Part shown: piece by piece, positions 1 through 64,000 of the stretch
Position numbering within the stretch: position 1 is the first letter of the stretch
How the letters are laid out: every line of letters starts with the position of its first letter
Assembly: GCA_000092065.1 (NCBI GenBank)
Contig: CP000587.1
DNA length: 64,000 nucleotides
Strand: one strand, 5' to 3'
Origin: Ostreococcus lucimarinus
Lineage: Eukaryota
Made by a program: the position numbers and the translations under genes
The notes under the pieces: generated by a model
What the model was told of the DNA's origin: nothing
Databases searched by the model: none
What the model saw: only the letters and a program-made list of their open reading frames with translations

Positions 1-248
1 ACGTTTTCGTGTCGCACGCGCTGCAGTATCCTCACCTCGCGCAGCGACGTCAGCGGCATCCCATCTCGCTCGCGATCCATGCGCACCTTCTTCAGCGCCA
101 CGACGTCGCCCGTCGTCTTGCACCGTCCCTTGTACACCACCCCGTACGTCCCCTCGCCGATGCGTCCGAGCTTTTCGTAATTCGTCAGCGTCGCCAGCGC
201 CGCGCGCGCGTCGCCGTCGCGCGCGTCACCGTCGTCGTCCGCGCCCAT
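1..248 (-). CDS. Cyclin-dependent kinase of the CDK10/CDK11 (PLTSLRE) type; 5' part only, gene continues beyond the window start
   Basis: Reverse-strand translation from an ATG at about 248..246 gives MGADDDGDARDGDARAALATLTNYEKLGRIGEGTYGVVYKGRCKTTGDVVALKKVRMDRERDGMPLTSLREVRILQRVRHENV. It has the kinase glycine loop GEGTYGVV, the VALKK lysine and a PLTSLRE cyclin-binding helix, closely matching the CDK10 N-terminus. It is absent from the ORF track because the ORF runs off the window edge. Confidence 0.6.
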   Translation of the reverse strand, partial: MGADDDGDARDGDARAALATLTNYEKLGRIGEGTYGVVYKGRCKTTGDVVALKKVRMDRERDGMPLTSLREVRILQRVRHEN

Positions 249-574
249 GCCGCGCGCGCCGCGGTGCGCCGCATCATCATCGCGCGCATCCGACGGCGAC
301 CGACCGATTCGTCCCGACGACCCCACGCGCGCGGTTCGCGACTCGTCGAGTCCCCGACGGGACGAACGCGCCGACGCGCGACCGGTCGCGCGCGGCAGAC
401 GCGGACGCGACGGCGCGCGACGACCGGACGCGCGGACGCGACGCGCGAGGGACGGACGGACGCGCGAACGCGCCGCGCGAGGGACGCGACGCGCGCGCGG
501 TGCGATCGACGCGACGCCGGCGCGGTGAAATCGAACGCCGGTGAAATCAATCGACGTTTCTTTGTTCCCCCGCG

Positions 575-1567
575 ATGGTGGCGGTGTTCGTCCTGGGCGC
601 GGCGACGCTGGGGACGGTGGTGATCAACGTGAAGCGAAACGCGATGAAAAAGATGTCGGGATCGATGTTTGAGGACGAAGCGCGACGCGCGGCGGCGGCG
701 AAGGAACGCGTGGATGGGATCGCGAAATTGCTGGAGGAGGTGAACGCGAAGGCGAACGCGGCGGAGGAGAAGCTGGAGGCGGCGATGCGGGAGAAGAACG
801 CGATCGAACGCGTGCTCGAGGAGATGGAGAGAACGAAGGCGAATATGAAGGTTGAGAACATGGAGTTGAGAGATTCGGTGACGGTGTTGAAGAATGATTT
901 GAACAACGCCACGGAACGACATCAATTGGTGGTGCGAAAATGGCGCGACGAGTTGGTGACGTATCGGGAGAAGAGTCCGCAAGATTTCTTGGCCGAAGTC
1001 ATCGGGTTAGTGAGTGATATGGATAACGAAGTGACGATTGAGGTCATTCCTCCCGAAGCTCCGAGAGCGGCGAAGGTGCACGAAGAAGTTCGCTTGGAGG
1101 AGTGCGAGTGGGAATACAATCCGCGCCTCGCCGTGGCGGATTCGACGCGCTTGTTGATGCTCGCCAACAGTGGACGTGTAGTCAAAAAGACTCGCGAGGA
1201 GAAGGTGAAGAAGGTGACGGGCGTCAAACCCGTCGCCTCGCCTCACAGAGCGACGACGCCCACGCGCGCGGCGCTCGGCAAGCTCACCAACACCGGCGTG
1301 CAACGCGCTCAAGGCGTCGCTCACAAGGCGGCTCGCTTGGTGCAAGCCAACCACGTGGCGAATACCCCGCCGCCGAAGGTTGCCACGTCCGATCGTTCGA
1401 TAGAGTTTGGCGAGTGCTTACTTTTCGAAAAGCAACTCAAGTCGCCCGTGCGTGCGCCCAAGATTGGCGGCGGGCGAGCGGGCGTCATCGGCGGTTTTGA
1501 AGCCGAAGACGTCATGCCGTTGCCGTCGAGTCCGGCCACCATCATGGATATCGCCATCCGTCGATAA
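575..1567 (+). CDS. Hypothetical protein with an N-terminal hydrophobic segment and a coiled-coil region
   Basis: A 330-aa ORF starting at a true ATG (MVAVFVLGAATLGTVV...). Heptad-like charged segments (EEVNAKANAAEEKLEAAMREKNAIERVLEEMERTKANMKVENMELRD). No recognisable catalytic motif; followed by an AT-rich 3' region. Confidence 0.4.
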   Translation: MVAVFVLGAATLGTVVINVKRNAMKKMSGSMFEDEARRAAAAKERVDGIAKLLEEVNAKANAAEEKLEAAMREKNAIERVLEEMERTKANMKVENMELRDSVTVLKNDLNNATERHQLVVRKWRDELVTYREKSPQDFLAEVIGLVSDMDNEVTIEVIPPEAPRAAKVHEEVRLEECEWEYNPRLAVADSTRLLMLANSGRVVKKTREEKVKKVTGVKPVASPHRATTPTRAALGKLTNTGVQRAQGVAHKAARLVQANHVANTPPPKVATSDRSIEFGECLLFEKQLKSPVRAPKIGGGRAGVIGGFEAEDVMPLPSSPATIMDIAIRR

Positions 1568-1642
1568 ATCGTCGCATGTTTCGCGTTTTCAATGTATTTT
1601 CAATTAAACGGACACTCGCTAAGTAAGTAAACGCATCATTTC

Positions 1643-4600
1643 CTACGCGGTCACGCCTTCAGCTTCAACCTTCACCTTTTTCTGCGCGCTCCCGTCGGCT
1701 TCGGCTTCGGCTTCGGCGTCTCGCTTCTTGTCGCCTCTGTCCTGAGCCTCTTTCTCGATGAGAGAAATTAAAGTCTCCACGCGGCGACCGAGCTCTTTTG
1801 GCGTTCTGCTTTTGATGAACCAATCGAATCGGAATTGCCAGTGCTGGCGAATCTGCGCCTTGAGCTCGTCCCAATTCCCAAAGCCAACTTCGGGGATGGA
1901 GCACAACAAGAACCTATCCTCCTCTTCGGTGAACGATTTGAATTTGTTCGGACCATACGTCAACTTGAGCTCGCGCCACGGATTCTTGTACTTGGCGATC
2001 TTTTCTCGTACAGCCTTCAGCATGTCGTGTTGACGCTGAATCTTTTGTTCACCCTTTTCGATGTTGCTGATGATGCGCGGATGATCGGCAATCTCTTCGT
2101 AACGTTTCCAGAATACGGCGGCGTAATCCTTGACCTCTTTGAGAGTCTTTCCTTCCATCTCACTCGCAATAGACTCCACGTCTTCGCGCCCGTACTTCTC
2201 GCTGAGTCGGCAGAAGGCTTGGAAGTCTCGGCGAGACCATTCTGTGAAACCTTGAGAGAGGAGCGATTCTTGCTCAGCCTTTTCTTCCTCCGTGATCGCC
2301 GGAGGCGCGTTGGGATCGTCTTCCTCCGCTTCAGTGGGCGCCTCCTCATCTTGCGCAGCTTTAGCTTCCTCCTTCTTCTTGTCTTTCTGCCATTCGTACG
2401 TCTTGCGTCTAACATCCTTGTCGTAAATTTCTTGAATTCGCGCGGTGTTGTAAAACTGGAAGTCGTGCATTTGCTGCAGCTTGGCAATCTTCGGTCCCAT
2501 TGGCTTGGATGGGCGAGCCGCTTGCGCCATGGCGCTGCGATAGTAATCAGACTCGTTGTAGTTCTTCTTACGTTCGCGTTTGGGAGGATCGATCCAGTTG
2601 CTGCTGATGATGGTCTTCATGTCAATGCCCTCTGGCAACGCGGCGACGTTTTTGTCGTCTTCGTCCTCGAATTCGTAAAGCGAGTTCTCGGCACCCATAG
2701 AGAACTGAATGGCCTTCTCCGTGAAACCTTGCATTTTGCTATTGAGTGCTTTGGTTTCTTCTTCACCGCGAGCCATGATGGCGTCGACATCTTCGTCCGT
2801 GATCGACGTCGTCGACGAGTCGAAAATCTTCTCGGCGCCAAAGCGAACCATCGCCAAGAGTTCATCCTTGCCGAGGTTCTTCTTGTTCTCTTGCAATCGT
2901 CCTTGTTGAATGACGAGAGCATCGAGCGCGAGTTTCTTGTACGCTTTCTCGATCACCTTCTCCTCGACGCTACCGTCGGTGCAAAAGCGGAACACTTGTA
3001 CCTCCTTCTTTTGACCGATGCGGTGCGCTCGATCCATCGCCTGAAGATCCATTTGCGGGTTCCAGTCGCTGTCGTAGATGATGACGGTGTCCGCAGTGGC
3101 GAGGTTAATACCTAAACCACCCGCCCGCGTGGAAAGCAAGAAACAGAACTTCTCCGAACCTTCCTTGTTGAAGGCGTCAATGTGGTCTTCGCGGACGGCG
3201 CCATCCGTGCTCCCGTCGATGCGACAATATTGGTAGTTTCTGTACATCAAGTAATCTTCCAAGATGTCGAGCAAACGAGTCATCTGAGAGAAGATCAGCA
3301 CACGACTGCCGCGTTGCATGAGACGAGGCAAAAGCTTGTCCAAAAGCGCGAGCTTACCCGAGCTCTCGATGAGGTGATCCCCGGTGATGTACGGCGGACC
3401 CGGTTCGGCACCTTGGAACAAGTACGGATGGTTGCAGCACTTGCGAAGCTGCATGACGATATTCAAAAGCCGAGATCTATCCGCGCCACTGTTAACAATG
3501 TCGATGTCCTTTTGCAAGATGCGCTTGTAAAACGTTTTTTGCATCTCAGTCATGCCAATCTTGAGAATTGTCTCCTTCTTCGGCGGGAGGCTGGTTTCGA
3601 CCTCCGTCTTCAATCGACGCAACAAGAAGGGGCGTAAAACCTTGTGAAGCTGAGACACGACGGCACCGGAACCACCCTCACCGTCTTCAACGTTCGCAAA
3701 CCACTCATCGAACTGACCGGCGTTACCGAACACTTCGGGGAGCAAAAAGTTGAGCAAAGCCCAGAGCTCGTGAAGGTTGTTTTGAAGCGGCGTCCCGGTG
3801 ATCAACATGCGGTTGTTCGCCGAAAACGTTCTTAGGACGATGGAAAGACGAGAATTTTCATTCTTCAAGCGGTGCGCTTCGTCGATGATGATGTAACGCC
3901 AGTGAAACTTCTTCAACGCAGTCTTCTCCTTGATGACCATTTCGTAAGACGTCACGCACACGTCGAAACCGCCCGGCACCAAAAACTTGGCCTTTTGCGC
4001 CTCGCGCTCTTCGGCGTTTCCGTGAAACTTGAACGTGCGAATCATCGGACACCAACGCTTAAACTCGTTCATCCAGTTACCGAGCGTGGATTTCGGCACG
4101 ACAACCATGTGCGGTCCGGTAACACCCCGGTATTCGGCGAGGTAACCGAGAAGAGAAATCGTCTGCAACGTCTTCCCGAGACCCATCTCGTCCGCCAAGA
4201 TGCCGTTGATGCCGTGATCGAACAATCGAATCATCCAGTTCAAACCCGCAATTTGGTACTCTCGCATCTTGCCAAACTTAATGCACGTCGGTTGAGACGT
4301 CAAACGCACCGCTTGGTAATCCTCAGCGTGTTCCACGAGCTCGGCGTCCTCCGACTCCTCCGCCGCGTGGCTCTTGTTGCGCCCGCGCTTGCCCTTGTTC
4401 GCCGCCTCGTTCGCCGCCTTCGTCCCCGACAAAAAGTGCGCGAAGACCTCGGTTTGCGCCAACAAAAACTTCCACTTCCCCGCCTTATTATCTCCCGCAA
4501 TCTTCTTGTTCTGATCCTCTCGCACGCGTTCGAGCTCCATCGTCTGTTGCCGCTTCAACTCTCGCAGCCGCTCGCGCTCCGCCTTGGCCACCTCCTTCAC

Positions 4601-5031
4601 CGGCGATTTCACCCCCTGCGTCGCGAATCGCGCGCGCGTCCTCGTCAGTCTTCGCTCTCACCCATTTTTTCTTCCCGCGCCCGCTCGCCCTCGATCGCCC
4701 ATCCCTCGATCGTCCTCGTCGTCGCTCGCGCGCGTTCGAACGGGTCAACCGCGCGCGCGTCGTCGCCGCGGATCTCCACGATCTCGATCCCTCCCCATCC
4801 TCTTCTCTTCCCGCGTTCCCATCGCGCGCCGCGTCGTAATCCGCGTCGCCACGAACGCACCCCATCCCCAGCCGCGTCGTAATCCGCATCGCTGTCGTAC
4901 GACCGCTCGCTCGCGTCGCCGTCGTCGTCGCTCGCGTCGCTCGGCGCGTCCTCGAACGCGATGGCGTCCTCGGGGTCGACGTGTTCGTCCACCGCGTCGC
5001 CGGAGGCCGCGCCGTGCGTCGCGGACGTCAT
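1643..5031 (-). CDS. ISWI: ISWI-type SNF2 chromatin-remodelling ATPase (HAND-SANT-SLIDE), two exons
   Basis: Exon 2 (1643..4615) carries DEAH-box helicase motifs (ILADEMGLGKTLQT, DEAHRLKN, LLITGTPLQNNLHELWALLNFLLP, NIVMQLRKCCNHPYLF) and a C-terminal SANT/SLIDE region. The track ORF begins with GTG (not a real start) directly after a 3' splice site (cgcag|GGGGTGAAATCG). An upstream exon (4861..5031, ATG at 5031) encodes the acidic N-terminus MTSATHGAASGDAVDEHVDPEDAIAFEDAPSDASDDDGDASERSYDSDADYDAAGDG and ends at a GTGCGTTCG donor. The intron is 4616..4860, with branch motif AGACTGACGAGG 28 nt from the AG. Confidence 0.8.
4616..4860 (-). other. Intron of the ISWI gene (245 nt, GTGCGT...CGCAG)
   Basis: GTGCGTTCG donor on the minus strand at 4860 and GACTGAC branch at about 4650..4644. 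The CGCAG acceptor at 4617..4616 places both flanking exons in phase 0. Confidence 0.6.
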
Positions 5032-5133
5032 CGCGCGCGAGACGCTCGAGATCGATCGGTCGCTCGGCGCGTCGCGCGGGCGTCTGCGCGCGCGCGTCGC
5101 GACGCGATCGACGCGACGCGATCGACCGCGCGT

Positions 5134-5190
5134 GGTCCGTGTGTGCGACTGGTCCGTGTGTGCGACTGGTCCGTGTGTGCGACTGGTCCG
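5134..5190. repeat. Tandem repeat, 17-bp unit GGTCCGTGTGTGCGACT x3 plus a partial copy
   Basis: Three perfect copies read directly from the sequence in the ISWI/SulP divergent intergenic region, about 35 bp upstream of a TATTTAAG motif. Confidence 0.9.
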
Positions 5191-5222
5191 CGCGCGAGGC
5201 CACCGCGTGACGCCGTGCGTCG

Positions 5223-5230
5223 TATTTAAG
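5223..5230 (+). promoter_or_regulatory. TATA-like element (TATTTAAG) upstream of the SulP gene
   Basis: The only AT-rich octamer in an otherwise GC-rich intergenic region, about 110 bp upstream of the first in-frame ATG of the SulP ORF. Confidence 0.3.
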
Positions 5231-5336
5231 GTGACGTTTGCGCCGTGTGATAAAAAACGGCCGCGTCCGCGTGCGACTCGTCGCGCGGGCGACGCGCGCG
5301 CGACGCGCGGGGCGACGCGCGACGGCGACGCGCGCG

Positions 5337-7115
5337 ATGACGACGACGGCGACGACGACGACGGCGACGGCGGCGGCGACGGCGACGCGTCGCGTCGCGC
5401 GCGCGCGAACGGCGACGCGCGTCGTCGTCGGCGGGCGCGACCGACGGTTGGGCGCGACGCGCGCGACGGCGCCGGCGCGCGCGACGGCGACGGCGCGCGC
5501 GACGGCGCGCGACGGACGCGAGATCGCGGACGTCGCGCGCGAGGCGGCGACGCAGGCGCTGAGCGGGATCACGGTGTCGCTGGCGATGGTGCCGGAATCG
5601 CTGGCGTTCACGTTCGTCGCGGGGACGACGCCGATCGTCGGCTTGCACGCGGCGGCGCTGATGGGGCTGTGCACGGCGGCGCTGGGCGCGCAGCCGGGGG
5701 TGATCTCGGGCGCGGCGGGAGCGACGGCGGTGGTGATCGCGCCGCTCGTGGCGTCGCACGGGGTGGAGTACTTGTTCGCGTGCGTGGCGCTCGCGGGCGC
5801 GGCGCAGGCGGCGTGCGGCGCGCTGCGGTTGGGGAAATTCATCAGGCTCGTGCCGCAGCCGTGCATGATCGGATTCGTCAATGGATTGGCGATCGTGATC
5901 GGGAAGTCGCAGCTGGAGACGTTCGTCGGGCTGACGGGGACGACGCTCGCGACGACGATCGGGCTCACGGCGTTTACGATGGCGCTCATCAAACTGCTGC
6001 CGAGGGCGTCGTTCGCGCCCAAGGGTGTTCCGGCGCCGTTGTTGGCCATCGCGTCGTGCGCGACGCTGACGAATGTGATGAAAATCGCGACGAAGACGGT
6101 GGGCGACGTCGCGCCCGTGAGCGGGGCGTTGCCGTCGTTTCACATTCCAAACGTTCCGGCGAGCTTGGAAACGCTCGCCGTCATCGCGCCTTACGCGTTA
6201 TCCGTCGCCGCGGTGGGCTTGATCGAGACCTTGCTCACCCAACAACTCGTAGATGACATCACCGAGCGACGGACGGCGACGCACACCGAGTGCATCGCGC
6301 AAGGCGTTGGAAATATGGTGAACGGCGCGTTCGGGGCGATGGGCGGGTGCGCCATGATCGGGCAGTCGATGATCAACGTCAATTCCGGTGGTCGCACGCG
6401 CGTGGCCGGGATCACGTGCGCGCTCGCGATTTTAAGTTACGTCACCTTTGGCGCTTCGTTCATCGAACGCATTCCCATGGCCGCTTTAACGGGGACGATG
6501 TTATGCTTGGTTTTCGATATTTTCGATTGGACGTCGTTTTCGCGAGTGAAAAAGATTCCCAAGACCGACGCCGTCGTTTTGCTGCTCGTCACCGGCGTCA
6601 CAGTGGTGACAAACTTGGCGGTCGCCGTGTTCGCTGGCGTCGTCTTGTCCGCGCTCGGTTTCGCTTGGAAATCTTCTCAGCGCATCGACGTCGTGCGCTC
6701 GCGAACGAGTTCCTCCGAGACGCTGTGCGAGTTGTACGGACCGCTCTTTTTCGGTTCGGTGCAAAGCTTCGCGGACAAGCTCGATCCGCGCGACGAGGAA
6801 CTCGATCGAGTGGTGCTAGACTTCGCCCATAGCAAAGTGTGGGATTCTTCTGCGCTCGTCGCCATCGATGAGTTGGCGGAAAAGTACCGAAACTGCGGTA
6901 AGACGCTCACGCTCCGTCACTTGTCGCCGGATTGCGCAAAATTGCTGAAGAAGGGAGGCGACTTGGTCGAAGTCGACGTCGACACGGATCCCGTGTACGC
7001 GGTCGCGGCGAATTTGGACGCAGAGACGCTGTCCGCCGTCACGAAGACGTTGGGTGGACGGAAAGGACTTTCGCTGGCGGAGGAAAATGCGTTGAAGCGA
7101 CAGTATTTGCGTTGA
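5337..7115 (+). CDS. SulP-family sulfate permease with C-terminal STAS domain, probably plastid-targeted
   Basis: The track ORF (5238..7115) starts with TTG; the first in-frame ATG is at about 5337. The N-terminus is T/A/R-rich (MTTTATTTTATAAATATRRVARARTATR...), which looks like a transit peptide. SulP core motifs follow (ITVSLAMVPESLAFTFVAG...), then a STAS-like C-terminus (ELYGPLFFGSVQSFADKLD...LRHLSPDCAKLLKKGG). Confidence 0.8.
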   Translation: MTTTATTTTATAAATATRRVARARTATRVVVGGRDRRLGATRATAPARATATARATARDGREIADVAREAATQALSGITVSLAMVPESLAFTFVAGTTPIVGLHAAALMGLCTAALGAQPGVISGAAGATAVVIAPLVASHGVEYLFACVALAGAAQAACGALRLGKFIRLVPQPCMIGFVNGLAIVIGKSQLETFVGLTGTTLATTIGLTAFTMALIKLLPRASFAPKGVPAPLLAIASCATLTNVMKIATKTVGDVAPVSGALPSFHIPNVPASLETLAVIAPYALSVAAVGLIETLLTQQLVDDITERRTATHTECIAQGVGNMVNGAFGAMGGCAMIGQSMINVNSGGRTRVAGITCALAILSYVTFGASFIERIPMAALTGTMLCLVFDIFDWTSFSRVKKIPKTDAVVLLLVTGVTVVTNLAVAVFAGVVLSALGFAWKSSQRIDVVRSRTSSSETLCELYGPLFFGSVQSFADKLDPRDEELDRVVLDFAHSKVWDSSALVAIDELAEKYRNCGKTLTLRHLSPDCAKLLKKGGDLVEVDVDTDPVYAVAANLDAETLSAVTKTLGGRKGLSLAEENALKRQYLR

Positions 7116-7139
7116 TGATCTTGCCTATCTATTGTACAT

Positions 7140-8372
7140 CTAAGTTTTGAGTTTCTCTTTCTTTTGTCTATCTTGAATCCGAGCTGGATCGTTTCGTTTT
7201 TTCGTGCTAAATCTTCCCACGCCGTCTTCGTAGTGGTGCCTGTCACTCTTCACAATCTGCACCACGTCCTCGTCTTCCAAGTCGTGCTTGAGTCCGACGC
7301 GTTGGCCGTAGTGCTTCGGCGACGTGCCCCAGACCAAGGCGTACTTGAGCTGCCGAGGCAAATCCGCGTGAAGCTGCGCGCAGAAGTGTTTGACCGCGAT
7401 GCCACCGCGAGAATCACTCAGAACGACCGGCTCCTCGAAATCGGGCTTCGTCCCCATCTTTTTCGTGTACACGCGCACCAATCCCATGGCGTCCCACACG
7501 CGCTTCAGCAAGTAGTCCATCCCAAGATTCATGTAGCACGAGATGCAGACGGAATCTGGTCGTCGCGAAAGTGTGTTCACTTCCTCGATCGTCAACGCGT
7601 CCACCTTGTTGTACACGTACAAACAGCGCACGTACTTTCTATTCCCTTCCAAGACGTCGATGAGTTGGTCGACGTCGCAGTCCTCTCGAAACAGCACTTC
7701 GGCGTGGTGTATCTTGTACTCTTGCAACACCCGAATCACCGTCTTTTCGTCAATTTTCGTCAGCCCGCCAGGAACGGTGGAATTCAGCTGCACTCCACCC
7801 GCCTTTTTCTTCTTCCAGTAAATCCCCGGCGGCTTTTTATTCAACCGCAATCCGACGGCTTCGAGCTCGCGCGTGAGAATGTCCTTGTGCGCGTATCGCG
7901 AATTCGCCGCCTCCGACTTGCACGCATCCAGCACCATGAGAATCAAATCCGACGACTTGGCCACCGCGATAACTTGTCGTCCGCGTCCCTTACCCTCGCT
8001 CGCGCCTTCTATGATTCCAGGTAAATCCAGAAGCTGTATCTTCGCGTCGTTGTAGTGAATCACGCCGGGTATGCACGTCAGCGTGGTGAACTCGTACGCC
8101 GCCGCTTCGCTCTCCGTGCCCGTCAATTGGCTCAACAGCGTCGATTTCCCGACGGATGGAAATCCAATCAGCGCCACGCGCCCGTGCCCGTATTTCACGA
8201 CGTCGAAACCTTCGCCCGGGCCGCTTCCGGCCGCTTTCGGCGGGTTCAAGAGCTCCGACCGAAGCTTGCACAGGCGCGCCTTGAGCGCGCCCAGGTGCGA
8301 ACTCGTGGCTTTATTCTTCTGCGTGCGCGACATCTCGAGCTCGATGTCCTTGATTCGCTCCAAGATACCCAT
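7140..8372 (-). CDS. DRG: Developmentally regulated GTP-binding protein (DRG; Obg-family GTPase with TGS domain)
   Basis: A 410-aa protein: MGILERIKDIELEMSRTQKNKATSSHLGALKARLCKLRSELL, G1 motif GFPSVGKSTLL, DLPGIIEGA and a C-terminal TGS region. Near full-length match to eukaryotic DRG1/2. Confidence 0.9.
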   Translation of the reverse strand: MGILERIKDIELEMSRTQKNKATSSHLGALKARLCKLRSELLNPPKAAGSGPGEGFDVVKYGHGRVALIGFPSVGKSTLLSQLTGTESEAAAYEFTTLTCIPGVIHYNDAKIQLLDLPGIIEGASEGKGRGRQVIAVAKSSDLILMVLDACKSEAANSRYAHKDILTRELEAVGLRLNKKPPGIYWKKKKAGGVQLNSTVPGGLTKIDEKTVIRVLQEYKIHHAEVLFREDCDVDQLIDVLEGNRKYVRCLYVYNKVDALTIEEVNTLSRRPDSVCISCYMNLGMDYLLKRVWDAMGLVRVYTKKMGTKPDFEEPVVLSDSRGGIAVKHFCAQLHADLPRQLKYALVWGTSPKHYGQRVGLKHDLEDEDVVQIVKSDRHHYEDGVGRFSTKKRNDPARIQDRQKKEKLKT

Positions 8373-8595
8373 GGTGCGAGAGGTTCAAGGGGGAGACGCG
8401 GCGAACGCGCTCGCGCCGCGTTGTGGCGAACGCGCGAGCGGGACGAGCGACCGCGACCATCGCGAAACCGCGACGAGCGTACCGATGACGACAGACGGTA
8501 ATTATTGTACAAGTACACTGAAAACTACTACTATTTCGTGCGCGTCCTCGCTCGCACGGTGCGAGCGCTCGCGCCGCGGATTCGGCGCCTCGCCG

Positions 8596-9153
8596 TCAGC
8601 CGCCGCCGTCCGCCGCTTCCTTCTCGGCGCGCTTCTTCGCCCGCTGTCTCGCCTTCGCCCCCAAGCGCGTCTTCGACCGCACTTTCTTCCGCACTTTTCC
8701 ATCGCGCACCGCCGCACCGCTATCCCTCTTTTTCCCGCTTCCCTTTTCGTCTCCGCTCGCCCTCGTCCCCGTCGTCTTCGCGAACGCCCAGTCCGCCGGA
8801 TGCGAGAACCAACAATCCGCCTTCGCGCACGCCGATCCGTACGAGCACGCCGCGATTTTCTTCTCCGCGTGTCCATCCCACGCCTTGGCGTGTTCGATCA
8901 CGACGTGCTTGCCGTCGAGATAGTTTTTCGGATGCGCGTTGTAACGCAGCACGCACTCGCGCGCCTCTTTGTTTTTGCGAAAGTTGACGAACGCGAAGCC
9001 CTTGCACTCGCCCTGGGCGTCTTTGCTCATCCACACGCGCTCGATGGTGCCGGCGTCTTTCAATAACTCGCGAACGCTCGCCTCGGTGGCGGAGCGCGGG
9101 AGGTACCTGAGGTACACCTCGGTCCTGTCGACTTCACGTTCGCTCGCCGCCAT
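8596..9153 (-). CDS. Small RNA-binding protein with an RRM followed by a CCCH-like Cys/His cluster
   Basis: A true ATG at about 9153 (MAASEREVDRTEVYLRYLPRSATEASVRELLKDAGTIERVWMSKDAQGECKGFAFVNFRK). This has the RNP-1-like KGFAFVNF, followed by CSYGSACAKADCWFSHP. The upstream part of the track ORF (8596..9600) is low-complexity and not supported. Confidence 0.55.
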   Translation of the reverse strand: MAASEREVDRTEVYLRYLPRSATEASVRELLKDAGTIERVWMSKDAQGECKGFAFVNFRKNKEARECVLRYNAHPKNYLDGKHVVIEHAKAWDGHAEKKIAACSYGSACAKADCWFSHPADWAFAKTTGTRASGDEKGSGKKRDSGAAVRDGKVRKKVRSKTRLGAKARQRAKKRAEKEAADGGG

Positions 9154-9275
9154 GGCGAGTCGAACAGTGCGGCGCGGGGGGCCGCGCGCCGACGCTCGCC
9201 GATGGTGTTCTAAGTGACTATTACAAACTAATTTACGATCGAACGAGCGTTTGAGGAACGGGTCACGATCCTTTC

Positions 9276-10013
9276 TCATTCGTCCATGCGCGGCGACGAG
9301 ACGAAAAAGCCGTCGCTGTCGAAGAGGCGCTCCATCGAGCTCGCGCGCGCGATGTTCAACGTTTCGGCGAAAGCCTCGTCGTCGTACCCTTTGGCGTCGA
9401 TCGTCATCCCCGTGAACGAGCCGTCGACGCCCGAGAGACTTTGTAAAAACTCCTTCGACGCGCTGTCGAGATGCGGACCCCTGGGCGTGCTGAGCGTCGA
9501 CGTCAACTCTTCGTTTCGCGCGCGCAACTCTTCGTACTCGGCGCGCAACGCCTCCACCTCCGCGGACAGCGCGTTCACCCTCGTCAACGTCTCCTCGCAC
9601 GTCTGCTCTAACTCCACCATTCTCCGCATCTTCTTCATCCTCGATTTGGCCGCCGACAACCGATTCGCCTGCATCCTCCTCTCTCTCTTCTCCTCCTCCG
9701 TCGTCGTCCCCCCGTTCGCCCCCCTCGGCTCCTCGAGCACCGTGCGCAGCGACGGCTCGTGCGCGTCCGCCTGCGAGTACGACCGCGCCCGCGCGTGATG
9801 CGCCGGCGCCCCGATCACCGTCGGCGGCAATCCCTGCCGCGCGCTCGTCTCGCGCCCCTTATCGCTCCCGCCTCGTCCCGCCTCGCGCGCCCACGCGCTC
9901 GTCTGCGCGCTCTCCAGGCTCTCGCTCAGCGACCGCTCGTGTCTCGGCGCCCCCCACTCGCGCTCGCCGTTCGCCTCCGCGCGCGGGCTCGCGAGCGGCG
10001 ATATCTCCGACAT
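9276..10013 (-). CDS. bZIP transcription factor
   Basis: Basic region plus leucine zipper: EEEKRERRMQANRLSAAKSRMKKMRRMVELEQTCEETLTRVNALSAEVEALRAEYEELRARNEEL. The likely start is the ATG at about 10013 (MSEISPLASPRAE...). The track ORF extension to 10235 is a translation of a (CGTT)n microsatellite (TNERTNER). Confidence 0.65.
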   Translation of the reverse strand: MSEISPLASPRAEANGEREWGAPRHERSLSESLESAQTSAWAREAGRGGSDKGRETSARQGLPPTVIGAPAHHARARSYSQADAHEPSLRTVLEEPRGANGGTTTEEEKRERRMQANRLSAAKSRMKKMRRMVELEQTCEETLTRVNALSAEVEALRAEYEELRARNEELTSTLSTPRGPHLDSASKEFLQSLSGVDGSFTGMTIDAKGYDDEAFAETLNIARASSMERLFDSDGFFVSSPRMDE

Positions 10014-10018
10014 CCCTC

Positions 10019-10097
10019 GCGTTCGTTCGCGCGTTCGTTCGCGCGTTCGTTCGTTCGTTCGTTCGTTCGTTCGTTCGTTCGTTCGCGCGTTCGCGCC
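10019..10097. repeat. Microsatellite (CGTT)n with CGCG interruptions in the 5' leader of the bZIP gene
   Basis: Direct reading gives cgttcgttcgcgcgttcgttcgcgcgttcgttcgttcgttcgttcgttcgttcgttcgttcgcgcg. Confidence 0.9.
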
Positions 10098-10273
10098 TCT
10101 CGACGAAACGCGCCCTCGATCCGCGCGACGCCCTCGATCGCGCCCTCGATCGCGCCCTCCCGCTTCCCGCTTCCCGCGCCGCGCGCGTCGTTCCGACGCG
10201 TCGAGACGCGCGCGCGCCGACCCAATCCATCCCACGCGCGCGCGCGTTCGAACGAATCCTCCGACGTACTCGG

Positions 10274-10293
10274 CTAAACCCTAAACCCTAAAC
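10274..10293 (+). promoter_or_regulatory. Telo-box-like interstitial telomere motif (AAACCCT)2AAAC, followed by an A10 run, in the eIF3a promoter
   Basis: The sequence ggCTAAACCCTAAACCCTAAACgcg lies about 240 bp upstream of the eIF3a ATG. An A10-TAAAG stretch follows at 10306..10320. Telo-boxes (AAACCCTAA) are established cis-elements of plant translation-apparatus genes. Confidence 0.5.
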
Positions 10294-10531
10294 GCGCTTT
10301 CGTCGAAAAAAAAAATAAAGATGGCGCGCGACGCGCCCGCGATACGCGACGAAACGACGCGATCGGCCGTCGTATTACAGACGCGCGCACGGCGAACGCG
10401 ACGACGACGCGAGGATCGACCGACCGAACGAACACACGGACCGTCGCGATCGCGGCGGCGACGGCGGCCCGCGCGATCGATCGGCGAGCGGCGCGCGGCA
10501 GACGACGGCGCGGCGTCGGGCGACGGGCGCG

Positions 10532-13500
10532 ATGTCGCGGTACATGGGGAACTTCGCGCGACCGGAGAACGCGATCAAGCGCGCGGTGCGCGCGACGCGA
10601 CGACGACGACGCGACGCGGGACGACGACCGACGGGGGACGGGAGAGGGTTTGGATTTGAGATTCGAGCGCGCGGCGACGACGGGAGGGGCGAAGCGAAAG
10701 GACGAGGGCGCGCGAAGACTGACGAGACGTCGCATCGATCGGACGCGCGGTGCAGGAGGAGCTGATCAACGTGGGACAGAAGCAGGCGGCGCTGCTGTCG
10801 CTGCACGAAATCGTCACCAGTCGGCGAAACAGGCAGTGGACCAAGGTTCTCGAGGAGGTCATGTTCAAGTACGTCGAGCTGTGCGTCGAGCTGAAGAAGG
10901 GCAGGCTGTGTAAGGATGGGTTGATGCAATATCGCAACACGTGCTTGCTGGTGAACGTGCAGTCGCTCGAGGAGGTGGTGAAGCGATTTTTGAAGCTCTC
11001 GACGGAACGCGCGGAGACGGCGCAGGCGGAGTTCGGCGCTACTCTCGACGCGGACGTCGATCTCGAGGCCGAGTTCACGCCAGAGTCGCTGTTGGCGAAG
11101 GCGTATCGACTCGACCACGAGAACGAGGCGACGGAAAAGGAAACGGTGACGCCGTGGTTCAAGTTTTTGTGGGAAACGTATCGCAACTTGCTCGACATCT
11201 TACGCAACAACAACAAGCTCGAGGGTTTGTACGCCATGGTCGTGAAGGACGTGTTCAAGTTTTGCCTCAAGCACAAGCGCACGACCGAATTCAGGCGCGC
11301 GTGCGACTTGATGCGAACGCACTTGAACAACATGGTCAAGTACAAGGATATGCGCGACAGACCGGATTTGAGCTTACCCGAGACGCAAAATCTCTACATG
11401 GAAGTGCGTTTCGAACAGCTGAAGGCGGCTACGACGCTTGAAATGTGGCAAGAAGCGTTCCGATCGATCGAAGACATTCACGGGTTGATGCTCTTGCTTC
11501 GCCGTTCGCCCAAGCCGCAGATGATGGCGTTGTACTTTGCCAAGTTGACGGAAATTTTCTGGATTGGTAAAAATTACCTCCACGCCGCGTACGCGTGGAT
11601 GAAGCTTTACAGCGTTAGTAAAACGTATAACCGCAGCTTGACCCCTGAAGACGAACGCGCGTTGGCTTCGGGTGTCGTGTTGGCGACGATGTGCATAACG
11701 CCGTACACTGAAAAGTCCGTCTTTGGCGACATGGACTCCGATCATCAATTCGATCGCGACTCTCGCATGGCAAGTTTGCTCGGTTACCACATCGATCGTA
11801 GTCGCAGCATCAGCGATGTGCTCTCGCGTGAATTGTTGGCGGCCGAGATCAAGCGCAGCGGTTTGTTGGCCAAGGTGGACGACGACGTCAAGCGTTTGTA
11901 CGCCCTCATGGAGCAAAGCTTTTCCCCGCTCGATCTGTGCAAGAAGGCTGACGTGTTGTTTAACGTGTTACAAGGCACGACAATTGAAGTCAGTGAAGCC
12001 TCGCCGGTTTCCTCTTTCGACTTCAACTCGTTCTTACCGAGACTGAGATCGCTCGGCATTATTCGCATGGTGCACCAGCAATCCAAGGTGTTCGAGACGA
12101 TGAAGATTGATTCTTTGAAATCCTCCGTGCCGTTCATGCCGTATCACGAAGTCGAGCGTATTCTCGTACAAGCGATTCGAAGTGATTACATTTCCGTTCG
12201 AATCGACCACGAGACTGGATCGATGAACTTTGTCGGCGATCGCCTCGAGACGGGTTTCGTCAAGACGCACCTCTCTCGCGCCGCTCGTCTTTTGCAAGAA
12301 GGCATGAGCAAGCTCGCGCCCAAGACACCCGCCGATGTCGGCGCTCGTGTACTCGGTGCCGAATTGCGCGCCGCCATCGAGGCCGAACACAAGCGTGCGC
12401 TGGCGCGCAAGGTGGTCATCGAGCGCCGCAAGGAGGAAGCCGAGCGCGCCGCCGCTGAGCAAGAAAAGGAGGAAGAGGCTAAGCGCGTCGCCGCGCAGCG
12501 CAAGCACGAAGAAAACGAGGCCAAGCGCCTCGAACAAGAAGCTCGTGCTCGCGAAGAGAAGAGAATTCGTGCGGAAATGGAGGAAAAAGAGAAACAAGAG
12601 GCTCTCGAGTTGCTCGCCGAGCAAGCCAAGCGCGCTGGCAAAAAGGCGCCGATTGTCCTCGAGGAGGGCGTCGTCCTCGACAAGCGAGCCATCATGCAAG
12701 ATGCTATTCAAGAACAAATCAAGGCGCGTCAAGAGCAAGAACGCAAATTGAACAGTCTCGCTAAACGCATGGATCACGTCGAACGTGCCAAGCGCGAAGA
12801 AAGTATCAGTCTCATCGAGAAGGCGTACAAGGAGCGATCGGTGGATGACGAAAAGTACCACGCCGAACAACAAGTCGCGATGGCTGCGAAACATCGCGCC
12901 AAGTGGGAGGCGGAGAGCGCAGAAAAGCAGCGTTTGATGCGTATGGAAGGTCCGCGTGCCGAGTTCGCGCGTGGTGTCATGATTCGTCGGGCCGAGCAAT
13001 TCGCCGCTCAAGAGGAGGAACGCGCGAGAAAGCTCGAGCAAATGAAGAAGCACAAGGAGGCTGAACGCTTGCTCCAAGCGAAAAAAGATTACATCAAGCG
13101 TCTCCAAGACATCGAGGCTGCGGTGAAGCACGAAAAGCGCGAAAAGGATCGCATCGCGCAAGCTGAAAGACGTCGTCAACAAGAAGAAGAGGAAGCTGCT
13201 AGAAGACAACGCGAACAACCGCCGGCACGCGGCGGCGACGATCGCTGGGGCGCGTTCGCTGGGAGCGCGTTCGGCGAGCGTCGTCGGGTCGACGAAGCCC
13301 CAGCGCGACCTCCGTCAGGTGGTAGCCGATGGGAACCGTCAAGAGGTGGTGATCGTTACGAGCCTCGTCGCGACGACGGCCGGGGCGGCGGATTCGGAGA
13401 TCGCGATCGCGCGCCGTCGAATAGATGGGAGCGAGGCGGCGGCGATCGCCCGCCGTCGAGAAGCGGCGATGACCGCCCGCCGTCGAGAAGTGGCGGTGCT

Positions 13501-13563
13501 GACGATGGGAAATATCGCCCGCCTCGACGCGACGATGCACCGTCTAGAGGAGGAGGTTGGTAG
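10532..13563 (+). CDS. EIF3A: Translation initiation factor eIF3 subunit a (PCI domain, C-terminal RG/RD repeats), two exons
   Basis: Exon 1 (10532..10585) encodes MSRYMGNFARPENAIKRA, matching the eIF3a N-terminus. The intron is 10586..10755 (GTGCGCGCG...GACTGACGAG...GGTGCAG). Exon 2 (10756..13563) runs EELINVGQKQAALLSLHEIV... through the PCI region into a long coiled coil and an RGG/RDD tail (RGGDDRWGAF...DDGRGGGFGDRDRAPS). Confidence 0.9.
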
Positions 13564-13644
13564 ACACCGCAAACAACATCGCTTCACATTGATTGTAAAT
13601 CGAGAGCATCGATCGTCACATTTGCCGTCACATCCATTCATTCA

Positions 13645-14355
13645 TCACGCTCGGCGCCGCGTCATGTGCACCGAATCTATATTAATGTTACGCGTCAGCG
13701 CTCGCGCGCGCAAAAATTTGAAAATATTCTCCAAGAGCGCTTCACAAACCTCGGCCGACGCCCCGGAGCCGGAGACGCCGAGATACGTAATCGAATACGT
13801 CGCGTCTCCGGTCTTTTCCACGTGCTTTTGAAGTCGCCCGATCCCCGACCCCGACGTGCACTTGTAATACGCTCTTGGATACTTCTGCCCACTCAAAAAC
13901 TTATTTCCGTACTTGCGCCATCGAAACCCATCGTCCAGCCGAGTCGGATCTTCGCTCGTTTTCACCTCGACGATGCGCGCGTCGCCGCGCGCCGTCGCCG
14001 TCGTCGCCGTCGCCGTCGTCATCTCGCGCCGCTTCCGCGACGATTTCGCCGTCGACCGCGCCTTCTTCACCCCCCCCTCCTCCGACGCGCGACTCAGCGG
14101 CGCCCTCACCCCCCTCCCACCCTCCCCGCGTCCCTCCGCGAACCCCACGCACAGCGCCTCGAGCGATCGCTCGAATTTCTCCAGCCGTCCCCCGAACGTC
14201 CCATTCGGATCGTCGTTCTGATCCCGCGCCTCCCAGAACCCGTCGTCGTCCAGCGCGCTCCACGTCGACGTCCCCTCGCGCGCCGCGCGCGTCGTCCCCA
14301 TCGCCGATCGCGCCTCCCCGTCGTCCCCGCGCGTCGTCCGCGCGACGCTAAACAT
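13645..14355 (-). CDS. WRKY-like DNA-binding domain protein (atypical WRKYGNK heptapeptide, zinc ligands largely missing)
   Basis: Contains DDGFRWRKYGNKFLSGQKYPRAYYKCTSGSGIGRLQKHVEKTGDATYSITYLGVSGSG. The WRKYG(Q/N)K and YPR(S/A)YYKCT core is conserved, but the second Cys and the HxH of the canonical C2H2 zinc finger are replaced (HNH to GSG). The N-terminal part is low-complexity. Confidence 0.55.
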   Translation of the reverse strand: MFSVARTTRGDDGEARSAMGTTRAAREGTSTWSALDDDGFWEARDQNDDPNGTFGGRLEKFERSLEALCVGFAEGRGEGGRGVRAPLSRASEEGGVKKARSTAKSSRKRREMTTATATTATARGDARIVEVKTSEDPTRLDDGFRWRKYGNKFLSGQKYPRAYYKCTSGSGIGRLQKHVEKTGDATYSITYLGVSGSGASAEVCEALLENIFKFLRARALTRNINIDSVHMTRRRA

Positions 14356-14486
14356 AGCCGCCTCGTCGTCCTCGCGCGCCGCGCGCGTCGTCGCCGCCGC
14401 CGACCCGCGTCCTCGTCGACGCCCTCGCGCTCGACGCGCGCGTCACTATTATTATTATCGCGTGTCCACCGATCGCGTTTTCGTCC

Positions 14487-14519
<33 letters not shown>

Positions 14520-14911
14520 CGCCTCGAGTCCGCGTGTGCGACCGGCGCCGATCGCGCGCGTCGCGAATATCTCGTGGAAAACGATCCCTCACTGATATTC
14601 ATACCCACGCGTCAGACCCGTTTTTTTTTTTCGCGCGCGTCGCGCACGCACGAGGTCGTACGTCACACACCGCGAGCGGTATCGAATGAAACCCGAGTCG
14701 TAAAATCGGTCGGTCGCCGCGGTCGGCACCGCGCGCGCGCGGTCGTCGCGATTCGCCGGGACGCGCGCGTCGTCGCCTCGATCGCGCGGTCGCGCGCGCC
14801 GCACACGTCGTCGACGACGGCGCGATCGCGTCGAATCGAATCGATCGCGCGCGGGCGCGCGGGTCGAGGGCGTCGGCGCGAGGGACGCGCGCGAGCGACG
14901 CGCGCGATCGT

Positions 14912-15004
14912 CGTTCGTTCGTTGGTTCGTTCGTTCGTTGGTTCGTTGGTCGATTGATTGATTGATTGCTCGATCGCGCGCTCGATCGGTCGATCGGTCG
15001 GTCG
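14912..15004. repeat. Compound microsatellite (CGTT/GGTT)n-(GATT)4-(GATCGGTC)n in the 5' region of the B56 gene
   Basis: Direct reading gives cgttcgttcgttggttcgttcgttcgttggttcgttggtcgattgattgattgattgctcgatcgcgcgctcgatcggtcgatcggtcggtcg. Confidence 0.9.
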
Positions 15005-15079
15005 CGCGCGCGAACGCGAACGGAACGCGCGCGATCGGCGCGGAATCGCGCGCGCGCGGCGCGGCGGCGACGGGTCGCG

Positions 15080-16672
15080 ATGCTGCGAAACGTGAAGAAG
15101 CAGTTGAGCGGGCTCGGGCGAGGGAGCGGGAAGCGAGAGGGCGAGGACGGGGCGAACGATTCGGGAGGAGACGGGACGACGACGACGCGCGGTGGTCGAG
15201 GGGGATCGAGGTCGACGTCGCCGGCGAACGGGAAGTCGAGCGGGAGCGGGACGAACGACGCGGGCGTGTTTAATCGAATGGCGGGCGCGGCGGCGTCCGC
15301 CGCGGGCGGGTTTCGGGCGTTTAGTTCGCTCAGGGTTGGATCTAGGGAAGGGTCGAGGCACGGGCAAAACGGTCTACCGAGCATGGAGGTGTTGTACGAT
15401 AAGAATAAGCCGTTGTTTTTGTTCAGAGACGTACCCGTGAACGAACGAGCGGCGTTGTTTGGGAAAAAGTTACAGCTGTGTTCGTATTGTTTCGATTTCA
15501 CCGATCCCGCGATCGACGCGAGGGAGAAGGAAATCAAGCGTCAGACGTTGATCGAGATCGTGGACTACGTCAATCAAGGCACGGGGCGGTTCACGGAGCA
15601 AGTGCTGGAACACATCAACTTCATGCTGGCGCAGAATTTGTTCCGCACGTTGCCGCCGACGAGCTCGGAGCAGACGGGACTGGTGAACGCGGCGATGTTC
15701 GACCCAGAAGAAGAAGAGCCGAGCCTCGAGCCGTCTTGGCCGCACTTGCAAATCGTGTACGAATTCTTGTTGCGTTACGTCGTTTCCAACGACATTGACA
15801 TTAAAAACGGGAAGACGTACATCGATCAATCCTTCGTGCTCAGGCTTTTAGAGTTGTTTGACAGCGAAGACCCGCGGGAGCGCGATTACTTGAAGACGAT
15901 TTTGCACAGAATTTACGGGAAATTCATGATCCATCGGCCGTTCATCCGTCAGGCGATCAATAATATCTTCTTCCGCTTCATTTATGAGACGGAGAAACAC
16001 AACGGAATCGCGGAGTTGCTCGAAATTTTGGGATCAATCATCAACGGGTTCGCGCTGCCGCTCAAGGACGAACACAAAACGTTCTTAAAGCGCGCTTTGT
16101 TGCCGTTACACAAGCCGAAGTGCGTCGGAATGTATCACTCGCAACTCGTTTACTGCGTGACCCAATTCGTCGAAAAGGATCCGCGCATGGCCGACGTCGT
16201 CATTCGCGGTTTGCTCAAGTACTGGCCCGTTACGAATTCCCAGAAAGAAGTGCTCATCTTGGGAGAGTTGGAAGAGGTGTTAGAGCTCACGCAAAGCGCG
16301 CAGTTTGCCAACGTCATGGTGCCGCTGTTCAAACAAATATCCTTCTGCATCAACTCCACGCACTTCCAAGTCGCCGAAAGAGCGCTGTTTTTGTGGAACA
16401 ACGACTACATTGTCAACCTGGTGGCGCAACATCGCCACGCGTTGCTTCCCGTCTGCTTCGGTGCGCTCGAAAAGAACGCCGTCGGACATTGGAACCCAGT
16501 CGTGGGCGGATTAACCATAAACGTCCGCAAGATGCTTCAAGAGATGGACCCCGAGCTCTTCGCGCAGTGTCGCGAGCGTTGGTTGGCGGATCAAGAGCGT
16601 CTCGCTGAGGACGAAAAAGCTCGCCAAGCGCGCTGGTCTCGCGTCGAAAGACTCGCCGGCGCTTCTGCATGA
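15080..16672 (+). CDS. Protein phosphatase 2A regulatory subunit B' (B56 family)
   Basis: An ATG at 15080 ([11 protein letters not shown]...), then the B56 core [30 protein letters not shown]...[18 protein letters not shown]...[26 protein letters not shown].... Collinear with eukaryotic B56 over about 400 aa. Confidence 0.9.
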
Positions 16673-16853
16673 AGTTGACATAGTGCATTTAGACTTAGAC
16701 GCTCGCTCGCTTTCGTTTGTAATCGAGCGCGAGCGACCCGACGCCCGGAAAGCGCGCCCAAGGCTCCCCCCGCGTTGTCCTCACTCCCGCGCGTGCGCCT
16801 CCATCCTCGCGCCGAGCCCGTTCGTGAAGGACGCACGTGTAATTTCGAACGTT

Positions 16854-17888
16854 ATGCGCGCTTCGAGCGCGTCACCGCGCGCGCACCGCGCGTTTCCCTC
16901 GCACACCGCGCGAAAGACGTCGCGCGAAAAAGCGTCGTCTCGGTCTCGCGCGGTGGCGGCGGCGTCGACTTCGGACGCACCGGGGCCGTTCGGGGACGAC
17001 CGAAACCTGCTCGTCGTCGGACCCGGTGTTTTGGGCTCGCGCATCGCGCGCGTGTGGCTGTCGAACTTCCCCGGGGCGGTGGTGGTCGGACAGACGAACA
17101 CCGACGCCGCGCACGACGGCTTGCGAAGCGTCGGCGTGACGCCGCGAACGAAGGATTTCGGTGCGGACGATCCCACGGCGACGCGGCGGTTTCCCTACGT
17201 CGTTTTCAGCGCGCCACCGAGTGGCAGTGAGGATTACCCGGGCGAAGTCGCGGCGGCGTTGAAGTATTGGGACGGCTCGGGCGCGTTCGCGTTTACGAGC
17301 TCGAGCGCCGTGTACAAGAATGAAGCCGGCGAGGCGTGCGACGAGGAGAGTGAAGTTTATGAAATAGGCACCAATCCTCGTGTCGATCGGTTGCTGAAGG
17401 CGGAAAAAGTCGTGTTAGACGCTGGTGGTGTGGTGTGTCGATTAGCCGGGCTCTATCACTCCGAGCGAGGCGCGCACAAGTACTTCATCAAGACGTCCTC
17501 GCTCGATTCTCGCGCCGACGCCTTGGTGAATTTAATTCACTACGAAGACGCCGCCGATCTGTGCTTCGCCGCGATGACGAAAGGAGCAAAGTCTCACATT
17601 TATCTCGGCACCGACGGCGTCCCGATCACCCGCGAGGCGATCGCGCGCGTCTCCGTGGAGTCTGGCGTCTACGGCGCCGACGCCGCCGCGCCCGCCTTCA
17701 CCAAAACCGACGGCCCGCTCGGTCGCGCCATGTCCAACTCCCGCACCAAGACCGAGCTCGATTGGTCGCCTCGGTACGAATCTTTCGAATCTTTCGCGTT
17801 GCGTCAGGGCGCGCGCGACTCGTACGCGCCCTGGAACGCGCCGACGCGTTCGCGCGGGTGGACCCCCGCGGGCGCGCGTCACGTGTGA
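16854..17888 (+). CDS. NAD(P)-binding Rossmann-fold protein of the NAD-dependent epimerase/dehydratase family, with an N-terminal targeting-like extension
   Basis: An ATG at about 16854 (MRASSASPRAHRAFPSHTARKTSREKASSRSRAVAAASTS..., transit-peptide-like). Then LLVVGPGVLGSRIARVWL, a GxxGxxG-type dinucleotide-binding motif. Confidence 0.55.
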   Translation: MRASSASPRAHRAFPSHTARKTSREKASSRSRAVAAASTSDAPGPFGDDRNLLVVGPGVLGSRIARVWLSNFPGAVVVGQTNTDAAHDGLRSVGVTPRTKDFGADDPTATRRFPYVVFSAPPSGSEDYPGEVAAALKYWDGSGAFAFTSSSAVYKNEAGEACDEESEVYEIGTNPRVDRLLKAEKVVLDAGGVVCRLAGLYHSERGAHKYFIKTSSLDSRADALVNLIHYEDAADLCFAAMTKGAKSHIYLGTDGVPITREAIARVSVESGVYGADAAAPAFTKTDGPLGRAMSNSRTKTELDWSPRYESFESFALRQGARDSYAPWNAPTRSRGWTPAGARHV

Positions 17889-18126
17889 CGCCACCTAGCC
17901 ATATTATAGCCACCATTTATTCGATTAGACGACGGCTTCACACTATTTCACCTCCCGAACTGTATGCGCACACGAATAAAAGCCGATCACGCACAGCCCC
18001 ACGCGCGGCGTCGATCGCGCGCGCGCGCGTCATCGATTCCCGTCACTTCACCGCACGCGCGACGCCTCACACGCGTTCGTCGCCTCACCGCCCGTCGACG
18101 TCAAAAGAACCCAAAAAATTCTCGCA

Positions 18127-20474
18127 ATGTCGTCCGCCGCCGCCCTGAGCCCGGCCGCGCTCGCGCTCCGCGCCAAGCTCACCGCCAAGGTCCAAAACCG
18201 TCGCTCGCGCATGAGCGCCAAGGTCGTCACGCGCGCCGCCGTCGCCGCGCCGCCGGGCGTCTCCGCGGACACGGTGAACGACGCGATCAACACCGTGCGA
18301 TTTTTGGCGATCGACGCGATCAACAAGTCCAACTCCGGTCACCCCGGCTTGCCGATGGGCTGCGCGCCGATGGGCTACGTGATTTTCCGCGAAGCGATGA
18401 CGCACAACCCGAAGAACACGAAGTGGTTCAACCGCGATCGATTCGTGCTGTCCGCGGGACACGGGTGCATGCTGCAGTACTCTTTGATGCATTTGACCGG
18501 TTACCCGAGCGTTTCGGTGCGTTCGTCGCGACGCGCGCGCGCGGGCGACGCGATTCTCGAACGCGCGCGCCGATCGTGTGGATAAAGCCTCAAGTTGGGG
18601 TTTTGGATAAGAGCCCGCGCGGACGCGCGAAGGATGGACGCGAACGCGCGAGAGCGTCGCTCTGGCGGACGCGCGAGCGATGATGGAGATAAAACTCGAT
18701 GACTGACGATGAATGCGCGATGCACGCTCGACGCGCGTAGATTGAAGACATCAAGCAGTTCCGTCAGTGGGACTCCAAGACCCCGGGTCACCCGGAGAAC
18801 TTCATCACCGACGGCATCGAAGTCACCACGGGCCCGCTCGGTATGGGTATTTGCAACGCCGTCGGTCTCGCGATGGTCGAGAAGCACCTCGCCGGTCGAT
18901 TCAACAAGCCGGATTGCGAAATCGTCGATCACTACACGTACTGCGTCATGGGCGACGGCTGCAACATGGAGGGCATGTCCGGCGAAGGCGCGTCCCTCGC
19001 CGGTCACTGGGGCCTCGGCAAGTTGATTGTCTTCTATGACGACAACCACATCTCCATCGATGGTCACACCGACATCTCCTTCACGGAAGACGTCGTCGCG
19101 CGCTTCAACGCGTACGGCTGGCACACGCAACACGTCGAGAACGGTAACACCGACGTCGACTCGATTCGCGCCGCCGTCAACGCCGCCAAGGCTGACCCGC
19201 GCCCGTCGCTCATCAAGGTGACCACCTTGATTGGCTACGGTTCCCCGAACAAGTCCAACACCCACGACGTGCACGGCGCGCCGCTCGGTAAGGATGAAAC
19301 CGCCGCGACTCGCGAAAACTTGAAGTGGAAGTACGGCGAATTCGAAGTTCCGGAAGCCGTCAAGGCGTACATGGATTGCTCCGAAAAGGGCACCGCCGCC
19401 GAAGCCGAATGGAACGCCAAGTGGGCCACCTACAAGAGCAAGTACGCCGAAGATGCGGCCGAGCTCGAGTCCATCATGTCCGGCAAGTTGCCGTCTGGCT
19501 GGGAAAAGTCTCTCCCGACGTTCACGCCGGAGGACAAGGGTGTCGCCACGCGCATCCACTCCCAAACCATGCTCAACGCCCTCGGTGGCGCGATCCCGGG
19601 TTTCATGGGTGGTTCCGCCGATCTTGCGCCGTCCAACATGACGTTGATGAAGCAATTCGGTGACTTCCAAAAGGACACCCCGGCCGAGCGCAATGTTCGC
19701 TTCGGCGTCCGCGAGCACGGTATGGGTGCCATCGCCAACGGCATGAAGCTCCACTCCCCGGGTATCATTCCGTACTGCGCGACCTTCTTCATCTTCACCG
19801 ACTACATGCGTTGCGCCATGCGCATCGCCGCGCTCTCCCAAGCCGGTACCATCTTCGTCATGACGCACGATTCCATCGGCGTCGGCGAGGACGGCCCGAC
19901 TCACCAGCCGATTGAGCACGTCGCGTCCTTCCGCGCCATGCCGGGTATGGACATGGCTCGCCCGGCCGACGGCAACGAGACCGCCGCCATGTACAAGATG
20001 GCTGTCGAAAACTCGATGAACGGTGCCCCGACTACGTTGGCGCTCTCCCGCCAAGTCGTGCCGAACCTTGCGGGTACCTCCATGGAAGGCGCCGCCAAGG
20101 GTGCGTACGTCGTCCAAGGCGCCGCCGCTGGCGAAGCGTGCGACGTGATCCTCATCGGTACCGGTACCGAACTCGAACTCGCGTGCCAAGCTGGTGCCGA
20201 GCTCGAATCTAAGGGTAAGAAGGTTCGCGTTGTCTCCATGCCGTGCTGGGAAGCCTTCGAGCGCCAACCGGCCGCCTACCAAGAGTCCGTCTTGCCGGCT
20301 GCCATGCGCGCGAAGACCGTCTCCATCGAGGCGGGCACCACGTTCGGCTGGGCTAAGTACGCCGGCGCTTCCATCGGACATGACGATTTCGGCGCTTCGG
20401 CACCGGCCCCGATTCTGTACAAGCAGTTCGGAATCACTGCCGATGCCATGGCCGCGAAGGCGATGTCGTTGTAA
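18127..20474 (+). CDS. TKL: Transketolase, plastid-type with N-terminal transit peptide, two exons
   Basis: Exon 1 (18127..18516) encodes [78 protein letters not shown]...[11 protein letters not shown]. The intron is 18517..18740 (GTGCGTTCG...GATGACTGACGATG...GCGCGTAG). Exon 2 (18741..20474) encodes [21 protein letters not shown]...GDGCNMEG... to the stop. The TPP-binding and transketolase signatures run throughout. Confidence 0.92.
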
Positions 20475-20725
20475 GCGTAGGGACCGGATGTCGAAGCGTT
20501 GCGCTCGGGAAAATTCCCCGCAACGAGTCCCCGCAACGGACAGCCGCTCGTGCCACTTTAGTCGCGCACTTTTGATTGAAGTACTAATATAAATTCCTTC
20601 TCCTTTCCCGTCGTCGCCGTCCGTTCTCCTTTGCCGTCGTCGCCGTCCCGAGCTCCCGAGCTCCCGTCGCGCCGACGCCATCCCGAGCGTCGCGCCTCGC
20701 CGTCGCGACCGCACTCCGCGCCTCG

Positions 20726-21694
20726 ATGGGATGCGCGAGCTCGCGCGTCGACGTCGATCCCGCGTCGCATCGCGCGCTCGACCGGAGTTCGCCGCCGTCG
20801 ACAAGCGCCGCGGTCGCGACGTCGCGGTCGAGACGCTCGCTCGACATCTTTCACGACGCCCTGACGTCGTTTCGAGAACACTTTTCGAGCGCCTCGAAGA
20901 CGCACTGGGACGCCGCGCCGTGCGAGTGGCTGCGCGTGCGCGCCGCGTCGTACTTCGTGGACGCTAAAAAGGCACCACCGCGCGAGAGACCGCTGCTGAC
21001 GCTGCGACACGTCGATCTGTTCGATGGCTCGAGCCTGGCGAGCGACGGCGACGACGCGCGCGTCGATTTTTGTCGAACGCGACCGGAGAGTTGGTTCAGG
21101 CGCGAGTTCGAGCGCGACGGAGGAGCGACGACGGCGTGGACGTTCGCGATGCACTTCGTAAATCCGGATGGGGCGAATTTGGTGTGCTATTTTCAGCCCG
21201 AGGGCGACGGCGCGGAGAGCGTTCGCGACGCGCGGCGGTTGTGCGATTGGGTCGACGCGAATTCGTCGCCGTCGTTCGCCAAGACGTTGAGACGGTTCGT
21301 GGAGACCGATGATGACGCATATCGCGCGGCGAGAGTGAAGCTGTGCGCGAAACTTCATCCGCAGTCGCCGTTGATGTTGCGCAAGTGCGTGCCGACGAAA
21401 CCGGTGCTCGTGGGAAAACGCGCGTCGACGCGCTTTTTTCGCGGCGCCGGCGATACCGAGGGGTACGAGGACCGTTATTTAGAGTGTTGCATCGAGTGCG
21501 GGACGAGCGCGTCTGCGAAATATCTGTACAACATGTTCTCCGGGCTCAGCGCGCGGAGCGACGAGGATTTGGCGATATGGATCGAGGGCGCGCGCGAAGA
21601 CGAGTTGCCTGAGCGCGTGCTCGGCGCCGTGCGTCTGCGAAGGATTTCGCCGAAGTGCTTGACGAAGTTGACAAAACTACCTTTAGTTAGATGA
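20726..21694 (+). CDS. N-myristoylation-motif protein with a DUF1336 (EDR2 C-terminal-like) domain
   Basis: Begins MGCASS (Gly2). The C-terminal region (...[75 protein letters not shown]) follows the DUF1336 consensus (...EELPExLLGxVRL). Confidence 0.5.
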
Positions 21695-21767
21695 TCTCTT
21701 TAGCGAATTATTGTATGTGTGTATTAACCGATAGCGGCGTAGTATTATCGTCGTCACGAGACAGTCT

Positions 21768-23117
21768 CTACTCCTCCTCGTCCGGGAACAACGCGTCGAC
21801 GAACCCGACCGCGTCGAACGACTGCAAGTCTTGCATCGACTCGCCGACGCCAACGAACTTGACGGGAATCCCCAACTCATCCACCACGCTCACCACCGCG
21901 CCTCCTCGCGAGGTGCCGTCGAGCTTGGTCAAAATGATTCCCGTCACGCCCACGGCTTCGTTGAAAACGCGCGCCTGGTTGAGCATGTTCAACCCGGTGG
22001 TGCCGTCCAAGACGAGTAAAACCTCGTGCGGCGCGCTCGGCAAGCGCTTGGAGATGGAATTCTTCACCCCGACTAATTCATCCATGAGCTGAGAGTTGTT
22101 GTGCAATCGCCCGGACGTGTCCGCGAGCACGACGTCGACGTCGCCCCGCGCGCACGCCTCGTCCACCGCCTTGTAACACACCGCCCCCGGTTTGGTGTTC
22201 GGCGGCGAGTCGCTCATCACCGCTCCCGTGCGTTCAGCCCACGTCGCGAGCTGTTCGGCCGCCGCCGCGCGAAACGTGTCTCCCGGCACCATCATCACCT
22301 TCGCCCCGCTCTCCGCGAATCGATGACTCAATTTTCCCAGCGTCGTCGTCTTCCCCCCCCCGTTCACGCCCACCACCAACACCACGCTCGGTTCGCCCGC
22401 CGTCTCGTTCAATCCAATCTTCATCGCGTCCCCCGCCTTGGTCAACACCTCCACGATCGACGCCTTCAGCGCTCGCCGCACGTCCCCCCCCGTCTTACAC
22501 TCGCCTCGCTCCACGCGCGCGCGCACGCCGTCCGTCACCCGCGTCGCCGCCTTGGGCCCGAAATCCGCCCCCAGCAGCGTCTCCTCCAGCTCCTCCAGCG
22601 CGTCGTCGAAATCCTCCATGCGCCACAGCGCCAACACGTCGTTCACCGCGCTCAATCGCTCCCGCGTCTTCGACGTCCCGTTGAACACGCGCTCGACATC
22701 CATCGCCGTCTTCTTTCGCAGCACCGACGCGAGTTTGCCGAGATCGAATCCCGCGCGCGTCGCGATTCGTCTCGAGCGCGCGTCGCGACGCGCGGTGCGC
22801 GACGACGTCGACGTCGACGTCGTCGCGCGCGCGGGCGTCGCGCGCGTCGCGACGCGCGTCATCGCGTCGCGGTGTGCCGCGCGCGGACGACGATCGGGCG
22901 ATGGTTGTGGATAAGGTCCGTGTAGAGTCTCAAACAGCAACCGCCCGCCCGGCGGCGTCGCGACGACGCGCGGCGCGCGCACACGGCGACGCGGGCGCGA
23001 ACGAGCGCGACGCGAGCGCACGACGCGTCGTTCGAACCGTCCGCGCAAGTCCGACGACCGCGCGAGAGTCCGACGACCGCGCGACGCGACGCGTTCGTAA
23101 AGCGAATCGCACGACAT
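21768..23117 (-). CDS. cpFTSY: Chloroplast signal-recognition-particle receptor cpFtsY (SRP GTPase)
   Basis: NG domain with [59 protein letters not shown] and DTSGRLHNN. There is an ATG at 23117, but the transit-like stretch [15 protein letters not shown]... suggests the true start may be the internal ATG near 22862. Confidence 0.85.
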
Positions 23118-23144
23118 CGTTCGTAAGCGCGAGCTCGACGCGCG

Positions 23145-26100
23145 ATGATGACGACGGCGACGCGTCGACCGGCGACGACGGCGCGGTGGACGGCGACGCG
23201 GGATTTGGTGAAGAAGAATTCTTTGCGTCGAACGCGCGGGCGCGCGTGCGCGGCGCGCGTGCGGGCGAGCGCGCCGGAACCGCCGACGGTGCGTCGAGAC
23301 ATCGTCGCGCGACGACGCGAAACCCTGTGGATGGCGAGGGTGTGACCTAGGAGACGCGCGCGACGGAGGGCGAGGAGCGACGGCGAGGGCGCGGAGACTG
23401 ACGATGCGAGCGCGATCGGACGATTGATGCGATTAGGATCGAGCGAGCCCGTTCGGGTTCGAGCGCGAGATGGACGCGGTGGAGAAACAAATCGCGGCGC
23501 TGCCGACGGCGGCGCGGTTGGGGGCGTACGGCGCGCTCGTGGCGCTCGGCGCCGGATTGGGGAACGCGGTGGGCTCCGCGATGCCGGCGAACGTCAGGGG
23601 AGGGGCGAAAGCGGCGCTGACGGCGGTCGTCGGTGGTGGCGCCGCGTATGGGGTGTCGGTGGCGGATAAGAAGCGGTTCACGGCGGCGCCGAAGAGCTTG
23701 TGGAACTCGCTGCAGGGACGGGATCCGTTGAGCGTGACGGCTGAGGAAGTCAACGCGATGGGGGCGAAGTTTGGGATCGCGAACATGGGTCAATCGTGCG
23801 CGACGGCGATGACGGAGCTTTACGACGTCTACTTGATGTCTCTCGTGCCGCAAGGGTTGGATCCGGTGCAAGGTTGGGAAGCCGCGGCTTTGGCGCAGTT
23901 TCGCCAAACGCTCGGCATAGACGACGCCTCGGCGGCGCAGGCGCACTTGGAGGCTGGTCGTCGCTTGTTCAGAAAGCGCATCGAACTCGGATCGACGGAT
24001 AAGGAGACGGACTTGGAATCGCGCAAGGAGTTCCAAAAGCTCGTCTTCATCTCTACGCAAACCTTTGGCGAAGAGCAAGCGCGATTTTTGCTCCCGTGGA
24101 AGCGCGTGTTCCGCGTCTCGGACGCCCAAGTCGACTTGGCCAACAGAGACAACGCGAGCCAGCTGTTGCGCACGAGCTTGTCCAAATCTAACGCCATCGC
24201 TAACGTTGACGCCGCGGCGATCGCGTCGGCGGCTGACTACAAGGCGTCGCTGAATTTGGACGACGACGCCGCCGGTGAAATCGCCCAAGACCTCGCCACG
24301 GCGCACGTCGCCGGCATCGTCAACGGCACCATTACGTTGAACAAGGAACGTGGCTCTGCGCGTGACGTCGGTACGATTTGCAAGAACGTTGAACAAGTTT
24401 TGGCTTACAACGTCAAGCTCGAAGGCGCGCAAGGTTCTTTCCCGGGTGTTGGTCCGGTGACGCTGTTCGGCGGCGAGTTTGACTCGAAGATGACGGAACT
24501 CAAGGACGTGTTCAGAACCTACCTCGAGGAAGGCATCAAGGGTTACTCCTTCAGTGCCGCGCTCAACGACAACCTCGGCAAGCTCCGTCTCGTGTTTGGC
24601 ATGGGCAACAAGGAGGCAGACGACATTATTCTCGCCTCCACCACCGCCTCGTACCGCCTGGCGCTTCGCGACGCCGTCAAGAGCGGCTCGTTGGACAACG
24701 CCGAGTCTCCAGCCAAGGTGCTCCAAGGTTTGTGCGAAGGCCTCCGATTCCCTCCGGAAGTGGCTGCGGGCATTCACGAAGAGAACTATCGCACCAAGCT
24801 CGAGTCCATCATCTCATCGAATAAAAAGCTCGAAGACGCCGACGTCGAAGCCTTGGCTCGCGTTCGCAAGCTCTTGTGCGTGCCGAAGGGCGTCGTTGAG
24901 AAGCTTCACTTTGAAATCTGCGGCGAAATTTACCGCACCGCGGTTCGCTCGGCGCTTTCCGTGCCGACCGAGTCCTTCACTCCGGCGCTTCGCGACCGAT
25001 GCAAGGCTGCCAAGGCAAACGTTCGTCTCGACGACGAAACCGCGCTCAAGATTCTCGGCGCCGAGGCTCGCAAGCAAATGAGTGGTTTCATCCGCACGTC
25101 CAAGTCCATTAGAAACAAGACGGACGCGCAGAAGGAGATTCGCAAGATGATCTTCTACAACCAAGGCGTCGTGACGCCGCTCGTGCAGGACGTGACCAAG
25201 GCAAAGGCTGAGGCGGCGGCGGAGGAGCTCGCCTCGCTCTTGAAGGAGGCGCAAGAGGCGGCGGCGAAGGAGGAAGCGGAAGAGAAGGCGAAAGCCGCCG
25301 CGGAGGCTACCGCGGCGGAGCCTGAAGCCGCCGCTGAGCCCACGGTGGATGATAGCCTTCGAAGTGCGGCGGAGGGTCAAGGCTTCGCCAGTGACACCCC
25401 CAAGAAGGTTGAGGAAGTGAAGGCTGAGGCGGCGACGGAGACCGCGGAGGAGGAAGAGAAAGAGGAAGAAGTCGTCGTCAAGGAGGAAGAAGTCCCGCAC
25501 CAGAAGGAAGTCACGCTCGCCGAAGACATGGATGTGGTCACTCGCCAAGCGATGTACAGAGAATACCTCATGTTCTGCATGACTGGTGATCAAGTGAACG
25601 CCCCGATGGGCGTGCGCATCAACATCGAGCGCGACCAAAGCGAATTCAAGCGCTTGTCCCAGCTCGGCGATATCCTCGGCCTTAACATGATGGAAGTCGG
25701 TCAAGTGCACAAGGATCTGGCCGACAAGGCGTTCCGGACGCAAGCTGAGCAAATGCTCGGCGACGGCCGCGGCCTCACCGCCGATCGCGCCGAGAAGCTC
25801 AAGGAAATTCAGACGCAGCTCAACTTGCCCGAGGACGAGGCGCAAAAGATCATCAAGGGCATCACCTCGCAACGCATGATGTCCAACGTTCAGCAGCAAA
25901 TTGCTTCTGGTACGCTCGATGCGGCTGAGGTGAGAAAGATGATCGAAGCTGGCGTCGAAATCGAGCGCATGATTCCGGAAGACAAGCGCATGAACTTGTT
26001 CCGCAAAAACGCCGAGCGCCGTTTGGGCGACGGAAGCGGAAGCGCCGACATCGAAGCGCTCACGGGTACCTTGGTCGAAGATCTCAAGATTGATGGTGAG

Positions 26101-26448
26101 AAGGCCAAGACTGAGCTCAAGAACATCGCTGCCGAGAAGAAGCGCTCTCAAATGATTCAAGGCGTCGCTGTCTTGCGTCAAAAGAAGGCTGCCGACGTCC
26201 TCCTGTGCTGCCGCAACTTGGTCGCGTGCCAAGCCGTGGCGCCCGAGGCCAAGTTGGAGTGGAAGGTGGAATCTGAGGTGTTCGACATGTACTCTGTCTT
26301 CGTCCAAGAGTGCTCAGACGTGGAAGAGCGCAAGGTTCTTCAATCTGCTTTGAGCATTAGCGACGAAAGCGCCCGCAAGCTTGAACAAGTCGTCGCCGAC
26401 GGCGCGTTCAAGTTTTCCGAAGACTCGTTAGACGAGGCCCTCTTCTAG
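23145..26448 (+). CDS. TIC110: Tic110, chloroplast inner-envelope translocon component, two exons (transit-peptide exon plus main exon)
   Basis: The main ORF (23470..26448) matches plant Tic110: GEEQARFLLPWKRVFRVSDAQVDLANRDNASQLL versus Arabidopsis GDASSFLLPWKRVLKVTDAQVEIAIRENAKQLY, with the same order of helical repeats, but it lacks any transit peptide. A candidate exon (23145..23288, MMTTATRRPATTARWTATRDLVKKNSLRRTRGRACAARVRASAPEPPT) ends at a GTGCGTCG donor. The intron is 23289..23436 (GGAGACTGACGATG branch, GATTAG acceptor). Exon 2 reads DRASPFGFERE in frame into the Tic110 ATG. Confidence 0.85.
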
Positions 26449-26471
26449 TTTCTCGATCTAGATTGAGAAAC
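26446..26471 (+). terminator. Near-perfect 13-bp inverted repeat directly after the Tic110 stop codon
   Basis: The sequence is tagTTTCTCGATCTAGATTGAGAAAc, which would form a stem-loop with one mismatch. It lies at the start of an AT-rich convergent 3' region (26449..26585). Confidence 0.25.
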
Positions 26472-26585
26472 GATCCACCGTAGCAAAGAATTGATTGATT
26501 CGAAACTTAAAGCTTTATTGTTGTCATTACGCATGTGGCACGAACAAAAGTCATCTAGATGCTAACGCTACTCTTCGCTCCGCGC

Positions 26586-27932
26586 TCAACTCGCGCCGAT
26601 GCCTCGAAACGCGCCAGCGGCGTCGAGAGCTTTGACGCTGCACGCGGCGACCACACCGACGGAAGTCGCCGCGCACGCCCCGACGACGAACGGCGCCACA
26701 CCGACGCCGCTAAGCGCCGACGCGCTCATGCATAAACCGACCGCCGCCATGGATGTCGGCAAAACCACGTTGGACGCGAAATCCCCCGTCGCCTTGTGGA
26801 AACGCTTCCACCGCGCGTCGTCGCGAACGGATTCCGTGGCGTCCCCGAGCGAACGCAGCGCCGCCATCGCGACGAACGCGATCAAAAACCCCGGCACGAG
26901 CGCCGGACGCTTCGCCGCCGCGCCCGCGCCCGCGTCCGCGCTCCTGAACGCGTACGCGAGATACGGAATCGCCAACGCCAGGGTGAGATTTCTCGTCAAC
27001 TTTGTCACCGTCGCCGCCTTAAACGCCATCTCATCCTCGAACGCGTCTCGAAACGTCATCCCTGCCCCGACGACCTGCGCCGTATCGTGCACGCTGAGCC
27101 CCAAAAACACCCCCGCCGGGACGCCGCCCTCCGGAAACAACCGCTTCGCCGCCCACGGATACGCCAGCATCCCGAGCGTCCCGTACGCCGCCACGTTCGC
27201 CACCGCCACCCCAATCTCCCGCTGACTCGCCCCGATCGCCGGCGCCAGTCCCCCGATCGCCGTCACGCCGCACACGCTCGTTCCCGCCGCCAGCAGCGCG
27301 CCCACCTTTCGCGTCAGCCCGCTCGCCGGTCCGAACCTTTCGCTCGCCGCCCTTCGCAGCGCCGGCGTCGCCGCGAGCCCGGTCGTCACCGTCGCCGCGA
27401 TCGCCGGCGCCGCCGCCGTCGCCGTCTCCCCGATCTCGCGCAACGAAAGCTTCGCCCCCAGCGCGGCGATCCCGAGTTTCAGCCCTCGATCCGCGCACGC
27501 CCGCGCGCCCGGCTCGAAGATTCTCGCGAACGCGGCCTCGCGCGTTCGAAATCTTCGTCGCAGCAGCGCCCCCCCGGCGATCGCGAGCGGCGCCGCGGGC
27601 GCGGGCGACGCCCCGTCGCGGTTCGCGACGCGTCCGATCGCGCCCGACGTCGCCGTCGCGAGCGCGCACGTCGCGAGCGCGAGCGCGACGCCCGCGGCTT
27701 TCGTCGCCATCGCGTCGGCAACCGCCGCGACAGAGCGACGCGGAGTGACGACGCGCGACGGCGCGACGGCGCGCGCGTTCGGGCGCGGGCGCGAAGAAAA
27801 AATCGACTCGCTCGACGGCGCGGTCGACGGGACGAGGCGCGACGGCGGCGAGCGACGGCGCGACGAAGACGCGAAGACGGACGACGAAATGACGGCGGGC
27901 GCGCGGACGACGACGACGCTGGAGCGGTACAC
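26586..27932 (-). CDS. YeiH/UPF0324-family polytopic membrane protein, possibly with an N-terminal transit peptide
   Basis: Matches the bacterial YeiH family: TSVCGVTAIGGLAPAIGAS (ICGxSAI signature) and GVFLGLSVHDTAQVVGAG (HExAQVV signature). The track ORF starts with GTG; an in-frame ATG at about 27710 (MATKAAGVALALA...) is the conservative start. The preceding S/T/R-rich 74 aa could be a targeting peptide if an upstream exon exists. Confidence 0.6.
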   Translation of the reverse strand: MYRSSVVVVRAPAVISSSVFASSSRRRSPPSRLVPSTAPSSESIFSSRPRPNARAVAPSRVVTPRRSVAAVADAMATKAAGVALALATCALATATSGAIGRVANRDGASPAPAAPLAIAGGALLRRRFRTREAAFARIFEPGARACADRGLKLGIAALGAKLSLREIGETATAAAPAIAATVTTGLAATPALRRAASERFGPASGLTRKVGALLAAGTSVCGVTAIGGLAPAIGASQREIGVAVANVAAYGTLGMLAYPWAAKRLFPEGGVPAGVFLGLSVHDTAQVVGAGMTFRDAFEDEMAFKAATVTKLTRNLTLALAIPYLAYAFRSADAGAGAAAKRPALVPGFLIAFVAMAALRSLGDATESVRDDARWKRFHKATGDFASNVVLPTSMAAVGLCMSASALSGVGVAPFVVGACAATSVGVVAACSVKALDAAGAFRGIGAS

Positions 27933-29664
27933 GCCGCGGGACGCGGACCCGGACGAGGTGTTCGAGGAGATGATTTTGGATTGGCGCGCGAATCCGCGGG
28001 TGAAGCTGCGGCGAAGGCGCGAGTGGGGGTGGGACGCGAGGGACGCGGCGACGACGGCGGCGCTGAGCGCGGCGTGGACGCTGGGACCGGCGACGCTGGC
28101 GTGGACGGCGGCGAAGGCGTACGTGAATCGGGGAAGCGCGATGGAGCGAAGGAAGAAAAAGTGGGGGGTCGTGATGGCGCTCGCGGCGAGCGAATTGGGG
28201 TGGTACGCGCACAGGCGAGGGGTCGGGAAGCGATTCGACGACGACGAAAATATGAAGGCGACGCCGACGCGACGGGATTTCGATCGGTTCTTGCAGCTTC
28301 GCTACGACGGAGTGTTGGATTTTAACGCGTACATCAGGGGATGGATGAAGACGTGGAAGAGTTTCGCGTTCGGTGAACGCGAGAATCCGTTTCGGGCGAC
28401 GCCGTCGAGCCCGCCCTTGTCCAGGGCGTCGACGCCCGGGATCGATCGCGCCGAGTCGCCGGCGTTTCACCGAGAGACGGCGCTGGATTTTTTACGTTTC
28501 GGCTTTCACGACGCGCTGAGCGCGGAAGAGATCGGCGAGCGCAAAGAGCGGGAGCTGAGGACATTCATGGAGGAAATTGAGGCGCACTGGAACTTGAAAT
28601 TCGACGACAACGCGGCGAGGGAATCGTTCGAGTTTATGTTTCACACAAAGGAAAAGCTCGGGGCGTTGCATCAACCGCTGTTGTTCACCGCGTGGGTGAA
28701 CGGTGTGGCGGGCGTGACCGGGCTGGCGTTACACGCGTTGGGATTTAAATTGTATCACGGCGCCAACGGGTGTTCGTACTGGGCGAACTGCGAAATCGTC
28801 GAGAATAATTGGAAGCGACGACGCGCGAGGACGGCGACGCGAGAGACGAGGCACGGCCGAGGCGTCGAGACGAGACCGGTGTTGTGCGGAGACGCGGGCG
28901 ACGCGAGCGACGGCGATACGAAGCCAATCATTTTCGTCCACGGCCTGGGCGTCGGACTCGCGCCGTATGTTCCGCACATCGCGCAACTCTTGCGCAGCAG
29001 ACCGAATCGCAAAATCGCCATGCTGACGCTTCCTCACATTAGCATGCGAGCGGTGCCGAAGGTGCCTGAACTCGACGACATGGTGGACACGGTGGTGGAA
29101 ATCACGAAGAAGCACGCATTTCGCGCGCCAGCGCTGTACGGACACAGTTTCGGCACCTTTGTCGTGGCGAGGACGTGTCAAAGGTTTTGCGTGAGTTCAA
29201 TCGTGCTCCTCGATCCGGTTTGCGTGTGCTTGTGCTTACCGCAAACTGTAGGTATTTTATACCAGCTCAATAAGAGCTGGGTCGACTTCAGGAATAGACT
29301 CATGGAAGGTCCGCGAACGCTCGCGACCGCGTCGTTTTGGCGCGATGGAAATGCATTGTTGTACTTTTTGTTGCGCGACTACTTTCTTCTTCGAGAAATC
29401 GGCGTCATGACGGCGCTTCGAAGAAAGTTTTGGTGGGCTCGTTATAACTTGTGGGCGGACGATTTGCCGGTGGACTCACTCATCGTGCTCGAATCGAATG
29501 ATCTATTGCTCGACACGGACGCCATCTGCAGGCACGTGTTGAGGCAATCAAAGGCGCGAATTATTTGGCAAGAGAAATTCGCGCACGGCGAATTTTGCAT
29601 GCCGTGGGGATACGGCTTGCGAAGCGACGTTGTCGACTTCTTAGACGCGTTAAAGAACGCGTAA
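27889..29664 (+). CDS. Alpha/beta-hydrolase fold protein with a long N-terminal membrane-associated extension
   Basis: C-terminal hydrolase core PIIFVHGLGVGLAPYVPH...LYGHSFGTFVV (GxSxG nucleophile elbow). The track ORF starts with GTG at 27745; the first ATG is at about 27889. Confidence 0.55.
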   Translation: MTAGARTTTTLERYTPRDADPDEVFEEMILDWRANPRVKLRRRREWGWDARDAATTAALSAAWTLGPATLAWTAAKAYVNRGSAMERRKKKWGVVMALAASELGWYAHRRGVGKRFDDDENMKATPTRRDFDRFLQLRYDGVLDFNAYIRGWMKTWKSFAFGERENPFRATPSSPPLSRASTPGIDRAESPAFHRETALDFLRFGFHDALSAEEIGERKERELRTFMEEIEAHWNLKFDDNAARESFEFMFHTKEKLGALHQPLLFTAWVNGVAGVTGLALHALGFKLYHGANGCSYWANCEIVENNWKRRRARTATRETRHGRGVETRPVLCGDAGDASDGDTKPIIFVHGLGVGLAPYVPHIAQLLRSRPNRKIAMLTLPHISMRAVPKVPELDDMVDTVVEITKKHAFRAPALYGHSFGTFVVARTCQRFCVSSIVLLDPVCVCLCLPQTVGILYQLNKSWVDFRNRLMEGPRTLATASFWRDGNALLYFLLRDYFLLREIGVMTALRRKFWWARYNLWADDLPVDSLIVLESNDLLLDTDAICRHVLRQSKARIIWQEKFAHGEFCMPWGYGLRSDVVDFLDALKNA

Positions 29665-29766
29665 TAGGCGCTCATGCCGTGATATTGGTGTAATAATGAG
29701 AATAGCTAATTGATCTTCGCTCTTTTACACGCAAGCGAGCTAATGGTACATTTGTTTCACATTTTT

Positions 29767-32700
29767 CTAGCGCCACTCGACGAAGTGTTGGCGCAGTTGC
29801 TTTGGTCGACAAGAGCGACCTTCTTCGAGGTTGAACTTGTAGCAAACTCCTTGACGCAGTTCCATCGGGAACAAATCCGGATGGAGAATTCGAGCTAAAG
29901 TCTCCACACCATCAACGAGTTGTGGACCGGCTTGACAAATCATTTCGTGGGAGAGAACGAAGACGCGGCGATCGCGCACGGCAGGAATCACCCACCAACC
30001 CGGCTGACTCGCCAAATGTTCTAGCTGTTCGAGCGTCCTCTCCATGGTTTCTTCGGATGATTTACCTATGTAGCAAGGCACGAGAAGTAACACATCTGGG
30101 CCGTACGACAGCACTTGCTCCCATCGCATGCGCTCAGCTGAAACGCCCGGTTCGTGAAGTTCGTCGATACCGCCGGCGATTGATTTCATCTCGGGCAGCC
30201 AGTGTCCGCCGGCGACGAGAGGTTTGATGCCTTCCAAAGACATGACCTTCGGCCTTTCGTCAGCCGTGGCGACGACACGAGCGATAGTACGCAAACGTGA
30301 TCGAAGCTGCGTCAGCAAAGTCACCGCCTTTTCCTTTACACCGCACAAAATCCCGATTTGAAGAATCACGTCCAAGACGTCGCTCAGCGTCTTTGGAGCG
30401 ACGGGGAAGATTGACGGCCGCGACGCGTCGACTTCCAAGGAATCTTCGTCCGAATCAAACTCTGCGTTCGTCAAGAAAACTTCGGCTTCGTGTAGAAACT
30501 TGGCGGTGCCAAAACGCACATCGGTGCACTGTGAGCACACGTCTGGGGTGAAGATGAGTCGAGCCTCTGCGTGGCGCACAAAGTTGACGTCGAAGAAACA
30601 CCATTTGTCGAGCGCGCTCACGTGCGACGACGAGCTATGCCTGGCCTCCAAACGAGTCAGCGAGTTGTAGCTCGACCCGTGATGAGTTCCACCAAAAAAT
30701 TCGAAATCGCCATTCAAAGAGTTCGAAGACTTCTTTCGATTGTCAGCGAGACCAGCGCTCGATTGCGGCAAAGCGAGAGAGTGCAAGTGTCTGGCGACGA
30801 TTTTTGGGTAATCCGTGATGTCCTCTGGAAGCACGCACGCCTCCGTGATGCCGACGATTCGATCGCCGACGCCAAGTGCATAGAGGATAGATGTCGCAGT
30901 CGTGGAAAGGGAAATTATCGACCCCACCGATTGCGGCAACGGAAGCTGCAGCTGCGAAGGCGCGTGGAGATGATCCGCCATGACTTGCGGCGCGGCGCCA
31001 AAGTATAAGTGCAGAGCCACATCGAGCTCGGGTTGCGTCGTTGACTTACGAGGCATTCCCGAGAGTTTCGATATTTGCGCACCCAGTGACTGCATCGACG
31101 CCGATGAGCGCGAGCGGAACATTCCTAATCCCTCCGCCGAGTCCAAGTCAACCGAGTACTCGCGGAAGTCGCGAGACATCGCACGAGCGCGCCGCGGCGG
31201 CAAAACCTGTTTGACTTTTTCTGGTGAATCCGACTGCGCTGACCGCGCGAGCATCTCTTCCTCGCTCATACTCCTGCTTCGTTCGAGAGCCTTGTCGAAC
31301 TTTCTCGAACTGATTGGCGTCAGAGGTCCGAAGCTCTTGCTCATCGTCCTTCGTGAAACCATCGCCGCGCGCGCCGCGGCTTCCGCCGCGCCCGGCGGCA
31401 CGCTTCTGCACGACTCAACGAACGAGGAAGCCAAAGATGGATTAGCGCCAAAGTGAAGGTGTAACTGCGATACCAGCACATTGTTCCACGCGAAACCGTC
31501 GAGATTGATCGAGTTTTTGCCCTTGCCGAATTTTCGTTCCTGCTTCACCTCGTACGTCGCGCCCCAGCCGATGGCGACTTTATCCTCCGTCACGCGCATC
31601 TTGCTCGGTCTATCGCCGTGTATTTCGCTGTATCGAAACGTCTGACCTCGAACGACTTCACCCTCGTTGAACAAAGGATTTCCGGGCGCAATAGTGATCT
31701 CGGCGTATCCCGTCTTCACCGAACTCGTGAGTCGCGTCGCGAAGGGCGCGACGCCGCACATGGATCGAGGCGAGCTCCCATCCGGCGCTGAGAGCGACTG
31801 CGAAAGGAACATCAATCCACCGCATTCGGCGTACACCACGCCTCCTGCTGTGGCAAACGCCGTCACCGCCGATCGTAAAGGCCGATTCTTGAACAAGGCC
31901 TGCGCGTGAAACTCGGGATAACCTCCGCCAAAGATGACGCCTTGGACGTCGCTCGGCAATCCTTCGCCGGCTATCGGACTAAAGTAGACTAATTCCGCCC
32001 CCGCGTCTTCCAACTTGGCTAAATTTTCGGGATAGTAGAAGCAAAACGCTTCGTCTCGAGCGACAGCGATGCGCACTTTCGGCTTTGACGGCCCCGCCTC
32101 GAGTTCCTCTCGCATGGCGCGTTCGAGCGCCAAATCGCGCGCGACGCGCGGCGAAATTTCGTACGCCGGCATCGCTTCGAACAACGCGTCGAGATCGACG
32201 TTTTGCTCGAGCAACATCGCCATGTGCTGAATTTTCTGCTCCATGGCGTCGTCACTCGTCGTCGCCGCGCTCGTTGGATCAAACGTGGGCCCGTTGGTGT
32301 CCTTGGGAATCCCCCCGAAGACGTCCACGTGCGCCATCGCCGCCAAGAGACTTTCTCGCAAGTACTCCGTGTGCGCCTCACCACCGGTTTTGTTGAAAAC
32401 CACCCCCACCAAATTCAACTCCGCGTCGAATTCTCTGTACCCCTTGATCACCGCCGCCACCGAGCGCGCCATGGCGTTACAATCCACCACCAGCAGCACC
32501 CCCGCCTCGAGCCACTTTGCCATCTGCGCCGTCGATCCGTCCTCGCTCATCCCATCTCTCCCATCGTACAGCCCCATCACCCCGTCCACGATCGCCACGT
32601 CGCACGTCTCCGCGTGTTTCGCCACCACCCTCGCCACCGCTCCCGCGCTCATCATGTACCCATCCAGATTTTCGCTCTCCCGCGCGTCCCCGCTCTGGCT

Positions 32701-32859
32701 CCGCAGCGCCGATCGGTGCGCCATGGGATCCACGAAATCGCACCCAACCTTGAACGCTCGCACTCGCAGTCCCCGTCTCGCGTACGCCAGCATCAACGCC
32801 GTCGCGATCGTCGTCTTCCCCACCCCCGAGTGCGTTCCCGCGACGACCACCACCTTCAT
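29767..32859 (-). CDS. Cobyrinic-acid a,c-diamide synthase (CbiA/CobB, ATP-binding plus GATase-3 domains) fused to a C-terminal BtuF-like periplasmic-binding-protein (corrinoid-binding) domain
   Basis: From the ATG at 32859: [45 protein letters not shown]...[10 protein letters not shown]...[32 protein letters not shown]...[15 protein letters not shown]...[16 protein letters not shown]...VSQLHLHFG. This is collinear with Salmonella CbiA ([60 protein letters not shown], HVHFA). After a low-complexity linker comes a FecB/BtuF-like domain ([33 protein letters not shown]...[19 protein letters not shown]...[11 protein letters not shown]...[14 protein letters not shown]). The track ORF extends to 33624, but that N-terminal part is microsatellite or low-complexity. 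Confidence 0.8.
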   Translation of the reverse strand: [1030 protein letters not shown]

Positions 32860-33057
32860 CGCGCTCGATCGTTCGCGCGCGCTCGAGCTCTCGACGTCTC
32901 GTCCCTCTCGCGCGTCGTCGCGCGCGTCGTCGCGCTCGATCCGTCCCGCGCGCTTCCGCTCGACGCTGACGCTCGACGCGCGTTCGCTCGCGCGCGCTCG
33001 CGCGTTCGCGCGTCCCCGCGTCTCGCGCGCGTCGCGCCGTGCGGCGCCGGCGCCAAC

Positions 33058-33091
33058 GGGTCGGTCGGTCGGTCGGTCGGTCGGTCGGTCC
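33058..33091. repeat. Microsatellite (GTCG)8 in the 5' leader of the CbiA-BtuF gene
   Basis: Direct reading gives gggtcggtcggtcggtcggtcggtcggtcggtccgtg. Confidence 0.9.
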
Positions 33092-33588
33092 GTGTTTGTA
33101 AAACGGTCGGTCGCCGCGGCGCAAGCCCTAAGCCGGCGACGGCGCGCGACACACGGCGACGCGACGATGAACGCGCTCACGCACGCGATGCTCACGTCGA
33201 GGGCGACGATTAGAGGGAACGGCTTAGCCACGTCGGTGACGACGACGCCGAGGAGAGGTGCGCGCGCGAGACGCGAAGACCGAAGACCGAAGACGCGCGA
33301 GGAGACGCGAGGGAACGCGATGGGGGGGCGACGACGGGACGCGCGCGAAGCGCGCGCGATGGGAGTGGACGCGCGAGGGCGCGCGAATGGAGGGTAGAAA
33401 TGCGCGGGCGTCGAGCGGGACGCGCGAACGCGCGCGACGGGGGTCGCGGCGCGGGAAGTCGGCGCGACGCGAATGGGGCGCGGAAACCCCGAGGGTTGGG
33501 GAAACCCTGGAGCGAGGGTCGGCGAGCGAGGACTGACGAATGATGCGCGATTCTCGCGAGCGCAGCCGCCGTGGTGACTTCGGCGAAG

Positions 33589-34082
33589 ATGACGCCCAAG
33601 GAAGCGAAGCGTCAGCAGCGACACCGCAAGATTCGATCCAAGGTGCGTCGATGGATCGAGAGTCGCGAAGACGCGAGCGACGACGGACGCCCCCTCGCGA
33701 AGACGCGAGGCGAGACGAGCGCGAGAGACTGACGAGCGATGCGATCGTCCGTTTCCATCGATAGATTTCCGGATCGTCCGAACGCCCGCGCATTTCCGTG
33801 TACAGATCGAACCAGCACGTCTACGTCCAAGTCATCGATGACGAAAACCAAAAAACCATCGCCGCGCTCGGGACGATGAGCGCGTCCGTCAAGGCCGTCA
33901 TCGGGAGCGAGGAGTGGAAGGGCAAGACCGTGGAGTCTGCGGAGCAAGTCGGGAAGATGCTCGGTGCCGTGTGCGTCGAAAAGGGCATCACGCAGGCTGT
34001 GTTCGACCGCGGTGGATTCCTCTACCACGGCCGCGTCAAGGCCATCGCCGACGGCGCTCGCGCCGCCGGCGTCGCGATGTGA
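33589..34082 (+). CDS. Bacterial-type ribosomal protein uL18 (organellar), two exons, with a probable further upstream exon
   Basis: Exon (33589..33642) encodes MTPKEAKRQQRHRKIRSK. The intron is 33643..33764 (GTGCGTCG...GAGACTGACGAGCG...CGATAG). Exon (33765..34082) encodes ISGSSERPRISVYRSNQHVYVQVIDDENQKTIAALGT...VFDRGGFLYHGRVKAIADGARAAGVAM, the uL18 signature. A second intron 3' end (GAGGACTGACGAATG...GCGCAG at 33565) lies 24 nt upstream of the ATG with an open reading frame across it, so a targeting-peptide exon is likely. Confidence 0.8.
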
Positions 34083-34394
34083 GCGCGCTCCGCGAATGCG
34101 ACGCTCGCGCTCGTCTCGATCGCCGCGCCTCGCGCGCGCGTCTCGATCGAGCGCGTCGTTGTTGTTTAGATCATATTCATCTTCACTTTGTAATCGTGAA
34201 CTGTTAGCAGCAAAAACACTCGCCTCGCCGCCGCCTCGGCCTCGCCGCGCCTTGGATAAGGGGATAAGTGACGTCAGCCATCGAACGCGGTCGCGAGCCA
34301 TCGCGTCGCGGCACACGCCGGCGCGTCGAGACCCGCGTCTTGACGCTCGATCGCTCGCGCGCTCGACGCACGAACACTTCGCGCGCGCGCACCG

Positions 34395-35432
34395 ATGCAC
34401 GCCCAAGCGCGCACCGCGCGCGCCGTCGACGTCGCGCGAACGACGTCCAAAAAGCAAAAGCATCACAGCCAACGCGCGGTGTCCGCGCGCGCGGCGGCGA
34501 CGAGCGAGACGACGACGAGCGTCGGAGTGAGGATAGGAAGCGCGAGCGTCAAAGGGACGGTTCGTAAGCAAAACGAGGATCGATTCTCGACGTACGCGCC
34601 GAAGACGAAACCCGAAGACGGGACGCCGAGCTTGATCGCGAGCGTCTTCGACGGTCACGGAGGCAAAGCGGTGAGCGAATGGCTGCGAGAAAACTTGAAC
34701 GAGTTCATTCTGGGGGAGTGGAAGCAGGCTGATTTTCCACTCGACGCGCTGCGAACGGCGTGCTTGAAGGCGGACCAGGTTTTGGTGGCGCCGCAGGAGG
34801 GATTTTTCGCGTCGTTTGGCGAGCGAGGCGTCGGCGGGTCCAAGTGCGGGAGCACGGCGGTCATCGTGGCGTTGTATGAGGAGGGCGGTTCCAAGCGCTT
34901 GGCCACGGCGAACGTTGGCGATGCGCGTATTTTGTTGGTCCGCGATGGGAAGGCGTTGCAGTTGAGCGTTGATCACGTGCCGGATGACGAAGCCGAGCGC
35001 AAGCGCATCGATCGCGGCAACCCGAACTTGCGCCAGTCGCTCGTGAAGTTTACCGAAGGTTCTTGGCGAGTCGGTGGTGTCTTGGCGCTTTCGCGCGCGT
35101 TCGGTGATTCCTTCTTGAAGGAAAGCGGTCGCTTCGAAGGCATCGGCGAGAAGAACGCGGATTATGGCAGTGGATTTGGCTTGAACGCCGAGCCGGATTG
35201 CTACATTGAGCAAATCACGGCGGCCGACTCGTGGGTCATGCTTTCCTCCGATGGTTTGTTCGAGAACCCCGAACGCGGTGGTGGTGGCGGTTGGACGAAC
35301 CAAGAGATCGCCGATTTCTTGACCTCGGCGCCCGCGGACGCGGAGCCGGAGACGCTCGCGAAGGAGCTCATCGCGCAAGCCGTCGCCAAGGGTAGCACGG
35401 ATGACGTGACGGTTCAACTTTTGCGCCTCTGA
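34395..35432 (+). CDS. PP2C-family protein phosphatase
   Basis: PP2C motifs are present: RKQNEDRF, SVFDGHGG, GSTAVIV, ANVGDARILLV, LALSRAFGDSFLK and VMLSSDGLF. Confidence 0.85.
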   Translation: MHAQARTARAVDVARTTSKKQKHHSQRAVSARAAATSETTTSVGVRIGSASVKGTVRKQNEDRFSTYAPKTKPEDGTPSLIASVFDGHGGKAVSEWLRENLNEFILGEWKQADFPLDALRTACLKADQVLVAPQEGFFASFGERGVGGSKCGSTAVIVALYEEGGSKRLATANVGDARILLVRDGKALQLSVDHVPDDEAERKRIDRGNPNLRQSLVKFTEGSWRVGGVLALSRAFGDSFLKESGRFEGIGEKNADYGSGFGLNAEPDCYIEQITAADSWVMLSSDGLFENPERGGGGGWTNQEIADFLTSAPADAEPETLAKELIAQAVAKGSTDDVTVQLLRL

Positions 35433-35622
35433 GCGCGTTCGCGCGAGCGACGATCACAGTAGGAACCCCATCGACGATCTCGACGAGTTGTTTTGCAATA
35501 ACGATAACAAGGAAAAAGCTGCCTCTTTCATTTCAAAGTACGTGCGCGCGAAATTCCATTGCGAGAAGACTAGTTTACATATTAAGCGCCGTCGGGAAAT
35601 CGCCCGACCGCCGCGTGGAGTA

Positions 35623-36189
35623 TTAATCCATCAAGTATCCCGCGATGAAGCACAAGAAGAAGAACGCCAGCGCACCGTAAATCAACTGCGACTTCTCGCC
35701 CTCTGTCATCGCGTTCGTCCCGAGCCCGTAGCCTTGGTTTTGCTCAAACCCCGCGACTTGCTTCCCGAGCGACTTGAACTTGACCTTCTCCGCCCCGCAC
35801 GTCGGACAACGCCAGTCATCCGGCAAGTCCTTAAACTGCGTTCCCGCGCTCACGGGATAGAAATCGTCCCCAACTTTGGGCTTGTATTCGTACATGCAGC
35901 TCTGACACTGCCAGTCGCCCTGCCCGATGACGGCGAACTTTTCCACCAAATCTGGGTTATCGCGGTTCAGCGCCCCCTTAGCCTCGCTCTGGTTCGCGAA
36001 CATGTACTCATCGTCCTCTTCTCCCGCCTTCACCGCGACCGAGCGCGCCGCGCGCGCGTCCAGCGTCGCGCTTCGCGGCGCGATCGCGACCGCGCGCGCG
36101 AGGGATGACGTCGACGTGACTTTTCGCGCGTTCGCGGGCGCGAGACGGGCGACTCGCGCGCAGCGCGCGCGCGCCATCGTGAGCGTCAT
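35623..36189 (-). CDS. Thylakoid rubredoxin (RBD1-like), with transit peptide, rubredoxin domain and C-terminal membrane anchor
   Basis: MTLTMARARCARVARLAPANARKVTSTSSLARAVA... (transit-like). A rubredoxin domain with two CxxC motifs follows (WQCQSCMYEYKP...WRCPTCGAEK), then a hydrophobic tail (LIYGALAFFFLCFIAGYLM). Confidence 0.8.
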   Translation of the reverse strand: MTLTMARARCARVARLAPANARKVTSTSSLARAVAIAPRSATLDARAARSVAVKAGEEDDEYMFANQSEAKGALNRDNPDLVEKFAVIGQGDWQCQSCMYEYKPKVGDDFYPVSAGTQFKDLPDDWRCPTCGAEKVKFKSLGKQVAGFEQNQGYGLGTNAMTEGEKSQLIYGALAFFFLCFIAGYLMD

Positions 36190-36470
36190 TACGTTTGTTT
36201 CGTTCGCGCGCGAGCGGGGCGACGCGCTCGGGCGTGCGCGACGGCGTTTGCGGCCGAGACGCGCGACGCGGGCGGTGTCGATGAAGCGGCGCGCGCGGCG
36301 CGCGATGACATTTCGTCACAGCGCGACGCGTCGAGCGGTCGCGACGCGACGCGCGTCGACGAGGCGCGAAAACGACGCGCGCGCGATCGATCGCGCGGGT
36401 TCGACGGGCGCGCGATCGCGTCGTGCGAAAGAAACGCGCGATCGCGCGCGGGGGGAGATAACCGAAAGCC

Positions 36471-37154
36471 ATGCCGGGACGGACGTGGACGCGCGGTGAC
36501 GCGACGACGACGGCGAAGGAGGCGGTGAAAACGAAACCGGCGGTGAAATCATCGCCCGCGCAAACTAAAAAGCGTCAAGCCACGTGGTCGCGCGAGGATG
36601 GTGAGGCGAAAAGAGGTGGAAATGGGAAAGAGGGGACGCAAGCGCGTCTGCGCGCGAGCGCGGCGGCGTTCGAACCGGCGAGCGCCAAGGCGCAGCGCGA
36701 GGCGCTGGAGGCGAAGATGAAAGCGGTGGAGGCGGAGAAGGCTAAGTTAAAGGCGGCTTTAGAGGCGGCGGCGGCGAAGAAGGCTCAGGACGCGCGAGAG
36801 AAGAAGGAAAAGGAAGAAGCCGCCAAGGCGGACGCGGCGAGGCGCCAGCGCGCCGCCGGGAACCTACTGAGCGGGTTTCGCGGCGTTCGCAAGCAGTGCG
36901 AAGAGCGCGTGGACGAGATCGCGAAGCCGGTGGAAAATTTATCGCAAGAAGAGATCGAGCGGCGCGCCGTGCAGCGCGTGGTGCTCGCCGGGACGGATTG
37001 GCAAGTCTTAGACTTGCCGCCGGGCTCGCAAAAGAAGTGGGTGACGAAGAGCTATCGCGAGCTCGCGAAAATTCTACATCCCGACAAGTGCGCCGCGCCC
37101 GGGGCGAAGGAGGCGTTTCAAAAGCTCAACAAAGCGTACAAGGCGCTGTCGTAG
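36471..37154 (+). CDS. DnaJ (J-domain) protein with a charged coiled-coil N-terminal region
   Basis: C-terminal J-domain YRELAKILHPDKCAAPGAKEAFQKLNKAYKALS with the HPD tripeptide. Upstream is KEAEKAKLKAALEAAAAKK.... Confidence 0.7.
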   Translation: MPGRTWTRGDATTTAKEAVKTKPAVKSSPAQTKKRQATWSREDGEAKRGGNGKEGTQARLRASAAAFEPASAKAQREALEAKMKAVEAEKAKLKAALEAAAAKKAQDAREKKEKEEAAKADAARRQRAAGNLLSGFRGVRKQCEERVDEIAKPVENLSQEEIERRAVQRVVLAGTDWQVLDLPPGSQKKWVTKSYRELAKILHPDKCAAPGAKEAFQKLNKAYKALS

Positions 37155-37250
37155 CGCGTCGACGAATGACGACGACGTTGTATTATTAACATAGAATCTC
37201 CGCAACTGTCGCGTCGCCGAGCGCCACTTCACCGCGCGCGTCGATCACCG

Positions 37251-37862
37251 ATGTCGTCGCGCGCGCGCTCGAGCGACGACGATTTAGCGTCGCGGTTCGA
37301 CGCTTCCGTGCGCGTGCGCGACGGCGCGCACGGTGACGCGATAGAGCGCGCTTTCAGCGTGCCCAAAGACTTCAATCAAGAATTAGAAACAAAGTCCAAC
37401 GTCGAGTTGCGCGCGCTCATGACGGACGACGACGCCTTCGACGCGCTCTTAGCGTCCACGACGTGCGTGCGCGAGAGCGTGGCGTTCGTGAAGGAGTTGA
37501 AGGCGGAGATATCGCGCGCGTGCGATGATAACGAGGCGTTGGCGGGTGAAGTCAGAGCGGCGCAGACGCAACGCGCGCTGTTAGAGTCCACGGATCTACG
37601 TCGCGCCGAAGAGGCGTACGAGCTCGCGCGCGAAAACGTGTCGACGAGACGCGCAAACTACCCCACGCTCGCGCTCGCGATCGATCGCGCGCGGGAACGG
37701 GCGAGATCTCTAGAGGAGTCGTGTCGCGCGAGCGCCGCCGCGTTGGCGTCGACGCGCGGTCGCGTCGATCGAGACGATCTCGACGATTTCGTCCGCGCCT
37801 ACGTCGAGCAAAAGACGACACAGCATAGATTAGACCTCACAGCCGATATCGCGCAGGAATAG
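37251..37862 (+). CDS. Probable ESCRT-I subunit VPS37 (Mod(r) domain)
   Basis: A 203-aa helical protein, ...NVELRALMTDDDAFDALLASTTCVRESVAFVKELKAEISRACDDNEALAGEVRAAQTQRALLES.... Pattern and length are consistent with the Mod(r)/VPS37 C-terminal domain. This is recognition by gestalt, not a motif match. Confidence 0.4.
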   Translation: MSSRARSSDDDLASRFDASVRVRDGAHGDAIERAFSVPKDFNQELETKSNVELRALMTDDDAFDALLASTTCVRESVAFVKELKAEISRACDDNEALAGEVRAAQTQRALLESTDLRRAEEAYELARENVSTRRANYPTLALAIDRARERARSLEESCRASAAALASTRGRVDRDDLDDFVRAYVEQKTTQHRLDLTADIAQE

Positions 37863-37951
37863 CTCGCGGATGTAACCCGACGATCGACGCTTCGCGCTCG
37901 CGAATTGCCTGGCGCGCCGCACACGCCGCCGCTCCATCGCCACCGCGCGTC

Positions 37952-38893
37952 ATGTCGCTCGACTGTCGCGCCGGCGCGCCGAGCGCGACGATCGCGTCGC
38001 GCGCGGCCGCGCGCGCGAGCCTGTCGCGCGCGTCGCGCGCACCGCGAGGCCGATTCTCGTCGCCGCCGACGGATAAGCATCGTCCTTTTTCGACGCCGCA
38101 CCGCGCGTCGCGTCGCGCGCGCGCGATCGCGAACGACGAGGACGTCGCCGGGAACCCTTTTGAGCAGAGCTCGTCCGCGGCGGGCGAACGCAGGGCGCTT
38201 TTCAACGACATCGCGCCCGTGTACGATCGATTGAACGATGGGTTGTCGCTCGGGCTGCATCGCGCGTGGAAGCGCGCGGCGGTGAAATGGATCGATTGCT
38301 CGCCGGGCATGGAGGCCCTGGACGTGTGCTGCGGGTCGGGGGACGTGGCTATTAAAATGTCGACGTTCGTGGGCGCGACGGGACGGGTGACGGGGTTGGA
38401 TTTCGCGGCGAATCAATTAAAGTACGCGGCGGAGAAGGAGCGAGATTTGCGCGCGGCGAGCGCGGACGCGAGCGCTCGCATGGGGAAGATTACGTGGATC
38501 GAGGGTGACGCGCTGAATTTGCCTTTTGACGATGAGTCGTTTGATTGCGCGACGATCGCTTACGGATTGAGGAACGTGAGCGATATTCCACGGGCGATGG
38601 GGGAGTTGAGACGAGTGTTGCGTCGAGGCGCCAAGCTCGCGGTTTTGGATTTCAACAACCCGGAGGATCCCACGACGGCGGCGGTGCAAGGATTTATGCT
38701 GGATAACGTCGTCGTCCCGATCGCAGATCTCAATGGCGTCGCCGCGGAGTATAGGTACTTGCGTCCGAGCATCGAACGCTTCCCGCGAGGGCGCGAGCAG
38801 GTGAATTTGGCGCGAGACGCGGGTTTCAGAGAGGCTAAGTTTTACGAACTCGCTCCGGGCGGTTTGATGGGGTGCTTGGTGTGCACGAAGTAG
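37952..38893 (+). CDS. UbiE/MenG/COQ5-family SAM-dependent C-methyltransferase with an N-terminal targeting peptide (likely plastid MenG, phylloquinone/plastoquinone pathway)
   Basis: IAPVYDRLNDGLSLGLHRAWKRAAVKW (UbiE N-motif), LDVCCGSGDVA (SAM motif I) and WIEGDALNLPFDDESFDCATIAYGLRNV. The N-terminus MSLDCRAGAPSATIASRAAARASLSRASRAPRGRFSS... is transit-like. Confidence 0.75.
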   Translation: MSLDCRAGAPSATIASRAAARASLSRASRAPRGRFSSPPTDKHRPFSTPHRASRRARAIANDEDVAGNPFEQSSSAAGERRALFNDIAPVYDRLNDGLSLGLHRAWKRAAVKWIDCSPGMEALDVCCGSGDVAIKMSTFVGATGRVTGLDFAANQLKYAAEKERDLRAASADASARMGKITWIEGDALNLPFDDESFDCATIAYGLRNVSDIPRAMGELRRVLRRGAKLAVLDFNNPEDPTTAAVQGFMLDNVVVPIADLNGVAAEYRYLRPSIERFPRGREQVNLARDAGFREAKFYELAPGGLMGCLVCTK

Positions 38894-38951
38894 TGGAATC
38901 TCGAGTACAGTAGAATGTTATTACGAGTATTATTGATTAGTCTACAACATC

Positions 38952-40460
38952 TCACGGCGCGACGAGCGCGGCAAAATACAGAGGCAACACAAAATTGTCC
39001 GACACGCCCTCGACGGAGAGCTCAAAGAGCGCCGTGGCGACGCACGCGCCCGCGAGTTTCGACGCGGAAATATCGACGCCGACGTAGGACGCGGCGACGA
39101 AAGTACTCACTGCGAACGCAATCGCGCCTTCGAGCGTCTTGGACGAGCGCTCACCGAACACTTTGCGGCGTCCAATCGCGCCGCCGACGATGGAGGCGAA
39201 GCTGTCGCCGACGCCGAGCGTGAGCACGCCCGCCCACGGTACGAGAGATTTCGAGTCGCCGCTGAGCCACACCGGGACGGCGATGCCGAGGAGCAATGAA
39301 AAGTGATCCAAAATGATGAGCGACACCACGCCGTCGCCGACGAATTGCGCGAGAAGCACGCTGAGCTTCCAGCCGAAGAGCCCGTGGCCGTAGTAGGCGT
39401 CGAAGACGCGAGCGCACTCGACGCAGGCGAAGAGCGCGAAGGCGACGGCAAAGGCGACGCGAATCAACTCACCGAGTCCGCTGTTCGGCATCAACGTTGG
39501 CGCGAACATGACGATGGCGAGGAAATGAAACGCCTTCCTGCGCATCGTGAGCGGCATCGCTCGCGCGTTGTACGCCACGCCGAGGGCGACGGCGAGACCC
39601 GTGCACCAGAGCTTCGTCAACGACGTCAAGGTCTCCATGTTCGTCTTCATCGTGTATCGCACCACACCGAGGATCATGTTACTCTTACCAGGATTACTCA
39701 CGCGATAAAACCACTCGGGAACCGACAGCGCGAGGCTCAGAACGCCGAATTGCGTCGCCTTGCTCGCCGGCGTCGGCCAGCACACGAGCCGAGCGCTCGC
39801 GAGCAAAAGTCCGACGCCCGCGATCGCGAACGCGCCCGCCAACGCGCTCGACTCGGACGCGCGCGCTCTCGTCCCGACGTCGCGATAAATCCCCACGCAC
39901 ATCTCCATCACGCTCGCCGCACCGACGGACAGCAGCGTCGTCTCGCTCGGCGCCGCCGCCCCCGCGAGCCCCCACGCGCACGCGCGCGCGAACGCCACCA
40001 TCACCGCATCCATCGCGAACGCCCCGCTCATCAAGCGCATGGCCAACATCCACACCAAGGCACTTATAAACGTCTTCTTCTCGCTCGACGGCGTCCACGC
40101 GTCGACGTACGCGACGCTTCCCGCAGCGCTAAACGCCGTCGCCGTCGCTCGTCCCAGTCGCGTCCCCGCATTCGTCCCGGACACCGCACACAGCGCCCAC
40201 ACGGGCGCCATCGTCGCGTACGCGCTGAACGTGGACACTTCGGTCGACGACGCGTCGCGCATCGTCCGTCGCATCGCGCCGAGCGCGGCGAATAGCATCA
40301 ATCCGAGCGACATTGCGGCGTTCACAAAGTCGCCGCCATCCTTCAATTCGACGCGTGACAGGTGCGCGTGCGCGACGATGAGCGTCGTGACGCCGACCAC
40401 GATCGACGTGCACGACGCGTGTGCGTTTTGCGCGGCGTTCGCGCGCTTGGATGGGGGCAT
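38952..40460 (-). CDS. Polytopic membrane CTP-dependent polyprenol kinase, most consistent with dolichol kinase (SEC59/DOLK)
   Basis: A 502-aa protein with many TM helices. The C-terminal catalytic motif is GDSFASIVGGAIGRRKVFGERSSKTLEGAIAFAV (dolichol/phytol kinase and CDS family). The length and C-terminal motif position fit DolK rather than the approximately 300-aa phytol kinase. Confidence 0.6.
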   Translation of the reverse strand: MPPSKRANAAQNAHASCTSIVVGVTTLIVAHAHLSRVELKDGGDFVNAAMSLGLMLFAALGAMRRTMRDASSTEVSTFSAYATMAPVWALCAVSGTNAGTRLGRATATAFSAAGSVAYVDAWTPSSEKKTFISALVWMLAMRLMSGAFAMDAVMVAFARACAWGLAGAAAPSETTLLSVGAASVMEMCVGIYRDVGTRARASESSALAGAFAIAGVGLLLASARLVCWPTPASKATQFGVLSLALSVPEWFYRVSNPGKSNMILGVVRYTMKTNMETLTSLTKLWCTGLAVALGVAYNARAMPLTMRRKAFHFLAIVMFAPTLMPNSGLGELIRVAFAVAFALFACVECARVFDAYYGHGLFGWKLSVLLAQFVGDGVVSLIILDHFSLLLGIAVPVWLSGDSKSLVPWAGVLTLGVGDSFASIVGGAIGRRKVFGERSSKTLEGAIAFAVSTFVAASYVGVDISASKLAGACVATALFELSVEGVSDNFVLPLYFAALVAP

Positions 40461-40538
40461 GATGGCGAGCGAGAGGCGCGCAGTGAAGGCGAGTCGGTTG
40501 GTTGGCGGAGGCGTCGTATTTCAAGGCGGCGGCGAGTA

Positions 40539-41516
40539 CTAGCGATTCAATCGTAACGAAGCGTGGAACTTTCGAACAGCTTCATAGTGCGCTTTGCGGT
40601 AAAACATTCTGTGCTCTGCCCATAACGGCAGGAATTCGCGCATGGAGATCTCGCCGCTTCGATGGAACACGAGCGCGACTTCGACGACGAATCGCTCGTC
40701 GGCGTCTGGTAAAACGACTTCTTTCAGCGCCTTGGCGTAAGGAGCTGAGTCTGGACATCCATGAGTGCACGCGTACTTCAAACACTCCAAATGTCCATTC
40801 GAGGCGGCATTATAGCACGTCAACGTGTTCCAAGGACACCCTTGCTCGTGCGCGTACTTCAAACACTCCAAATGTCCTCTCTTGGCGGCAGATGAGCACG
40901 TATTCTCGTCCCAAGGACACCCGTTCTCGTGCGCATACTTCAACATCTCCAAATGTCCATTACGGGCGGCTCCCGTGCACGTCCACCGGTCCCAATGATG
41001 CCCGTGTTCGCGCAAATACTTCAAACATTCCAAAAATCCAAACTCGGCGGCGGTTGTGCACGCGTGGTTGCTGAATTTGCACCCATGCTTGAGAAGATAT
41101 TTCATGCATTCCGTACTACCGTGCTCAGCGCAGACGTACAGTATCTTCAAACTCGTCGCTTCAAATCTACACTTACCCCAGGGGCACTCACACTCGTGCA
41201 AAAACTTCAAACGCTCAATCGAATCGTTTTTCACAGCATCCTGGCACGCGTTCGCGCTCCAACGCTTCCACGCCTCTTTCGACACCACATCGCGACAAAG
41301 TCCCATCACTTCGGCGTCTCGTCGATCCAACGCGATGTCCGGCCCTCGCTGATTAAACTCCGAATCCACACGCTTCAACGCGTTCCGCACCTTCGCTTTC
41401 GCCCCCGGCGCGCCGCGATCGCTCGTCATCAACTCGCGCATCTTTCCGTACAGTTTTGCATCTCGCTTGTCTCGGAGGTGCCGAGATTTTCGCGTCGCGT
41501 CGTCGCCGTCCTTCAT
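40539..41516 (-). CDS. Ankyrin-like repeat protein with GHLECLKYAHExGCPW-type repeats
   Basis: Six to seven roughly 33-aa repeats (GHLEMLKYAHENGCPWDENTCSSAAKRGHLECLKYAHEQGCPWNTLTCYNAASNGHLECLKYACTHGCP...). This ankyrin subtype is abundant in some protists and nucleocytoplasmic large DNA viruses. Confidence 0.65.
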   Translation of the reverse strand: MKDGDDATRKSRHLRDKRDAKLYGKMRELMTSDRGAPGAKAKVRNALKRVDSEFNQRGPDIALDRRDAEVMGLCRDVVSKEAWKRWSANACQDAVKNDSIERLKFLHECECPWGKCRFEATSLKILYVCAEHGSTECMKYLLKHGCKFSNHACTTAAEFGFLECLKYLREHGHHWDRWTCTGAARNGHLEMLKYAHENGCPWDENTCSSAAKRGHLECLKYAHEQGCPWNTLTCYNAASNGHLECLKYACTHGCPDSAPYAKALKEVVLPDADERFVVEVALVFHRSGEISMREFLPLWAEHRMFYRKAHYEAVRKFHASLRLNR

Positions 41517-41611
41517 CGCGCCGTGCGCGTCCGCGCGTCCGCGCGCGTCGCGACGGCGTGCGTTCGCGTCGCGCGCGTCGTCGTCGTTCGCGCGCCGCGG
41601 ACTCGTTCCGT

Positions 41612-41672
41612 CGCGTCGCGTCGCGTCGCGGAATGCCGTCTCGTCTCGTCTCGTCTCGTCTCGTCTCGTCTC
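41612..41672. repeat. Pentanucleotide microsatellites (GTCGC)4 followed by (GTCTC)7 in the 5' leader of the ankyrin gene
   Basis: Direct reading gives gtcgcgtcgcgtcgcgtcgcggaatgccgtctcgtctcgtctcgtctcgtctcgtctctcgg. Confidence 0.9.
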
Positions 41673-42117
41673 TCGGTCGCGCGCGCACCGGCGAAACGAC
41701 GTTCACACTTCCCGGCGCACCGGCGCGCGCCGGCGACGATGGACCTCGCGCGCGCGCGCGCGAGCGCGTACGAACGGTTACGATCGGTCGGGGCGTTTCG
41801 CGGCGACGACGCGACGCGTCGGGCGACGCGGGACGCGGACGACGCGATCGAGTGGATTCAAAAGTCATTCAGACAGCTCGAGACTTTGAGCGACGACGAC
41901 GAGGAGGAGGAGGAAGACGATGGACGCGCGGTGCGTCGCGCGTCGAACGCGTCGCGCGTCGCGCGGTTCGCGTTGGTGTTTTGGTACGAGAGCGTGCGCG
42001 TGCGAAAGGGAGCGCGCGCGAGGACGCGCGAGGGGTGACGTCGGGACGCCTTCGGGACGACAAACGTCGAGGACGAGGACGCGCTCGCGTCAGTGCGCGA
42101 CGACTCGCGATTTTCGT

Positions 42118-42649
42118 CGAGCGGGCTTCGATGATCGTTGATGTGCCTCGCGACGCGCGCGCGAAGACGCGCGCGTGGGCGGTGGTGATCGTCGCGTTCG
42201 TCTTCGCGTCGAGCGCGGCGGCGGGCGTTCGCGCGTCCGAGAGCGGCGTCGGCGGCGCGCCTTCGGCGCGACGGAGTCTCGTCGACGTCACGGGGGCCGC
42301 GTTCTTCGACGTGTTCGGCTTCGAGCTCAGCGCGAGCGCGGCGTTCGATCCGATTTGCGAGTTTCTGAATCCGTTCCTGCATCCAGACTATCGGTTATCG
42401 GCGTGCGCCGAAGAGCAAGCCGCCGCGGCGGAATACGAGGACGAATACGAGGCGTACGGCGAAGGACGCGATCGCATCGTGATGGATCCAGAGGGCACGT
42501 TCGTGAATGGGGTCACCGGGAACGTCGCCGGCGGTATCGGCGGCGGCGGTATCGGCGGCGTCGCGGGCGGATCCGCGGGCTTCATCGGCGGAGGTCTCGG
42601 CGGCGTCGGCGGCGGCGTCGGCGCCGGACCGATCGGACGCCGACTTTAG
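42118..42649 (+). CDS. Small secreted/signal-anchored glycine-rich protein
   Basis: An ATG at 42118 gives MIVDVPRDARAKTRAWAVVIVAFVFASSAAAGVRASE (hydrophobic signal-like segment) ... GNVAGGIGGGGIGGVAGGSAGFIGGGLGGVGGGVGAGPIGRRL. The upstream part of the track ORF (41456..42117) is low-complexity. Confidence 0.4.
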
Positions 42650-42799
42650 GACGGCGCGCGAAAAATTGTAAAACAGTGATTCTTTGTGTCATCAGCGCCG
42701 CGAACTTCGCCAAACGAAAATGTTAATCAGTTATTACACGAATGAATGTTGAGCTAAAAGCGAAGACGCAAGCGCGGGTGAAGCGGAAAAGGAAGTCTT

Positions 42800-44953
42800 T
42801 TACTTCGCTTCTTTTTCCTTTCTACTCGCGGCAAGCTCCGTTTGAATGGCCATGGGGACGGGCTCGTAGCGCGCAAGCTTCATGGAGTAGTTGGCGCGAC
42901 CCTTGGTCATGCCGCGCAACTTGGAGACGTAGTTGAACATTTCCGCGAGCGGCACGAACGCCTTGACCGTCTTCATGCCACCCGGCTTGTCGCCGAGCTC
43001 GTTGACGGCACCACGACGAGAGTTCAAGTCACCGATAACGTCACCCATGGATTCTTCCGGGGTGATGACATCAACCTCCATGACGGGCTCCAAAAGCTTC
43101 GGGGCGCACTTGGAGATGCCTTCTCTGAACGCGCCCTTGGCGGCGATTTCGAAAGCCATGACGGAGGAATCGACGTCGTGGTAAGAACCATCGAACAAGG
43201 TGGCGCGCAAGTCCACGACAGGGAAACCGGCGATGATACCAGAGCCCATCATTTGTTCCAAACCGCTCGCGACGCCCGGAATGTATTCCTTCGGCACGGT
43301 GCCACCCTTGATGTCGGTGGTGAACTCGAAACCGGAACCCGGTTCGAGCGGTTCAAACTTGATTTTAACCTCGGCGTATTGACCGGAACCACCAGACTGC
43401 TTCTTGTGCGTGTACTTGACTTCACCCGGCTTGGAGATAGATTCACGGTAGTTGACTTGCGGCGCGCCGACGTTGGCTTCAACCTTGAATTCGCGCTTGA
43501 GGCGATCGACGATGATGTCGAGGTGAAGCTCACCCATACCTTCGATGACGGTTTGGTTGGTTTCTTCGTCACGCGTGAAGTGGAAAGACGGATCTTCCTG
43601 CGCGAGCTTGATCAAACCGGTGGACATCTTTTCGACGTCAGCCTTGGTCTTCGGCTCGATGGCAACCTTGATAACGGGATCGGGGAACTCCATGCGTTCG
43701 AGGATAATTTGCTTTCCTTGGTCGCACAACGTGTCACCGGTGGTGGTGTCCTTGAGACCAGCGATGGCGACGATGTCACCAGTGCGCGCCACTTTGACGT
43801 CCTCACGCTCGTTCGCGTGCATCTCGAGGAGGCGACCGATGCGTTCCTTCTTACCCTTGACGGAGTTGTACGCGTAAGAGCCGGATTCGATGATGCCAGA
43901 GTACACGCGGGTGAAGGTGAGCGAACCGACGAACGGATCAGTCATGACCTTGAACGCCAACGCAGAGAGCGCTTCATCGTCATCCGCCTTGCGGGTGAGC
44001 TTCTTTTCGGCGTCATCGACGTCGGTACCTTGGACATCCGGGACATCCGTCGGCGCCGGCAAGTACGCGAGGACGGCGTCGAGCATCGGTTGGACACCCT
44101 TGTTCTTGAACGCGGAGCCGCACAACACCGGGACGAAGGAGAGAGAGCACGTGCCCTTACGGATGCACTTGACAATCTCTTCCTCGGTCGGTTCTTCACC
44201 TTCGAGGTACTTTTCCATGACGTCGTCGTCTTGCTCGACGGCCATTTCAATCATGTTGGCGCGCATCTCTTCAGCCTTCTCCTTGAGGTCGTCCGGAATT
44301 TCGACAACGTCCCAAGACGCGCCGAGCTCTTCACCCTTCCAGACGAGCGCCTTCATGGTGATGAGATCGACGACGCCGGCGAAGTCTTCTTCGGCGCCGA
44401 TCGGGATTTGGAGCGGGCACGGACGCGCGCCGAGGTTCTTGACAATCATGTCGATGGTGCGGAAGTAGTTGGCACCCATGCGATCCATCTTGTTCACGAA
44501 GCACAAACGTGGAACGTGGTACTTGTCGGCTTGGCGCCAGACGGTTTCGGATTGCGGTTCGACACCGGCGACGGAGTCGAAGAGGCAAATGGCGCCGTCG
44601 AGCACGCGAAGCGCGCGTTCAACTTCCAACGTGAAATCGACGTGACCAGGGGTATCGATGATGTTGATACGGTGATCGTTCCACGCGCACGTGGTCGCGG
44701 CGGACGTAATCGTGATACCGCGCTCTTGTTCTTGTTCCATCCAGTCCATCGTCGCCGCGCCTTCGTGCACTTCGCCGATTTTGTGCGAGCGACCGGTGTA
44801 GTACAACACGCGTTCCGTCGTCGTCGTCTTACCCGCATCGATGTGGGCCATGATACCGATGTTGCGGTACTTGTTCAACGGAATCTTCCGTGCTTCGGCT
44901 TCTTCGCCCTTGGCCGCGCGAACGACGTGGGTGCGTCGTTGCTGCTTTTGGTT
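42800..44953 (-). CDS. Elongation factor G, bacterial/plastid type (last exon; 5' exon(s) unresolved)
   Basis: [59 protein letters not shown] (plastid/bacterial-type motif [19 protein letters not shown]), with domains II-V through ...[12 protein letters not shown]. The track start is TTG. The reading frame continues upstream as [29 protein letters not shown] to a 3' splice site (CCGAACGCAG at 44955..44954, preceded by GACTGACGACG), then hits an in-frame stop. At least one upstream exon must therefore exist. Confidence 0.88.
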
Positions 44954-45000
44954 CTGCGTTCGGGACGAGCGTAATCAATCGCGCGCGTCGTCAGTCGTCT

Positions 45001-45115
45001 CGTCCCTCGCGCGCCGTCCTCGCGCGCCGTCCTCGCGCGCGTAAATTTCCCTCAACCATTTCCCCGCATCTCCGTCCCTCGCGCGCCGTCCTCGCGCGCC
45101 GCATCGCGCGACGCC
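45001..45115. repeat. GC-rich 12 to 13-bp direct repeats (CCGTCCTCGCGCG) in the EF-G 5' region
   Basis: Read directly: gtccctcgcgcgccgtcctcgcgcgccgtcctcgcgcgcg ... ctccgtccctcgcgcgccgtcctcgcgcgccgcatcgcgcg. Confidence 0.7.
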
Positions 45116-45690
45116 TCCCCCGACGCGCGAAGGGATAAGGCGGCCGCCGCCAGGGTGACGTCGAACGTCGCGCCCGTCCCCTCGCGCATCGCGCGCGCCC
45201 GCCCCCCTCCGCCGCCGCGCATCGCGCGCTCAAAATTATCCCGCCCCGTTTCGCCGCGCGCGCGCGCCGCCGCGCGTTCGCCGCGCCCGCGAAGCCCCCG
45301 CGCGCGCGCCGTCGAGGGTGACGTCGCATTCCCATCGTCGTCGTCGTCGCGCGTCGCGCGCGTCGTCGTCGCGTCGCGCGCGCGCGCGTCGCGCGTCGCG
45401 CGTCCGAAAATCGCCGCGCGCAAAACTCGCGCACCTCGGTGGATCGACGCACCGGCGAGGCGGCGTACGCGCATCGCGCGGTGGTCACGGAAGACGCCAC
45501 GGAAGACATCATTCGTTCGGTGCGGGGAGTGCGGCGCGCGGCGTCGCGCGCGCGCGCGGGCGGTCGGCGACCGACCGCGTCGTCGATAAAAAAGCATCGC
45601 GCGTCGTCGGCATCGTATTCGAGCGATGGTATCGTCACGATGCGTCGACCACGCGCGAGGTAAAAAAAGCGGCACATCTCCATAAGAAAA

Positions 45691-45706
45691 TGACGTGCCT
45701 ACGTCA
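45691..45706. promoter_or_regulatory. CRE/ACGT-core palindrome TGACGTGCCTACGTCA (candidate bZIP-factor site)
   Basis: Inverted TGACGT half-sites separated by 4 bp in an AT-richer patch (aaaaaaagcggcacatctccataagaaaaTGACGTGCCTACGTCAcgttcgtattcaag). It lies between the EF-G 5' region and the thioesterase gene. Confidence 0.3.
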
Positions 45707-45902
45707 CGTTCGTATTCAAGCGCGCGCCGACCCAGTTCGCGTACGCGACCGCGCGTCGCGTACGGGTCGTCGGCCCGCAGAGCGCGCGTTCGCGGCGCGA
45801 CGACGACGACGGGCGACGCGCGCGCGCGACGCTCGACGCACGCGCGACGCGCGCGCGGCGCGACGGCGCGCGCGGTGATCGCGGTGATCGCGGCGGTGTG
45901 CG

Positions 45903-45934
<32 letters not shown>

Positions 45935-46072
45935 GCGACGGCGATCGGCGCGGCGCGCGCGGCGTCGACGCGGGCGGTTCGGTACGGCGCGCGACGCGAC
46001 GTCGGGGGTGAGGGACGACTCGGGACGACGCGCGCGCGCGCGAGCTCGAGCTCGGTGGACGACGCGCGCGCG

Positions 46073-46753
46073 ATGGCGTCGTACCCGGCGCCGATCGTCG
46101 TCGAACCGCGGGGAGGCGACGCGAACGCGGCGATGATTCTGTTGCACGGATTGGGCGACACCGGACGCGGATGGGCGGGCGCGGCGGGGCAGATTCCCAC
46201 GCCAGCGGGCGCGCACGTGCGATGGGTGTTTCCGACGGCGAAAACGATGCCGGTGACGCTGAACGGAGGGATGCGCATGACGGCGTGGTTCGATTTGAAC
46301 GCGTTGGACGAACGCTCCATCGTGGACGACAGAGGCGAAATCGACGCGTCGGTTGAATATTTGAACGCGTTGGTGCGAGAGCAGATGGATAAAGGAATTC
46401 CGAGCGAGAAAATTATGATCGGCGGGTTCTCGCAGGGCGGCGCGATCGCGCTGACGGCGGCGTTGCGGTCGGAGGTGAAGCTCGCGGGGTGCGTGGCGAT
46501 GTCGACGTATCTTCCGTTGCGCGCCGATTACCCGGACAGGTTCGGCGCGCACGCCAAGAGTTTGAAGATTTTTCAAGCGCACGGAACGAGCGACATGGTG
46601 TTGCAATACTCGTACGGAAAAATGTCCGCGGAATTGATGCAAGCGGCGGGCGTCGATGTTGATTTTAAGACGTACAACGGGATGGCGCACAGCGCGTGCG
46701 CCGAGGAATTCGACGACGTCGCCGACTTCTTGAAAGCCAGGCTGGCTGGATGA
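46073..46753 (+). CDS. Phospholipase/carboxylesterase-family hydrolase (acyl-protein thioesterase/lysophospholipase-like)
   Basis: An ATG at about 46073 gives MASYPAPIVVEPRGGDANAAMILLHGLGDTGRGWAG...IGGFSQGGAIALTAAL (GxSxG)...FQAHGTSDMVLQYSYGKMS...YNGMAHSACAEE (catalytic His). The track ORF start (45695, GTG) is spurious. Confidence 0.75.
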   Translation: MASYPAPIVVEPRGGDANAAMILLHGLGDTGRGWAGAAGQIPTPAGAHVRWVFPTAKTMPVTLNGGMRMTAWFDLNALDERSIVDDRGEIDASVEYLNALVREQMDKGIPSEKIMIGGFSQGGAIALTAALRSEVKLAGCVAMSTYLPLRADYPDRFGAHAKSLKIFQAHGTSDMVLQYSYGKMSAELMQAAGVDVDFKTYNGMAHSACAEEFDDVADFLKARLAG

Positions 46754-46848
46754 TGTTTTTCTTCTAACTTTTGTGAAATATTCATGATCAATGGCATGAG
46801 CTACTACGTCTATCACGTCCTAATCTGTTTCTAATCTAGTGCGCCGCG

Positions 46849-48492
46849 CTATTTTTTCTCCTCCGCCTTGACCGACTCCTCGATCGAGCCGCTCCTGTCG
46901 TCGTGCATGCACCAATCCGGAATGAGCACGTAAATGAGCGGTATGGAGAAGAGTGGTAAGATGATACCGCATACGATCAACAAAGGGATGAGTTGGTCGA
47001 AGTTGCAGTGGCCGTGCACCAAGTCGGTGTGGATTCCCACAAACGTCATCGACGCCGACCCGAGCGTGAGCGCCACGCCCGAGGCGACGTTCACCACCCC
47101 GGCGAGCAGGGTGTACATCGTACACGATACTTCTTTGTCTACGATCTTCGACAGCACCGCATTCGCTGGCATGTACGTCAAAACATACGCGATTCCCTCG
47201 ATGATGCCCTCGCCCATGACGTACGCGCTGCGATCGTCGATGCCCATGGCGATGTTCCAGCGCAAGATGATCCATATATCCCCCAGCTTGGCGATCACCT
47301 TCGTGAGCGCGCACGCGAGAAATACGCTGCGTATTTTCGAACGACTCAAATATTTCTGAAAGAGCCAGATGCCGATCATTTGCGCCCCGAGGGAGAAAAG
47401 AAAGGTGGTGACGCTGTAAAACACGTAGCTAAAGTGCGGGCCATCGGGCACGCACTTGGCGCCTTCGGTGTACCAGTACGTCTTTGCCTGCCTCACGTTC
47501 ACGCCGAGAACGCGATCGACGGCGACATAAATGAGTAAGCAAGCCTCATCCCGCTCCAAATGCGCGTACACGACTCCCGTCATGATGAGCAAGATGCCGA
47601 AACAAGTCGAGACGCAAAGCGCGAGATCCGTCTCAAACGCGTCTACGAGTTGCATGCTGACCACCCCGACGGAAGCGAGGGTGATGGTAACGGTCACGAC
47701 GAACACGTTCCAATACTTCTTCGCGAGCGCGTGCGCGTTGAAATCACTCCCCACGCGCTCTTCCGGTAACAACCCGTACGCGGTGGTGAACGCAAACTGC
47801 GCCACGAAAGGCGTCACGAGCCAAAATATAAGCTTATAATCGCCTCGCGACAACCCGATGTACGCCAACAGCGTCCCGAAGATGCTCCCCACAGTAGCCA
47901 CGGTCCAGCTATACGTCATTAAATCCCCACCGATCCGTTGCACCTCGGACATCGCCTCGAACACCCTCGCTCCCGCGAGCGAGTCCCCAAACGCCAACAG
48001 CATGTTCGTCGCCAACACAAATACTGTGTACCACGTCGCGTCGTCGGACGAGAACGTCTTCGTCGCAAGAACTATGATCGCAACTAGCCCCGTGACGGCG
48101 AACGTGGCGAGATAGTACCTCTTGCGATACCCAAATACCGGCGTCGTGTCCGTCACCATGCCCATGAATGGCTTCAACATCCAAGGAAAGCTCACGAGAA
48201 CTTCGAAGCGCTGGAACGCCTGCGCGGAGAATTTCAGGTACCGCTGCGCGTACGGCAGCGAAGTGGTGCTGATCATGTGCTTCGCCGCGCCCTTGACGAA
48301 GAAATCGGCGGAGAACACGAACGCGAGGAGTTGCCAGCCGAACACCCCGCGCAGGCGCTCGTGAAAGGCGACGACGTCGGACAGCGGTGCGCACGACGCT
48401 CGCGCGCTCGCGGACGCCGCCGACGATGGATCATCGTCGTCGGCACGTACACGCGCGCCGCGCGCGTCGTCGTCGCGCTTGGACGTCGCCAT
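46849..48492 (-). CDS. Folate-biopterin transporter (FBT/BT1) family MFS transporter, copy 1 of a tandem pair
   Basis: A 547-aa, 12-TM protein. The BT1 signature region is LPYAQRYLKFSAQAFQRFEVLVSFPWMLKPFMGMVTDTTPVFGYRKRYY. It is paralogous along its whole length to the adjacent gene 48605..50305. Confidence 0.7.
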   Translation of the reverse strand: MATSKRDDDARGARVRADDDDPSSAASASARASCAPLSDVVAFHERLRGVFGWQLLAFVFSADFFVKGAAKHMISTTSLPYAQRYLKFSAQAFQRFEVLVSFPWMLKPFMGMVTDTTPVFGYRKRYYLATFAVTGLVAIIVLATKTFSSDDATWYTVFVLATNMLLAFGDSLAGARVFEAMSEVQRIGGDLMTYSWTVATVGSIFGTLLAYIGLSRGDYKLIFWLVTPFVAQFAFTTAYGLLPEERVGSDFNAHALAKKYWNVFVVTVTITLASVGVVSMQLVDAFETDLALCVSTCFGILLIMTGVVYAHLERDEACLLIYVAVDRVLGVNVRQAKTYWYTEGAKCVPDGPHFSYVFYSVTTFLFSLGAQMIGIWLFQKYLSRSKIRSVFLACALTKVIAKLGDIWIILRWNIAMGIDDRSAYVMGEGIIEGIAYVLTYMPANAVLSKIVDKEVSCTMYTLLAGVVNVASGVALTLGSASMTFVGIHTDLVHGHCNFDQLIPLLIVCGIILPLFSIPLIYVLIPDWCMHDDRSGSIEESVKAEEKK

Positions 48493-48604
48493 CGCGCGTC
48501 GATGACTGCGGGCGCGATGGTGTTGGAGCGTCGGTCGACGCGCGGGCGCGGACTCTAGACTTGGTACGACTATCTAATGTTATCCATTAATCCGATCTAT
48601 GTGT

Positions 48605-50305
48605 CTAAGTGGATTTCGCTAAGAGTGGTACGCGCTCGGTGGGCGCTTCGTTGGCGTCGTCGGCCGAGCTCGCGACGGCTTTACCCGTGTCCAGGTCGAC
48701 GACGTCCTGCATATTAATGTTCGGGACGAAGACGAAGGTGAGGGGGATGGAAACCAACGGAAGGAGCATGCCGCAGTAAAACACCAGGCTGGGTAAGCCT
48801 GAGAAGTCGCACGCACCGCCTTCGCCCGAGGTGAGGTCGGTTTTAATCCCCGCTACGTCCATGGCGAAGACGCCGAGCGCGCTCGAGAGCGAGTAGCCGA
48901 GGTTGTTGAAGCTCGCCAAGATGGCAAACATCGTCGCCTCCATATTCTCTGGACACATCTTCGACATCAAAACCATGCTCGGCATGGATGCCATCATCCC
49001 AACCATCGGTTCCAACACGGTGTCGCCGATCAAGTAGAACGCCTTGTCCGATAATCCGACGCGAAGGTTCCAGCGCTTGACGATGCAGTAATCGGAGATG
49101 CTCGCCATGGAGCTCAAAATCGCCGACACCCAAAACGTCACTCGCACGTTGGCGTTTGAAAAGAACACTTGAAATAAGTACACACCAATGGCGGTACAAA
49201 TGCGCGCGATGATTGACGTGTACACGGAGAAAAAGAGATAATCAAAGTGCGGCCCGCCCGGGTTGCACTTTTCATCCACCGTGAACCAGTAACTCATCGC
49301 GCTTCCGAACGACACGCTCAGCACGCTGGTGAGAAACAGAAAGAATGTGACGTTGGCGATGGATCTCGGCAACGCGACGTAAATCGACACGCTCAACACG
49401 AGGGTAATCCCGAACGAAATGGCTAAATCTACATACTTGTTCTCTGGCTGCAAAAATTGCACGACGCCGAGAAGCAAACACATCGACGCCATGAAAATCG
49501 ACATCACGAACACCCTCCAGTTCTCGTTCCACAGCTCTTTCCCATACACCTTCCTCGATCCACTCTCAGCCTCGTTTTCCGCGCGCTCGTCTCTTGGCAC
49601 GACCTTTTCCTCCGGAAGCCATCCCGCGAGCGACGTGTACACCGCCTGCCCGCTCAGCGGCACCGCGATCCACATCAACGACCGATACGCCTCGTACTTG
49701 ATGGAAAAAAAGCTACACGCCGTGGCGAAAACGGACCCAAACGTGATGCACATCCACACGTAACTCACCATATCGCTCGACTTCGTCGGGTGCTCCCGCA
49801 TGCGCTCGGTGTACTTGCCCTCCGTCAGCAAATCCGCCGTCGCCACTTGAAAATTAATCGCCACCAAGCCGAGGACGTACCACGCCCCCATCCCCGGTTT
49901 GAATTCAACGACGGCCAAGTACACCAGCGCCGCGCATCCGAGCGCGCTGGAGATGGCGATGTAATATCGCTTGTGATACCCTCCGATTGGAAACAAATCC
50001 GAAATCATCCCCACGAGCGGTTTCACCGTCCACGGAAACATCGCCACGATGCCGTATCGCTGCATCTCCTCCGCGGTGAACTTCAGGTACTTTTGCGAGT
50101 ACGGCAGCGCCGCCGTGCTGACGAGCTGCATGAGCGCGCCCTTGAGTCCGAACGCGACGGAGAATATGAACACCAAAAGATTTCGTCCGTACGTCGCGCG
50201 AAGCGTGCGCAGCAGCGTCGCGGGATTACCGACGCCGCGCGCCGCGCGCGCCGTCGTCGACGGTTTCGCGTCGTCGTTTTCACCGCTCTCGCCCGGCGTC
50301 GCCAT
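48605..50305 (-). CDS. Folate-biopterin transporter (FBT/BT1) family MFS transporter, copy 2 of a tandem pair
   Basis: A 566-aa protein with LPYSQKYLKFTAEEMQRYGIVAMFPWTVKPLVGMISDLFPIGGYHKRYY. Same orientation as copy 1, with a 112-bp spacer. Confidence 0.7.
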   Translation of the reverse strand: MATPGESGENDDAKPSTTARAARGVGNPATLLRTLRATYGRNLLVFIFSVAFGLKGALMQLVSTAALPYSQKYLKFTAEEMQRYGIVAMFPWTVKPLVGMISDLFPIGGYHKRYYIAISSALGCAALVYLAVVEFKPGMGAWYVLGLVAINFQVATADLLTEGKYTERMREHPTKSSDMVSYVWMCITFGSVFATACSFFSIKYEAYRSLMWIAVPLSGQAVYTSLAGWLPEEKVVPRDERAENEAESGSRKVYGKELWNENWRVFVMSIFMASMCLLLGVVQFLQPENKYVDLAISFGITLVLSVSIYVALPRSIANVTFFLFLTSVLSVSFGSAMSYWFTVDEKCNPGGPHFDYLFFSVYTSIIARICTAIGVYLFQVFFSNANVRVTFWVSAILSSMASISDYCIVKRWNLRVGLSDKAFYLIGDTVLEPMVGMMASMPSMVLMSKMCPENMEATMFAILASFNNLGYSLSSALGVFAMDVAGIKTDLTSGEGGACDFSGLPSLVFYCGMLLPLVSIPLTFVFVPNINMQDVVDLDTGKAVASSADDANEAPTERVPLLAKST

Positions 50306-50510
50306 GACGACCGCGCGCGGCGAGCGCGTCCCGATGTGATGACGCCCGCGTGCGGGGTGTTGCGCGCGCGCTTCGCGCGCCGAGTCGAGGTCGACGGCGA
50401 GAAGGCACGATTCGGCGCGGCGCGATTCGACGCGGCGCGGTGTTGATGATAAAACTACGTCGCGCGAACGTTCGCGCGAGGACGCGACGGCGCCGTCGCG
50501 CCGGACTAGA

Positions 50511-51326
50511 CTAGACGGTGAAGAAGAGCCGCGCCAAGCCGCGCAGGTAGTCGACGATTTCGCTCGCCCCGAGCTTGCTCTCGCCGTACACGCGATCGAC
50601 GAACGCGATCGGGACCTCGCCCACGGTGTACCCCGCCTTCTTCGCCCTGTATATGATCTCCATCTGAAACGCGTACCCCCGCGACGTCGACCGCGCGACC
50701 AAATCCTCGAACGCGTCTCGTCGATAGCACCGAAAGCTCCCCGTCAAGTCGCTCGCGCCCGGATTCAGCGCCGCCTTGGCGATGTAATTCGCCACCATCG
50801 ACGTCAACTTTCGCCTTAAATCCCACCCGCACACCCCCCCCCCGAGCGCGTACCGCGTCCCGCTCACGACGTCCAACTTTTCTCTTCGCCTCTTCGTCAA
50901 CATCTCGGAAATGTACTTTGGATGATGGCTCAAATCCGCATCCATGACGACCACCTCGCGTCCTCGCGCGCGTCGCAGCCCGTGCGCGTACGCCGTCCCG
51001 AGCCCTAATTTCCGCCCCCGTTCGCACAGCACCAAAAACGCGTCCTCGTGCGCGTCTCGCAGCGCGCGCACGACGTCCGCCGTCCCATCCGGCGACCCAT
51101 CGTCGACGACGACGATCTCCCATCGCCCGCGGTCGTCGTCGAACGCGGCCTCGGCTTCGCGCGCGAGGTGGTACAGCGTCGCGATGTTCATGCGCTCGTC
51201 GTACGTCGGGACGATGATGGACACGGCGACGGCGTCGGCGCGGGGTCGCGTCGTCGTCGAGCGCGCCATCGGTGTATCGTCGACGCGTCGACGCGTCGTG
51301 GATTCATCATTTCGCGTCATCAGCAT
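50511..51326 (-). CDS. DPM1: Dolichol-phosphate mannosyltransferase catalytic subunit DPM1 (GT2)
   Basis: VSIIVPTYDERMNIA...VVDDGSPDGT...LGLGTAYAHG...DADLSHHP...VSGTRY...DLTGSFRCYRR...VDRVYGESKLG. Collinear with human DPM1. The track ORF starts with GTG at 51386; the first ATG is at about 51326 (MLMTRNDE...) and the alternative is the ATG at about 51269 (MARSTTT...). Confidence 0.85.
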   Translation of the reverse strand: MLMTRNDESTTRRRVDDTPMARSTTTRPRADAVAVSIIVPTYDERMNIATLYHLAREAEAAFDDDRGRWEIVVVDDGSPDGTADVVRALRDAHEDAFLVLCERGRKLGLGTAYAHGLRRARGREVVVMDADLSHHPKYISEMLTKRRREKLDVVSGTRYALGGGVCGWDLRRKLTSMVANYIAKAALNPGASDLTGSFRCYRRDAFEDLVARSTSRGYAFQMEIIYRAKKAGYTVGEVPIAFVDRVYGESKLGASEIVDYLRGLARLFFTV

Positions 51327-51351
51327 CCGTCCCGGGCAGTCACGGGGAGTG

Positions 51352-51365
51352 TAGGGTTTAGGGTT
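51352..51365 (+). promoter_or_regulatory. Telomere-like motif TAGGGTTTAGGGTT (two TTTAGGG units) just upstream of the DPM1 start, in the DPM1/BRCT divergent promoter
   Basis: Read directly as ggagtgTAGGGTTTAGGGTTgacg. It is in the opposite orientation to the CCCTAAA copy at 10274. Confidence 0.45.
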
Positions 51366-51414
51366 GACGCGCGCGGGTGTTTTCACACGCCACCAGATGC
51401 GTGTTTCGCGCTAA

Positions 51415-51485
51415 GTAGTTTGGGTCCGCTTTAGTGGTATTTGGATCCGTTATAGTGCCATCTTGGGTCCGCCCTCAGTGGTCGT
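51415..51485. repeat. Degenerate roughly 22-bp tandem repeat x3 (TTGGGTCCGCTTTAGTGG-like) in the DPM1/BRCT bidirectional promoter
   Basis: The three units are agTTTGGGTCCGCTTTAGTGGta / TTTGGATCCGTTATAGTGcca / tcTTGGGTCCGCCCTCAGTGGtc. The region has locally reduced GC. Confidence 0.7.
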
Positions 51486-51583
51486 CCGCGACTCCCGCGC
51501 AGGGGACGGAGCGCGCGGGACGTTCGACGCACGCAATGGCCGCGGGACGTTGACGCATTCATTCGCGCGCGCGTCACACCGCG

Positions 51584-53701
51584 ATGGTGGCGCTGCCGCC
51601 GAGACCGACGTTCAGCGACGACGCGACGTCGGACGACGTCACCTCGAGCGACGCGTCGAGCGCTGAACGTCGAGCGGACGCGAACGCGCGCGAGACGGCG
51701 ACGCGCGACGACGCGACGTCGCGGGACGACGACGTCGCGAGACGCGGGACGCGCGACGCGCGAGGGCGACGAGGACGTGCGGGACGAACGAGGGAAGAGG
51801 CGAGCGACGACGACGACGCGAACGACGGGGCGTCGTACTGGGCGAACGCGCGAATCGCGGTGACGGAGTACGCGAGAGAGGATGCGATTGAAATCGCGCG
51901 AGAATTGCGCGCGCTGGGGGCGACGGCGACGGAACGGTACGACGAGGCGTGCACGCACGTGGTGACGCCGTTTCAGCGAGGCGAGGGGTACGAGCGCGGG
52001 ATGATGGACGGGAAAATCGTCGTGTCGTACGCGTGGATCGAGGATTGCGCGACGCAAAAGAAGATTGTGGACCGAGACGCCAAGGCGCTGTACGCGCCGC
52101 TGCGAAGCGCCGAAGGCGTGGACGGATTCGGGACGCTGTGCGTCGTCGTGGACGGGTACGAAGGGCAGGAGAAGTTAGATATCGTGGAACTGATCGAAGC
52201 CGCGGGGGGGAGGGCGGACGAGGACGTGAGCGCGCAGACGACGCACTTGGTGTGCCGTCGCGCGGGGTCGCCGGCGTACGCGCAAGCCGTGCTCGCGGGA
52301 CGCGCGCGAGTCGTCAATCACGTCTGGGTGGAGGATTGCATTCGGCAGTGGACGCTGTTGCCGACGCGCGCGGGCGATCGGTACACCAAGCCCGGGGTGG
52401 AGATCGATTACGAGCTCGCGCTCGAGCGCGAGCGACGCGCGCGCGCCGAGGCGGAACGCGAGCTCGACGAGGAGGAGCGTCGAACGCAGAGCTTGCAAGA
52501 GCTGCTCGACGCCGAGGAGCGCGAGCGAGACGATTTGCAGCGACAGTTGGACGACAGCGAGTCGCAGCGCATGGCGCTTCGCGAGATGCTCGAGGGCGAG
52601 GCGGACAATCGCGAGGGCGTGTACGAACAATTTCTTCGTCAACGCGGCGACGTCGAAGAGTTGCAAAAGCTGCTGCGTCAATCCGAGGCGAGCCGGGCGG
52701 AGCAAGAGTCGCGAATCGTGCAGGGCGAGGAAGAAAGACGCTCGTTGCTTCGCCAACTCGAGCAAACGCGCGGGTTGCAGACGAATTTACAAACGCAATT
52801 CACGCACTCGCGTCAAGACTTGCTCACGCAGCTCGAACAACGCTTGCAACAAATCGAAGAGACGCGCTCGGAGCTCGCCGAGGAGCGCCGCGCGCACGCC
52901 GAGACGCGACAATTGTTGGAAGACGAACGCAAGGTGCAATTCACCGCGCACGAAAAGATTCGAGTCGCGGAGAAGGAGGCGAAGCAGGCGCGGGATCAGC
53001 TCAACGGCGAAGCGCGCGAAAAGACGGCGTTGCAAAAGCAATTGGACGCCGAGCGTAAATCTCGTTTGCACATTCTCAGCGACTTTGACAACGAGCGCAA
53101 GCAACGCGAGCACTTGATTAAGCAGCTCGAGGCCGAGCAAAAGCTTCGTCAAAGTTTACAACAAGCCGTGAGCGCAAAGGAAGAGTTGCGCGTGCGCGCC
53201 GAGGAAGAGATTCAACGCCTCAACGAAGACATTCAAGAGATGATGGACGAAATCGATCGCCTGAAGACGTTTGAACCGCCCGAGGTGGACGAAACGGAAA
53301 AGATTCAAGTGAAACTCTTCTTGGACGAGGACATTCGATTCCTCGAGCTCGAACGAGACGTGTCGTTCGAAGAGCTCGTCATCGCCGTGGGCAAGGTGTT
53401 CATCGAGTCGTACTCGATCAAGTTTGAAGACGCAGACAAGCACCACATCACGCTGCGATCGACGGACGACGTGCGCATCGCGTGTCGTCAACACGAAAAA
53501 TCAGAAGCCTCGTATTTAAAGCTTCTTTTGGACAGAGCGATCAAAGAAAAGGGAGGCTTGTTCTCGATGCGTCGTAAAAAGTCACAGAGTCTCGGCGGCG
53601 ACGCCGACGCGAAAAAGAAGGGCGGCTTGATGGATAAAATCTTGTTCTTCCGCAAGTCGAAAAAGTCGGGCGACGACGACGACGACGACGACGACGCGTG
53701 A
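51584..53701 (+). CDS. BRCT-BRCT-coiled-coil-PB1 domain protein
   Basis: Two BRCT-like modules (ARIAVTEYAREDAIEIARELRALGATATERYDEACTHVVTP...VVSYAWIEDC; LCVVVDGYEGQEKLDIVELIEAAGGRADEDVSAQTTHLVC...VVNHVWVEDC). A roughly 300-aa coiled coil follows (ERELDEEERRTQSLQELLDAEERERDDLQRQLDDSES...). The C-terminal PB1-like domain is IQVKLFLDEDIRFLELERDVSFEELVIAVGKVFIESYSIKFEDADKHHITLRSTDDV, ending in a poly-Asp tail. Confidence 0.6.
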   Translation: MVALPPRPTFSDDATSDDVTSSDASSAERRADANARETATRDDATSRDDDVARRGTRDARGRRGRAGRTREEASDDDDANDGASYWANARIAVTEYAREDAIEIARELRALGATATERYDEACTHVVTPFQRGEGYERGMMDGKIVVSYAWIEDCATQKKIVDRDAKALYAPLRSAEGVDGFGTLCVVVDGYEGQEKLDIVELIEAAGGRADEDVSAQTTHLVCRRAGSPAYAQAVLAGRARVVNHVWVEDCIRQWTLLPTRAGDRYTKPGVEIDYELALERERRARAEAERELDEEERRTQSLQELLDAEERERDDLQRQLDDSESQRMALREMLEGEADNREGVYEQFLRQRGDVEELQKLLRQSEASRAEQESRIVQGEEERRSLLRQLEQTRGLQTNLQTQFTHSRQDLLTQLEQRLQQIEETRSELAEERRAHAETRQLLEDERKVQFTAHEKIRVAEKEAKQARDQLNGEAREKTALQKQLDAERKSRLHILSDFDNERKQREHLIKQLEAEQKLRQSLQQAVSAKEELRVRAEEEIQRLNEDIQEMMDEIDRLKTFEPPEVDETEKIQVKLFLDEDIRFLELERDVSFEELVIAVGKVFIESYSIKFEDADKHHITLRSTDDVRIACRQHEKSEASYLKLLLDRAIKEKGGLFSMRRKKSQSLGGDADAKKKGGLMDKILFFRKSKKSGDDDDDDDDA

Positions 53702-53825
53702 GGACGCAGACGCGTCGTCTCGCTTGTAACAACCAATCGAATTGAATCAACATCTTCGTAGAATTTCAAACAAAAGGACACCGCGCGTTATCAATCGGTA
53801 TCAAACAATTACAGTCTCAAACAAT

Positions 53826-54740
53826 CTACCACGCCTTGCGAGCGTTTCTGGCTAAAAAGTCGTCGTCTTTATCGTCCGCGGGATCGGCGGAGGACGTGAA
53901 GAGCGACGCGTACACCGCGGCGTCGGCATTTTTTGGCGCCTGAGCGACAAACTTTTTACGCTTTGCGGCGTTTTCGCCGGCGTCGCCGCGCGTCGCGTCC
54001 GACTTGCCTCTTTTCGCCTTCTTCTTGCTGTCTTTCTTCGCTTTCTCTTCGTCTAAAATAGCCTTCAAAAGCTCGAGCTCTTCGCCACGAGGATTCACGG
54101 GAATGGGCGGCGGCGCGTCGGCGAGTTTCAATCCGTCGTTCATTTCCTCCACCGCCGCCTTGGCCTCGCGAAGCGCTTTGTCCGCGACGACCACGCCGCT
54201 CGGACGCATGACGACGAATTTCGTCTTCCCGTTGAAATCTAGCCCCGTGATCGGGCACGCGAACACCGCTTCGGCGTTGCCGCATCGAAAGTTTCTCGCG
54301 TTCACCGACGACGACTCAACCTTGGACGACTTGTCCGCGCGCCGCTTCTCAAATTTGCACGTCACGAGCGCCTTCATCCCGGTGATGTGCTCGATGCGTT
54401 TCGGCAGCGCGACGCCGTCGATGGCTTTATCGCGCAACGCCTTCAGCACGGGCTCTTTGTTATACAGCGCCCCGACGCGATCGACGACGACGCCGTTTTC
54501 CCCGCTCTCGAGCGGTTCCTCCGTCAACGCGCACGTGAACCATCGCGCCAAATCCTCCTCCGCCTCGTCCCTATCGCGCACGGTACTTTGCGCGGAATAC
54601 CGCACGAACCCGCCGAGACTTTCCTTCTTCCGACTGAACGTCGTCCCCCCGTTCCACGCGTACATCTCCAAATACGCCGAACGCGACTCCGCGCCCGTGG
54701 CGCCGCCGTCGCCGCCCCCCCCCAGCAATCCCAGCGTCAT
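53826..54740 (-). CDS. RTF2: Replication termination factor 2 (RTF2, DUF602 RING-like) homolog
   Basis: An ATG at about 54740 gives MTLGLLGGGGDGG...RVGALYNKEPVLKALRDK...VFACPITGLDFNGKTKFVVMRPSGVVVADKALREAK. This parallels human RTF2 (ELGRLYNKDAVIEFLLDK...RFICPVVGLEMNGRHRFCFLRCCGCVFSERALKEIK), and the length of about 305 aa matches. Confidence 0.7.
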   Translation of the reverse strand: MTLGLLGGGGDGGATGAESRSAYLEMYAWNGGTTFSRKKESLGGFVRYSAQSTVRDRDEAEEDLARWFTCALTEEPLESGENGVVVDRVGALYNKEPVLKALRDKAIDGVALPKRIEHITGMKALVTCKFEKRRADKSSKVESSSVNARNFRCGNAEAVFACPITGLDFNGKTKFVVMRPSGVVVADKALREAKAAVEEMNDGLKLADAPPPIPVNPRGEELELLKAILDEEKAKKDSKKKAKRGKSDATRGDAGENAAKRKKFVAQAPKNADAAVYASLFTSSADPADDKDDDFLARNARKAW

Positions 54741-55224
54741 CGCCCGTCCGTCCCCCCCGCGTCGCCGAACGATCTCGTACACATCGCTCGCGCCCCTCGA
54801 CGTCGCGTCGGCGTCGATCACGTCGTCGTCCGCGTACTCCGCGCGCGCCGCCGTCTCGCCCGGCCGCCGCCGCCGCGTCAGCGCCAATCCTCGCACGTCC
54901 TCGCGCTCGCTCGCGCGCAGCGCCCGCGCCAGCACCTCGCGCGCCGTCGTCGCGTTCGGCACGACGTCCACGCCTCGAGCGCGCCCCGTCGCGGACGCGC
55001 GCGCGTCGCGAACGAAGATTTGTTTCGCGCGCGTCCCGACGTCCGTGGAACTTTTCGTCCCGTCTTCACCGCTCGCGCGCGCCGTCGCGCGCGCGCGCCG
55101 CGCGTCGACGCGCATCGTAGGTTCTCGCGTTCGCGCGCGCGTCGCGCGTCGCTCGACGGTCGACGCGTCGCGACGTGCGGCGACGCGCGTTCGTCACTCG
55201 TCGCCGCGCCGAAAAGTTTGCGTC

Positions 55225-56670
55225 ATGGACGACGACCTCGTCGCCGCGTTCAGCGCGAACCTGCTGAGCAAATCGTACGTGAACCAGGGCGCGCAGAGCC
55301 TGCGGGCGCACGACAAGGTGTTCGCCAGGTTGCTCGCGAATCGACGGATGCTCGGCAGAGGATTGAACGACGTCGCGATTGAATTCTTGGTGCACAAACT
55401 GAGCGTGATGGATTCGAATAATTTTATCGATAACGTCGGCGTGGGCGAGCGAGAGGGACGAGTGTTCAGCGACATGGTGCGACGACGGTGCTACTCGATG
55501 ACGCACGGGATCGGGCGGTCGGGAGACATCACGGCGGAACAGCCAAAGGCGTGCGGGAGCTCGGCGGCGCACGCGTTGGCGCAGTGCATGGCGAGAGACG
55601 CGTTGAGATTGGCGGGAATGCGAGACCTGGGGAAGCGCGCGTTGGTGCTGCCGCTCGCGACTGGGATGACGCTGACGTTGGTGCTCAGCTCGTTGCGGTT
55701 GATGGTTAGAAATAGCGCGGATGGGGGGGTTGACGCGGCGGCGCCGAACGTCGTGATTTGGTGTCGCTTGGATCAAAAGACGTGCGTCAAGGCGGCTACG
55801 TGCGCCGGTCTCGAGATCGTCGTCATCGAGCCCGTGTTGAACGGTGATCAATTAGATACGAACGTGCACGCGATCGAGCGCGCGATCGAGGACGTCGGTG
55901 TCGACCGACTCGTGGCTGTGGTGACGAGCACGAGTTGTTTCGCGCCGCGCGCGTGCGACGACGTCGAGACGGTGGCCAAGTTGTGCGAAAAGAAGAACGT
56001 CGCACACGTCATCAATAACGCCTACGGCGTGCAGAGTAGGGTGTTATGCGAGCGTGTGAGCAAGGCGTGGACCGTCGGGCGCGTCGACGCGGTGGTGCAG
56101 TCGACGGATAAAAACTTCATGGTGCCCGTGGGCGGCGCCGTCGTGTGTTGCGGCAAGCGAAACGAGGCGTTGGTGGAAGCTGTGGCGCGCAACTACCCCG
56201 GACGTGCCTCGGCGTCGGCTAGCATGGATATGTTCATCACGCTGCTATCCATGGGAGAGGAGCATTGGTTGCGTCTGCTCGACGAGCGAGAAAAGTTGTA
56301 CGATTACATGCACGCAGAGCTGAGCAAAGTCGCCGAAGAGGAGGGCGAACGAATGTTGCGCACGCCCGGAAATCCCATATCGATGGCGATGACGCTTTCA
56401 TGCGCTCGAGGCATTTCTCCGACTATGTTCGGCTCTATGCTGTTCTCGCGATGCGTCTCGGGCACGCGCGTCGTGGCGCCTGGAGAAGTCAAAACCGTCG
56501 GCGGCATCGAGTTTCACGGCTTCGGCGCGTCGCATTCGGCGTACCCGGAGACGTACTTTACCGCGGCCGCGGCGATCGGGACCACGCGCGCCGACGTCGA
56601 TCGCTTCGCGTCAGTCTTGCGCAAGACTTTCAAGGATTTCAAGAAAAAGTCTCAGCCAGCTGCCGCATAG
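55225..56670 (+). CDS. SEPSECS: O-phosphoseryl-tRNA(Sec) selenium transferase (SepSecS / SLA-LP), the selenocysteine synthase
   Basis: An ATG at about 55225 gives MDDDLVAAFSANLLSKSYVNQGAQSLRAHDKVFARLLAN...LSVMDSNNFIDNVGVGEREGRVFSDMVRRRCYSMTHGIGRSGDITAEQPKACGSS...TSTSCFAPR...NNAYGVQS...QSTDKNFMVPVGGAVV...YPGRASASASMD. Near residue-by-residue collinear with human SEPSECS, including the PLP-lysine region. Confidence 0.9.
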   Translation: MDDDLVAAFSANLLSKSYVNQGAQSLRAHDKVFARLLANRRMLGRGLNDVAIEFLVHKLSVMDSNNFIDNVGVGEREGRVFSDMVRRRCYSMTHGIGRSGDITAEQPKACGSSAAHALAQCMARDALRLAGMRDLGKRALVLPLATGMTLTLVLSSLRLMVRNSADGGVDAAAPNVVIWCRLDQKTCVKAATCAGLEIVVIEPVLNGDQLDTNVHAIERAIEDVGVDRLVAVVTSTSCFAPRACDDVETVAKLCEKKNVAHVINNAYGVQSRVLCERVSKAWTVGRVDAVVQSTDKNFMVPVGGAVVCCGKRNEALVEAVARNYPGRASASASMDMFITLLSMGEEHWLRLLDEREKLYDYMHAELSKVAEEEGERMLRTPGNPISMAMTLSCARGISPTMFGSMLFSRCVSGTRVVAPGEVKTVGGIEFHGFGASHSAYPETYFTAAAAIGTTRADVDRFASVLRKTFKDFKKKSQPAAA

Positions 56671-56689
56671 ATTCTAGAATTTGCTATTT

Positions 56690-58480
56690 CTATTCGATTT
56701 CGTCGCGACTGCGCTTGCCCGACCCGTAGGACGCGAGGAGGACGTCAACACGCGCGAGCGCCGACTGCATGATCCCAATTTGCCCGGAAAGATACCAACG
56801 CGTCGCGTTAGCGACTGAGTGGGTGCTTTCGTGGTGCACCGTGCTCAGGCGGTGACTGAGCGAACCCTCTGATGCTTGCCGCTCCGCCACTAAATGGCAC
56901 AGATGCGACCGCAGCTCGCAGAGAACTTTGTACTCGAGTTCGCCGTCGACGACGGTGTACGGATGGTATCCATCTATCCGTTCACACCACTCCATAAAAC
57001 GTTGCGGAGCGCTCATGATCCTCATTTGCGTCAATACGCGATCGAGCGAACCATCGAGCGCGATGCACGCGGGAAGCTCCGTCAAATCGACTCCGCACAT
57101 TTCCGAAGCGCGCGCGAGCGCTGCTGTTTGTTCCTCGTTCGCTTGGGACGCGAGCGATGAAAGCACCACGCGATCGTACGGGTTGCTCGGCAGAGTGAAC
57201 CCGTAATACGCCATTAAGTCGGCGTTGTCTAAACGACCGTACGATATAGTGATCGCGTCGCCCGGGCGCGCGCCGCGCGCGAGTTCTAGTCGAAACGCGC
57301 GCGTTCCGCGCTCCAATGACGTGTATCGCACGGAGTGCGCGTACAACGCGTGATTACACAAAAACACGCCGGGAACGATAACCTCGTAAATTTGCAAAGT
57401 CTGAGGATCCTGCACCTTCATGGCGTACGACGTCCAAATGTCGTACGCTAAAGCGAATCGCGAGTAATCGCCGAATACGCTCGCGGGAAACGCCTCCGGC
57501 ACTTGTTCGCACAACGCCGGGAACAACGCGTCGTACTGCACTCGTACTTTTCGCTGGTAATCGATCAATCGTTCGACTTGATCGTGGTCCATGACGAGTC
57601 GCATGGTGTCCACATCCCACGCCAACGCGGTGCACGGCGCGCGCGGAAGCGCGCGCAGCGTCGGCGCCCACGCTTCGTACAGGCGCGAGTCCTGGCCGCT
57701 CATCGCCGCCGCGAGCCATATCGTCATGATGATTTGATCGCCCATCGCCGTGAGTTGTTTCAAAACCTCACAAATCGGCGCGGACGATGAAAGCACCGCC
57801 TGCTCGACGCCGAGCAACGCGTCCCAAGGCACGCGCGCCGCCGCGTCGCCCGCGTCGACGGCGGCGCTCGCGCGCGCCTCTCGCATCCCCCCTTCGCTGA
57901 CGTTCGCCACGAACTTAAACATCGCCCCTCGTTGCGTCGCCCAGAGAAACATCTCATCGCACGCGTCGTCACGCGCGGCGTTCGTCGTCGACGCAGCGCC
58001 CGCGAGCCCAGACAACGCGCGCGTCGCCTCCATTTTAAGCGTCTCAAGCGCGATTTCCGCCGCGCGGCGTCCATCCTCACCGATCGCCGATCCCGCGATC
58101 GCGTCGGCCAGCGCGCGCATCGCCAGCGCGTACGCCGCCGTGTCTCGTCCCGGCGACGCGCGCGCGTCGAGCGTCGCGTCTCCAGGATCCACGCCCTCGC
58201 GCGTCCTCGCGAACGCCTCGTCCGCCGCTCGCAGCGCGCGCGTCGCGTCCTCGATCGTCGCGCCGCGATGTTCGCGCGCGCCTCCCGCGCTCGCGCACCG
58301 CGCGATCGTCATCAACGCGCGCACTTTCTCCGCGATCCACCGTTCGCCGTCGTCCCTCGAGCTCGCTCGCGCGTCGTCTCGCGCGTCGAACGTCACCGCA
58401 TTCGTCGCGAGCGTCGCGCGCGCGAGCTCGAGCGCGAACGCGTCGTCGACGCCGACGGCGATCTCGCACGCGACGGGCAT
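56690..58480 (-). CDS. SET-domain protein-lysine N-methyltransferase of the Rubisco LSMT/SETD6 class (with Rubisco-LSMT substrate-binding-like C-terminus)
   Basis: SET core ...VPGVFLCNHALYAHSVRYTSLERGTRAFRLELARGARPGDAITISYGRLDNADLMAYYGFTLPSNPYDRVVL, with the characteristic ISYGxLSNxxLLxxYGF pattern. A true ATG lies at 58480. Confidence 0.7.
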   Translation of the reverse strand: MPVACEIAVGVDDAFALELARATLATNAVTFDARDDARASSRDDGERWIAEKVRALMTIARCASAGGAREHRGATIEDATRALRAADEAFARTREGVDPGDATLDARASPGRDTAAYALAMRALADAIAGSAIGEDGRRAAEIALETLKMEATRALSGLAGAASTTNAARDDACDEMFLWATQRGAMFKFVANVSEGGMREARASAAVDAGDAAARVPWDALLGVEQAVLSSSAPICEVLKQLTAMGDQIIMTIWLAAAMSGQDSRLYEAWAPTLRALPRAPCTALAWDVDTMRLVMDHDQVERLIDYQRKVRVQYDALFPALCEQVPEAFPASVFGDYSRFALAYDIWTSYAMKVQDPQTLQIYEVIVPGVFLCNHALYAHSVRYTSLERGTRAFRLELARGARPGDAITISYGRLDNADLMAYYGFTLPSNPYDRVVLSSLASQANEEQTAALARASEMCGVDLTELPACIALDGSLDRVLTQMRIMSAPQRFMEWCERIDGYHPYTVVDGELEYKVLCELRSHLCHLVAERQASEGSLSHRLSTVHHESTHSVANATRWYLSGQIGIMQSALARVDVLLASYGSGKRSRDEIE

Positions 58481-58893
58481 CGGCGCGTCGCGCGTCGTTC
58501 GTCGAGTCCCGGTCGCGTCGCGCGCGCGTCGCGGCGGGCCGCCTCGCGCGCGCGCCGCCGTGCGACGTCGCGCCGCCGTCGCGCGTCGGCGGGTCGGCGG
58601 CGCGCGCGTCCCGCGACGTTTCGCCTCCCCGCGACGATGGCGCGATCGCGGCGTGCGCGGTGACGCCGGAAGGGCGCGCTCGGACGACGCGCGCCACCTC
58701 GCGACGACCCGCGTCGTTCGCGTCGCCGCGCGTCGTCCATCGACGTCGCGGCGCGACGCGGATGACGCGCGAGACGCGCGAGACGCGCGAGACGCGCGCG
58801 AGACGCGCGAAGACGCGCGCGAACGACGGTTCGACCAAGGCTGGCGACGCGAGCGCGAACGCGCGGACGCTCGTGACGTTCGGGTTCGGGTCG

Positions 58894-59328
58894 ATGTCGC
58901 GAAAATACGCCGAGCGCGCGCGCGCGTCGCCGTCGTCGTCGCCGTCGCCGTCGTCGACGCGGGACGGGCGTCGCGCGGCGTCGAGCGAAGACGCGCGCGC
59001 GCGCGGCGTCGCGTGTCGCGTGTGCCTCGAGCCGGGCGACGACGACGACAAGGGTCCGCTCGAATCGCTCGGGTGCGACTGCGCCGCGGACGTTAGATTC
59101 GCGCACGAATCGTGCGCCGCGCGTTGGTTCGCGCCCAAGACTCGCGGCGTGGCCGTCGGACGCGCCTTGGCGCGCGAGTGGTCGTTGACGTGGTCGTGCG
59201 CGTGCGAAATCTGCGGCGCCGCGCTCTCGCGCGACGTCACGCGTCGCGTCGTGCGCTTCGCGAAGCGCGCCGTTCGCGAGTTCGACGTTCGCTCGTCCTC
59301 GTCGTCGGATCGACGCCCGTCGGATTGA
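58894..59328 (+). CDS. Candidate small RING-CH (RINGv, C4HC3) zinc-finger protein
   Basis: An ATG at about 58894 gives MSRKYAERARASPSSSPSPSSTRDGRRAASSEDARARGVACRVCLEPGDDDDKGPLESLGCDCAADVRFAHESCAARWF...CACEIC. The spacing C-x2-C-x13-C-x-C-x7-H-x2-C-x2-W...C-x-C-x2-C fits the RING-CH pattern. It lies in the SET/UBA1 intergenic region, which is very GC-rich, so a chance ORF cannot be excluded. Confidence 0.4.
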   Translation: MSRKYAERARASPSSSPSPSSTRDGRRAASSEDARARGVACRVCLEPGDDDDKGPLESLGCDCAADVRFAHESCAARWFAPKTRGVAVGRALAREWSLTWSCACEICGAALSRDVTRRVVRFAKRAVREFDVRSSSSSDRRPSD

Positions 59329-59360
59329 CGACGCGATTGATGACGCGCGCGTCGTCATTC

Positions 59361-59390
59361 AATCAACGCAATCAATCAATCAATCAATCG
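59361..59390. repeat. Microsatellite (CAAT)n about 100 bp upstream of the UBA1 start
   Basis: Direct reading gives aatcaacgcaatcaatcaatcaatcaatcg. Confidence 0.85.
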
Positions 59391-59493
59391 ACGCACCCAT
59401 CGAATCGAACGACGAAACCCATCGCGCGCGCCTCGACGGCGATCTCTCTCGAGCGCGCGTCACTCGCCGACGCGACGCGCCGAGCGGTCGTAC

Positions 59494-62400
59494 ATGCCGT
59501 TGAAAGAGAACGCATCGACGACGCGCACCGACGACGCGACGCACGCCGACGAGGACGCGAAACGCTTGAAAAAGTCGCGCGCGCGAGACGCGAGCGCGGT
59601 CGAGGCGCGATCGATGACGACCGAAGATGCCGCCGTGACGGCGATGGAGATCGACGAGGACCTGCACTCGCGACAGCTCGCGGTGTACGGACGAGAGAGC
59701 TTTCGAAAACTCGCGAGCGCGCGGGTGTTGGTGATCGGGGCGCGAGGTTTAGGGTGCGAGATCGCGAAGAATGTCGTCTTGGCGGGCGTGCGCGCGGTGA
59801 GCGTGTGCGACTCGGGGGCGTGCGAGGCGGCGGACGCGAGCGCGCAGTTTTACGTGGACGAAGCGAGCGTGAAGGCAAACGTGACGCGCGCGCGGGCGAG
59901 CGTGGGGAAGTTGCAGGAGCTGAATCCGGCGGTGGAGGTGAACTGCGTGGAGACTTGCGACGAAGACGCCGTCAAGGCGCACTCCGTGGTGGTGTGCGCC
60001 GGGGAGACGTCCGAGGCGGAGGCGGTGGCGATTAACGCCATGTGCCGGGCGAATAACGTGGCGTTTATTAAGACGGACGTGCGAGGGGTGTTCGGAAACG
60101 TGTTTTGCGACTTTGGTGACGCGTTCAACGTCTTGGACGTGGACGGCGAGGAGGCGCTGTCGTGCATCGTGGCGAGCGTGTCAAACGATTCTCCGGCGCT
60201 CGTCACGTGCATCGAAGACGAACGCGTGGAGTTGCAAGACGGCCAGCGAGTGACGTTTAGCGAGGTGCGAGGGATGACTGAACTGAACGGGCTGTCGGTC
60301 GTGGTTAAAAACGTGAAGAAGCATTCGTTTGAGCTCGACTTGGACACGAGCGCGTTTTCGCCCTACGTCGGCGGCGGCATCGCGACGCAAGTCAAAGAAA
60401 CGAAGACGCTCAAGTTTGCCTCGTACGCGGACTCGCTCGAGTCCCCAGGGGACTTTTTGTTGAGCGATTTCGCCAAGATGGAACGCTCGCCCCAGTTGCA
60501 CTTGGCCTTCGGCGCGCTCGACGCGTACGTCGCCAAGCACGGCGCGTCGCCGACGCCGGGTTCCGACTCGGATGCTGAAAAATTCGTCGCCGAAGCGGAA
60601 GCGTTGAACGCGACGCGTAAAGCGGTGGATGAAGTTGACAAGGACTTGTTAAAGACGTTTTCGAAGACGTGCCGAGGTCACGTCTCGCCCATGGCGGCGA
60701 TGTTTGGCGGCATCGTCGGCCAAGAAGTCGTCAAGGCGTGCACGGGCAAGTTCCACCCGTTGTTCCAATGGTTTTACTTTGATTCCGTCGAAAGCTTGCC
60801 CGAGACGTTGACCGAAGAAGACCTCGCGCCGCGAGGTGATCGCTACGACGGTCAAGTCATGTGCTTCGGGACGAAGATGCAGGACAAAATTCTCAGTCAA
60901 AAGATTTTCCTCGTCGGCGCCGGCGCGCTCGGTTGCGAGTTTTTGAAAAACTTTGCGTGCATGGGGTTGTCGTGCGGTCCGAGCGGTGGTGTGACGGTGA
61001 CGGACGACGACGTTATTGAGAAGTCAAACTTGTCCCGTCAATTCTTGTTCCGCGACTGGAACATCGGTCAAGGCAAGAGCGTGTGCGCCTCGAACGCGGC
61101 CAAGGTGATCAATCCGAACCTCAACGTCACCGCGCTCGAGAACCGCGTGAGCCCGGACACGGAGGACGTTTTCGACGATGGATTCTGGGAAGGCCTGGAT
61201 GTGGTCGTGAACGCTCTGGATAACGTAAACGCGCGGTTGTACGTAGACAGTCGATGCGTGTACTTCCAAAAGCCGCTGCTCGAGAGCGGGACTCTCGGCA
61301 CGAAGTGCAACACTCAAATGGTCATTCCGAACATGACAGAGAACTATGGTGCTTCTCGTGACCCTCCGGAGAAGAGCGCGCCGATGTGCACGCTGCACTC
61401 GTTCCCGCACAACATCGATCACTGCTTGACGTGGGCGCGAAGCGAATTCGAAGGTGCATTCGAGAAGGCTCCCGCCGAGGCCAACTCTTATTTGTCCAAG
61501 CCAGAGGAATACGCCGCGGCGGCGCTGTCGAACCCCGATGCTTCCGCGCGAGAGAATGTCGAAAAGGTTGCGCAAGTGTTGTTGAAGACGGCATGCTCCA
61601 CGTATGACGAATGCATCGCTTGGGCGCGCACGCAGTTCCAAGAGCAATTCCACGACAAGATTTTACAGCTCACGTTTACGTTTCCCGAAGACGCCGTCAC
61701 GTCGACGGGTTCACCTTTCTGGAGCGCACCGAAGCGTTTCCCGCGACCAGTCATATTTTCCACCTCGGACGCTTCGCACATGACGCTCATCCGCGCCATG
61801 GCGAACCTCAAAGCGGAGCTCTCTGGGATCGCGCGACCGGCGGCGGGAGTCAACGACGACGCCGCGCTCGTGCAGCTCGTCGACAAGGTGGCCGTCGCTC
61901 CTTTCGAACCGAAGAAGGGCATCAAGATCGAGACCGACCCCAAGGCGAACACCGCCGCTTCGAGCATTCCTGAAGGTATCGACGACGAGGCTGTGATCAA
62001 GGACGTGTTGGCCAAGCTCGAAACGAAGCGAGCGGGCTTGGGAGGAGATTACAGACTCAACGTCATCGAGTTTGAGAAGGACGACGACACAAACTTTCAC
62101 ATGGACGCCATCGCTGGTCTTTCCAACATGCGTGCGCGCAACTATGACATCGGTGAGGTCGATAAACTCAAAGCAAAGTTTATCGCGGGGAGAATTATTC
62201 CAGCCATCGCGACGACGACGGCGATGGCGACGGGTTTGGTGTGCCTCGAATTGTACAAGGTGTTCAAAGGCGCGAAGATTGAGGCGTATCGCAACACGTT
62301 CGCCAACCTCGCGCTCCCGCTGTTCGCCATGGCGGAGCCCATCGCGGCCAAGCAAGACAAATTCAAAGACTTGTCGTGGAGCATGTGGGACCGATGGATC

Positions 62401-62673
62401 TTGGAGGGCGATTTCACGGTTCAACAAGTCTTGGACCACTTCGAGGCCAAGGGCCTGATCGCGTACTCCATGTCCGTCGGCGCGAGTTTGGTTTATAACA
62501 ATATTTTCCCCAAACACAAGGAGCGTTTGAACCAAAAACTCAGCGAGTTGGTGCAAACCGTGGCGAAGATGGAAATTCCCGCCAAGCGTCGACACTTCGA
62601 CATCGTCGTCGCGTGCGAAGACGACGAAGGCGAAGACGTCGACATCCCGATGGTGTCCATTCGCTTTAGATGA
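59494..62673 (+). CDS. UBA1: Ubiquitin-activating enzyme E1 (UBA1)
   Basis: A 1059-aa protein, IDEDLHSRQLAVYGRESFRKLASARVLVIGARGLGCEIAKNVVLAGV (first ThiF repeat)...GAGALGCEFLKNFACMG (second adenylation domain)...PMCTLHSFPHNIDHCLTWAR (catalytic Cys region)...and a UFD-like C-terminus. Single exon with a true ATG. Confidence 0.92.
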   Translation: MPLKENASTTRTDDATHADEDAKRLKKSRARDASAVEARSMTTEDAAVTAMEIDEDLHSRQLAVYGRESFRKLASARVLVIGARGLGCEIAKNVVLAGVRAVSVCDSGACEAADASAQFYVDEASVKANVTRARASVGKLQELNPAVEVNCVETCDEDAVKAHSVVVCAGETSEAEAVAINAMCRANNVAFIKTDVRGVFGNVFCDFGDAFNVLDVDGEEALSCIVASVSNDSPALVTCIEDERVELQDGQRVTFSEVRGMTELNGLSVVVKNVKKHSFELDLDTSAFSPYVGGGIATQVKETKTLKFASYADSLESPGDFLLSDFAKMERSPQLHLAFGALDAYVAKHGASPTPGSDSDAEKFVAEAEALNATRKAVDEVDKDLLKTFSKTCRGHVSPMAAMFGGIVGQEVVKACTGKFHPLFQWFYFDSVESLPETLTEEDLAPRGDRYDGQVMCFGTKMQDKILSQKIFLVGAGALGCEFLKNFACMGLSCGPSGGVTVTDDDVIEKSNLSRQFLFRDWNIGQGKSVCASNAAKVINPNLNVTALENRVSPDTEDVFDDGFWEGLDVVVNALDNVNARLYVDSRCVYFQKPLLESGTLGTKCNTQMVIPNMTENYGASRDPPEKSAPMCTLHSFPHNIDHCLTWARSEFEGAFEKAPAEANSYLSKPEEYAAAALSNPDASARENVEKVAQVLLKTACSTYDECIAWARTQFQEQFHDKILQLTFTFPEDAVTSTGSPFWSAPKRFPRPVIFSTSDASHMTLIRAMANLKAELSGIARPAAGVNDDAALVQLVDKVAVAPFEPKKGIKIETDPKANTAASSIPEGIDDEAVIKDVLAKLETKRAGLGGDYRLNVIEFEKDDDTNFHMDAIAGLSNMRARNYDIGEVDKLKAKFIAGRIIPAIATTTAMATGLVCLELYKVFKGAKIEAYRNTFANLALPLFAMAEPIAAKQDKFKDLSWSMWDRWILEGDFTVQQVLDHFEAKGLIAYSMSVGASLVYNNIFPKHKERLNQKLSELVQTVAKMEIPAKRRHFDIVVACEDDEGEDVDIPMVSIRFR

Positions 62674-62925
62674 GAATACGTTTGATTTCCCGCAAACGTG
62701 ACGACGACGACTATGACGACTATTACGACGACCACGACGATTTGTTATGATACGTTTACACGCACAGACGATGTCGCGCGCGTCGTTTCCGTTCATACGC
62801 CGTGATCGATCGTCGCGTCCGCGCGTCTCGCCGCGTCCTACAGCCTCGCGGAGAGCGACGAAAAAGTGCCCGATCGTCGACCGTCGATCGTCACTGCGAG
62901 TCGGTGCCGTCGTCGCGAAGACGCG

Positions 62926-64000
62926 ATGCCGACGGTGTCGATGACGACGCACGCGCGATTCGCGTCCAACGCGCATGCGGCGCGCGCGCCGCGACGGCCG
63001 CGCGCGCGCGCGAACCCGCGCGCGCGTCGACAGGGGAACGGCGGCGATTCGGCGCGACGCGCGGTGAGCGATGGCGGCTTAGATGCGGCGAGAGAGGCGG
63101 CGAGAGAGCGCGACGTGGCGGCGAAGTGGGCGGGCGGCGCGTCCAAGGCGTCCTCGTCGTCGTCGCCGTCGCCGTCGCTCGTGGACCGAGCGAAACGTGC
63201 CGCGGGACGGGCAAAGACTGGGGAAGACGCGTCGACCTCGAGCGGGGAAGGATTCGAGGGCGAGAGCTGTTTGCTTGGCGATGGGATTTGGGAACGACTG
63301 CGCGAAGAGGCGAAAACGGATCTCGAAGGTGAACCCGCGCTGGCGAGTTATTTGTATTCCACCGTGTTGGCGCACAAGAGCATCGAGGACGTCTTGGCGT
63401 TTGTGCTCGCGAACAAGCTGCGAAACAACGTGTTGTTGGATTCGCAATTGCTCGAGCTCTTCAGTTCACAGTATAAAAAGTACCCCGAGCTCGGCAAAAA
63501 GTGTTTAGCGGACATGCAAGCGGTGTACGAACGCGATCCCGCGTGCGATAGGTATTTGGCCATCGTGCTGTTCTTCAAAGGGTTCCAAGCCATTCAGGCG
63601 CAACGCGTGGCGCACTCGCTCTGGCTGGAAGACCGCAAAGCGTTGAGTTTTTTGCTACAGAATCGAATCTCGGAAGTTTTCCACGTCGACATTCACCCGG
63701 GCGCGGTGTTGGGTCAAGGGATGATGATGGATCACGCCACGGGCGTCGTCATCGGTGAGACGGCCGTGGTCGGAGAAAACGTCTCCATTCTCCACGGCGT
63801 CACTTTGGGCGGGACCGGTACGTCACAGGGCGATCGACACCCTAAAGTTGGAGACGGCGTCGTTATCGGCGCGAACGTCACGATTTTAGGGAATATCAAC
63901 GTAGGCGCCGACACAAAAATCGGCGCCGGCTCGGTGGTGCTCGACGACATACCCGAAGGGTCCACCGCCGTGGGTATTCCTGCTAAAGTCATCAACCGCG
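62926..64000 (+). CDS. Serine O-acetyltransferase (SAT/CysE, hexapeptide-repeat) with N-terminal targeting peptide; 3' end beyond the window
   Basis: This frame is not in the track because the ORF runs off the window. ATGs at 62926 and 62941 (MPTVSMTTHARFASNAHAARAPRRP..., transit-like). Then ...DPACDRYLAIVLFFKGFQAIQAQRVAHSLW...HPGAVLGQGMMMDHATGVVIGETAVVGENVSILHGVTLGGTGTSQGDRHPKVGDGVVIGANVTILGNINVGADTKIGAGSVVLDDIPEGSTAVGIPAKVI, the SAT N-domain plus LbH repeats. Confidence 0.8.
   Translation, partial: MPTVSMTTHARFASNAHAARAPRRPRARANPRARRQGNGGDSARRAVSDGGLDAAREAARERDVAAKWAGGASKASSSSSPSPSLVDRAKRAAGRAKTGEDASTSSGEGFEGESCLLGDGIWERLREEAKTDLEGEPALASYLYSTVLAHKSIEDVLAFVLANKLRNNVLLDSQLLELFSSQYKKYPELGKKCLADMQAVYERDPACDRYLAIVLFFKGFQAIQAQRVAHSLWLEDRKALSFLLQNRISEVFHVDIHPGAVLGQGMMMDHATGVVIGETAVVGENVSILHGVTLGGTGTSQGDRHPKVGDGVVIGANVTILGNINVGADTKIGAGSVVLDDIPEGSTAVGIPAKVINR

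Follow-up and report, generated by a model that had tools for sequence, protein, structure and literature searches.

The 64-kb stretch of DNA analysed here (the window; 61.7% GC) comes from an Ostreococcus-like picoalga of the Mamiellales and contains seven introns, spread over six nuclear genes. With high confidence these are ordinary U2-type introns whose core signals have been homogenised to a near-invariant form. The homogenised set comprises a donor G|GUGCG(U/C), a branch site GACUGACG(A) and a YAG acceptor about 29-37 nt after the branch adenosine. This pattern is already known, being the published hallmark of ordinary introns in Ostreococcus and the Mamiellales: a GTGCGTG donor, a GACTGACG box and a branch-to-AG distance of 20-35 nt (Irimia and Roy 2008; Verhelst 2013; Roy and Bowser 2022). 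The gene order of the window agrees with that of O. tauri KZ155778.1, and its EF-G is 89% identical to that of O. tauri, 88% to that of O. mediterraneus and 92% to further clusters. The roughly 38 genes of the window carry only these seven introns, or about 0.2 introns per gene.

The box GACTGACGA matches exactly seven times when both strands of the window are searched, at 4642(-), 10717, 18701, 23396, 33531, 33727 and 44988(-), against an expectation of 1.1 (none of 100 shuffles reaches seven) or, in separate shuffles, 1.3. All seven copies are intronic and sense-oriented, in the 5′ part of a gene and upstream of a YAG acceptor. Across the seven introns the branch A stands 28-36 nt from the acceptor A and 29-37 nt from the G of the AG, and the gap from ACTGAC to the AG, as defined by Irimia and Roy, is 26-34 nt. 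The donors G|GTGCGY sit 122-481 nt upstream of the acceptor, which is also the range of intron lengths. Every donor is GTGCG(T/C), with T in four introns and C in three; position -1 is G in all seven and position +7 is G in three, while CGCAG serves as acceptor in three of the seven. The introns are placed 54-390 nt into the coding sequence, and their bodies share a similar G-rich, T-poor and CG-rich composition, with no polypyrimidine tract in any of them. U12-type introns have a donor (A/G)TATCCTT and a branch TCCTTAAC some 10-15 nt before the acceptor; the combination of GTGCGY donors with GACTGACGA at 29-37 nt from the acceptor therefore sets the present introns apart from that class. The seven introns and their signals are as follows.

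4616..4860, minus strand: first intron of ISWI, 245 nt, phase 0; donor GGG|GTGCGTTC at 4860-4853, acceptor CGCAG ending at 4616; branch box GACTGACGA at 4650-4642, branch A to G of AG 29 nt
10586..10755, plus strand: first intron of eIF3a, 170 nt, phase 0; donor GCG|GTGCGCGC, acceptor GTGCAG; branch box at 10717-10725, branch A to G of AG 33 nt
18517..18740, plus strand: intron of transketolase (TKL), 224 nt, phase 0; donor TCG|GTGCGTTC, acceptor CGTAG; branch box at 18701-18709, branch A to G of AG 34 nt
23289..23436, plus strand: first intron of Tic110, 148 nt, phase 0; donor ACG|GTGCGTCG, acceptor ATTAG; branch box at 23396-23404, branch A to G of AG 35 nt
33258..33565, plus strand: first intron of organellar uL18 (uL18a), 308 nt, phase 1; donor GAG|GTGCGCGC, acceptor GCGCAG; branch box at 33531-33539, branch A to G of AG 29 nt
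33643..33764, plus strand: second intron of organellar uL18 (uL18b), 122 nt, phase 0; donor AAG|GTGCGTCG, acceptor CGATAG; branch box at 33727-33735, branch A to G of AG 32 nt
44954..45434, minus strand: first intron of chloroplast EF-G, 481 nt, phase 0; donor GAG|GTGCGCGA at 45434, acceptor ACGCAG ending at 44954; branch box at 44996-44988, branch A to G of AG 37 nt

The original prediction, which had pointed out this stereotyped donor and branch box, thus described something real. Its intron coordinates are all correct GT..AG intervals, and the five donors it read as GTGCG(T/C) are so; the two that it had not seen were located at 33258 (uL18a) and 45434 (EF-G), and both are GTGCGC. It spoke of six introns where its own list holds seven, and it called the branch-to-acceptor distance fixed; the 28-36 nt that it gave are right, but they form a constrained range. 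The wider motif (A/G)GACTGACGA(G/T) that it proposed holds in four of the seven introns but fails in TKL (T upstream), uL18a (A downstream) and EF-G (C on both sides). A further string, GATCGGACG, is indeed common to the eIF3a and Tic110 introns between branch and acceptor, but since the window contains three further copies and the orthologous introns of a related Ostreococcus have none, its sharing is probably due to chance.

Could the whole pattern be a product of chance or ascertainment, with intron models built round a repeated 9-mer? GTGCGY alone occurs at chance level in the window (190 observed, 193 expected); the donors are meaningful only when box and frame are considered along with them. 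The introns were moreover recognised through the motif, which makes the statement that every intron found carries it partly circular for this sample of seven, and direct transcript evidence exists for one junction only. Against this stand the excess of boxes over the shuffled expectation, the fact that every box is sense-oriented and falls in the first 400 nt of a coding sequence, and the restoration of an ATG-to-stop frame by each splice, the six spliced gene models being free of internal stops. The splices are further confirmed by Pfam, transcript and orthology evidence. In a codon-shuffle test, roughly 50 kb of coding sequence otherwise contained no sense-oriented ACTGAC (0 observed, 3.6 expected). 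Taken together, these observations leave the artefact explanation a negligible probability.

Direct confirmation comes from TKL, where a polyadenylated metatranscriptome contig (L014; JGI sample 3300042101), 99.8% identical to the window, skips exactly 18517-18740, its aligned blocks covering 18059-18516 and 18740-20606; the Pfam Transketolase_N match is likewise unbroken over the junction. Same-organism transcript evidence is limited to this junction; for the other six introns the support comes from reading frame, from Pfam continuity or from orthologous gene models. A query with the concatenated spliced N-termini gave four matches, none of them a same-species transcript, and an exact look-up of five spliced proteins returned no match. 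In eIF3a, the spliced protein alone starts at position 1 of the Pfam eIF3a_PCI_TPR-like profile, exon 2 alone starting at position 8, and the orthologous intron in four Ostreococcus loci (L004-L007) carries GTGCGC and GACTGACGC. Exon 1 of Tic110 (23145-23288) encodes a transit-peptide-like N-terminus that is kept in two relatives (L006 and P0194); since the intron measures 138 nt in relatives and 148 nt here, the frame would not be kept across it and the segment must be removed.

Two exons precede the second uL18 intron:

33167-33257, plus strand: exon 1 of uL18, 91 nt, ATG at 33167
33566-33642, plus strand: exon 2 of uL18, 77 nt

The O. tauri uL18 gene range (917 nt, 153 aa) is matched exactly by an orthologous structure of 67+313+77+142+318 nt, and the Ribosomal_L18p profile of Pfam is matched without a break over the uL18b junction, from position 3 to position 115 of 116. 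The uL18b intron is missing in one relative (P0195, 74% identity). Exon 1 of EF-G, from the ATG at 45512, has a transit-peptide-like start, and transcript-derived EF-G sequences of relatives have comparable N-termini. A second possible donor, CCG|GTGCGT at 45452, would give an intron of 499 nt; both donors keep the frame, and the preference for 45434 follows reading frame and signals. An O. tauri 65-aa split gene model lying beside EF-G has no convincing counterpart here and looks dubious. In ISWI, splicing connects an acidic, ATG-started exon 1 (5031-4861) with the SNF2/SLIDE frame; this intron is the least supported of the seven, since exon 1 was drawn from reading frame and signals alone and is without homology or transcript match.

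No further introns were found by Pfam coverage of the approximately 38 genes, nucleotide alignment to two related genomes or comparison with O. tauri gene models; UTR introns, lying beyond the reach of this search, could still be there. Several other ACTGAC sites were considered as intron candidates and rejected: those at 3712(+), 11994(-), 18768(-) and 56615(-) are antisense to coding sequence, and the one at 42094(-) lies upstream of a plus-strand secreted-protein gene.

Comparison with other genomes places the introns in time. Introns occupy the same positions in other Ostreococcus genomes for eIF3a, TKL, Tic110, uL18a, uL18b and EF-G, that is, for the six of the seven that were compared, and are therefore old and not recently copied. 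For TKL they were found in loci L001, L006 and L002, the last belonging to a Micromonas-like relative whose Tic110 is also interrupted at the same position, and there the signals differ: the donors are GTACGT or GTAAGT, the branch sites CTAAC or GCTGAC, and a polypyrimidine tract is present. The orthologous introns in L004-L007 carry GACTGACG(C/A/G). Interiors of orthologous introns are 0.53-0.68 identical, against 0.45-0.57 in shuffled controls, while positions and signals are retained. Three orthologous introns of O. tauri deviate: the uL18b ortholog, at the same position, has GTTTGT with GACTCAC, that of EF-G (L009) has GTACGT with GACTGACC, and TACTGACGA appears in the third, so the strictness of the signals is not absolute across the genus. 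The EF-G orthologs in L010 and L012 likewise carry GACTGACC.

These data bear directly on the possibility that the introns form an introner-like family, in which a mobile intron-generating element was copied into many genes and donor and box descend from a common ancestor. Introner elements are known in the sister genus Micromonas, and IE-C of RCC299 has the same GACTGACG branch motif (PMC3879977, PMC4540971); within the window, the first 19 nt of the ISWI intron agree with those of the TKL intron at 18 positions, and the compositional likeness of all seven could be taken in the same sense. However, a MAFFT alignment of the introns leaves only the box and the AG invariant, and the 10-mers shared besides the box are (CG)n-type strings, of which the window contains dozens of copies on both strands. 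BLAST between the introns, with the low-complexity filter on, gave weak best matches of 19-131 nt and at most 38 bits, and in comparison within the window no intron matches anything else. The lengths spread over 122-481 nt, the 19-nt match between ISWI and TKL is lost in the TKL ortholog, and the shared positions across Ostreococcus, extending for TKL and Tic110 to a Micromonas-like relative with different signals, run counter to recent copying. Target-site duplications do not exceed 2 nt and no convincing terminal inverted repeats were found in the seven introns, nor does CGCAC, sought as the 5′-splice-site complement, occur in any of them. An introner origin is accordingly very improbable, and of the two readings first offered for the pattern, strict spliceosomal recognition fits the evidence and the published description, but common ancestry through introner-like propagation is unsupported. 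Because the introns are old and unique in sequence, they have no bearing on intron origin through introners.

Among known systems, the closest likeness is to Ostreococcus introns of the canonical type that lie outside the low-GC part of chromosome 2 (PMC2483917), which share the donor GTGCGT(G), the box GACTGACG and the spacing range, as well as a partial preference for CGCAG, a low intron density at normal GC and the O. tauri gene order. EST-confirmed O. lucimarinus introns outside chromosome 2 have ACTGAC in 87% and GACTGACG in 66.5% of cases, with a GTGCGTG donor and a spacing of about 20-35 nt (PMC2483917). All seven introns studied here have A as the ninth base of the box, in contrast to the published 66.5% with GACTGACG, but in a sample of seven introns that were ascertained through the motif the contrast does not reach significance (0.665^7 ~ 0.06). 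The canonical introns of Micromonas (Verhelst et al. 2013, PMC3879977) are alike in their donor AG|GTGCGT, NCTGAC branch and setting in an intron-poor Mamiellophyceae genome, but their branch lies 43-52 nt from the acceptor, compared with 29-37 nt here. The Micromonas introner elements (IE-A to IE-D, ABC-IE, D-IE, E2-IE; Worden 2009, Verhelst 2013, Simmons 2015) share GT/GC-AG borders and a GacUGAC branch, whereas the present introns are unique in sequence and at orthologous positions in other species. Beyond the green lineage, hemiascomycete yeasts (GTATGT, TACTAAC), Yarrowia, Trichomonas and Giardia also combine few, 5′-biased introns with a near-invariant donor and box and constrained spacing, the branch-to-AG distance being fixed in Yarrowia, Trichomonas and Giardia; here the signals are GTGCGY and GACTGACGA, the introns are GC-rich and G-rich, and the spacing varies over a 9-nt range instead of the fixed 2-4 nt of other strong-consensus introns. 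The claim of a branch box under tighter constraint than that of most green plants is correct, though not new, and the strong-consensus introns of the Mamiellales, of which the window provides another instance, represent textbook-style splice-signal homogenisation in intron-poor genomes.

The motifs, their positions, the restored frames, one transcript-confirmed junction and orthology with diverged interiors were observed directly, and from them we infer how such introns may be recognised. Where introns are few and auxiliary signals probably scarce, the spliceosome would depend almost entirely on the core motifs. The ACUGAC core would pair with the invariant GUAGUA of U2, leaving the branch A bulged, and the acceptor would be selected by its distance from the branch. 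Purifying selection would hold these signals constant while the remaining intron sequence drifts. At positions +3 and +4 GUGCGU is a poor match to the 5′ end of canonical U1, and the G and GA flanking the core of the box fall outside U2 complementarity, the canonical snRNA segments being GUAGUA and ACUUACCU. As these flanks are not complementary to canonical U2, they are more likely to be read by proteins, such as SF1/BBP.

The same mismatches could instead point to compensatory changes in U1 and/or U2, or to a second, dedicated spliceosome, pairing fully with GUGCGU and GACUGACGA. Cases of such snRNA co-evolution have been described for Entamoeba and for Mastigamoeba, where the donor is GUGCGC (bioRxiv 10.1101/2022.06.08.495308), and the possibility was raised for Ostreococcus by Irimia and Roy (PMC2483917). 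Nevertheless, Mamiellales favour GYGCGY while their U1 is standard: a single strong U1 candidate with a standard pairing region was described in five Mamiellales (Roy and Bowser, bioRxiv 10.1101/2022.06.08.495308), and the O. tauri spliceosomal RNAs, as far as they are cited in PMC2483917, are present in single copies only. Introns of the low-GC outlier region, with ordinary signals, are spliced in the same genomes, and in related Mamiellales the orthologous introns of TKL and Tic110 are removed with GTACGT or GTAAGT as donor and CTAAC or GCTGAC as branch site. Neither the window nor 106 kb of related loci gave an snRNA match in Rfam, and a U2 pattern scan of metagenome contigs gave one match, AT-rich and unrelated. 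Altered snRNAs appear very unlikely, and ordinary U2-type splicing with homogenised signals is preferred.

It is rather doubtful that the core signals of this lineage are stricter than those described for O. lucimarinus and O. tauri, although some features point in that direction: the essentially invariant 9-nt box, intron bodies that are rich in G runs and poor in T where a polypyrimidine tract might be expected, and exons purged of G|GTGCG and ACTGAC words. If true, it would imply altered protein factors (SF1/BBP, U2AF) and not altered snRNAs, together with selection, strong enough to be measured, that keeps cryptic splice signals out of coding sequence. Of more immediate use is the G|GTGCGY ... 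GACTGACG ... YAG triplet as a reliable gene-finding aid, a value anticipated by the original prediction and borne out by the recovery of the two missing donors. The triplet retrieves short 5′ exons encoding transit peptides that prokaryote-style gene callers miss, and applied to O. tauri EF-G it suggests an improved N-terminus, closer to those of transcript-derived relatives than that of the deposited model.

Seven introns of the window share the donor G|GTGCG(T/C) (7/7) and a branch-point 9-mer near the acceptor, GACTGACGA, hereafter the box, which contains the branch adenosine.

Introns of the window (coordinates, strand, gene, length, distance from branch A to the G of the acceptor AG)
4616-4860, minus strand, ISWI, 245 nt, 29 nt
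10586-10755, plus strand, eIF3a, 170 nt, 33 nt
18517-18740, plus strand, transketolase (TKL), 224 nt, 34 nt
23289-23436, plus strand, Tic110, 148 nt, 35 nt
33258-33565, plus strand, organellar uL18, first intron (uL18a), 308 nt, 29 nt
33643-33764, plus strand, organellar uL18, second intron (uL18b), 122 nt, 32 nt
44954-45434, minus strand, chloroplast EF-G, 481 or 499 nt, 37 nt

The original prediction spoke of six introns, although its own list holds seven, and each of its intervals is a correct GT..AG interval. Its spacing of 28-36 nt matches the measured distances when counted to the A of AG, but a 9-nt range is not the "fixed distance" it described, and the flanking (A/G)...(G/T) it placed around the box occurs in 4 of the 7 introns and fails in the remaining 3. 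Both donors missing from it were located: the uL18a donor lies at 33258 (GAG|GTGCGC), giving a phase 1 intron behind an exon 1 at 33167-33257; the EF-G donor lies at 45434 (GAG|GTGCGC), with a second in-frame candidate at 45452 (CCG|GTGCGT). Removal of the introns yields six ATG-to-stop reading frames with no internal stops, and all seven lie 54-390 nt from the start within the coding sequence.

Independent support for the junctions differs between genes. Pfam matches run unbroken over the TKL junction (Transketolase_N, positions 3-151), the uL18b junction (Ribosomal_L18p, positions 3-115 of 116) and the eIF3a junction (eIF3a_PCI_TPR-like, positions 1-192); eIF3a exon 2 scanned alone matches only from profile position 8. 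A polyadenylated JGI metatranscriptome contig (L014), with 99.8% identity to the window, matches 18059-18516 and resumes at 18740-20606, so precisely the TKL intron is missing from it. The O. tauri uL18 gene has an annotated span of 917 nt for 153 aa, and the orthologous structure of 67+313+77+142+318 nt equals that span exactly. Exon 1 of Tic110 is conserved at the protein level in relatives, in which the segment between the exons measures 138 nt versus 148 nt here, so that frame is not kept. Exon 1 of ISWI is predicted from reading frame and splice signals only. As a separate observation, the EF-G protein deposited for O. tauri (P0201, 790 aa; 10001-10620 of the O. tauri locus L009, KZ155778.1) includes in its translation the branch box and ~150 nt of likely intron. 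An acceptor 34 nt past the branch A of GACTGACC would give an N-terminus of a length similar to that in transcript-derived EF-G proteins of relatives, and the acceptor of the deposited model is probably wrong or an alternative one.

At a window GC of 61.7%, GACTGACGA occurs exactly 7 times on both strands, versus 1.1 expected, and none of 100 dinucleotide-preserving shuffles reaches 7 (a second, own set of shuffles gave 1.3). In the same window its core words are depleted against shuffles, with 12 ACTGAC observed versus 21 expected and 57 CTGAC versus 106. Seven of the 12 ACTGAC sites are the boxes; the other five comprise four antisense to coding sequence and one intergenic. GTGCGY alone stands at chance level (190 observed, 193 expected), and the donor is therefore informative only in combination with the box and a reading frame.

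In the original prediction the box was a feature of "every intron found", a partly circular phrase. In almost all of the ~38 window genes annotated by Pfam, domains are complete inside one reading frame, and nucleotide alignment to two other Ostreococcus genomes at their syntenic loci, which is interrupted at the TKL intron and continuous through the Tic110 intron, shows no within-gene gaps besides the known introns. Split genes in the syntenic O. tauri stretch are limited to EF-G, uL18 and a doubtful 65-aa model. By Pfam coverage, two-genome alignment and O. tauri models, no further introns were found in the window, a search that UTR introns could escape.

Introner-like common ancestry, offered earlier for the uniform architecture, would make these introns copies of a mobile intron-generating element. 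Alignment of the seven leaves only the box and AG invariant; besides the box, 10-mers common to at least three introns are strings like GACGCGCGCG, which occur 30-80 times in the window on both strands. Intron-versus-intron BLAST gives weak, mostly low-complexity matches, and BLAST of each intron against the window finds no match outside the introns. At the seven introns, target-site duplications do not exceed 2 nt, and a search for terminal inverted repeats gave nothing convincing. The spacer element GATCGGACG, proposed as shared, is probably coincidental, because it has 5 copies in the window and is missing from orthologous spacers. Orthologs of the eIF3a, TKL and Tic110 introns occupy the same codon positions in loci L004-L007 of related Ostreococcus, with donors GTGCG(C/T/G) and boxes GACTGACG(C/A/G), and O. 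tauri has the uL18a, uL18b and EF-G introns at the same codon positions. Between species the interiors show identities of 0.53-0.68 versus 0.45-0.57 in shuffled controls: fixed motifs and geometry are conserved while interiors drift. In a Micromonas-like relative of 56% GC (L002), the TKL and Tic110 introns (9636-10066 and 15281-15658) stand at exactly the same codon positions with conventional signals (donors GTACGT or GTAAGT, branch sites CTAAC or GCTGAC, a CAG acceptor) and a long, clear polypyrimidine tract; these are therefore the same ancient introns, written in different signal dialects in sister lineages. These results speak against introner copies: the introns are old rather than recently copied, and their signals became uniform within the Ostreococcus lineage. 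The O. tauri uL18b ortholog (L009 20600-20742, minus strand) departs from consensus (donor GTTTGT, branch GACTCAC, T-rich spacer), and a relative with 74% identity (P0195) has no such intron, so signal strictness and intron presence vary within the group.

These signals were already known. Among O. lucimarinus introns that are supported by ESTs and lie outside chromosome 2, 87% have ACTGAC and 66.5% have GACTGACG; they use the atypical donor GTGCGTG, show a broad peak of branch-to-AG distance at ~20-35 nt and favour CGCAG as acceptor (Irimia and Roy 2008, PMC2483917). Canonical Micromonas introns have AG|GTGCGT donors and NCTGAC branches, and GACTGACG is cited as the extended Ostreococcus branch sequence (Verhelst et al. 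2013, PMC3879977); Mamiellales prefer GYGCGY donors and have a U1 snRNA with a standard pairing region (Roy and Bowser 2022 preprint, bioRxiv 10.1101/2022.06.08.495308). The pattern is therefore a correct re-observation of a genome-wide property. From established pairing knowledge, the ACUGAC core could pair with U2 GUAGUA through one G-U pair and a bulged branch A, while the G before it and the GA after it, which do not pair with canonical U2, would more likely be read by proteins such as SF1/BBP. Two published explanations are candidates here: selection favouring strong core signals when introns and spliceosomes are both scarce, and co-evolution of introns with the splicing machinery.

The window itself is an Ostreococcus-like Mamiellales region of normal GC content, as follows from EF-G exon identities (89% to O. 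tauri, 88% to O. mediterraneus, 92% to further clusters), TKL identities (92% to a large marine cluster, 78% to Micromonas pusilla, 76% to Bathycoccus) and a gene order shared with several long marine contigs and with O. tauri KZ155778.1.

The seven intron bodies, taken upstream of the box, show strong strand asymmetry (45% G, 9% T) and 5.3 GGG per 100 nt versus 1.6 in coding sequence; G-rich composition recurs in orthologous introns of other Ostreococcus species. The box-to-AG spacer has no GGG, 18% T (twice the intron body) and often a GCGAT(T) motif; none of the seven window introns has a polypyrimidine tract. Exon words were compared with codon order shuffled within each gene (~50 kb of coding sequence, 37 CDS segments). 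On the sense strand GGTGCG is depleted (20 observed, 38 expected, P<0.001), as is ACTGAC (0 versus 3.6, P ~0.02-0.04), CGTGCG is enriched, and GGTGAG, GGTAAG and GGTACG show no depletion. This hints that exons are under selection to avoid cryptic donor and branch words of their own lineage, with P values that depend on a null in which codon-junction dinucleotides are not preserved.

Telo-box-like motifs, AAACCCT(A/G), group near the 5' ends of genes:
10276-10290, plus strand
23320-23326, plus strand
33502-33508, plus strand
10651, minus strand
51359, minus strand
relatives: L006 ~14668; L009 ~20905, minus strand

About 245 nt before the eIF3a ATG lies a tandem AAACCCTAAACCCTA; the Tic110 and uL18a introns have one AAACCCT copy each, and the eIF3a intron has one in antisense. 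Orthologous introns of other Ostreococcus species keep the intronic copies despite diverged surroundings. The window total of 7 is near chance, and it is placement and conservation that stand out. By analogy with the plant telo-box of translation-related genes, the motifs may serve as a transcriptional element. A (CGGT)n microsatellite of ~8 units (33058-33090, plus strand) lies ~80 nt before the start codon of uL18, inside the upstream region common to uL18 and a divergently oriented CobQ-like gene. The product of the single-exon gene at 42145-42649 (plus strand) is a small protein that begins like a secreted precursor with a signal peptide, has a glycine-rich C-terminus and matches no Pfam family; O. 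tauri has a conserved counterpart (L009 12923-13399). Just upstream of this gene, at 42094, the other strand has an isolated ACTGAC that belongs to no intron. The adjacent same-strand genes at 46849-48492 and 48605-50305 (both minus strand) belong to the BT1 (folate-biopterin transporter) family, and this tandem duplicate also occurs in O. tauri and in the relative L010.

Follow-up and report, generated by a model that had tools for sequence, protein, structure and literature searches.

Tic110 is made with a cleavable transit peptide that is processed by the stromal peptidase (PMC2064566), and in the plant precursors (pea, Arabidopsis) this presequence is followed by two N-terminal membrane helices, with a large domain of soluble character behind them (PMC2064566, PMC3823011). 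In the stretch of Ostreococcus lucimarinus DNA analysed here (64,000 nucleotides of contig CP000587.1; hereafter the window), the Tic110 open reading frame (ORF) begins at ATG 23470, and the original prediction had it opening directly in the first hydrophobic helix. The question is therefore whether an exon hidden upstream supplies the missing N-terminus and, if so, how close that exon would lie to the start of cpFtsY on the opposite strand.

A two-exon model for Tic110

We consider it very probable (about 0.92) that O. lucimarinus Tic110 consists of two exons, join(23145..23288, 23437..26448), and encodes a 1051-aa precursor with the transit peptide on exon 1. The corresponding features are the following.

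23145..23288, plus strand: Tic110 exon 1 (sequence; homologous exon in seven lineages; O. tauri reference models)
23289..23436, plus strand: Tic110 intron, phase-0 spliceosomal, 148 nt (consensus signals, conserved position)
23437..26448, plus strand: Tic110 exon 2, stop codon included (Pfam PF16940 and conserved N-terminal motif)

Orthologues lend strong support, through comparison, a transcript and annotations, to the predicted ATG-initiated first exon, joined in frame to the Tic110 ORF through the 148-nt intron: the sequence features are conserved, a Micromonas orthologue is spliced, and the reference models of O. tauri and Bathycoccus have the same layout. From these we infer that the intron is also spliced in O. 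lucimarinus itself. The proposal of a hidden exon spliced in frame to the Tic110 ATG is thus well supported by orthologue layout, transcript and annotations, and all coordinates given for the exon, the intron and the ORF starts are correct.

Exon 1 comprises 48 codons from ATG 23145 (MMTTATRRPATTARWTATRDLVKKNSLRRTRGRACAARVRASAPEPPT), and a second ATG adjoins it at 23148, so that either could start Tic110. Read without splicing, the frame from ATG 23145 runs into a stop after 18 more codons. Exon 2 starts at 23437 (DRASPFGFERE-MDAVEKQ), in frame with the ORF ATG at 23470, and its first 11 codons (23437-23469, DRASPFGFERE) are coding although they lie 5' of the first ATG of the ORF. The acceptor TAG of the intron is at the same time an in-frame stop immediately 5' of exon 2, and the DRASPFGFERE peptide can therefore be reached only via splicing.

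Membership of the Tic110 family is given by a full-length match to the Pfam profile PF16940 (E 2.2e-168, profile positions 1-574 of 574, spliced residues 60-631), which begins at the ORF Met (spliced residue 60) and is therefore neutral on the N-terminal extension. The two N-terminal helices of the mature protein were found as Kyte-Doolittle windows above 1.2 at spliced residues about 67-99 and 105-125, both aligned and conserved across the Mamiellales and Chara. The ORF Met lies about 8-10 residues before the first helix and not inside it, as originally proposed.

The intron opens with the donor GTGCGTCG at 23289 (5' splice site GTGCGTC, 23289-23295), carries GACTGACGA at 23396-23404 with the branch motif GACTGACG at 23396-23403, and closes with TTAG at 23433-23436 as its acceptor. 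From the branch A at 23401 to the 3' end there are 35 nt; the 34 nt given earlier for the branch motif depends on how the distance is counted. The published consensus for O. lucimarinus introns outside chromosome 2 is GTGCGTG / GACTGACG (PMC2483917). Compared with these strong-consensus introns (Irimia and Roy, 2008; PMC2483917), the Tic110 intron has GTGCGTC in place of GTGCGTG, an exact GACTGACG, a typical size and, as is usual for the class, a YAG about 30-40 nt beyond the branch motif; nothing notable differs, and the intron merely lies outside the predicted set. We read it as a canonical intron of U2 type, belonging to the class with strong signals that typifies this genome (GTGCGT ... 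GACTGACG ... YAG). The homology-proven transketolase intron of the window (18517-18740) bears the same signals, with a branch-acceptor spacing of 34 nt vs. 35 nt. Removal of the Tic110 intron restores an open frame at a position kept in orthologues (phase 0, eight genomic lineages).

Taken on its own, the combination GTGCGT ... ACTGAC ... YAG exceeds chance expectation in the window by a modest margin only (6 observed vs. about 2.4 expected, about 2.5-fold). That seven other lineages share the entire layout, on the other hand, is far beyond chance. Other in-frame donors, at 22795, 22872, 23123 and 23246, were rejected, having neither conserved counterparts nor an ATG exon resembling a chloroplast transit peptide; two, moreover, are within cpFtsY or overlap it. 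When 22000-24000 was scanned against Rfam, the only matches were sub-threshold chance ones (E at least 0.2) and all fell outside the intron and the intergenic region; the intron is therefore not known to host a non-coding RNA. The spliced 1051-aa protein had no exact match in a collection of 15 billion proteins, and the 25-mer spanning the exon 1-exon 2 junction had 0 matches in JGI metagenome contigs. The latter absence is uninformative because a control junction from the proven transketolase intron also had 0 matches there, so this collection holds no spliced O. lucimarinus transcripts.

The putative transit peptide

Exon 1 encodes a basic, Ser/Thr/Ala-rich presequence ending ...ARVRA|SAPEPPT, with a net charge of +10, 23% Ser+Thr, 19% Ala and 4% acidic residues. 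Arg/Ala-rich peptides can also come from random GC-rich ORFs. In every lineage compared, the AT-rich Bathycoccus included, exon 1 is basic, hydroxylated, alanine-rich and nearly devoid of acidic residues; its C-terminal block R-x-R-V-x-(R/V)-A ... PPT/PPE is conserved across the homologous exons, and the V-R-A|S motif within it is conserved in relatives. Among nine O. lucimarinus haplotypes exon 1 has 1 variable site in 144 nt (0.7%), as compared to 11.7% in the adjacent intergenic region, to which all indels are restricted.

On composition and conservation, exon 1 probably encodes a chloroplast transit peptide of about 40 residues, followed by the first residues of mature Tic110, with a likely cleavage at the stromal-processing-peptidase-type site V-R-A|S. 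The intron would then lie between this presequence, which is poorly conserved, and the mature N-terminus DRASPFGFERE, which is conserved and precedes the two membrane helices. Import, cleavage and re-insertion have been shown experimentally in plants only, and by analogy the O. lucimarinus precursor would take the route of plant Tic110, i.e., Toc/Tic import, stromal cleavage and insertion into the inner envelope.

Conservation of the layout in the Mamiellales

The comparison with Tic110 orthologues proposed at the outset revealed the same two-exon layout in seven other Mamiellales lineages. Their exon 1 spans 44-60 codons, and their phase-0 intron is placed identically, immediately 5' of a conserved (D/E/G)xxSPF(G/A/S)(F/Y) motif that lies upstream of the ORF ATG. 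In its longer form, (D/E/G)xxSPF(G/A/S)(F/Y)x(R/K/I/Q)(E/D)(L/M)D, this motif is shared by five further Ostreococcus lineages and by two sequences each from Bathycoccus and Micromonas; it is conserved across the Mamiellales and still recognisable in the streptophyte Chara, where the pre-helix motif reads F-x-x-ERE-L. Each genomic locus has a YAG acceptor 9-12 nt before the SPF codons and offers no in-frame ATG there, and each locus with enough upstream sequence has an ATG-initiated, phase-0 exon 1 of 44-60 codons. The O. mediterraneus-like locus (L010) has only 333 nt upstream, in which acceptor and branch motif are visible, exon 1 falling beyond the contig end. Orthologue donors are GTGCGT, GTACGT, GTAAGT or GTTCGT, and intron lengths range over 148-424 nt. 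A CTGAC branch occurs 28-41 nt before the acceptor in six of the eight loci (about 45 nt in the Micromonas locus L016), the exceptions being CTCAC in locus L004 and TTGAT/TTCAT in the Bathycoccus locus L011.

Transcript evidence comes from a Micromonas bravo transcriptome protein (MMETSP1401, P0147), residues 1-60 of which are 100% identical to the translation of genomic L016 2358-2537; beyond an intron of about 424 nt the match picks up again, at the junction homologous to that of O. lucimarinus. The B. prasinos reference models (1052 aa) include exon 1, and O. tauri Tic110 (CEF98872.1/XP_022839519.1; OUS47209.1; 1035 aa) has the same two exons as O. lucimarinus. The O. tauri exon 1 (47 codons, MMALGC...VRANAPREGT) joins ERASPFAF... 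at the homologous phase-0 position, and O. tauri-like genomic contigs carry the donor GTGCGTGG and the branch TGACTGACGA. While the two species share about 86% identity over the mature protein, exon 1 is poorly conserved between them except for its C-terminal block, and the intron measures 181 nt in O. tauri vs. 148 nt. The O. tauri models differ from our spliced prediction for the contig L002 by 4-5 residues, none of them at the junction. In the RNA-seq-guided v2 annotation of O. tauri, 89% of introns are validated (PMC4378021), so splicing is implied for the O. tauri Tic110 model.

Alternative starts of Tic110 and cpFtsY

Tic110 might instead be translated from ATG 23470 as a single exon of 992 aa, with no cleavable presequence and targeting by the N-terminal helices, in which case the "exon" and "intron" before it would have arisen by chance in a 5' UTR or in intergenic DNA. 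The ORF from 23470 is indeed continuous and reported by prokaryote-style gene callers, the Pfam profile starts exactly at this Met, Micromonas likewise has a Met at this position, and a minority class of inner-envelope proteins does without cleavable transit peptides (PMC2064566). Tic110, however, belongs specifically to the class with cleavable transit peptides (PMC2064566), and the six other sequences from Ostreococcus and Bathycoccus have Leu in place of the Met, one locus (L006) having no ATG there. Moreover, the 11 codons preceding ATG 23470 are conserved as protein across the order and bounded in the window by the in-frame stop of the acceptor, and exon 1 is present in the Micromonas transcript and in the O. 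tauri and Bathycoccus models. A single-exon Tic110 is consequently very improbable, and the two-exon gene remains our reading.

The same weighing applies to the second gene, whose start decides how compact the arrangement is. The features involved are listed below.

21768..22862, minus strand: cpFtsY coding sequence, 364 aa (Pfam domains, orthologue N-termini, gene callers)
22863..23117, minus strand: spurious 85-codon upstream extension of cpFtsY, GC-rich, not coding (indels, no conservation)
22863..23144, no strand: cpFtsY-Tic110 divergent intergenic region, 282 bp (haplotype variability, start codons)

The cpFtsY product has the SRP54_N (PF02881, E 3.3e-10) and SRP54 GTPase (PF00448, E 6.8e-69) domains of its family. 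The original prediction set its ATG at 23117, only 28 bp from ATG 23145, which would imply overlapping 5' ends or a minimal shared promoter. The spacing between the two ATGs is exact, the minus-strand ORF of 449 aa from 23117 is uninterrupted, and gene callers give 449 aa in four other strains; nonetheless they give 364 aa in two and 390 aa in one. No homologue of the extension was found in any relative compared, and in the N-terminal alignment the orthologues begin with a Ser/Thr/Arg-rich Met some 40-50 residues ahead of the conserved GFDLGKL, like the Met at 22862. With 8% acidic residues the extension is less transit-peptide-like, and between the window and strain L001 indels of -2, +1, -1 and +2 nt shift its frame and yield a wholly different peptide. 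Among nine O. lucimarinus haplotypes, frame-breaking indels are confined to 22863-23144, which is hypervariable (33 variable columns, 11.7%, 1-2 nt indels included), whereas the cpFtsY coding sequence has few variable sites. A start at 23117 has hardly any credibility in view of these data, and with it falls the extremely compact promoter; the proviso attached to the original prediction, that cpFtsY might start at its internal Met, proved right. Judged by its orthologues, cpFtsY starts at Met 22862 with a transit-peptide-like N-terminus.

The divergent gene pair

With cpFtsY starting at 22862 (minus strand) and Tic110 at 23145 (plus strand), the two start codons are 282 bp apart and not 28 bp, and their coding 5' ends do not overlap. 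Both promoters and both 5' UTRs have to fit into these 282 bp, where a direct repeat, GTCCGACGACCGCGCGA, occurs at 23049-23065 and 23068-23084. Spacing in relatives is 404-590 bp, and the O. lucimarinus value is short but not exceptional; with its divergent orientation it falls under the 1 kb by which a bidirectional-promoter pair is delimited. The head-to-head arrangement itself was correctly predicted: the divergent pair is real and conserved in relatives, but within a larger syntenic block.

Whether this conservation reflects a selected bidirectional promoter co-regulating two genes of chloroplast biogenesis, rather than passive synteny, bears on the meaning of the pair. The divergent order is kept in four Ostreococcus clades, Bathycoccus and two Micromonas species, with 282-590 bp between starts, and both products act in chloroplast protein targeting. 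The pair is nevertheless part of a conserved block (EDR2_C or transketolase, cpFtsY, Tic110, Cons_hypoth698, Abhydrolase_6), and the pairing therefore needs no special selection. Furthermore, within the species no segment evolves faster than the intergenic region, the only sequences that the intergenic regions of different species proved to share in a promoter-motif search were CG-rich low-complexity 9-mers, and the O. tauri contigs have no cpFtsY within 730 nt upstream of exon 1. We thus regard a selected bidirectional promoter as unlikely.

Somewhat less credence still is given to two wider readings, namely that the cpFtsY-Tic110 pair might be a selected co-regulated unit and, separately, that the boundary intron might be an ancient exon-shuffling relic of presequence acquisition. 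The phase-0 intron does lie at the proposed boundary between transit peptide and mature protein, and the relic reading would gain support if such a boundary intron were shared beyond the Mamiellales.

Implications for public gene models

The NCBI/JGI model for O. lucimarinus CCE9901 (P0002, "Tic110 family transporter", 901 aa) represents the same locus and is 100% identical wherever the two proteins overlap. It starts at MPANVRGG (window 23581), without the transit peptide, the conserved N-terminal motif and the first membrane helix, and it splices out 25345-25506, an in-frame segment of 162 nt that has no consensus signals and is kept in the O. tauri model. The proposed 1051-aa model corrects both faults, the N-terminus and the 25345-25506 excision, and restores the three missing elements. 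This is an annotation fix of a known kind and the biology is not new; our understanding of chloroplast protein import is left unchanged. Anything built on the public 901-aa model, such as the prediction of targeting, inventories of the chloroplast proteome or alignments of orthologues, would be led astray. The locus also illustrates two traps that recur in picoalgal genomes rich in GC and poor in introns: gene finders miss short 5' exons encoding targeting peptides, and long spurious ORF extensions, such as that of cpFtsY, mimic overlapping genes.

Gene structure of Tic110

At 23470-26448 lies an ORF with a full-length Pfam Tic110 domain and 100% identity to P0002, the 'Tic110 family transporter' that NCBI lists for Ostreococcus lucimarinus. 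The original prediction had placed a hidden transit-peptide exon upstream of it, and all its coordinates for exon, intron and junction proved correct when re-read from the sequence:

23145-23288, + strand: exon 1, 48 codons from the ATG at 23145, with a second ATG next at 23148, MMTTATRRPATTARWTATRDLVKKNSLRRTRGRACAARVRASAPEPPT
directly after 23288, + strand: donor, GTGCGTCG
the 148 nt that follow 23288, + strand: intron, with GACTGACGA at 23396-23404 and a TTAG end at 23433-23436
23437, + strand: start of exon 2, whose frame reads DRASPFGFERE and then the ORF Met at 23470

Without splicing, reading on from 23145 would meet a stop after 18 further codons, and the acceptor TAG is itself an in-frame stop immediately upstream of DRASPFGFERE. 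Judged by sequence comparison, the hidden-exon model is very probably right (about 0.9), as the same layout recurs in relatives, in a spliced Micromonas bravo transcript and in the O. tauri and Bathycoccus gene models.

In the relatives, compared as fetched genomic contigs, the peptide (D/E/G)xxSPF(G/A/S)(F/Y)x(R/K/I/Q)(E/D)(L/M)D is conserved upstream of every called Tic110 start and is preceded, at 9-12 nt, by a YAG; several species also have an in-frame stop there, and no ATG lies between the stop and the peptide. The 'start' Met of O. lucimarinus is replaced by Leu in the six other Ostreococcus and Bathycoccus sequences; one clade, L006, has no ATG whatever at this position. Coding must therefore reach further upstream, which is possible only by splicing. 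The comparison with Ostreococcus and Micromonas orthologues indeed found the two-exon layout: wherever a locus extends far enough upstream, a single exon opens with an ATG and closes in phase 0 at a good donor.

Table. Tic110 exon 1 and intron (locus; exon 1, codons; donor; intron, nt)
Window, O. lucimarinus; 48; GTGCGT; 148
L002, O. tauri-like; 47; GTGCGT; 181
L004, Ostreococcus; 44; GTGCGT; 296
L006, Ostreococcus; 53; GTACGT; 277
L009, Ostreococcus; 50; GTGCGC; 150
L011, Bathycoccus; 56; GTTCGT; 181
L014, Micromonas; 49; GTAAGT; 379
L016, M. bravo-like; 60; GTACGT; about 424

The branch motif CTGAC occurs in six of the eight loci, 28-41 nt upstream of the acceptor (about 45 nt in L016), the exceptions being CTCAC in L004 and TTGAT/TTCAT in L011. 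Outside the C-terminal block R-x-R-V-x-(R/V)-A-S/N-A-P-x-P-P-T/E, exon 1 peptides show little conservation; every one of them is basic (net +6 to +10), rich in Ser/Thr/Ala and almost devoid of acidic residues. The G+C content of the window is 61.7%. Since the peptides have this amino-acid composition in AT-rich Bathycoccus as well, it is not merely a G+C artefact.

Residues 1-60 of P0147, a protein of the M. bravo transcriptome MMETSP1401, correspond at 100% to genomic L016 2358-2537, and the protein resumes downstream of the intron at GGCGGCTCG, preceded by ...ACACAG; the Micromonas mRNA is thus spliced at the homologous junction. The P0005 cluster includes reference proteins of O. tauri (CEF98872.1/XP_022839519.1 and OUS47209.1), whose 1035 aa are exactly the length predicted for spliced L002; the 4-5 residues that differ from the prediction all lie away from the junction. 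RNA-seq guided the annotation of O. tauri, which was also curated by hand, and 89% of its introns are validated (PMC4378021). Models of B. prasinos (CAL6324598.1 and others, 1052 aa) also open with exon 1 (...GKPVPPE/DQPSPFSF), which is absent from an older O. tauri model (P0166) and from the NCBI O. lucimarinus model. A scan for the Tic110 junction gave no match, and a control scan for the proven transketolase junction was equally empty, the collection being thus without such transcripts.

In the NCBI model for O. lucimarinus, 901 aa long, the protein begins with MPANVRGG (window 23581), so that the first membrane helix is lost. The model also removes 25345-25506 (+) as an intron, an in-frame acidic segment of 162 nt (GTGGAT...AAG, no ACTGAC motif) that is kept in the O. 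tauri reference model; this 'intron' is probably spurious.

Splice signals

For O. lucimarinus introns that are confirmed by ESTs and lie outside chromosome 2, Irimia and Roy (PMC2483917) give an atypical 5' consensus, GTGCGTG, and find GACTGACG in 66.5%. In the Tic110 intron the 5' site reads GTGCGTC, and GACTGACG is matched exactly. In the window, GACTGACG occurs 8 times against 4.0 expected and the loose pattern GTGCGT...ACTGAC...YAG 6 times against ~2.4; splice signals are not decisive by themselves, and the comparative evidence carries the case. The transketolase intron at 18517-18740 (+) served as internal control (donor GTGCGTTCG, branch GACTGACGA at 18701-18709, acceptor TAG), its spliced peptide aligning without gaps to maize transketolase 1ITZ across the GYPSVS junction. 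The distance from its branch A to the intron 3' end is 34 nt, as compared to 35 nt in Tic110. The first transketolase exon opens with a transit-peptide-like sequence.

Probable route of Tic110 import

The two-exon gene is conserved; its exon 1 is composed like a chloroplast transit peptide, and its intron has the canonical signals of the genome. Tic110 is known to carry a cleavable transit peptide, to be imported via Toc/Tic, to be processed by the stromal peptidase and to reach the inner envelope by insertion of a stromal intermediate (PMC2064566). By analogy, the O. lucimarinus precursor would take the same Toc/Tic route. Cleavage, probably after the conserved V-R-A, is predicted to leave SAPEPPT-DRASPFGFERE before two membrane helices, located at spliced residues about 67-99 and 105-125. 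The outcome is a gene-model correction, already known in kind; the O. lucimarinus gene now agrees with what is annotated in O. tauri and Bathycoccus and with the textbook picture of Tic110.

The divergent cpFtsY gene

The minus-strand ORF 21768-23117 contains SRP54_N and SRP54 GTPase domains and is therefore a cpFtsY-type SRP receptor. Its head-to-head arrangement with Tic110 is real and is kept in four Ostreococcus clades, Bathycoccus and two Micromonas species, and a wider syntenic block encloses the pair. The proposed 28 bp between start codons did not hold. In an alignment of nine haplotypes of O. lucimarinus type (the window, L001 and L018-L024), 22863-23144 was locally the fastest-evolving segment.

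Table. Variable columns among nine haplotypes
cpFtsY CDS up to 22862; 6/393; 1.5%
22863-23144; 33/282, including 1-2 nt indels; 11.7%
Tic110 exon 1; 1/144; 0.7%
Tic110 intron; 1/148; 0.7%
Tic110 exon 2, first 564 nt; 1/564; 0.2%

A cpFtsY start at ATG 23117 was rejected: the 85-codon extension it implies carries indels of -2, +1, -1 and +2 nt between the window and L001, yielding unrelated peptides, and has no counterpart in the orthologues of the other species compared. Gene callers give 449, 390 or 364 aa depending on the strain, and each orthologue opens with a Ser/Thr/Arg-rich Met that precedes the conserved GFDLGKL by 40-50 residues, a pattern matched by Met 22862. Together, these comparisons place the cpFtsY start at Met 22862 and the start codons 282 bp apart (404-590 bp in relatives), the compact 28-bp promoter being an artefact of the spurious extension. 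A bidirectional promoter maintained by selection is possible, though unsupported, and no motif common to the cpFtsY-Tic110 intergenic regions of different species was found. In ~730 nt upstream of exon 1 in two O. tauri-like metagenome contigs (L002/L003, 1-730, where the contigs end) cpFtsY was not detectable; in O. tauri either the intergenic region is longer, or the arrangement is different or repetitive.

Only the window strain has an in-frame TAA at 23124-23126, seven codons before the ATG of Tic110, which again marks the region as unconstrained; all eight other haplotypes have CGC, and their frame is open further upstream. Variation in the Tic110 intron is as low as in the exons, and the intron is far more conserved than intergenic DNA. 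A direct tandem repeat, GTCCGACGACCGCGCGA, lies in the middle of the intergenic region at 23049-23065 and 23068-23084 (2-nt gap); it did not turn up in other species and could be regulatory or mere slippage.

Gene order at ~18000-29700 (transketolase and/or an EDR2_C-domain gene, cpFtsY (-), Tic110 (+), Cons_hypoth698 (-), an Abhydrolase_6 gene (+)) is largely kept across Ostreococcus clades (loci compared: L006, L009, L011, L014, L016), and its cpFtsY/Tic110 core is retained in Bathycoccus and Micromonas too. Overlapping ORFs of 150-500 aa are numerous on both strands of this G+C-rich region (22859-23302 (-), 22874-23350 (+), 23347-24777 (-) and others) and are mechanical artefacts; prokaryote-style gene callers report several on metagenome contigs as proteins, e.g., a 232-aa ORF spanning the Micromonas intron in L016.
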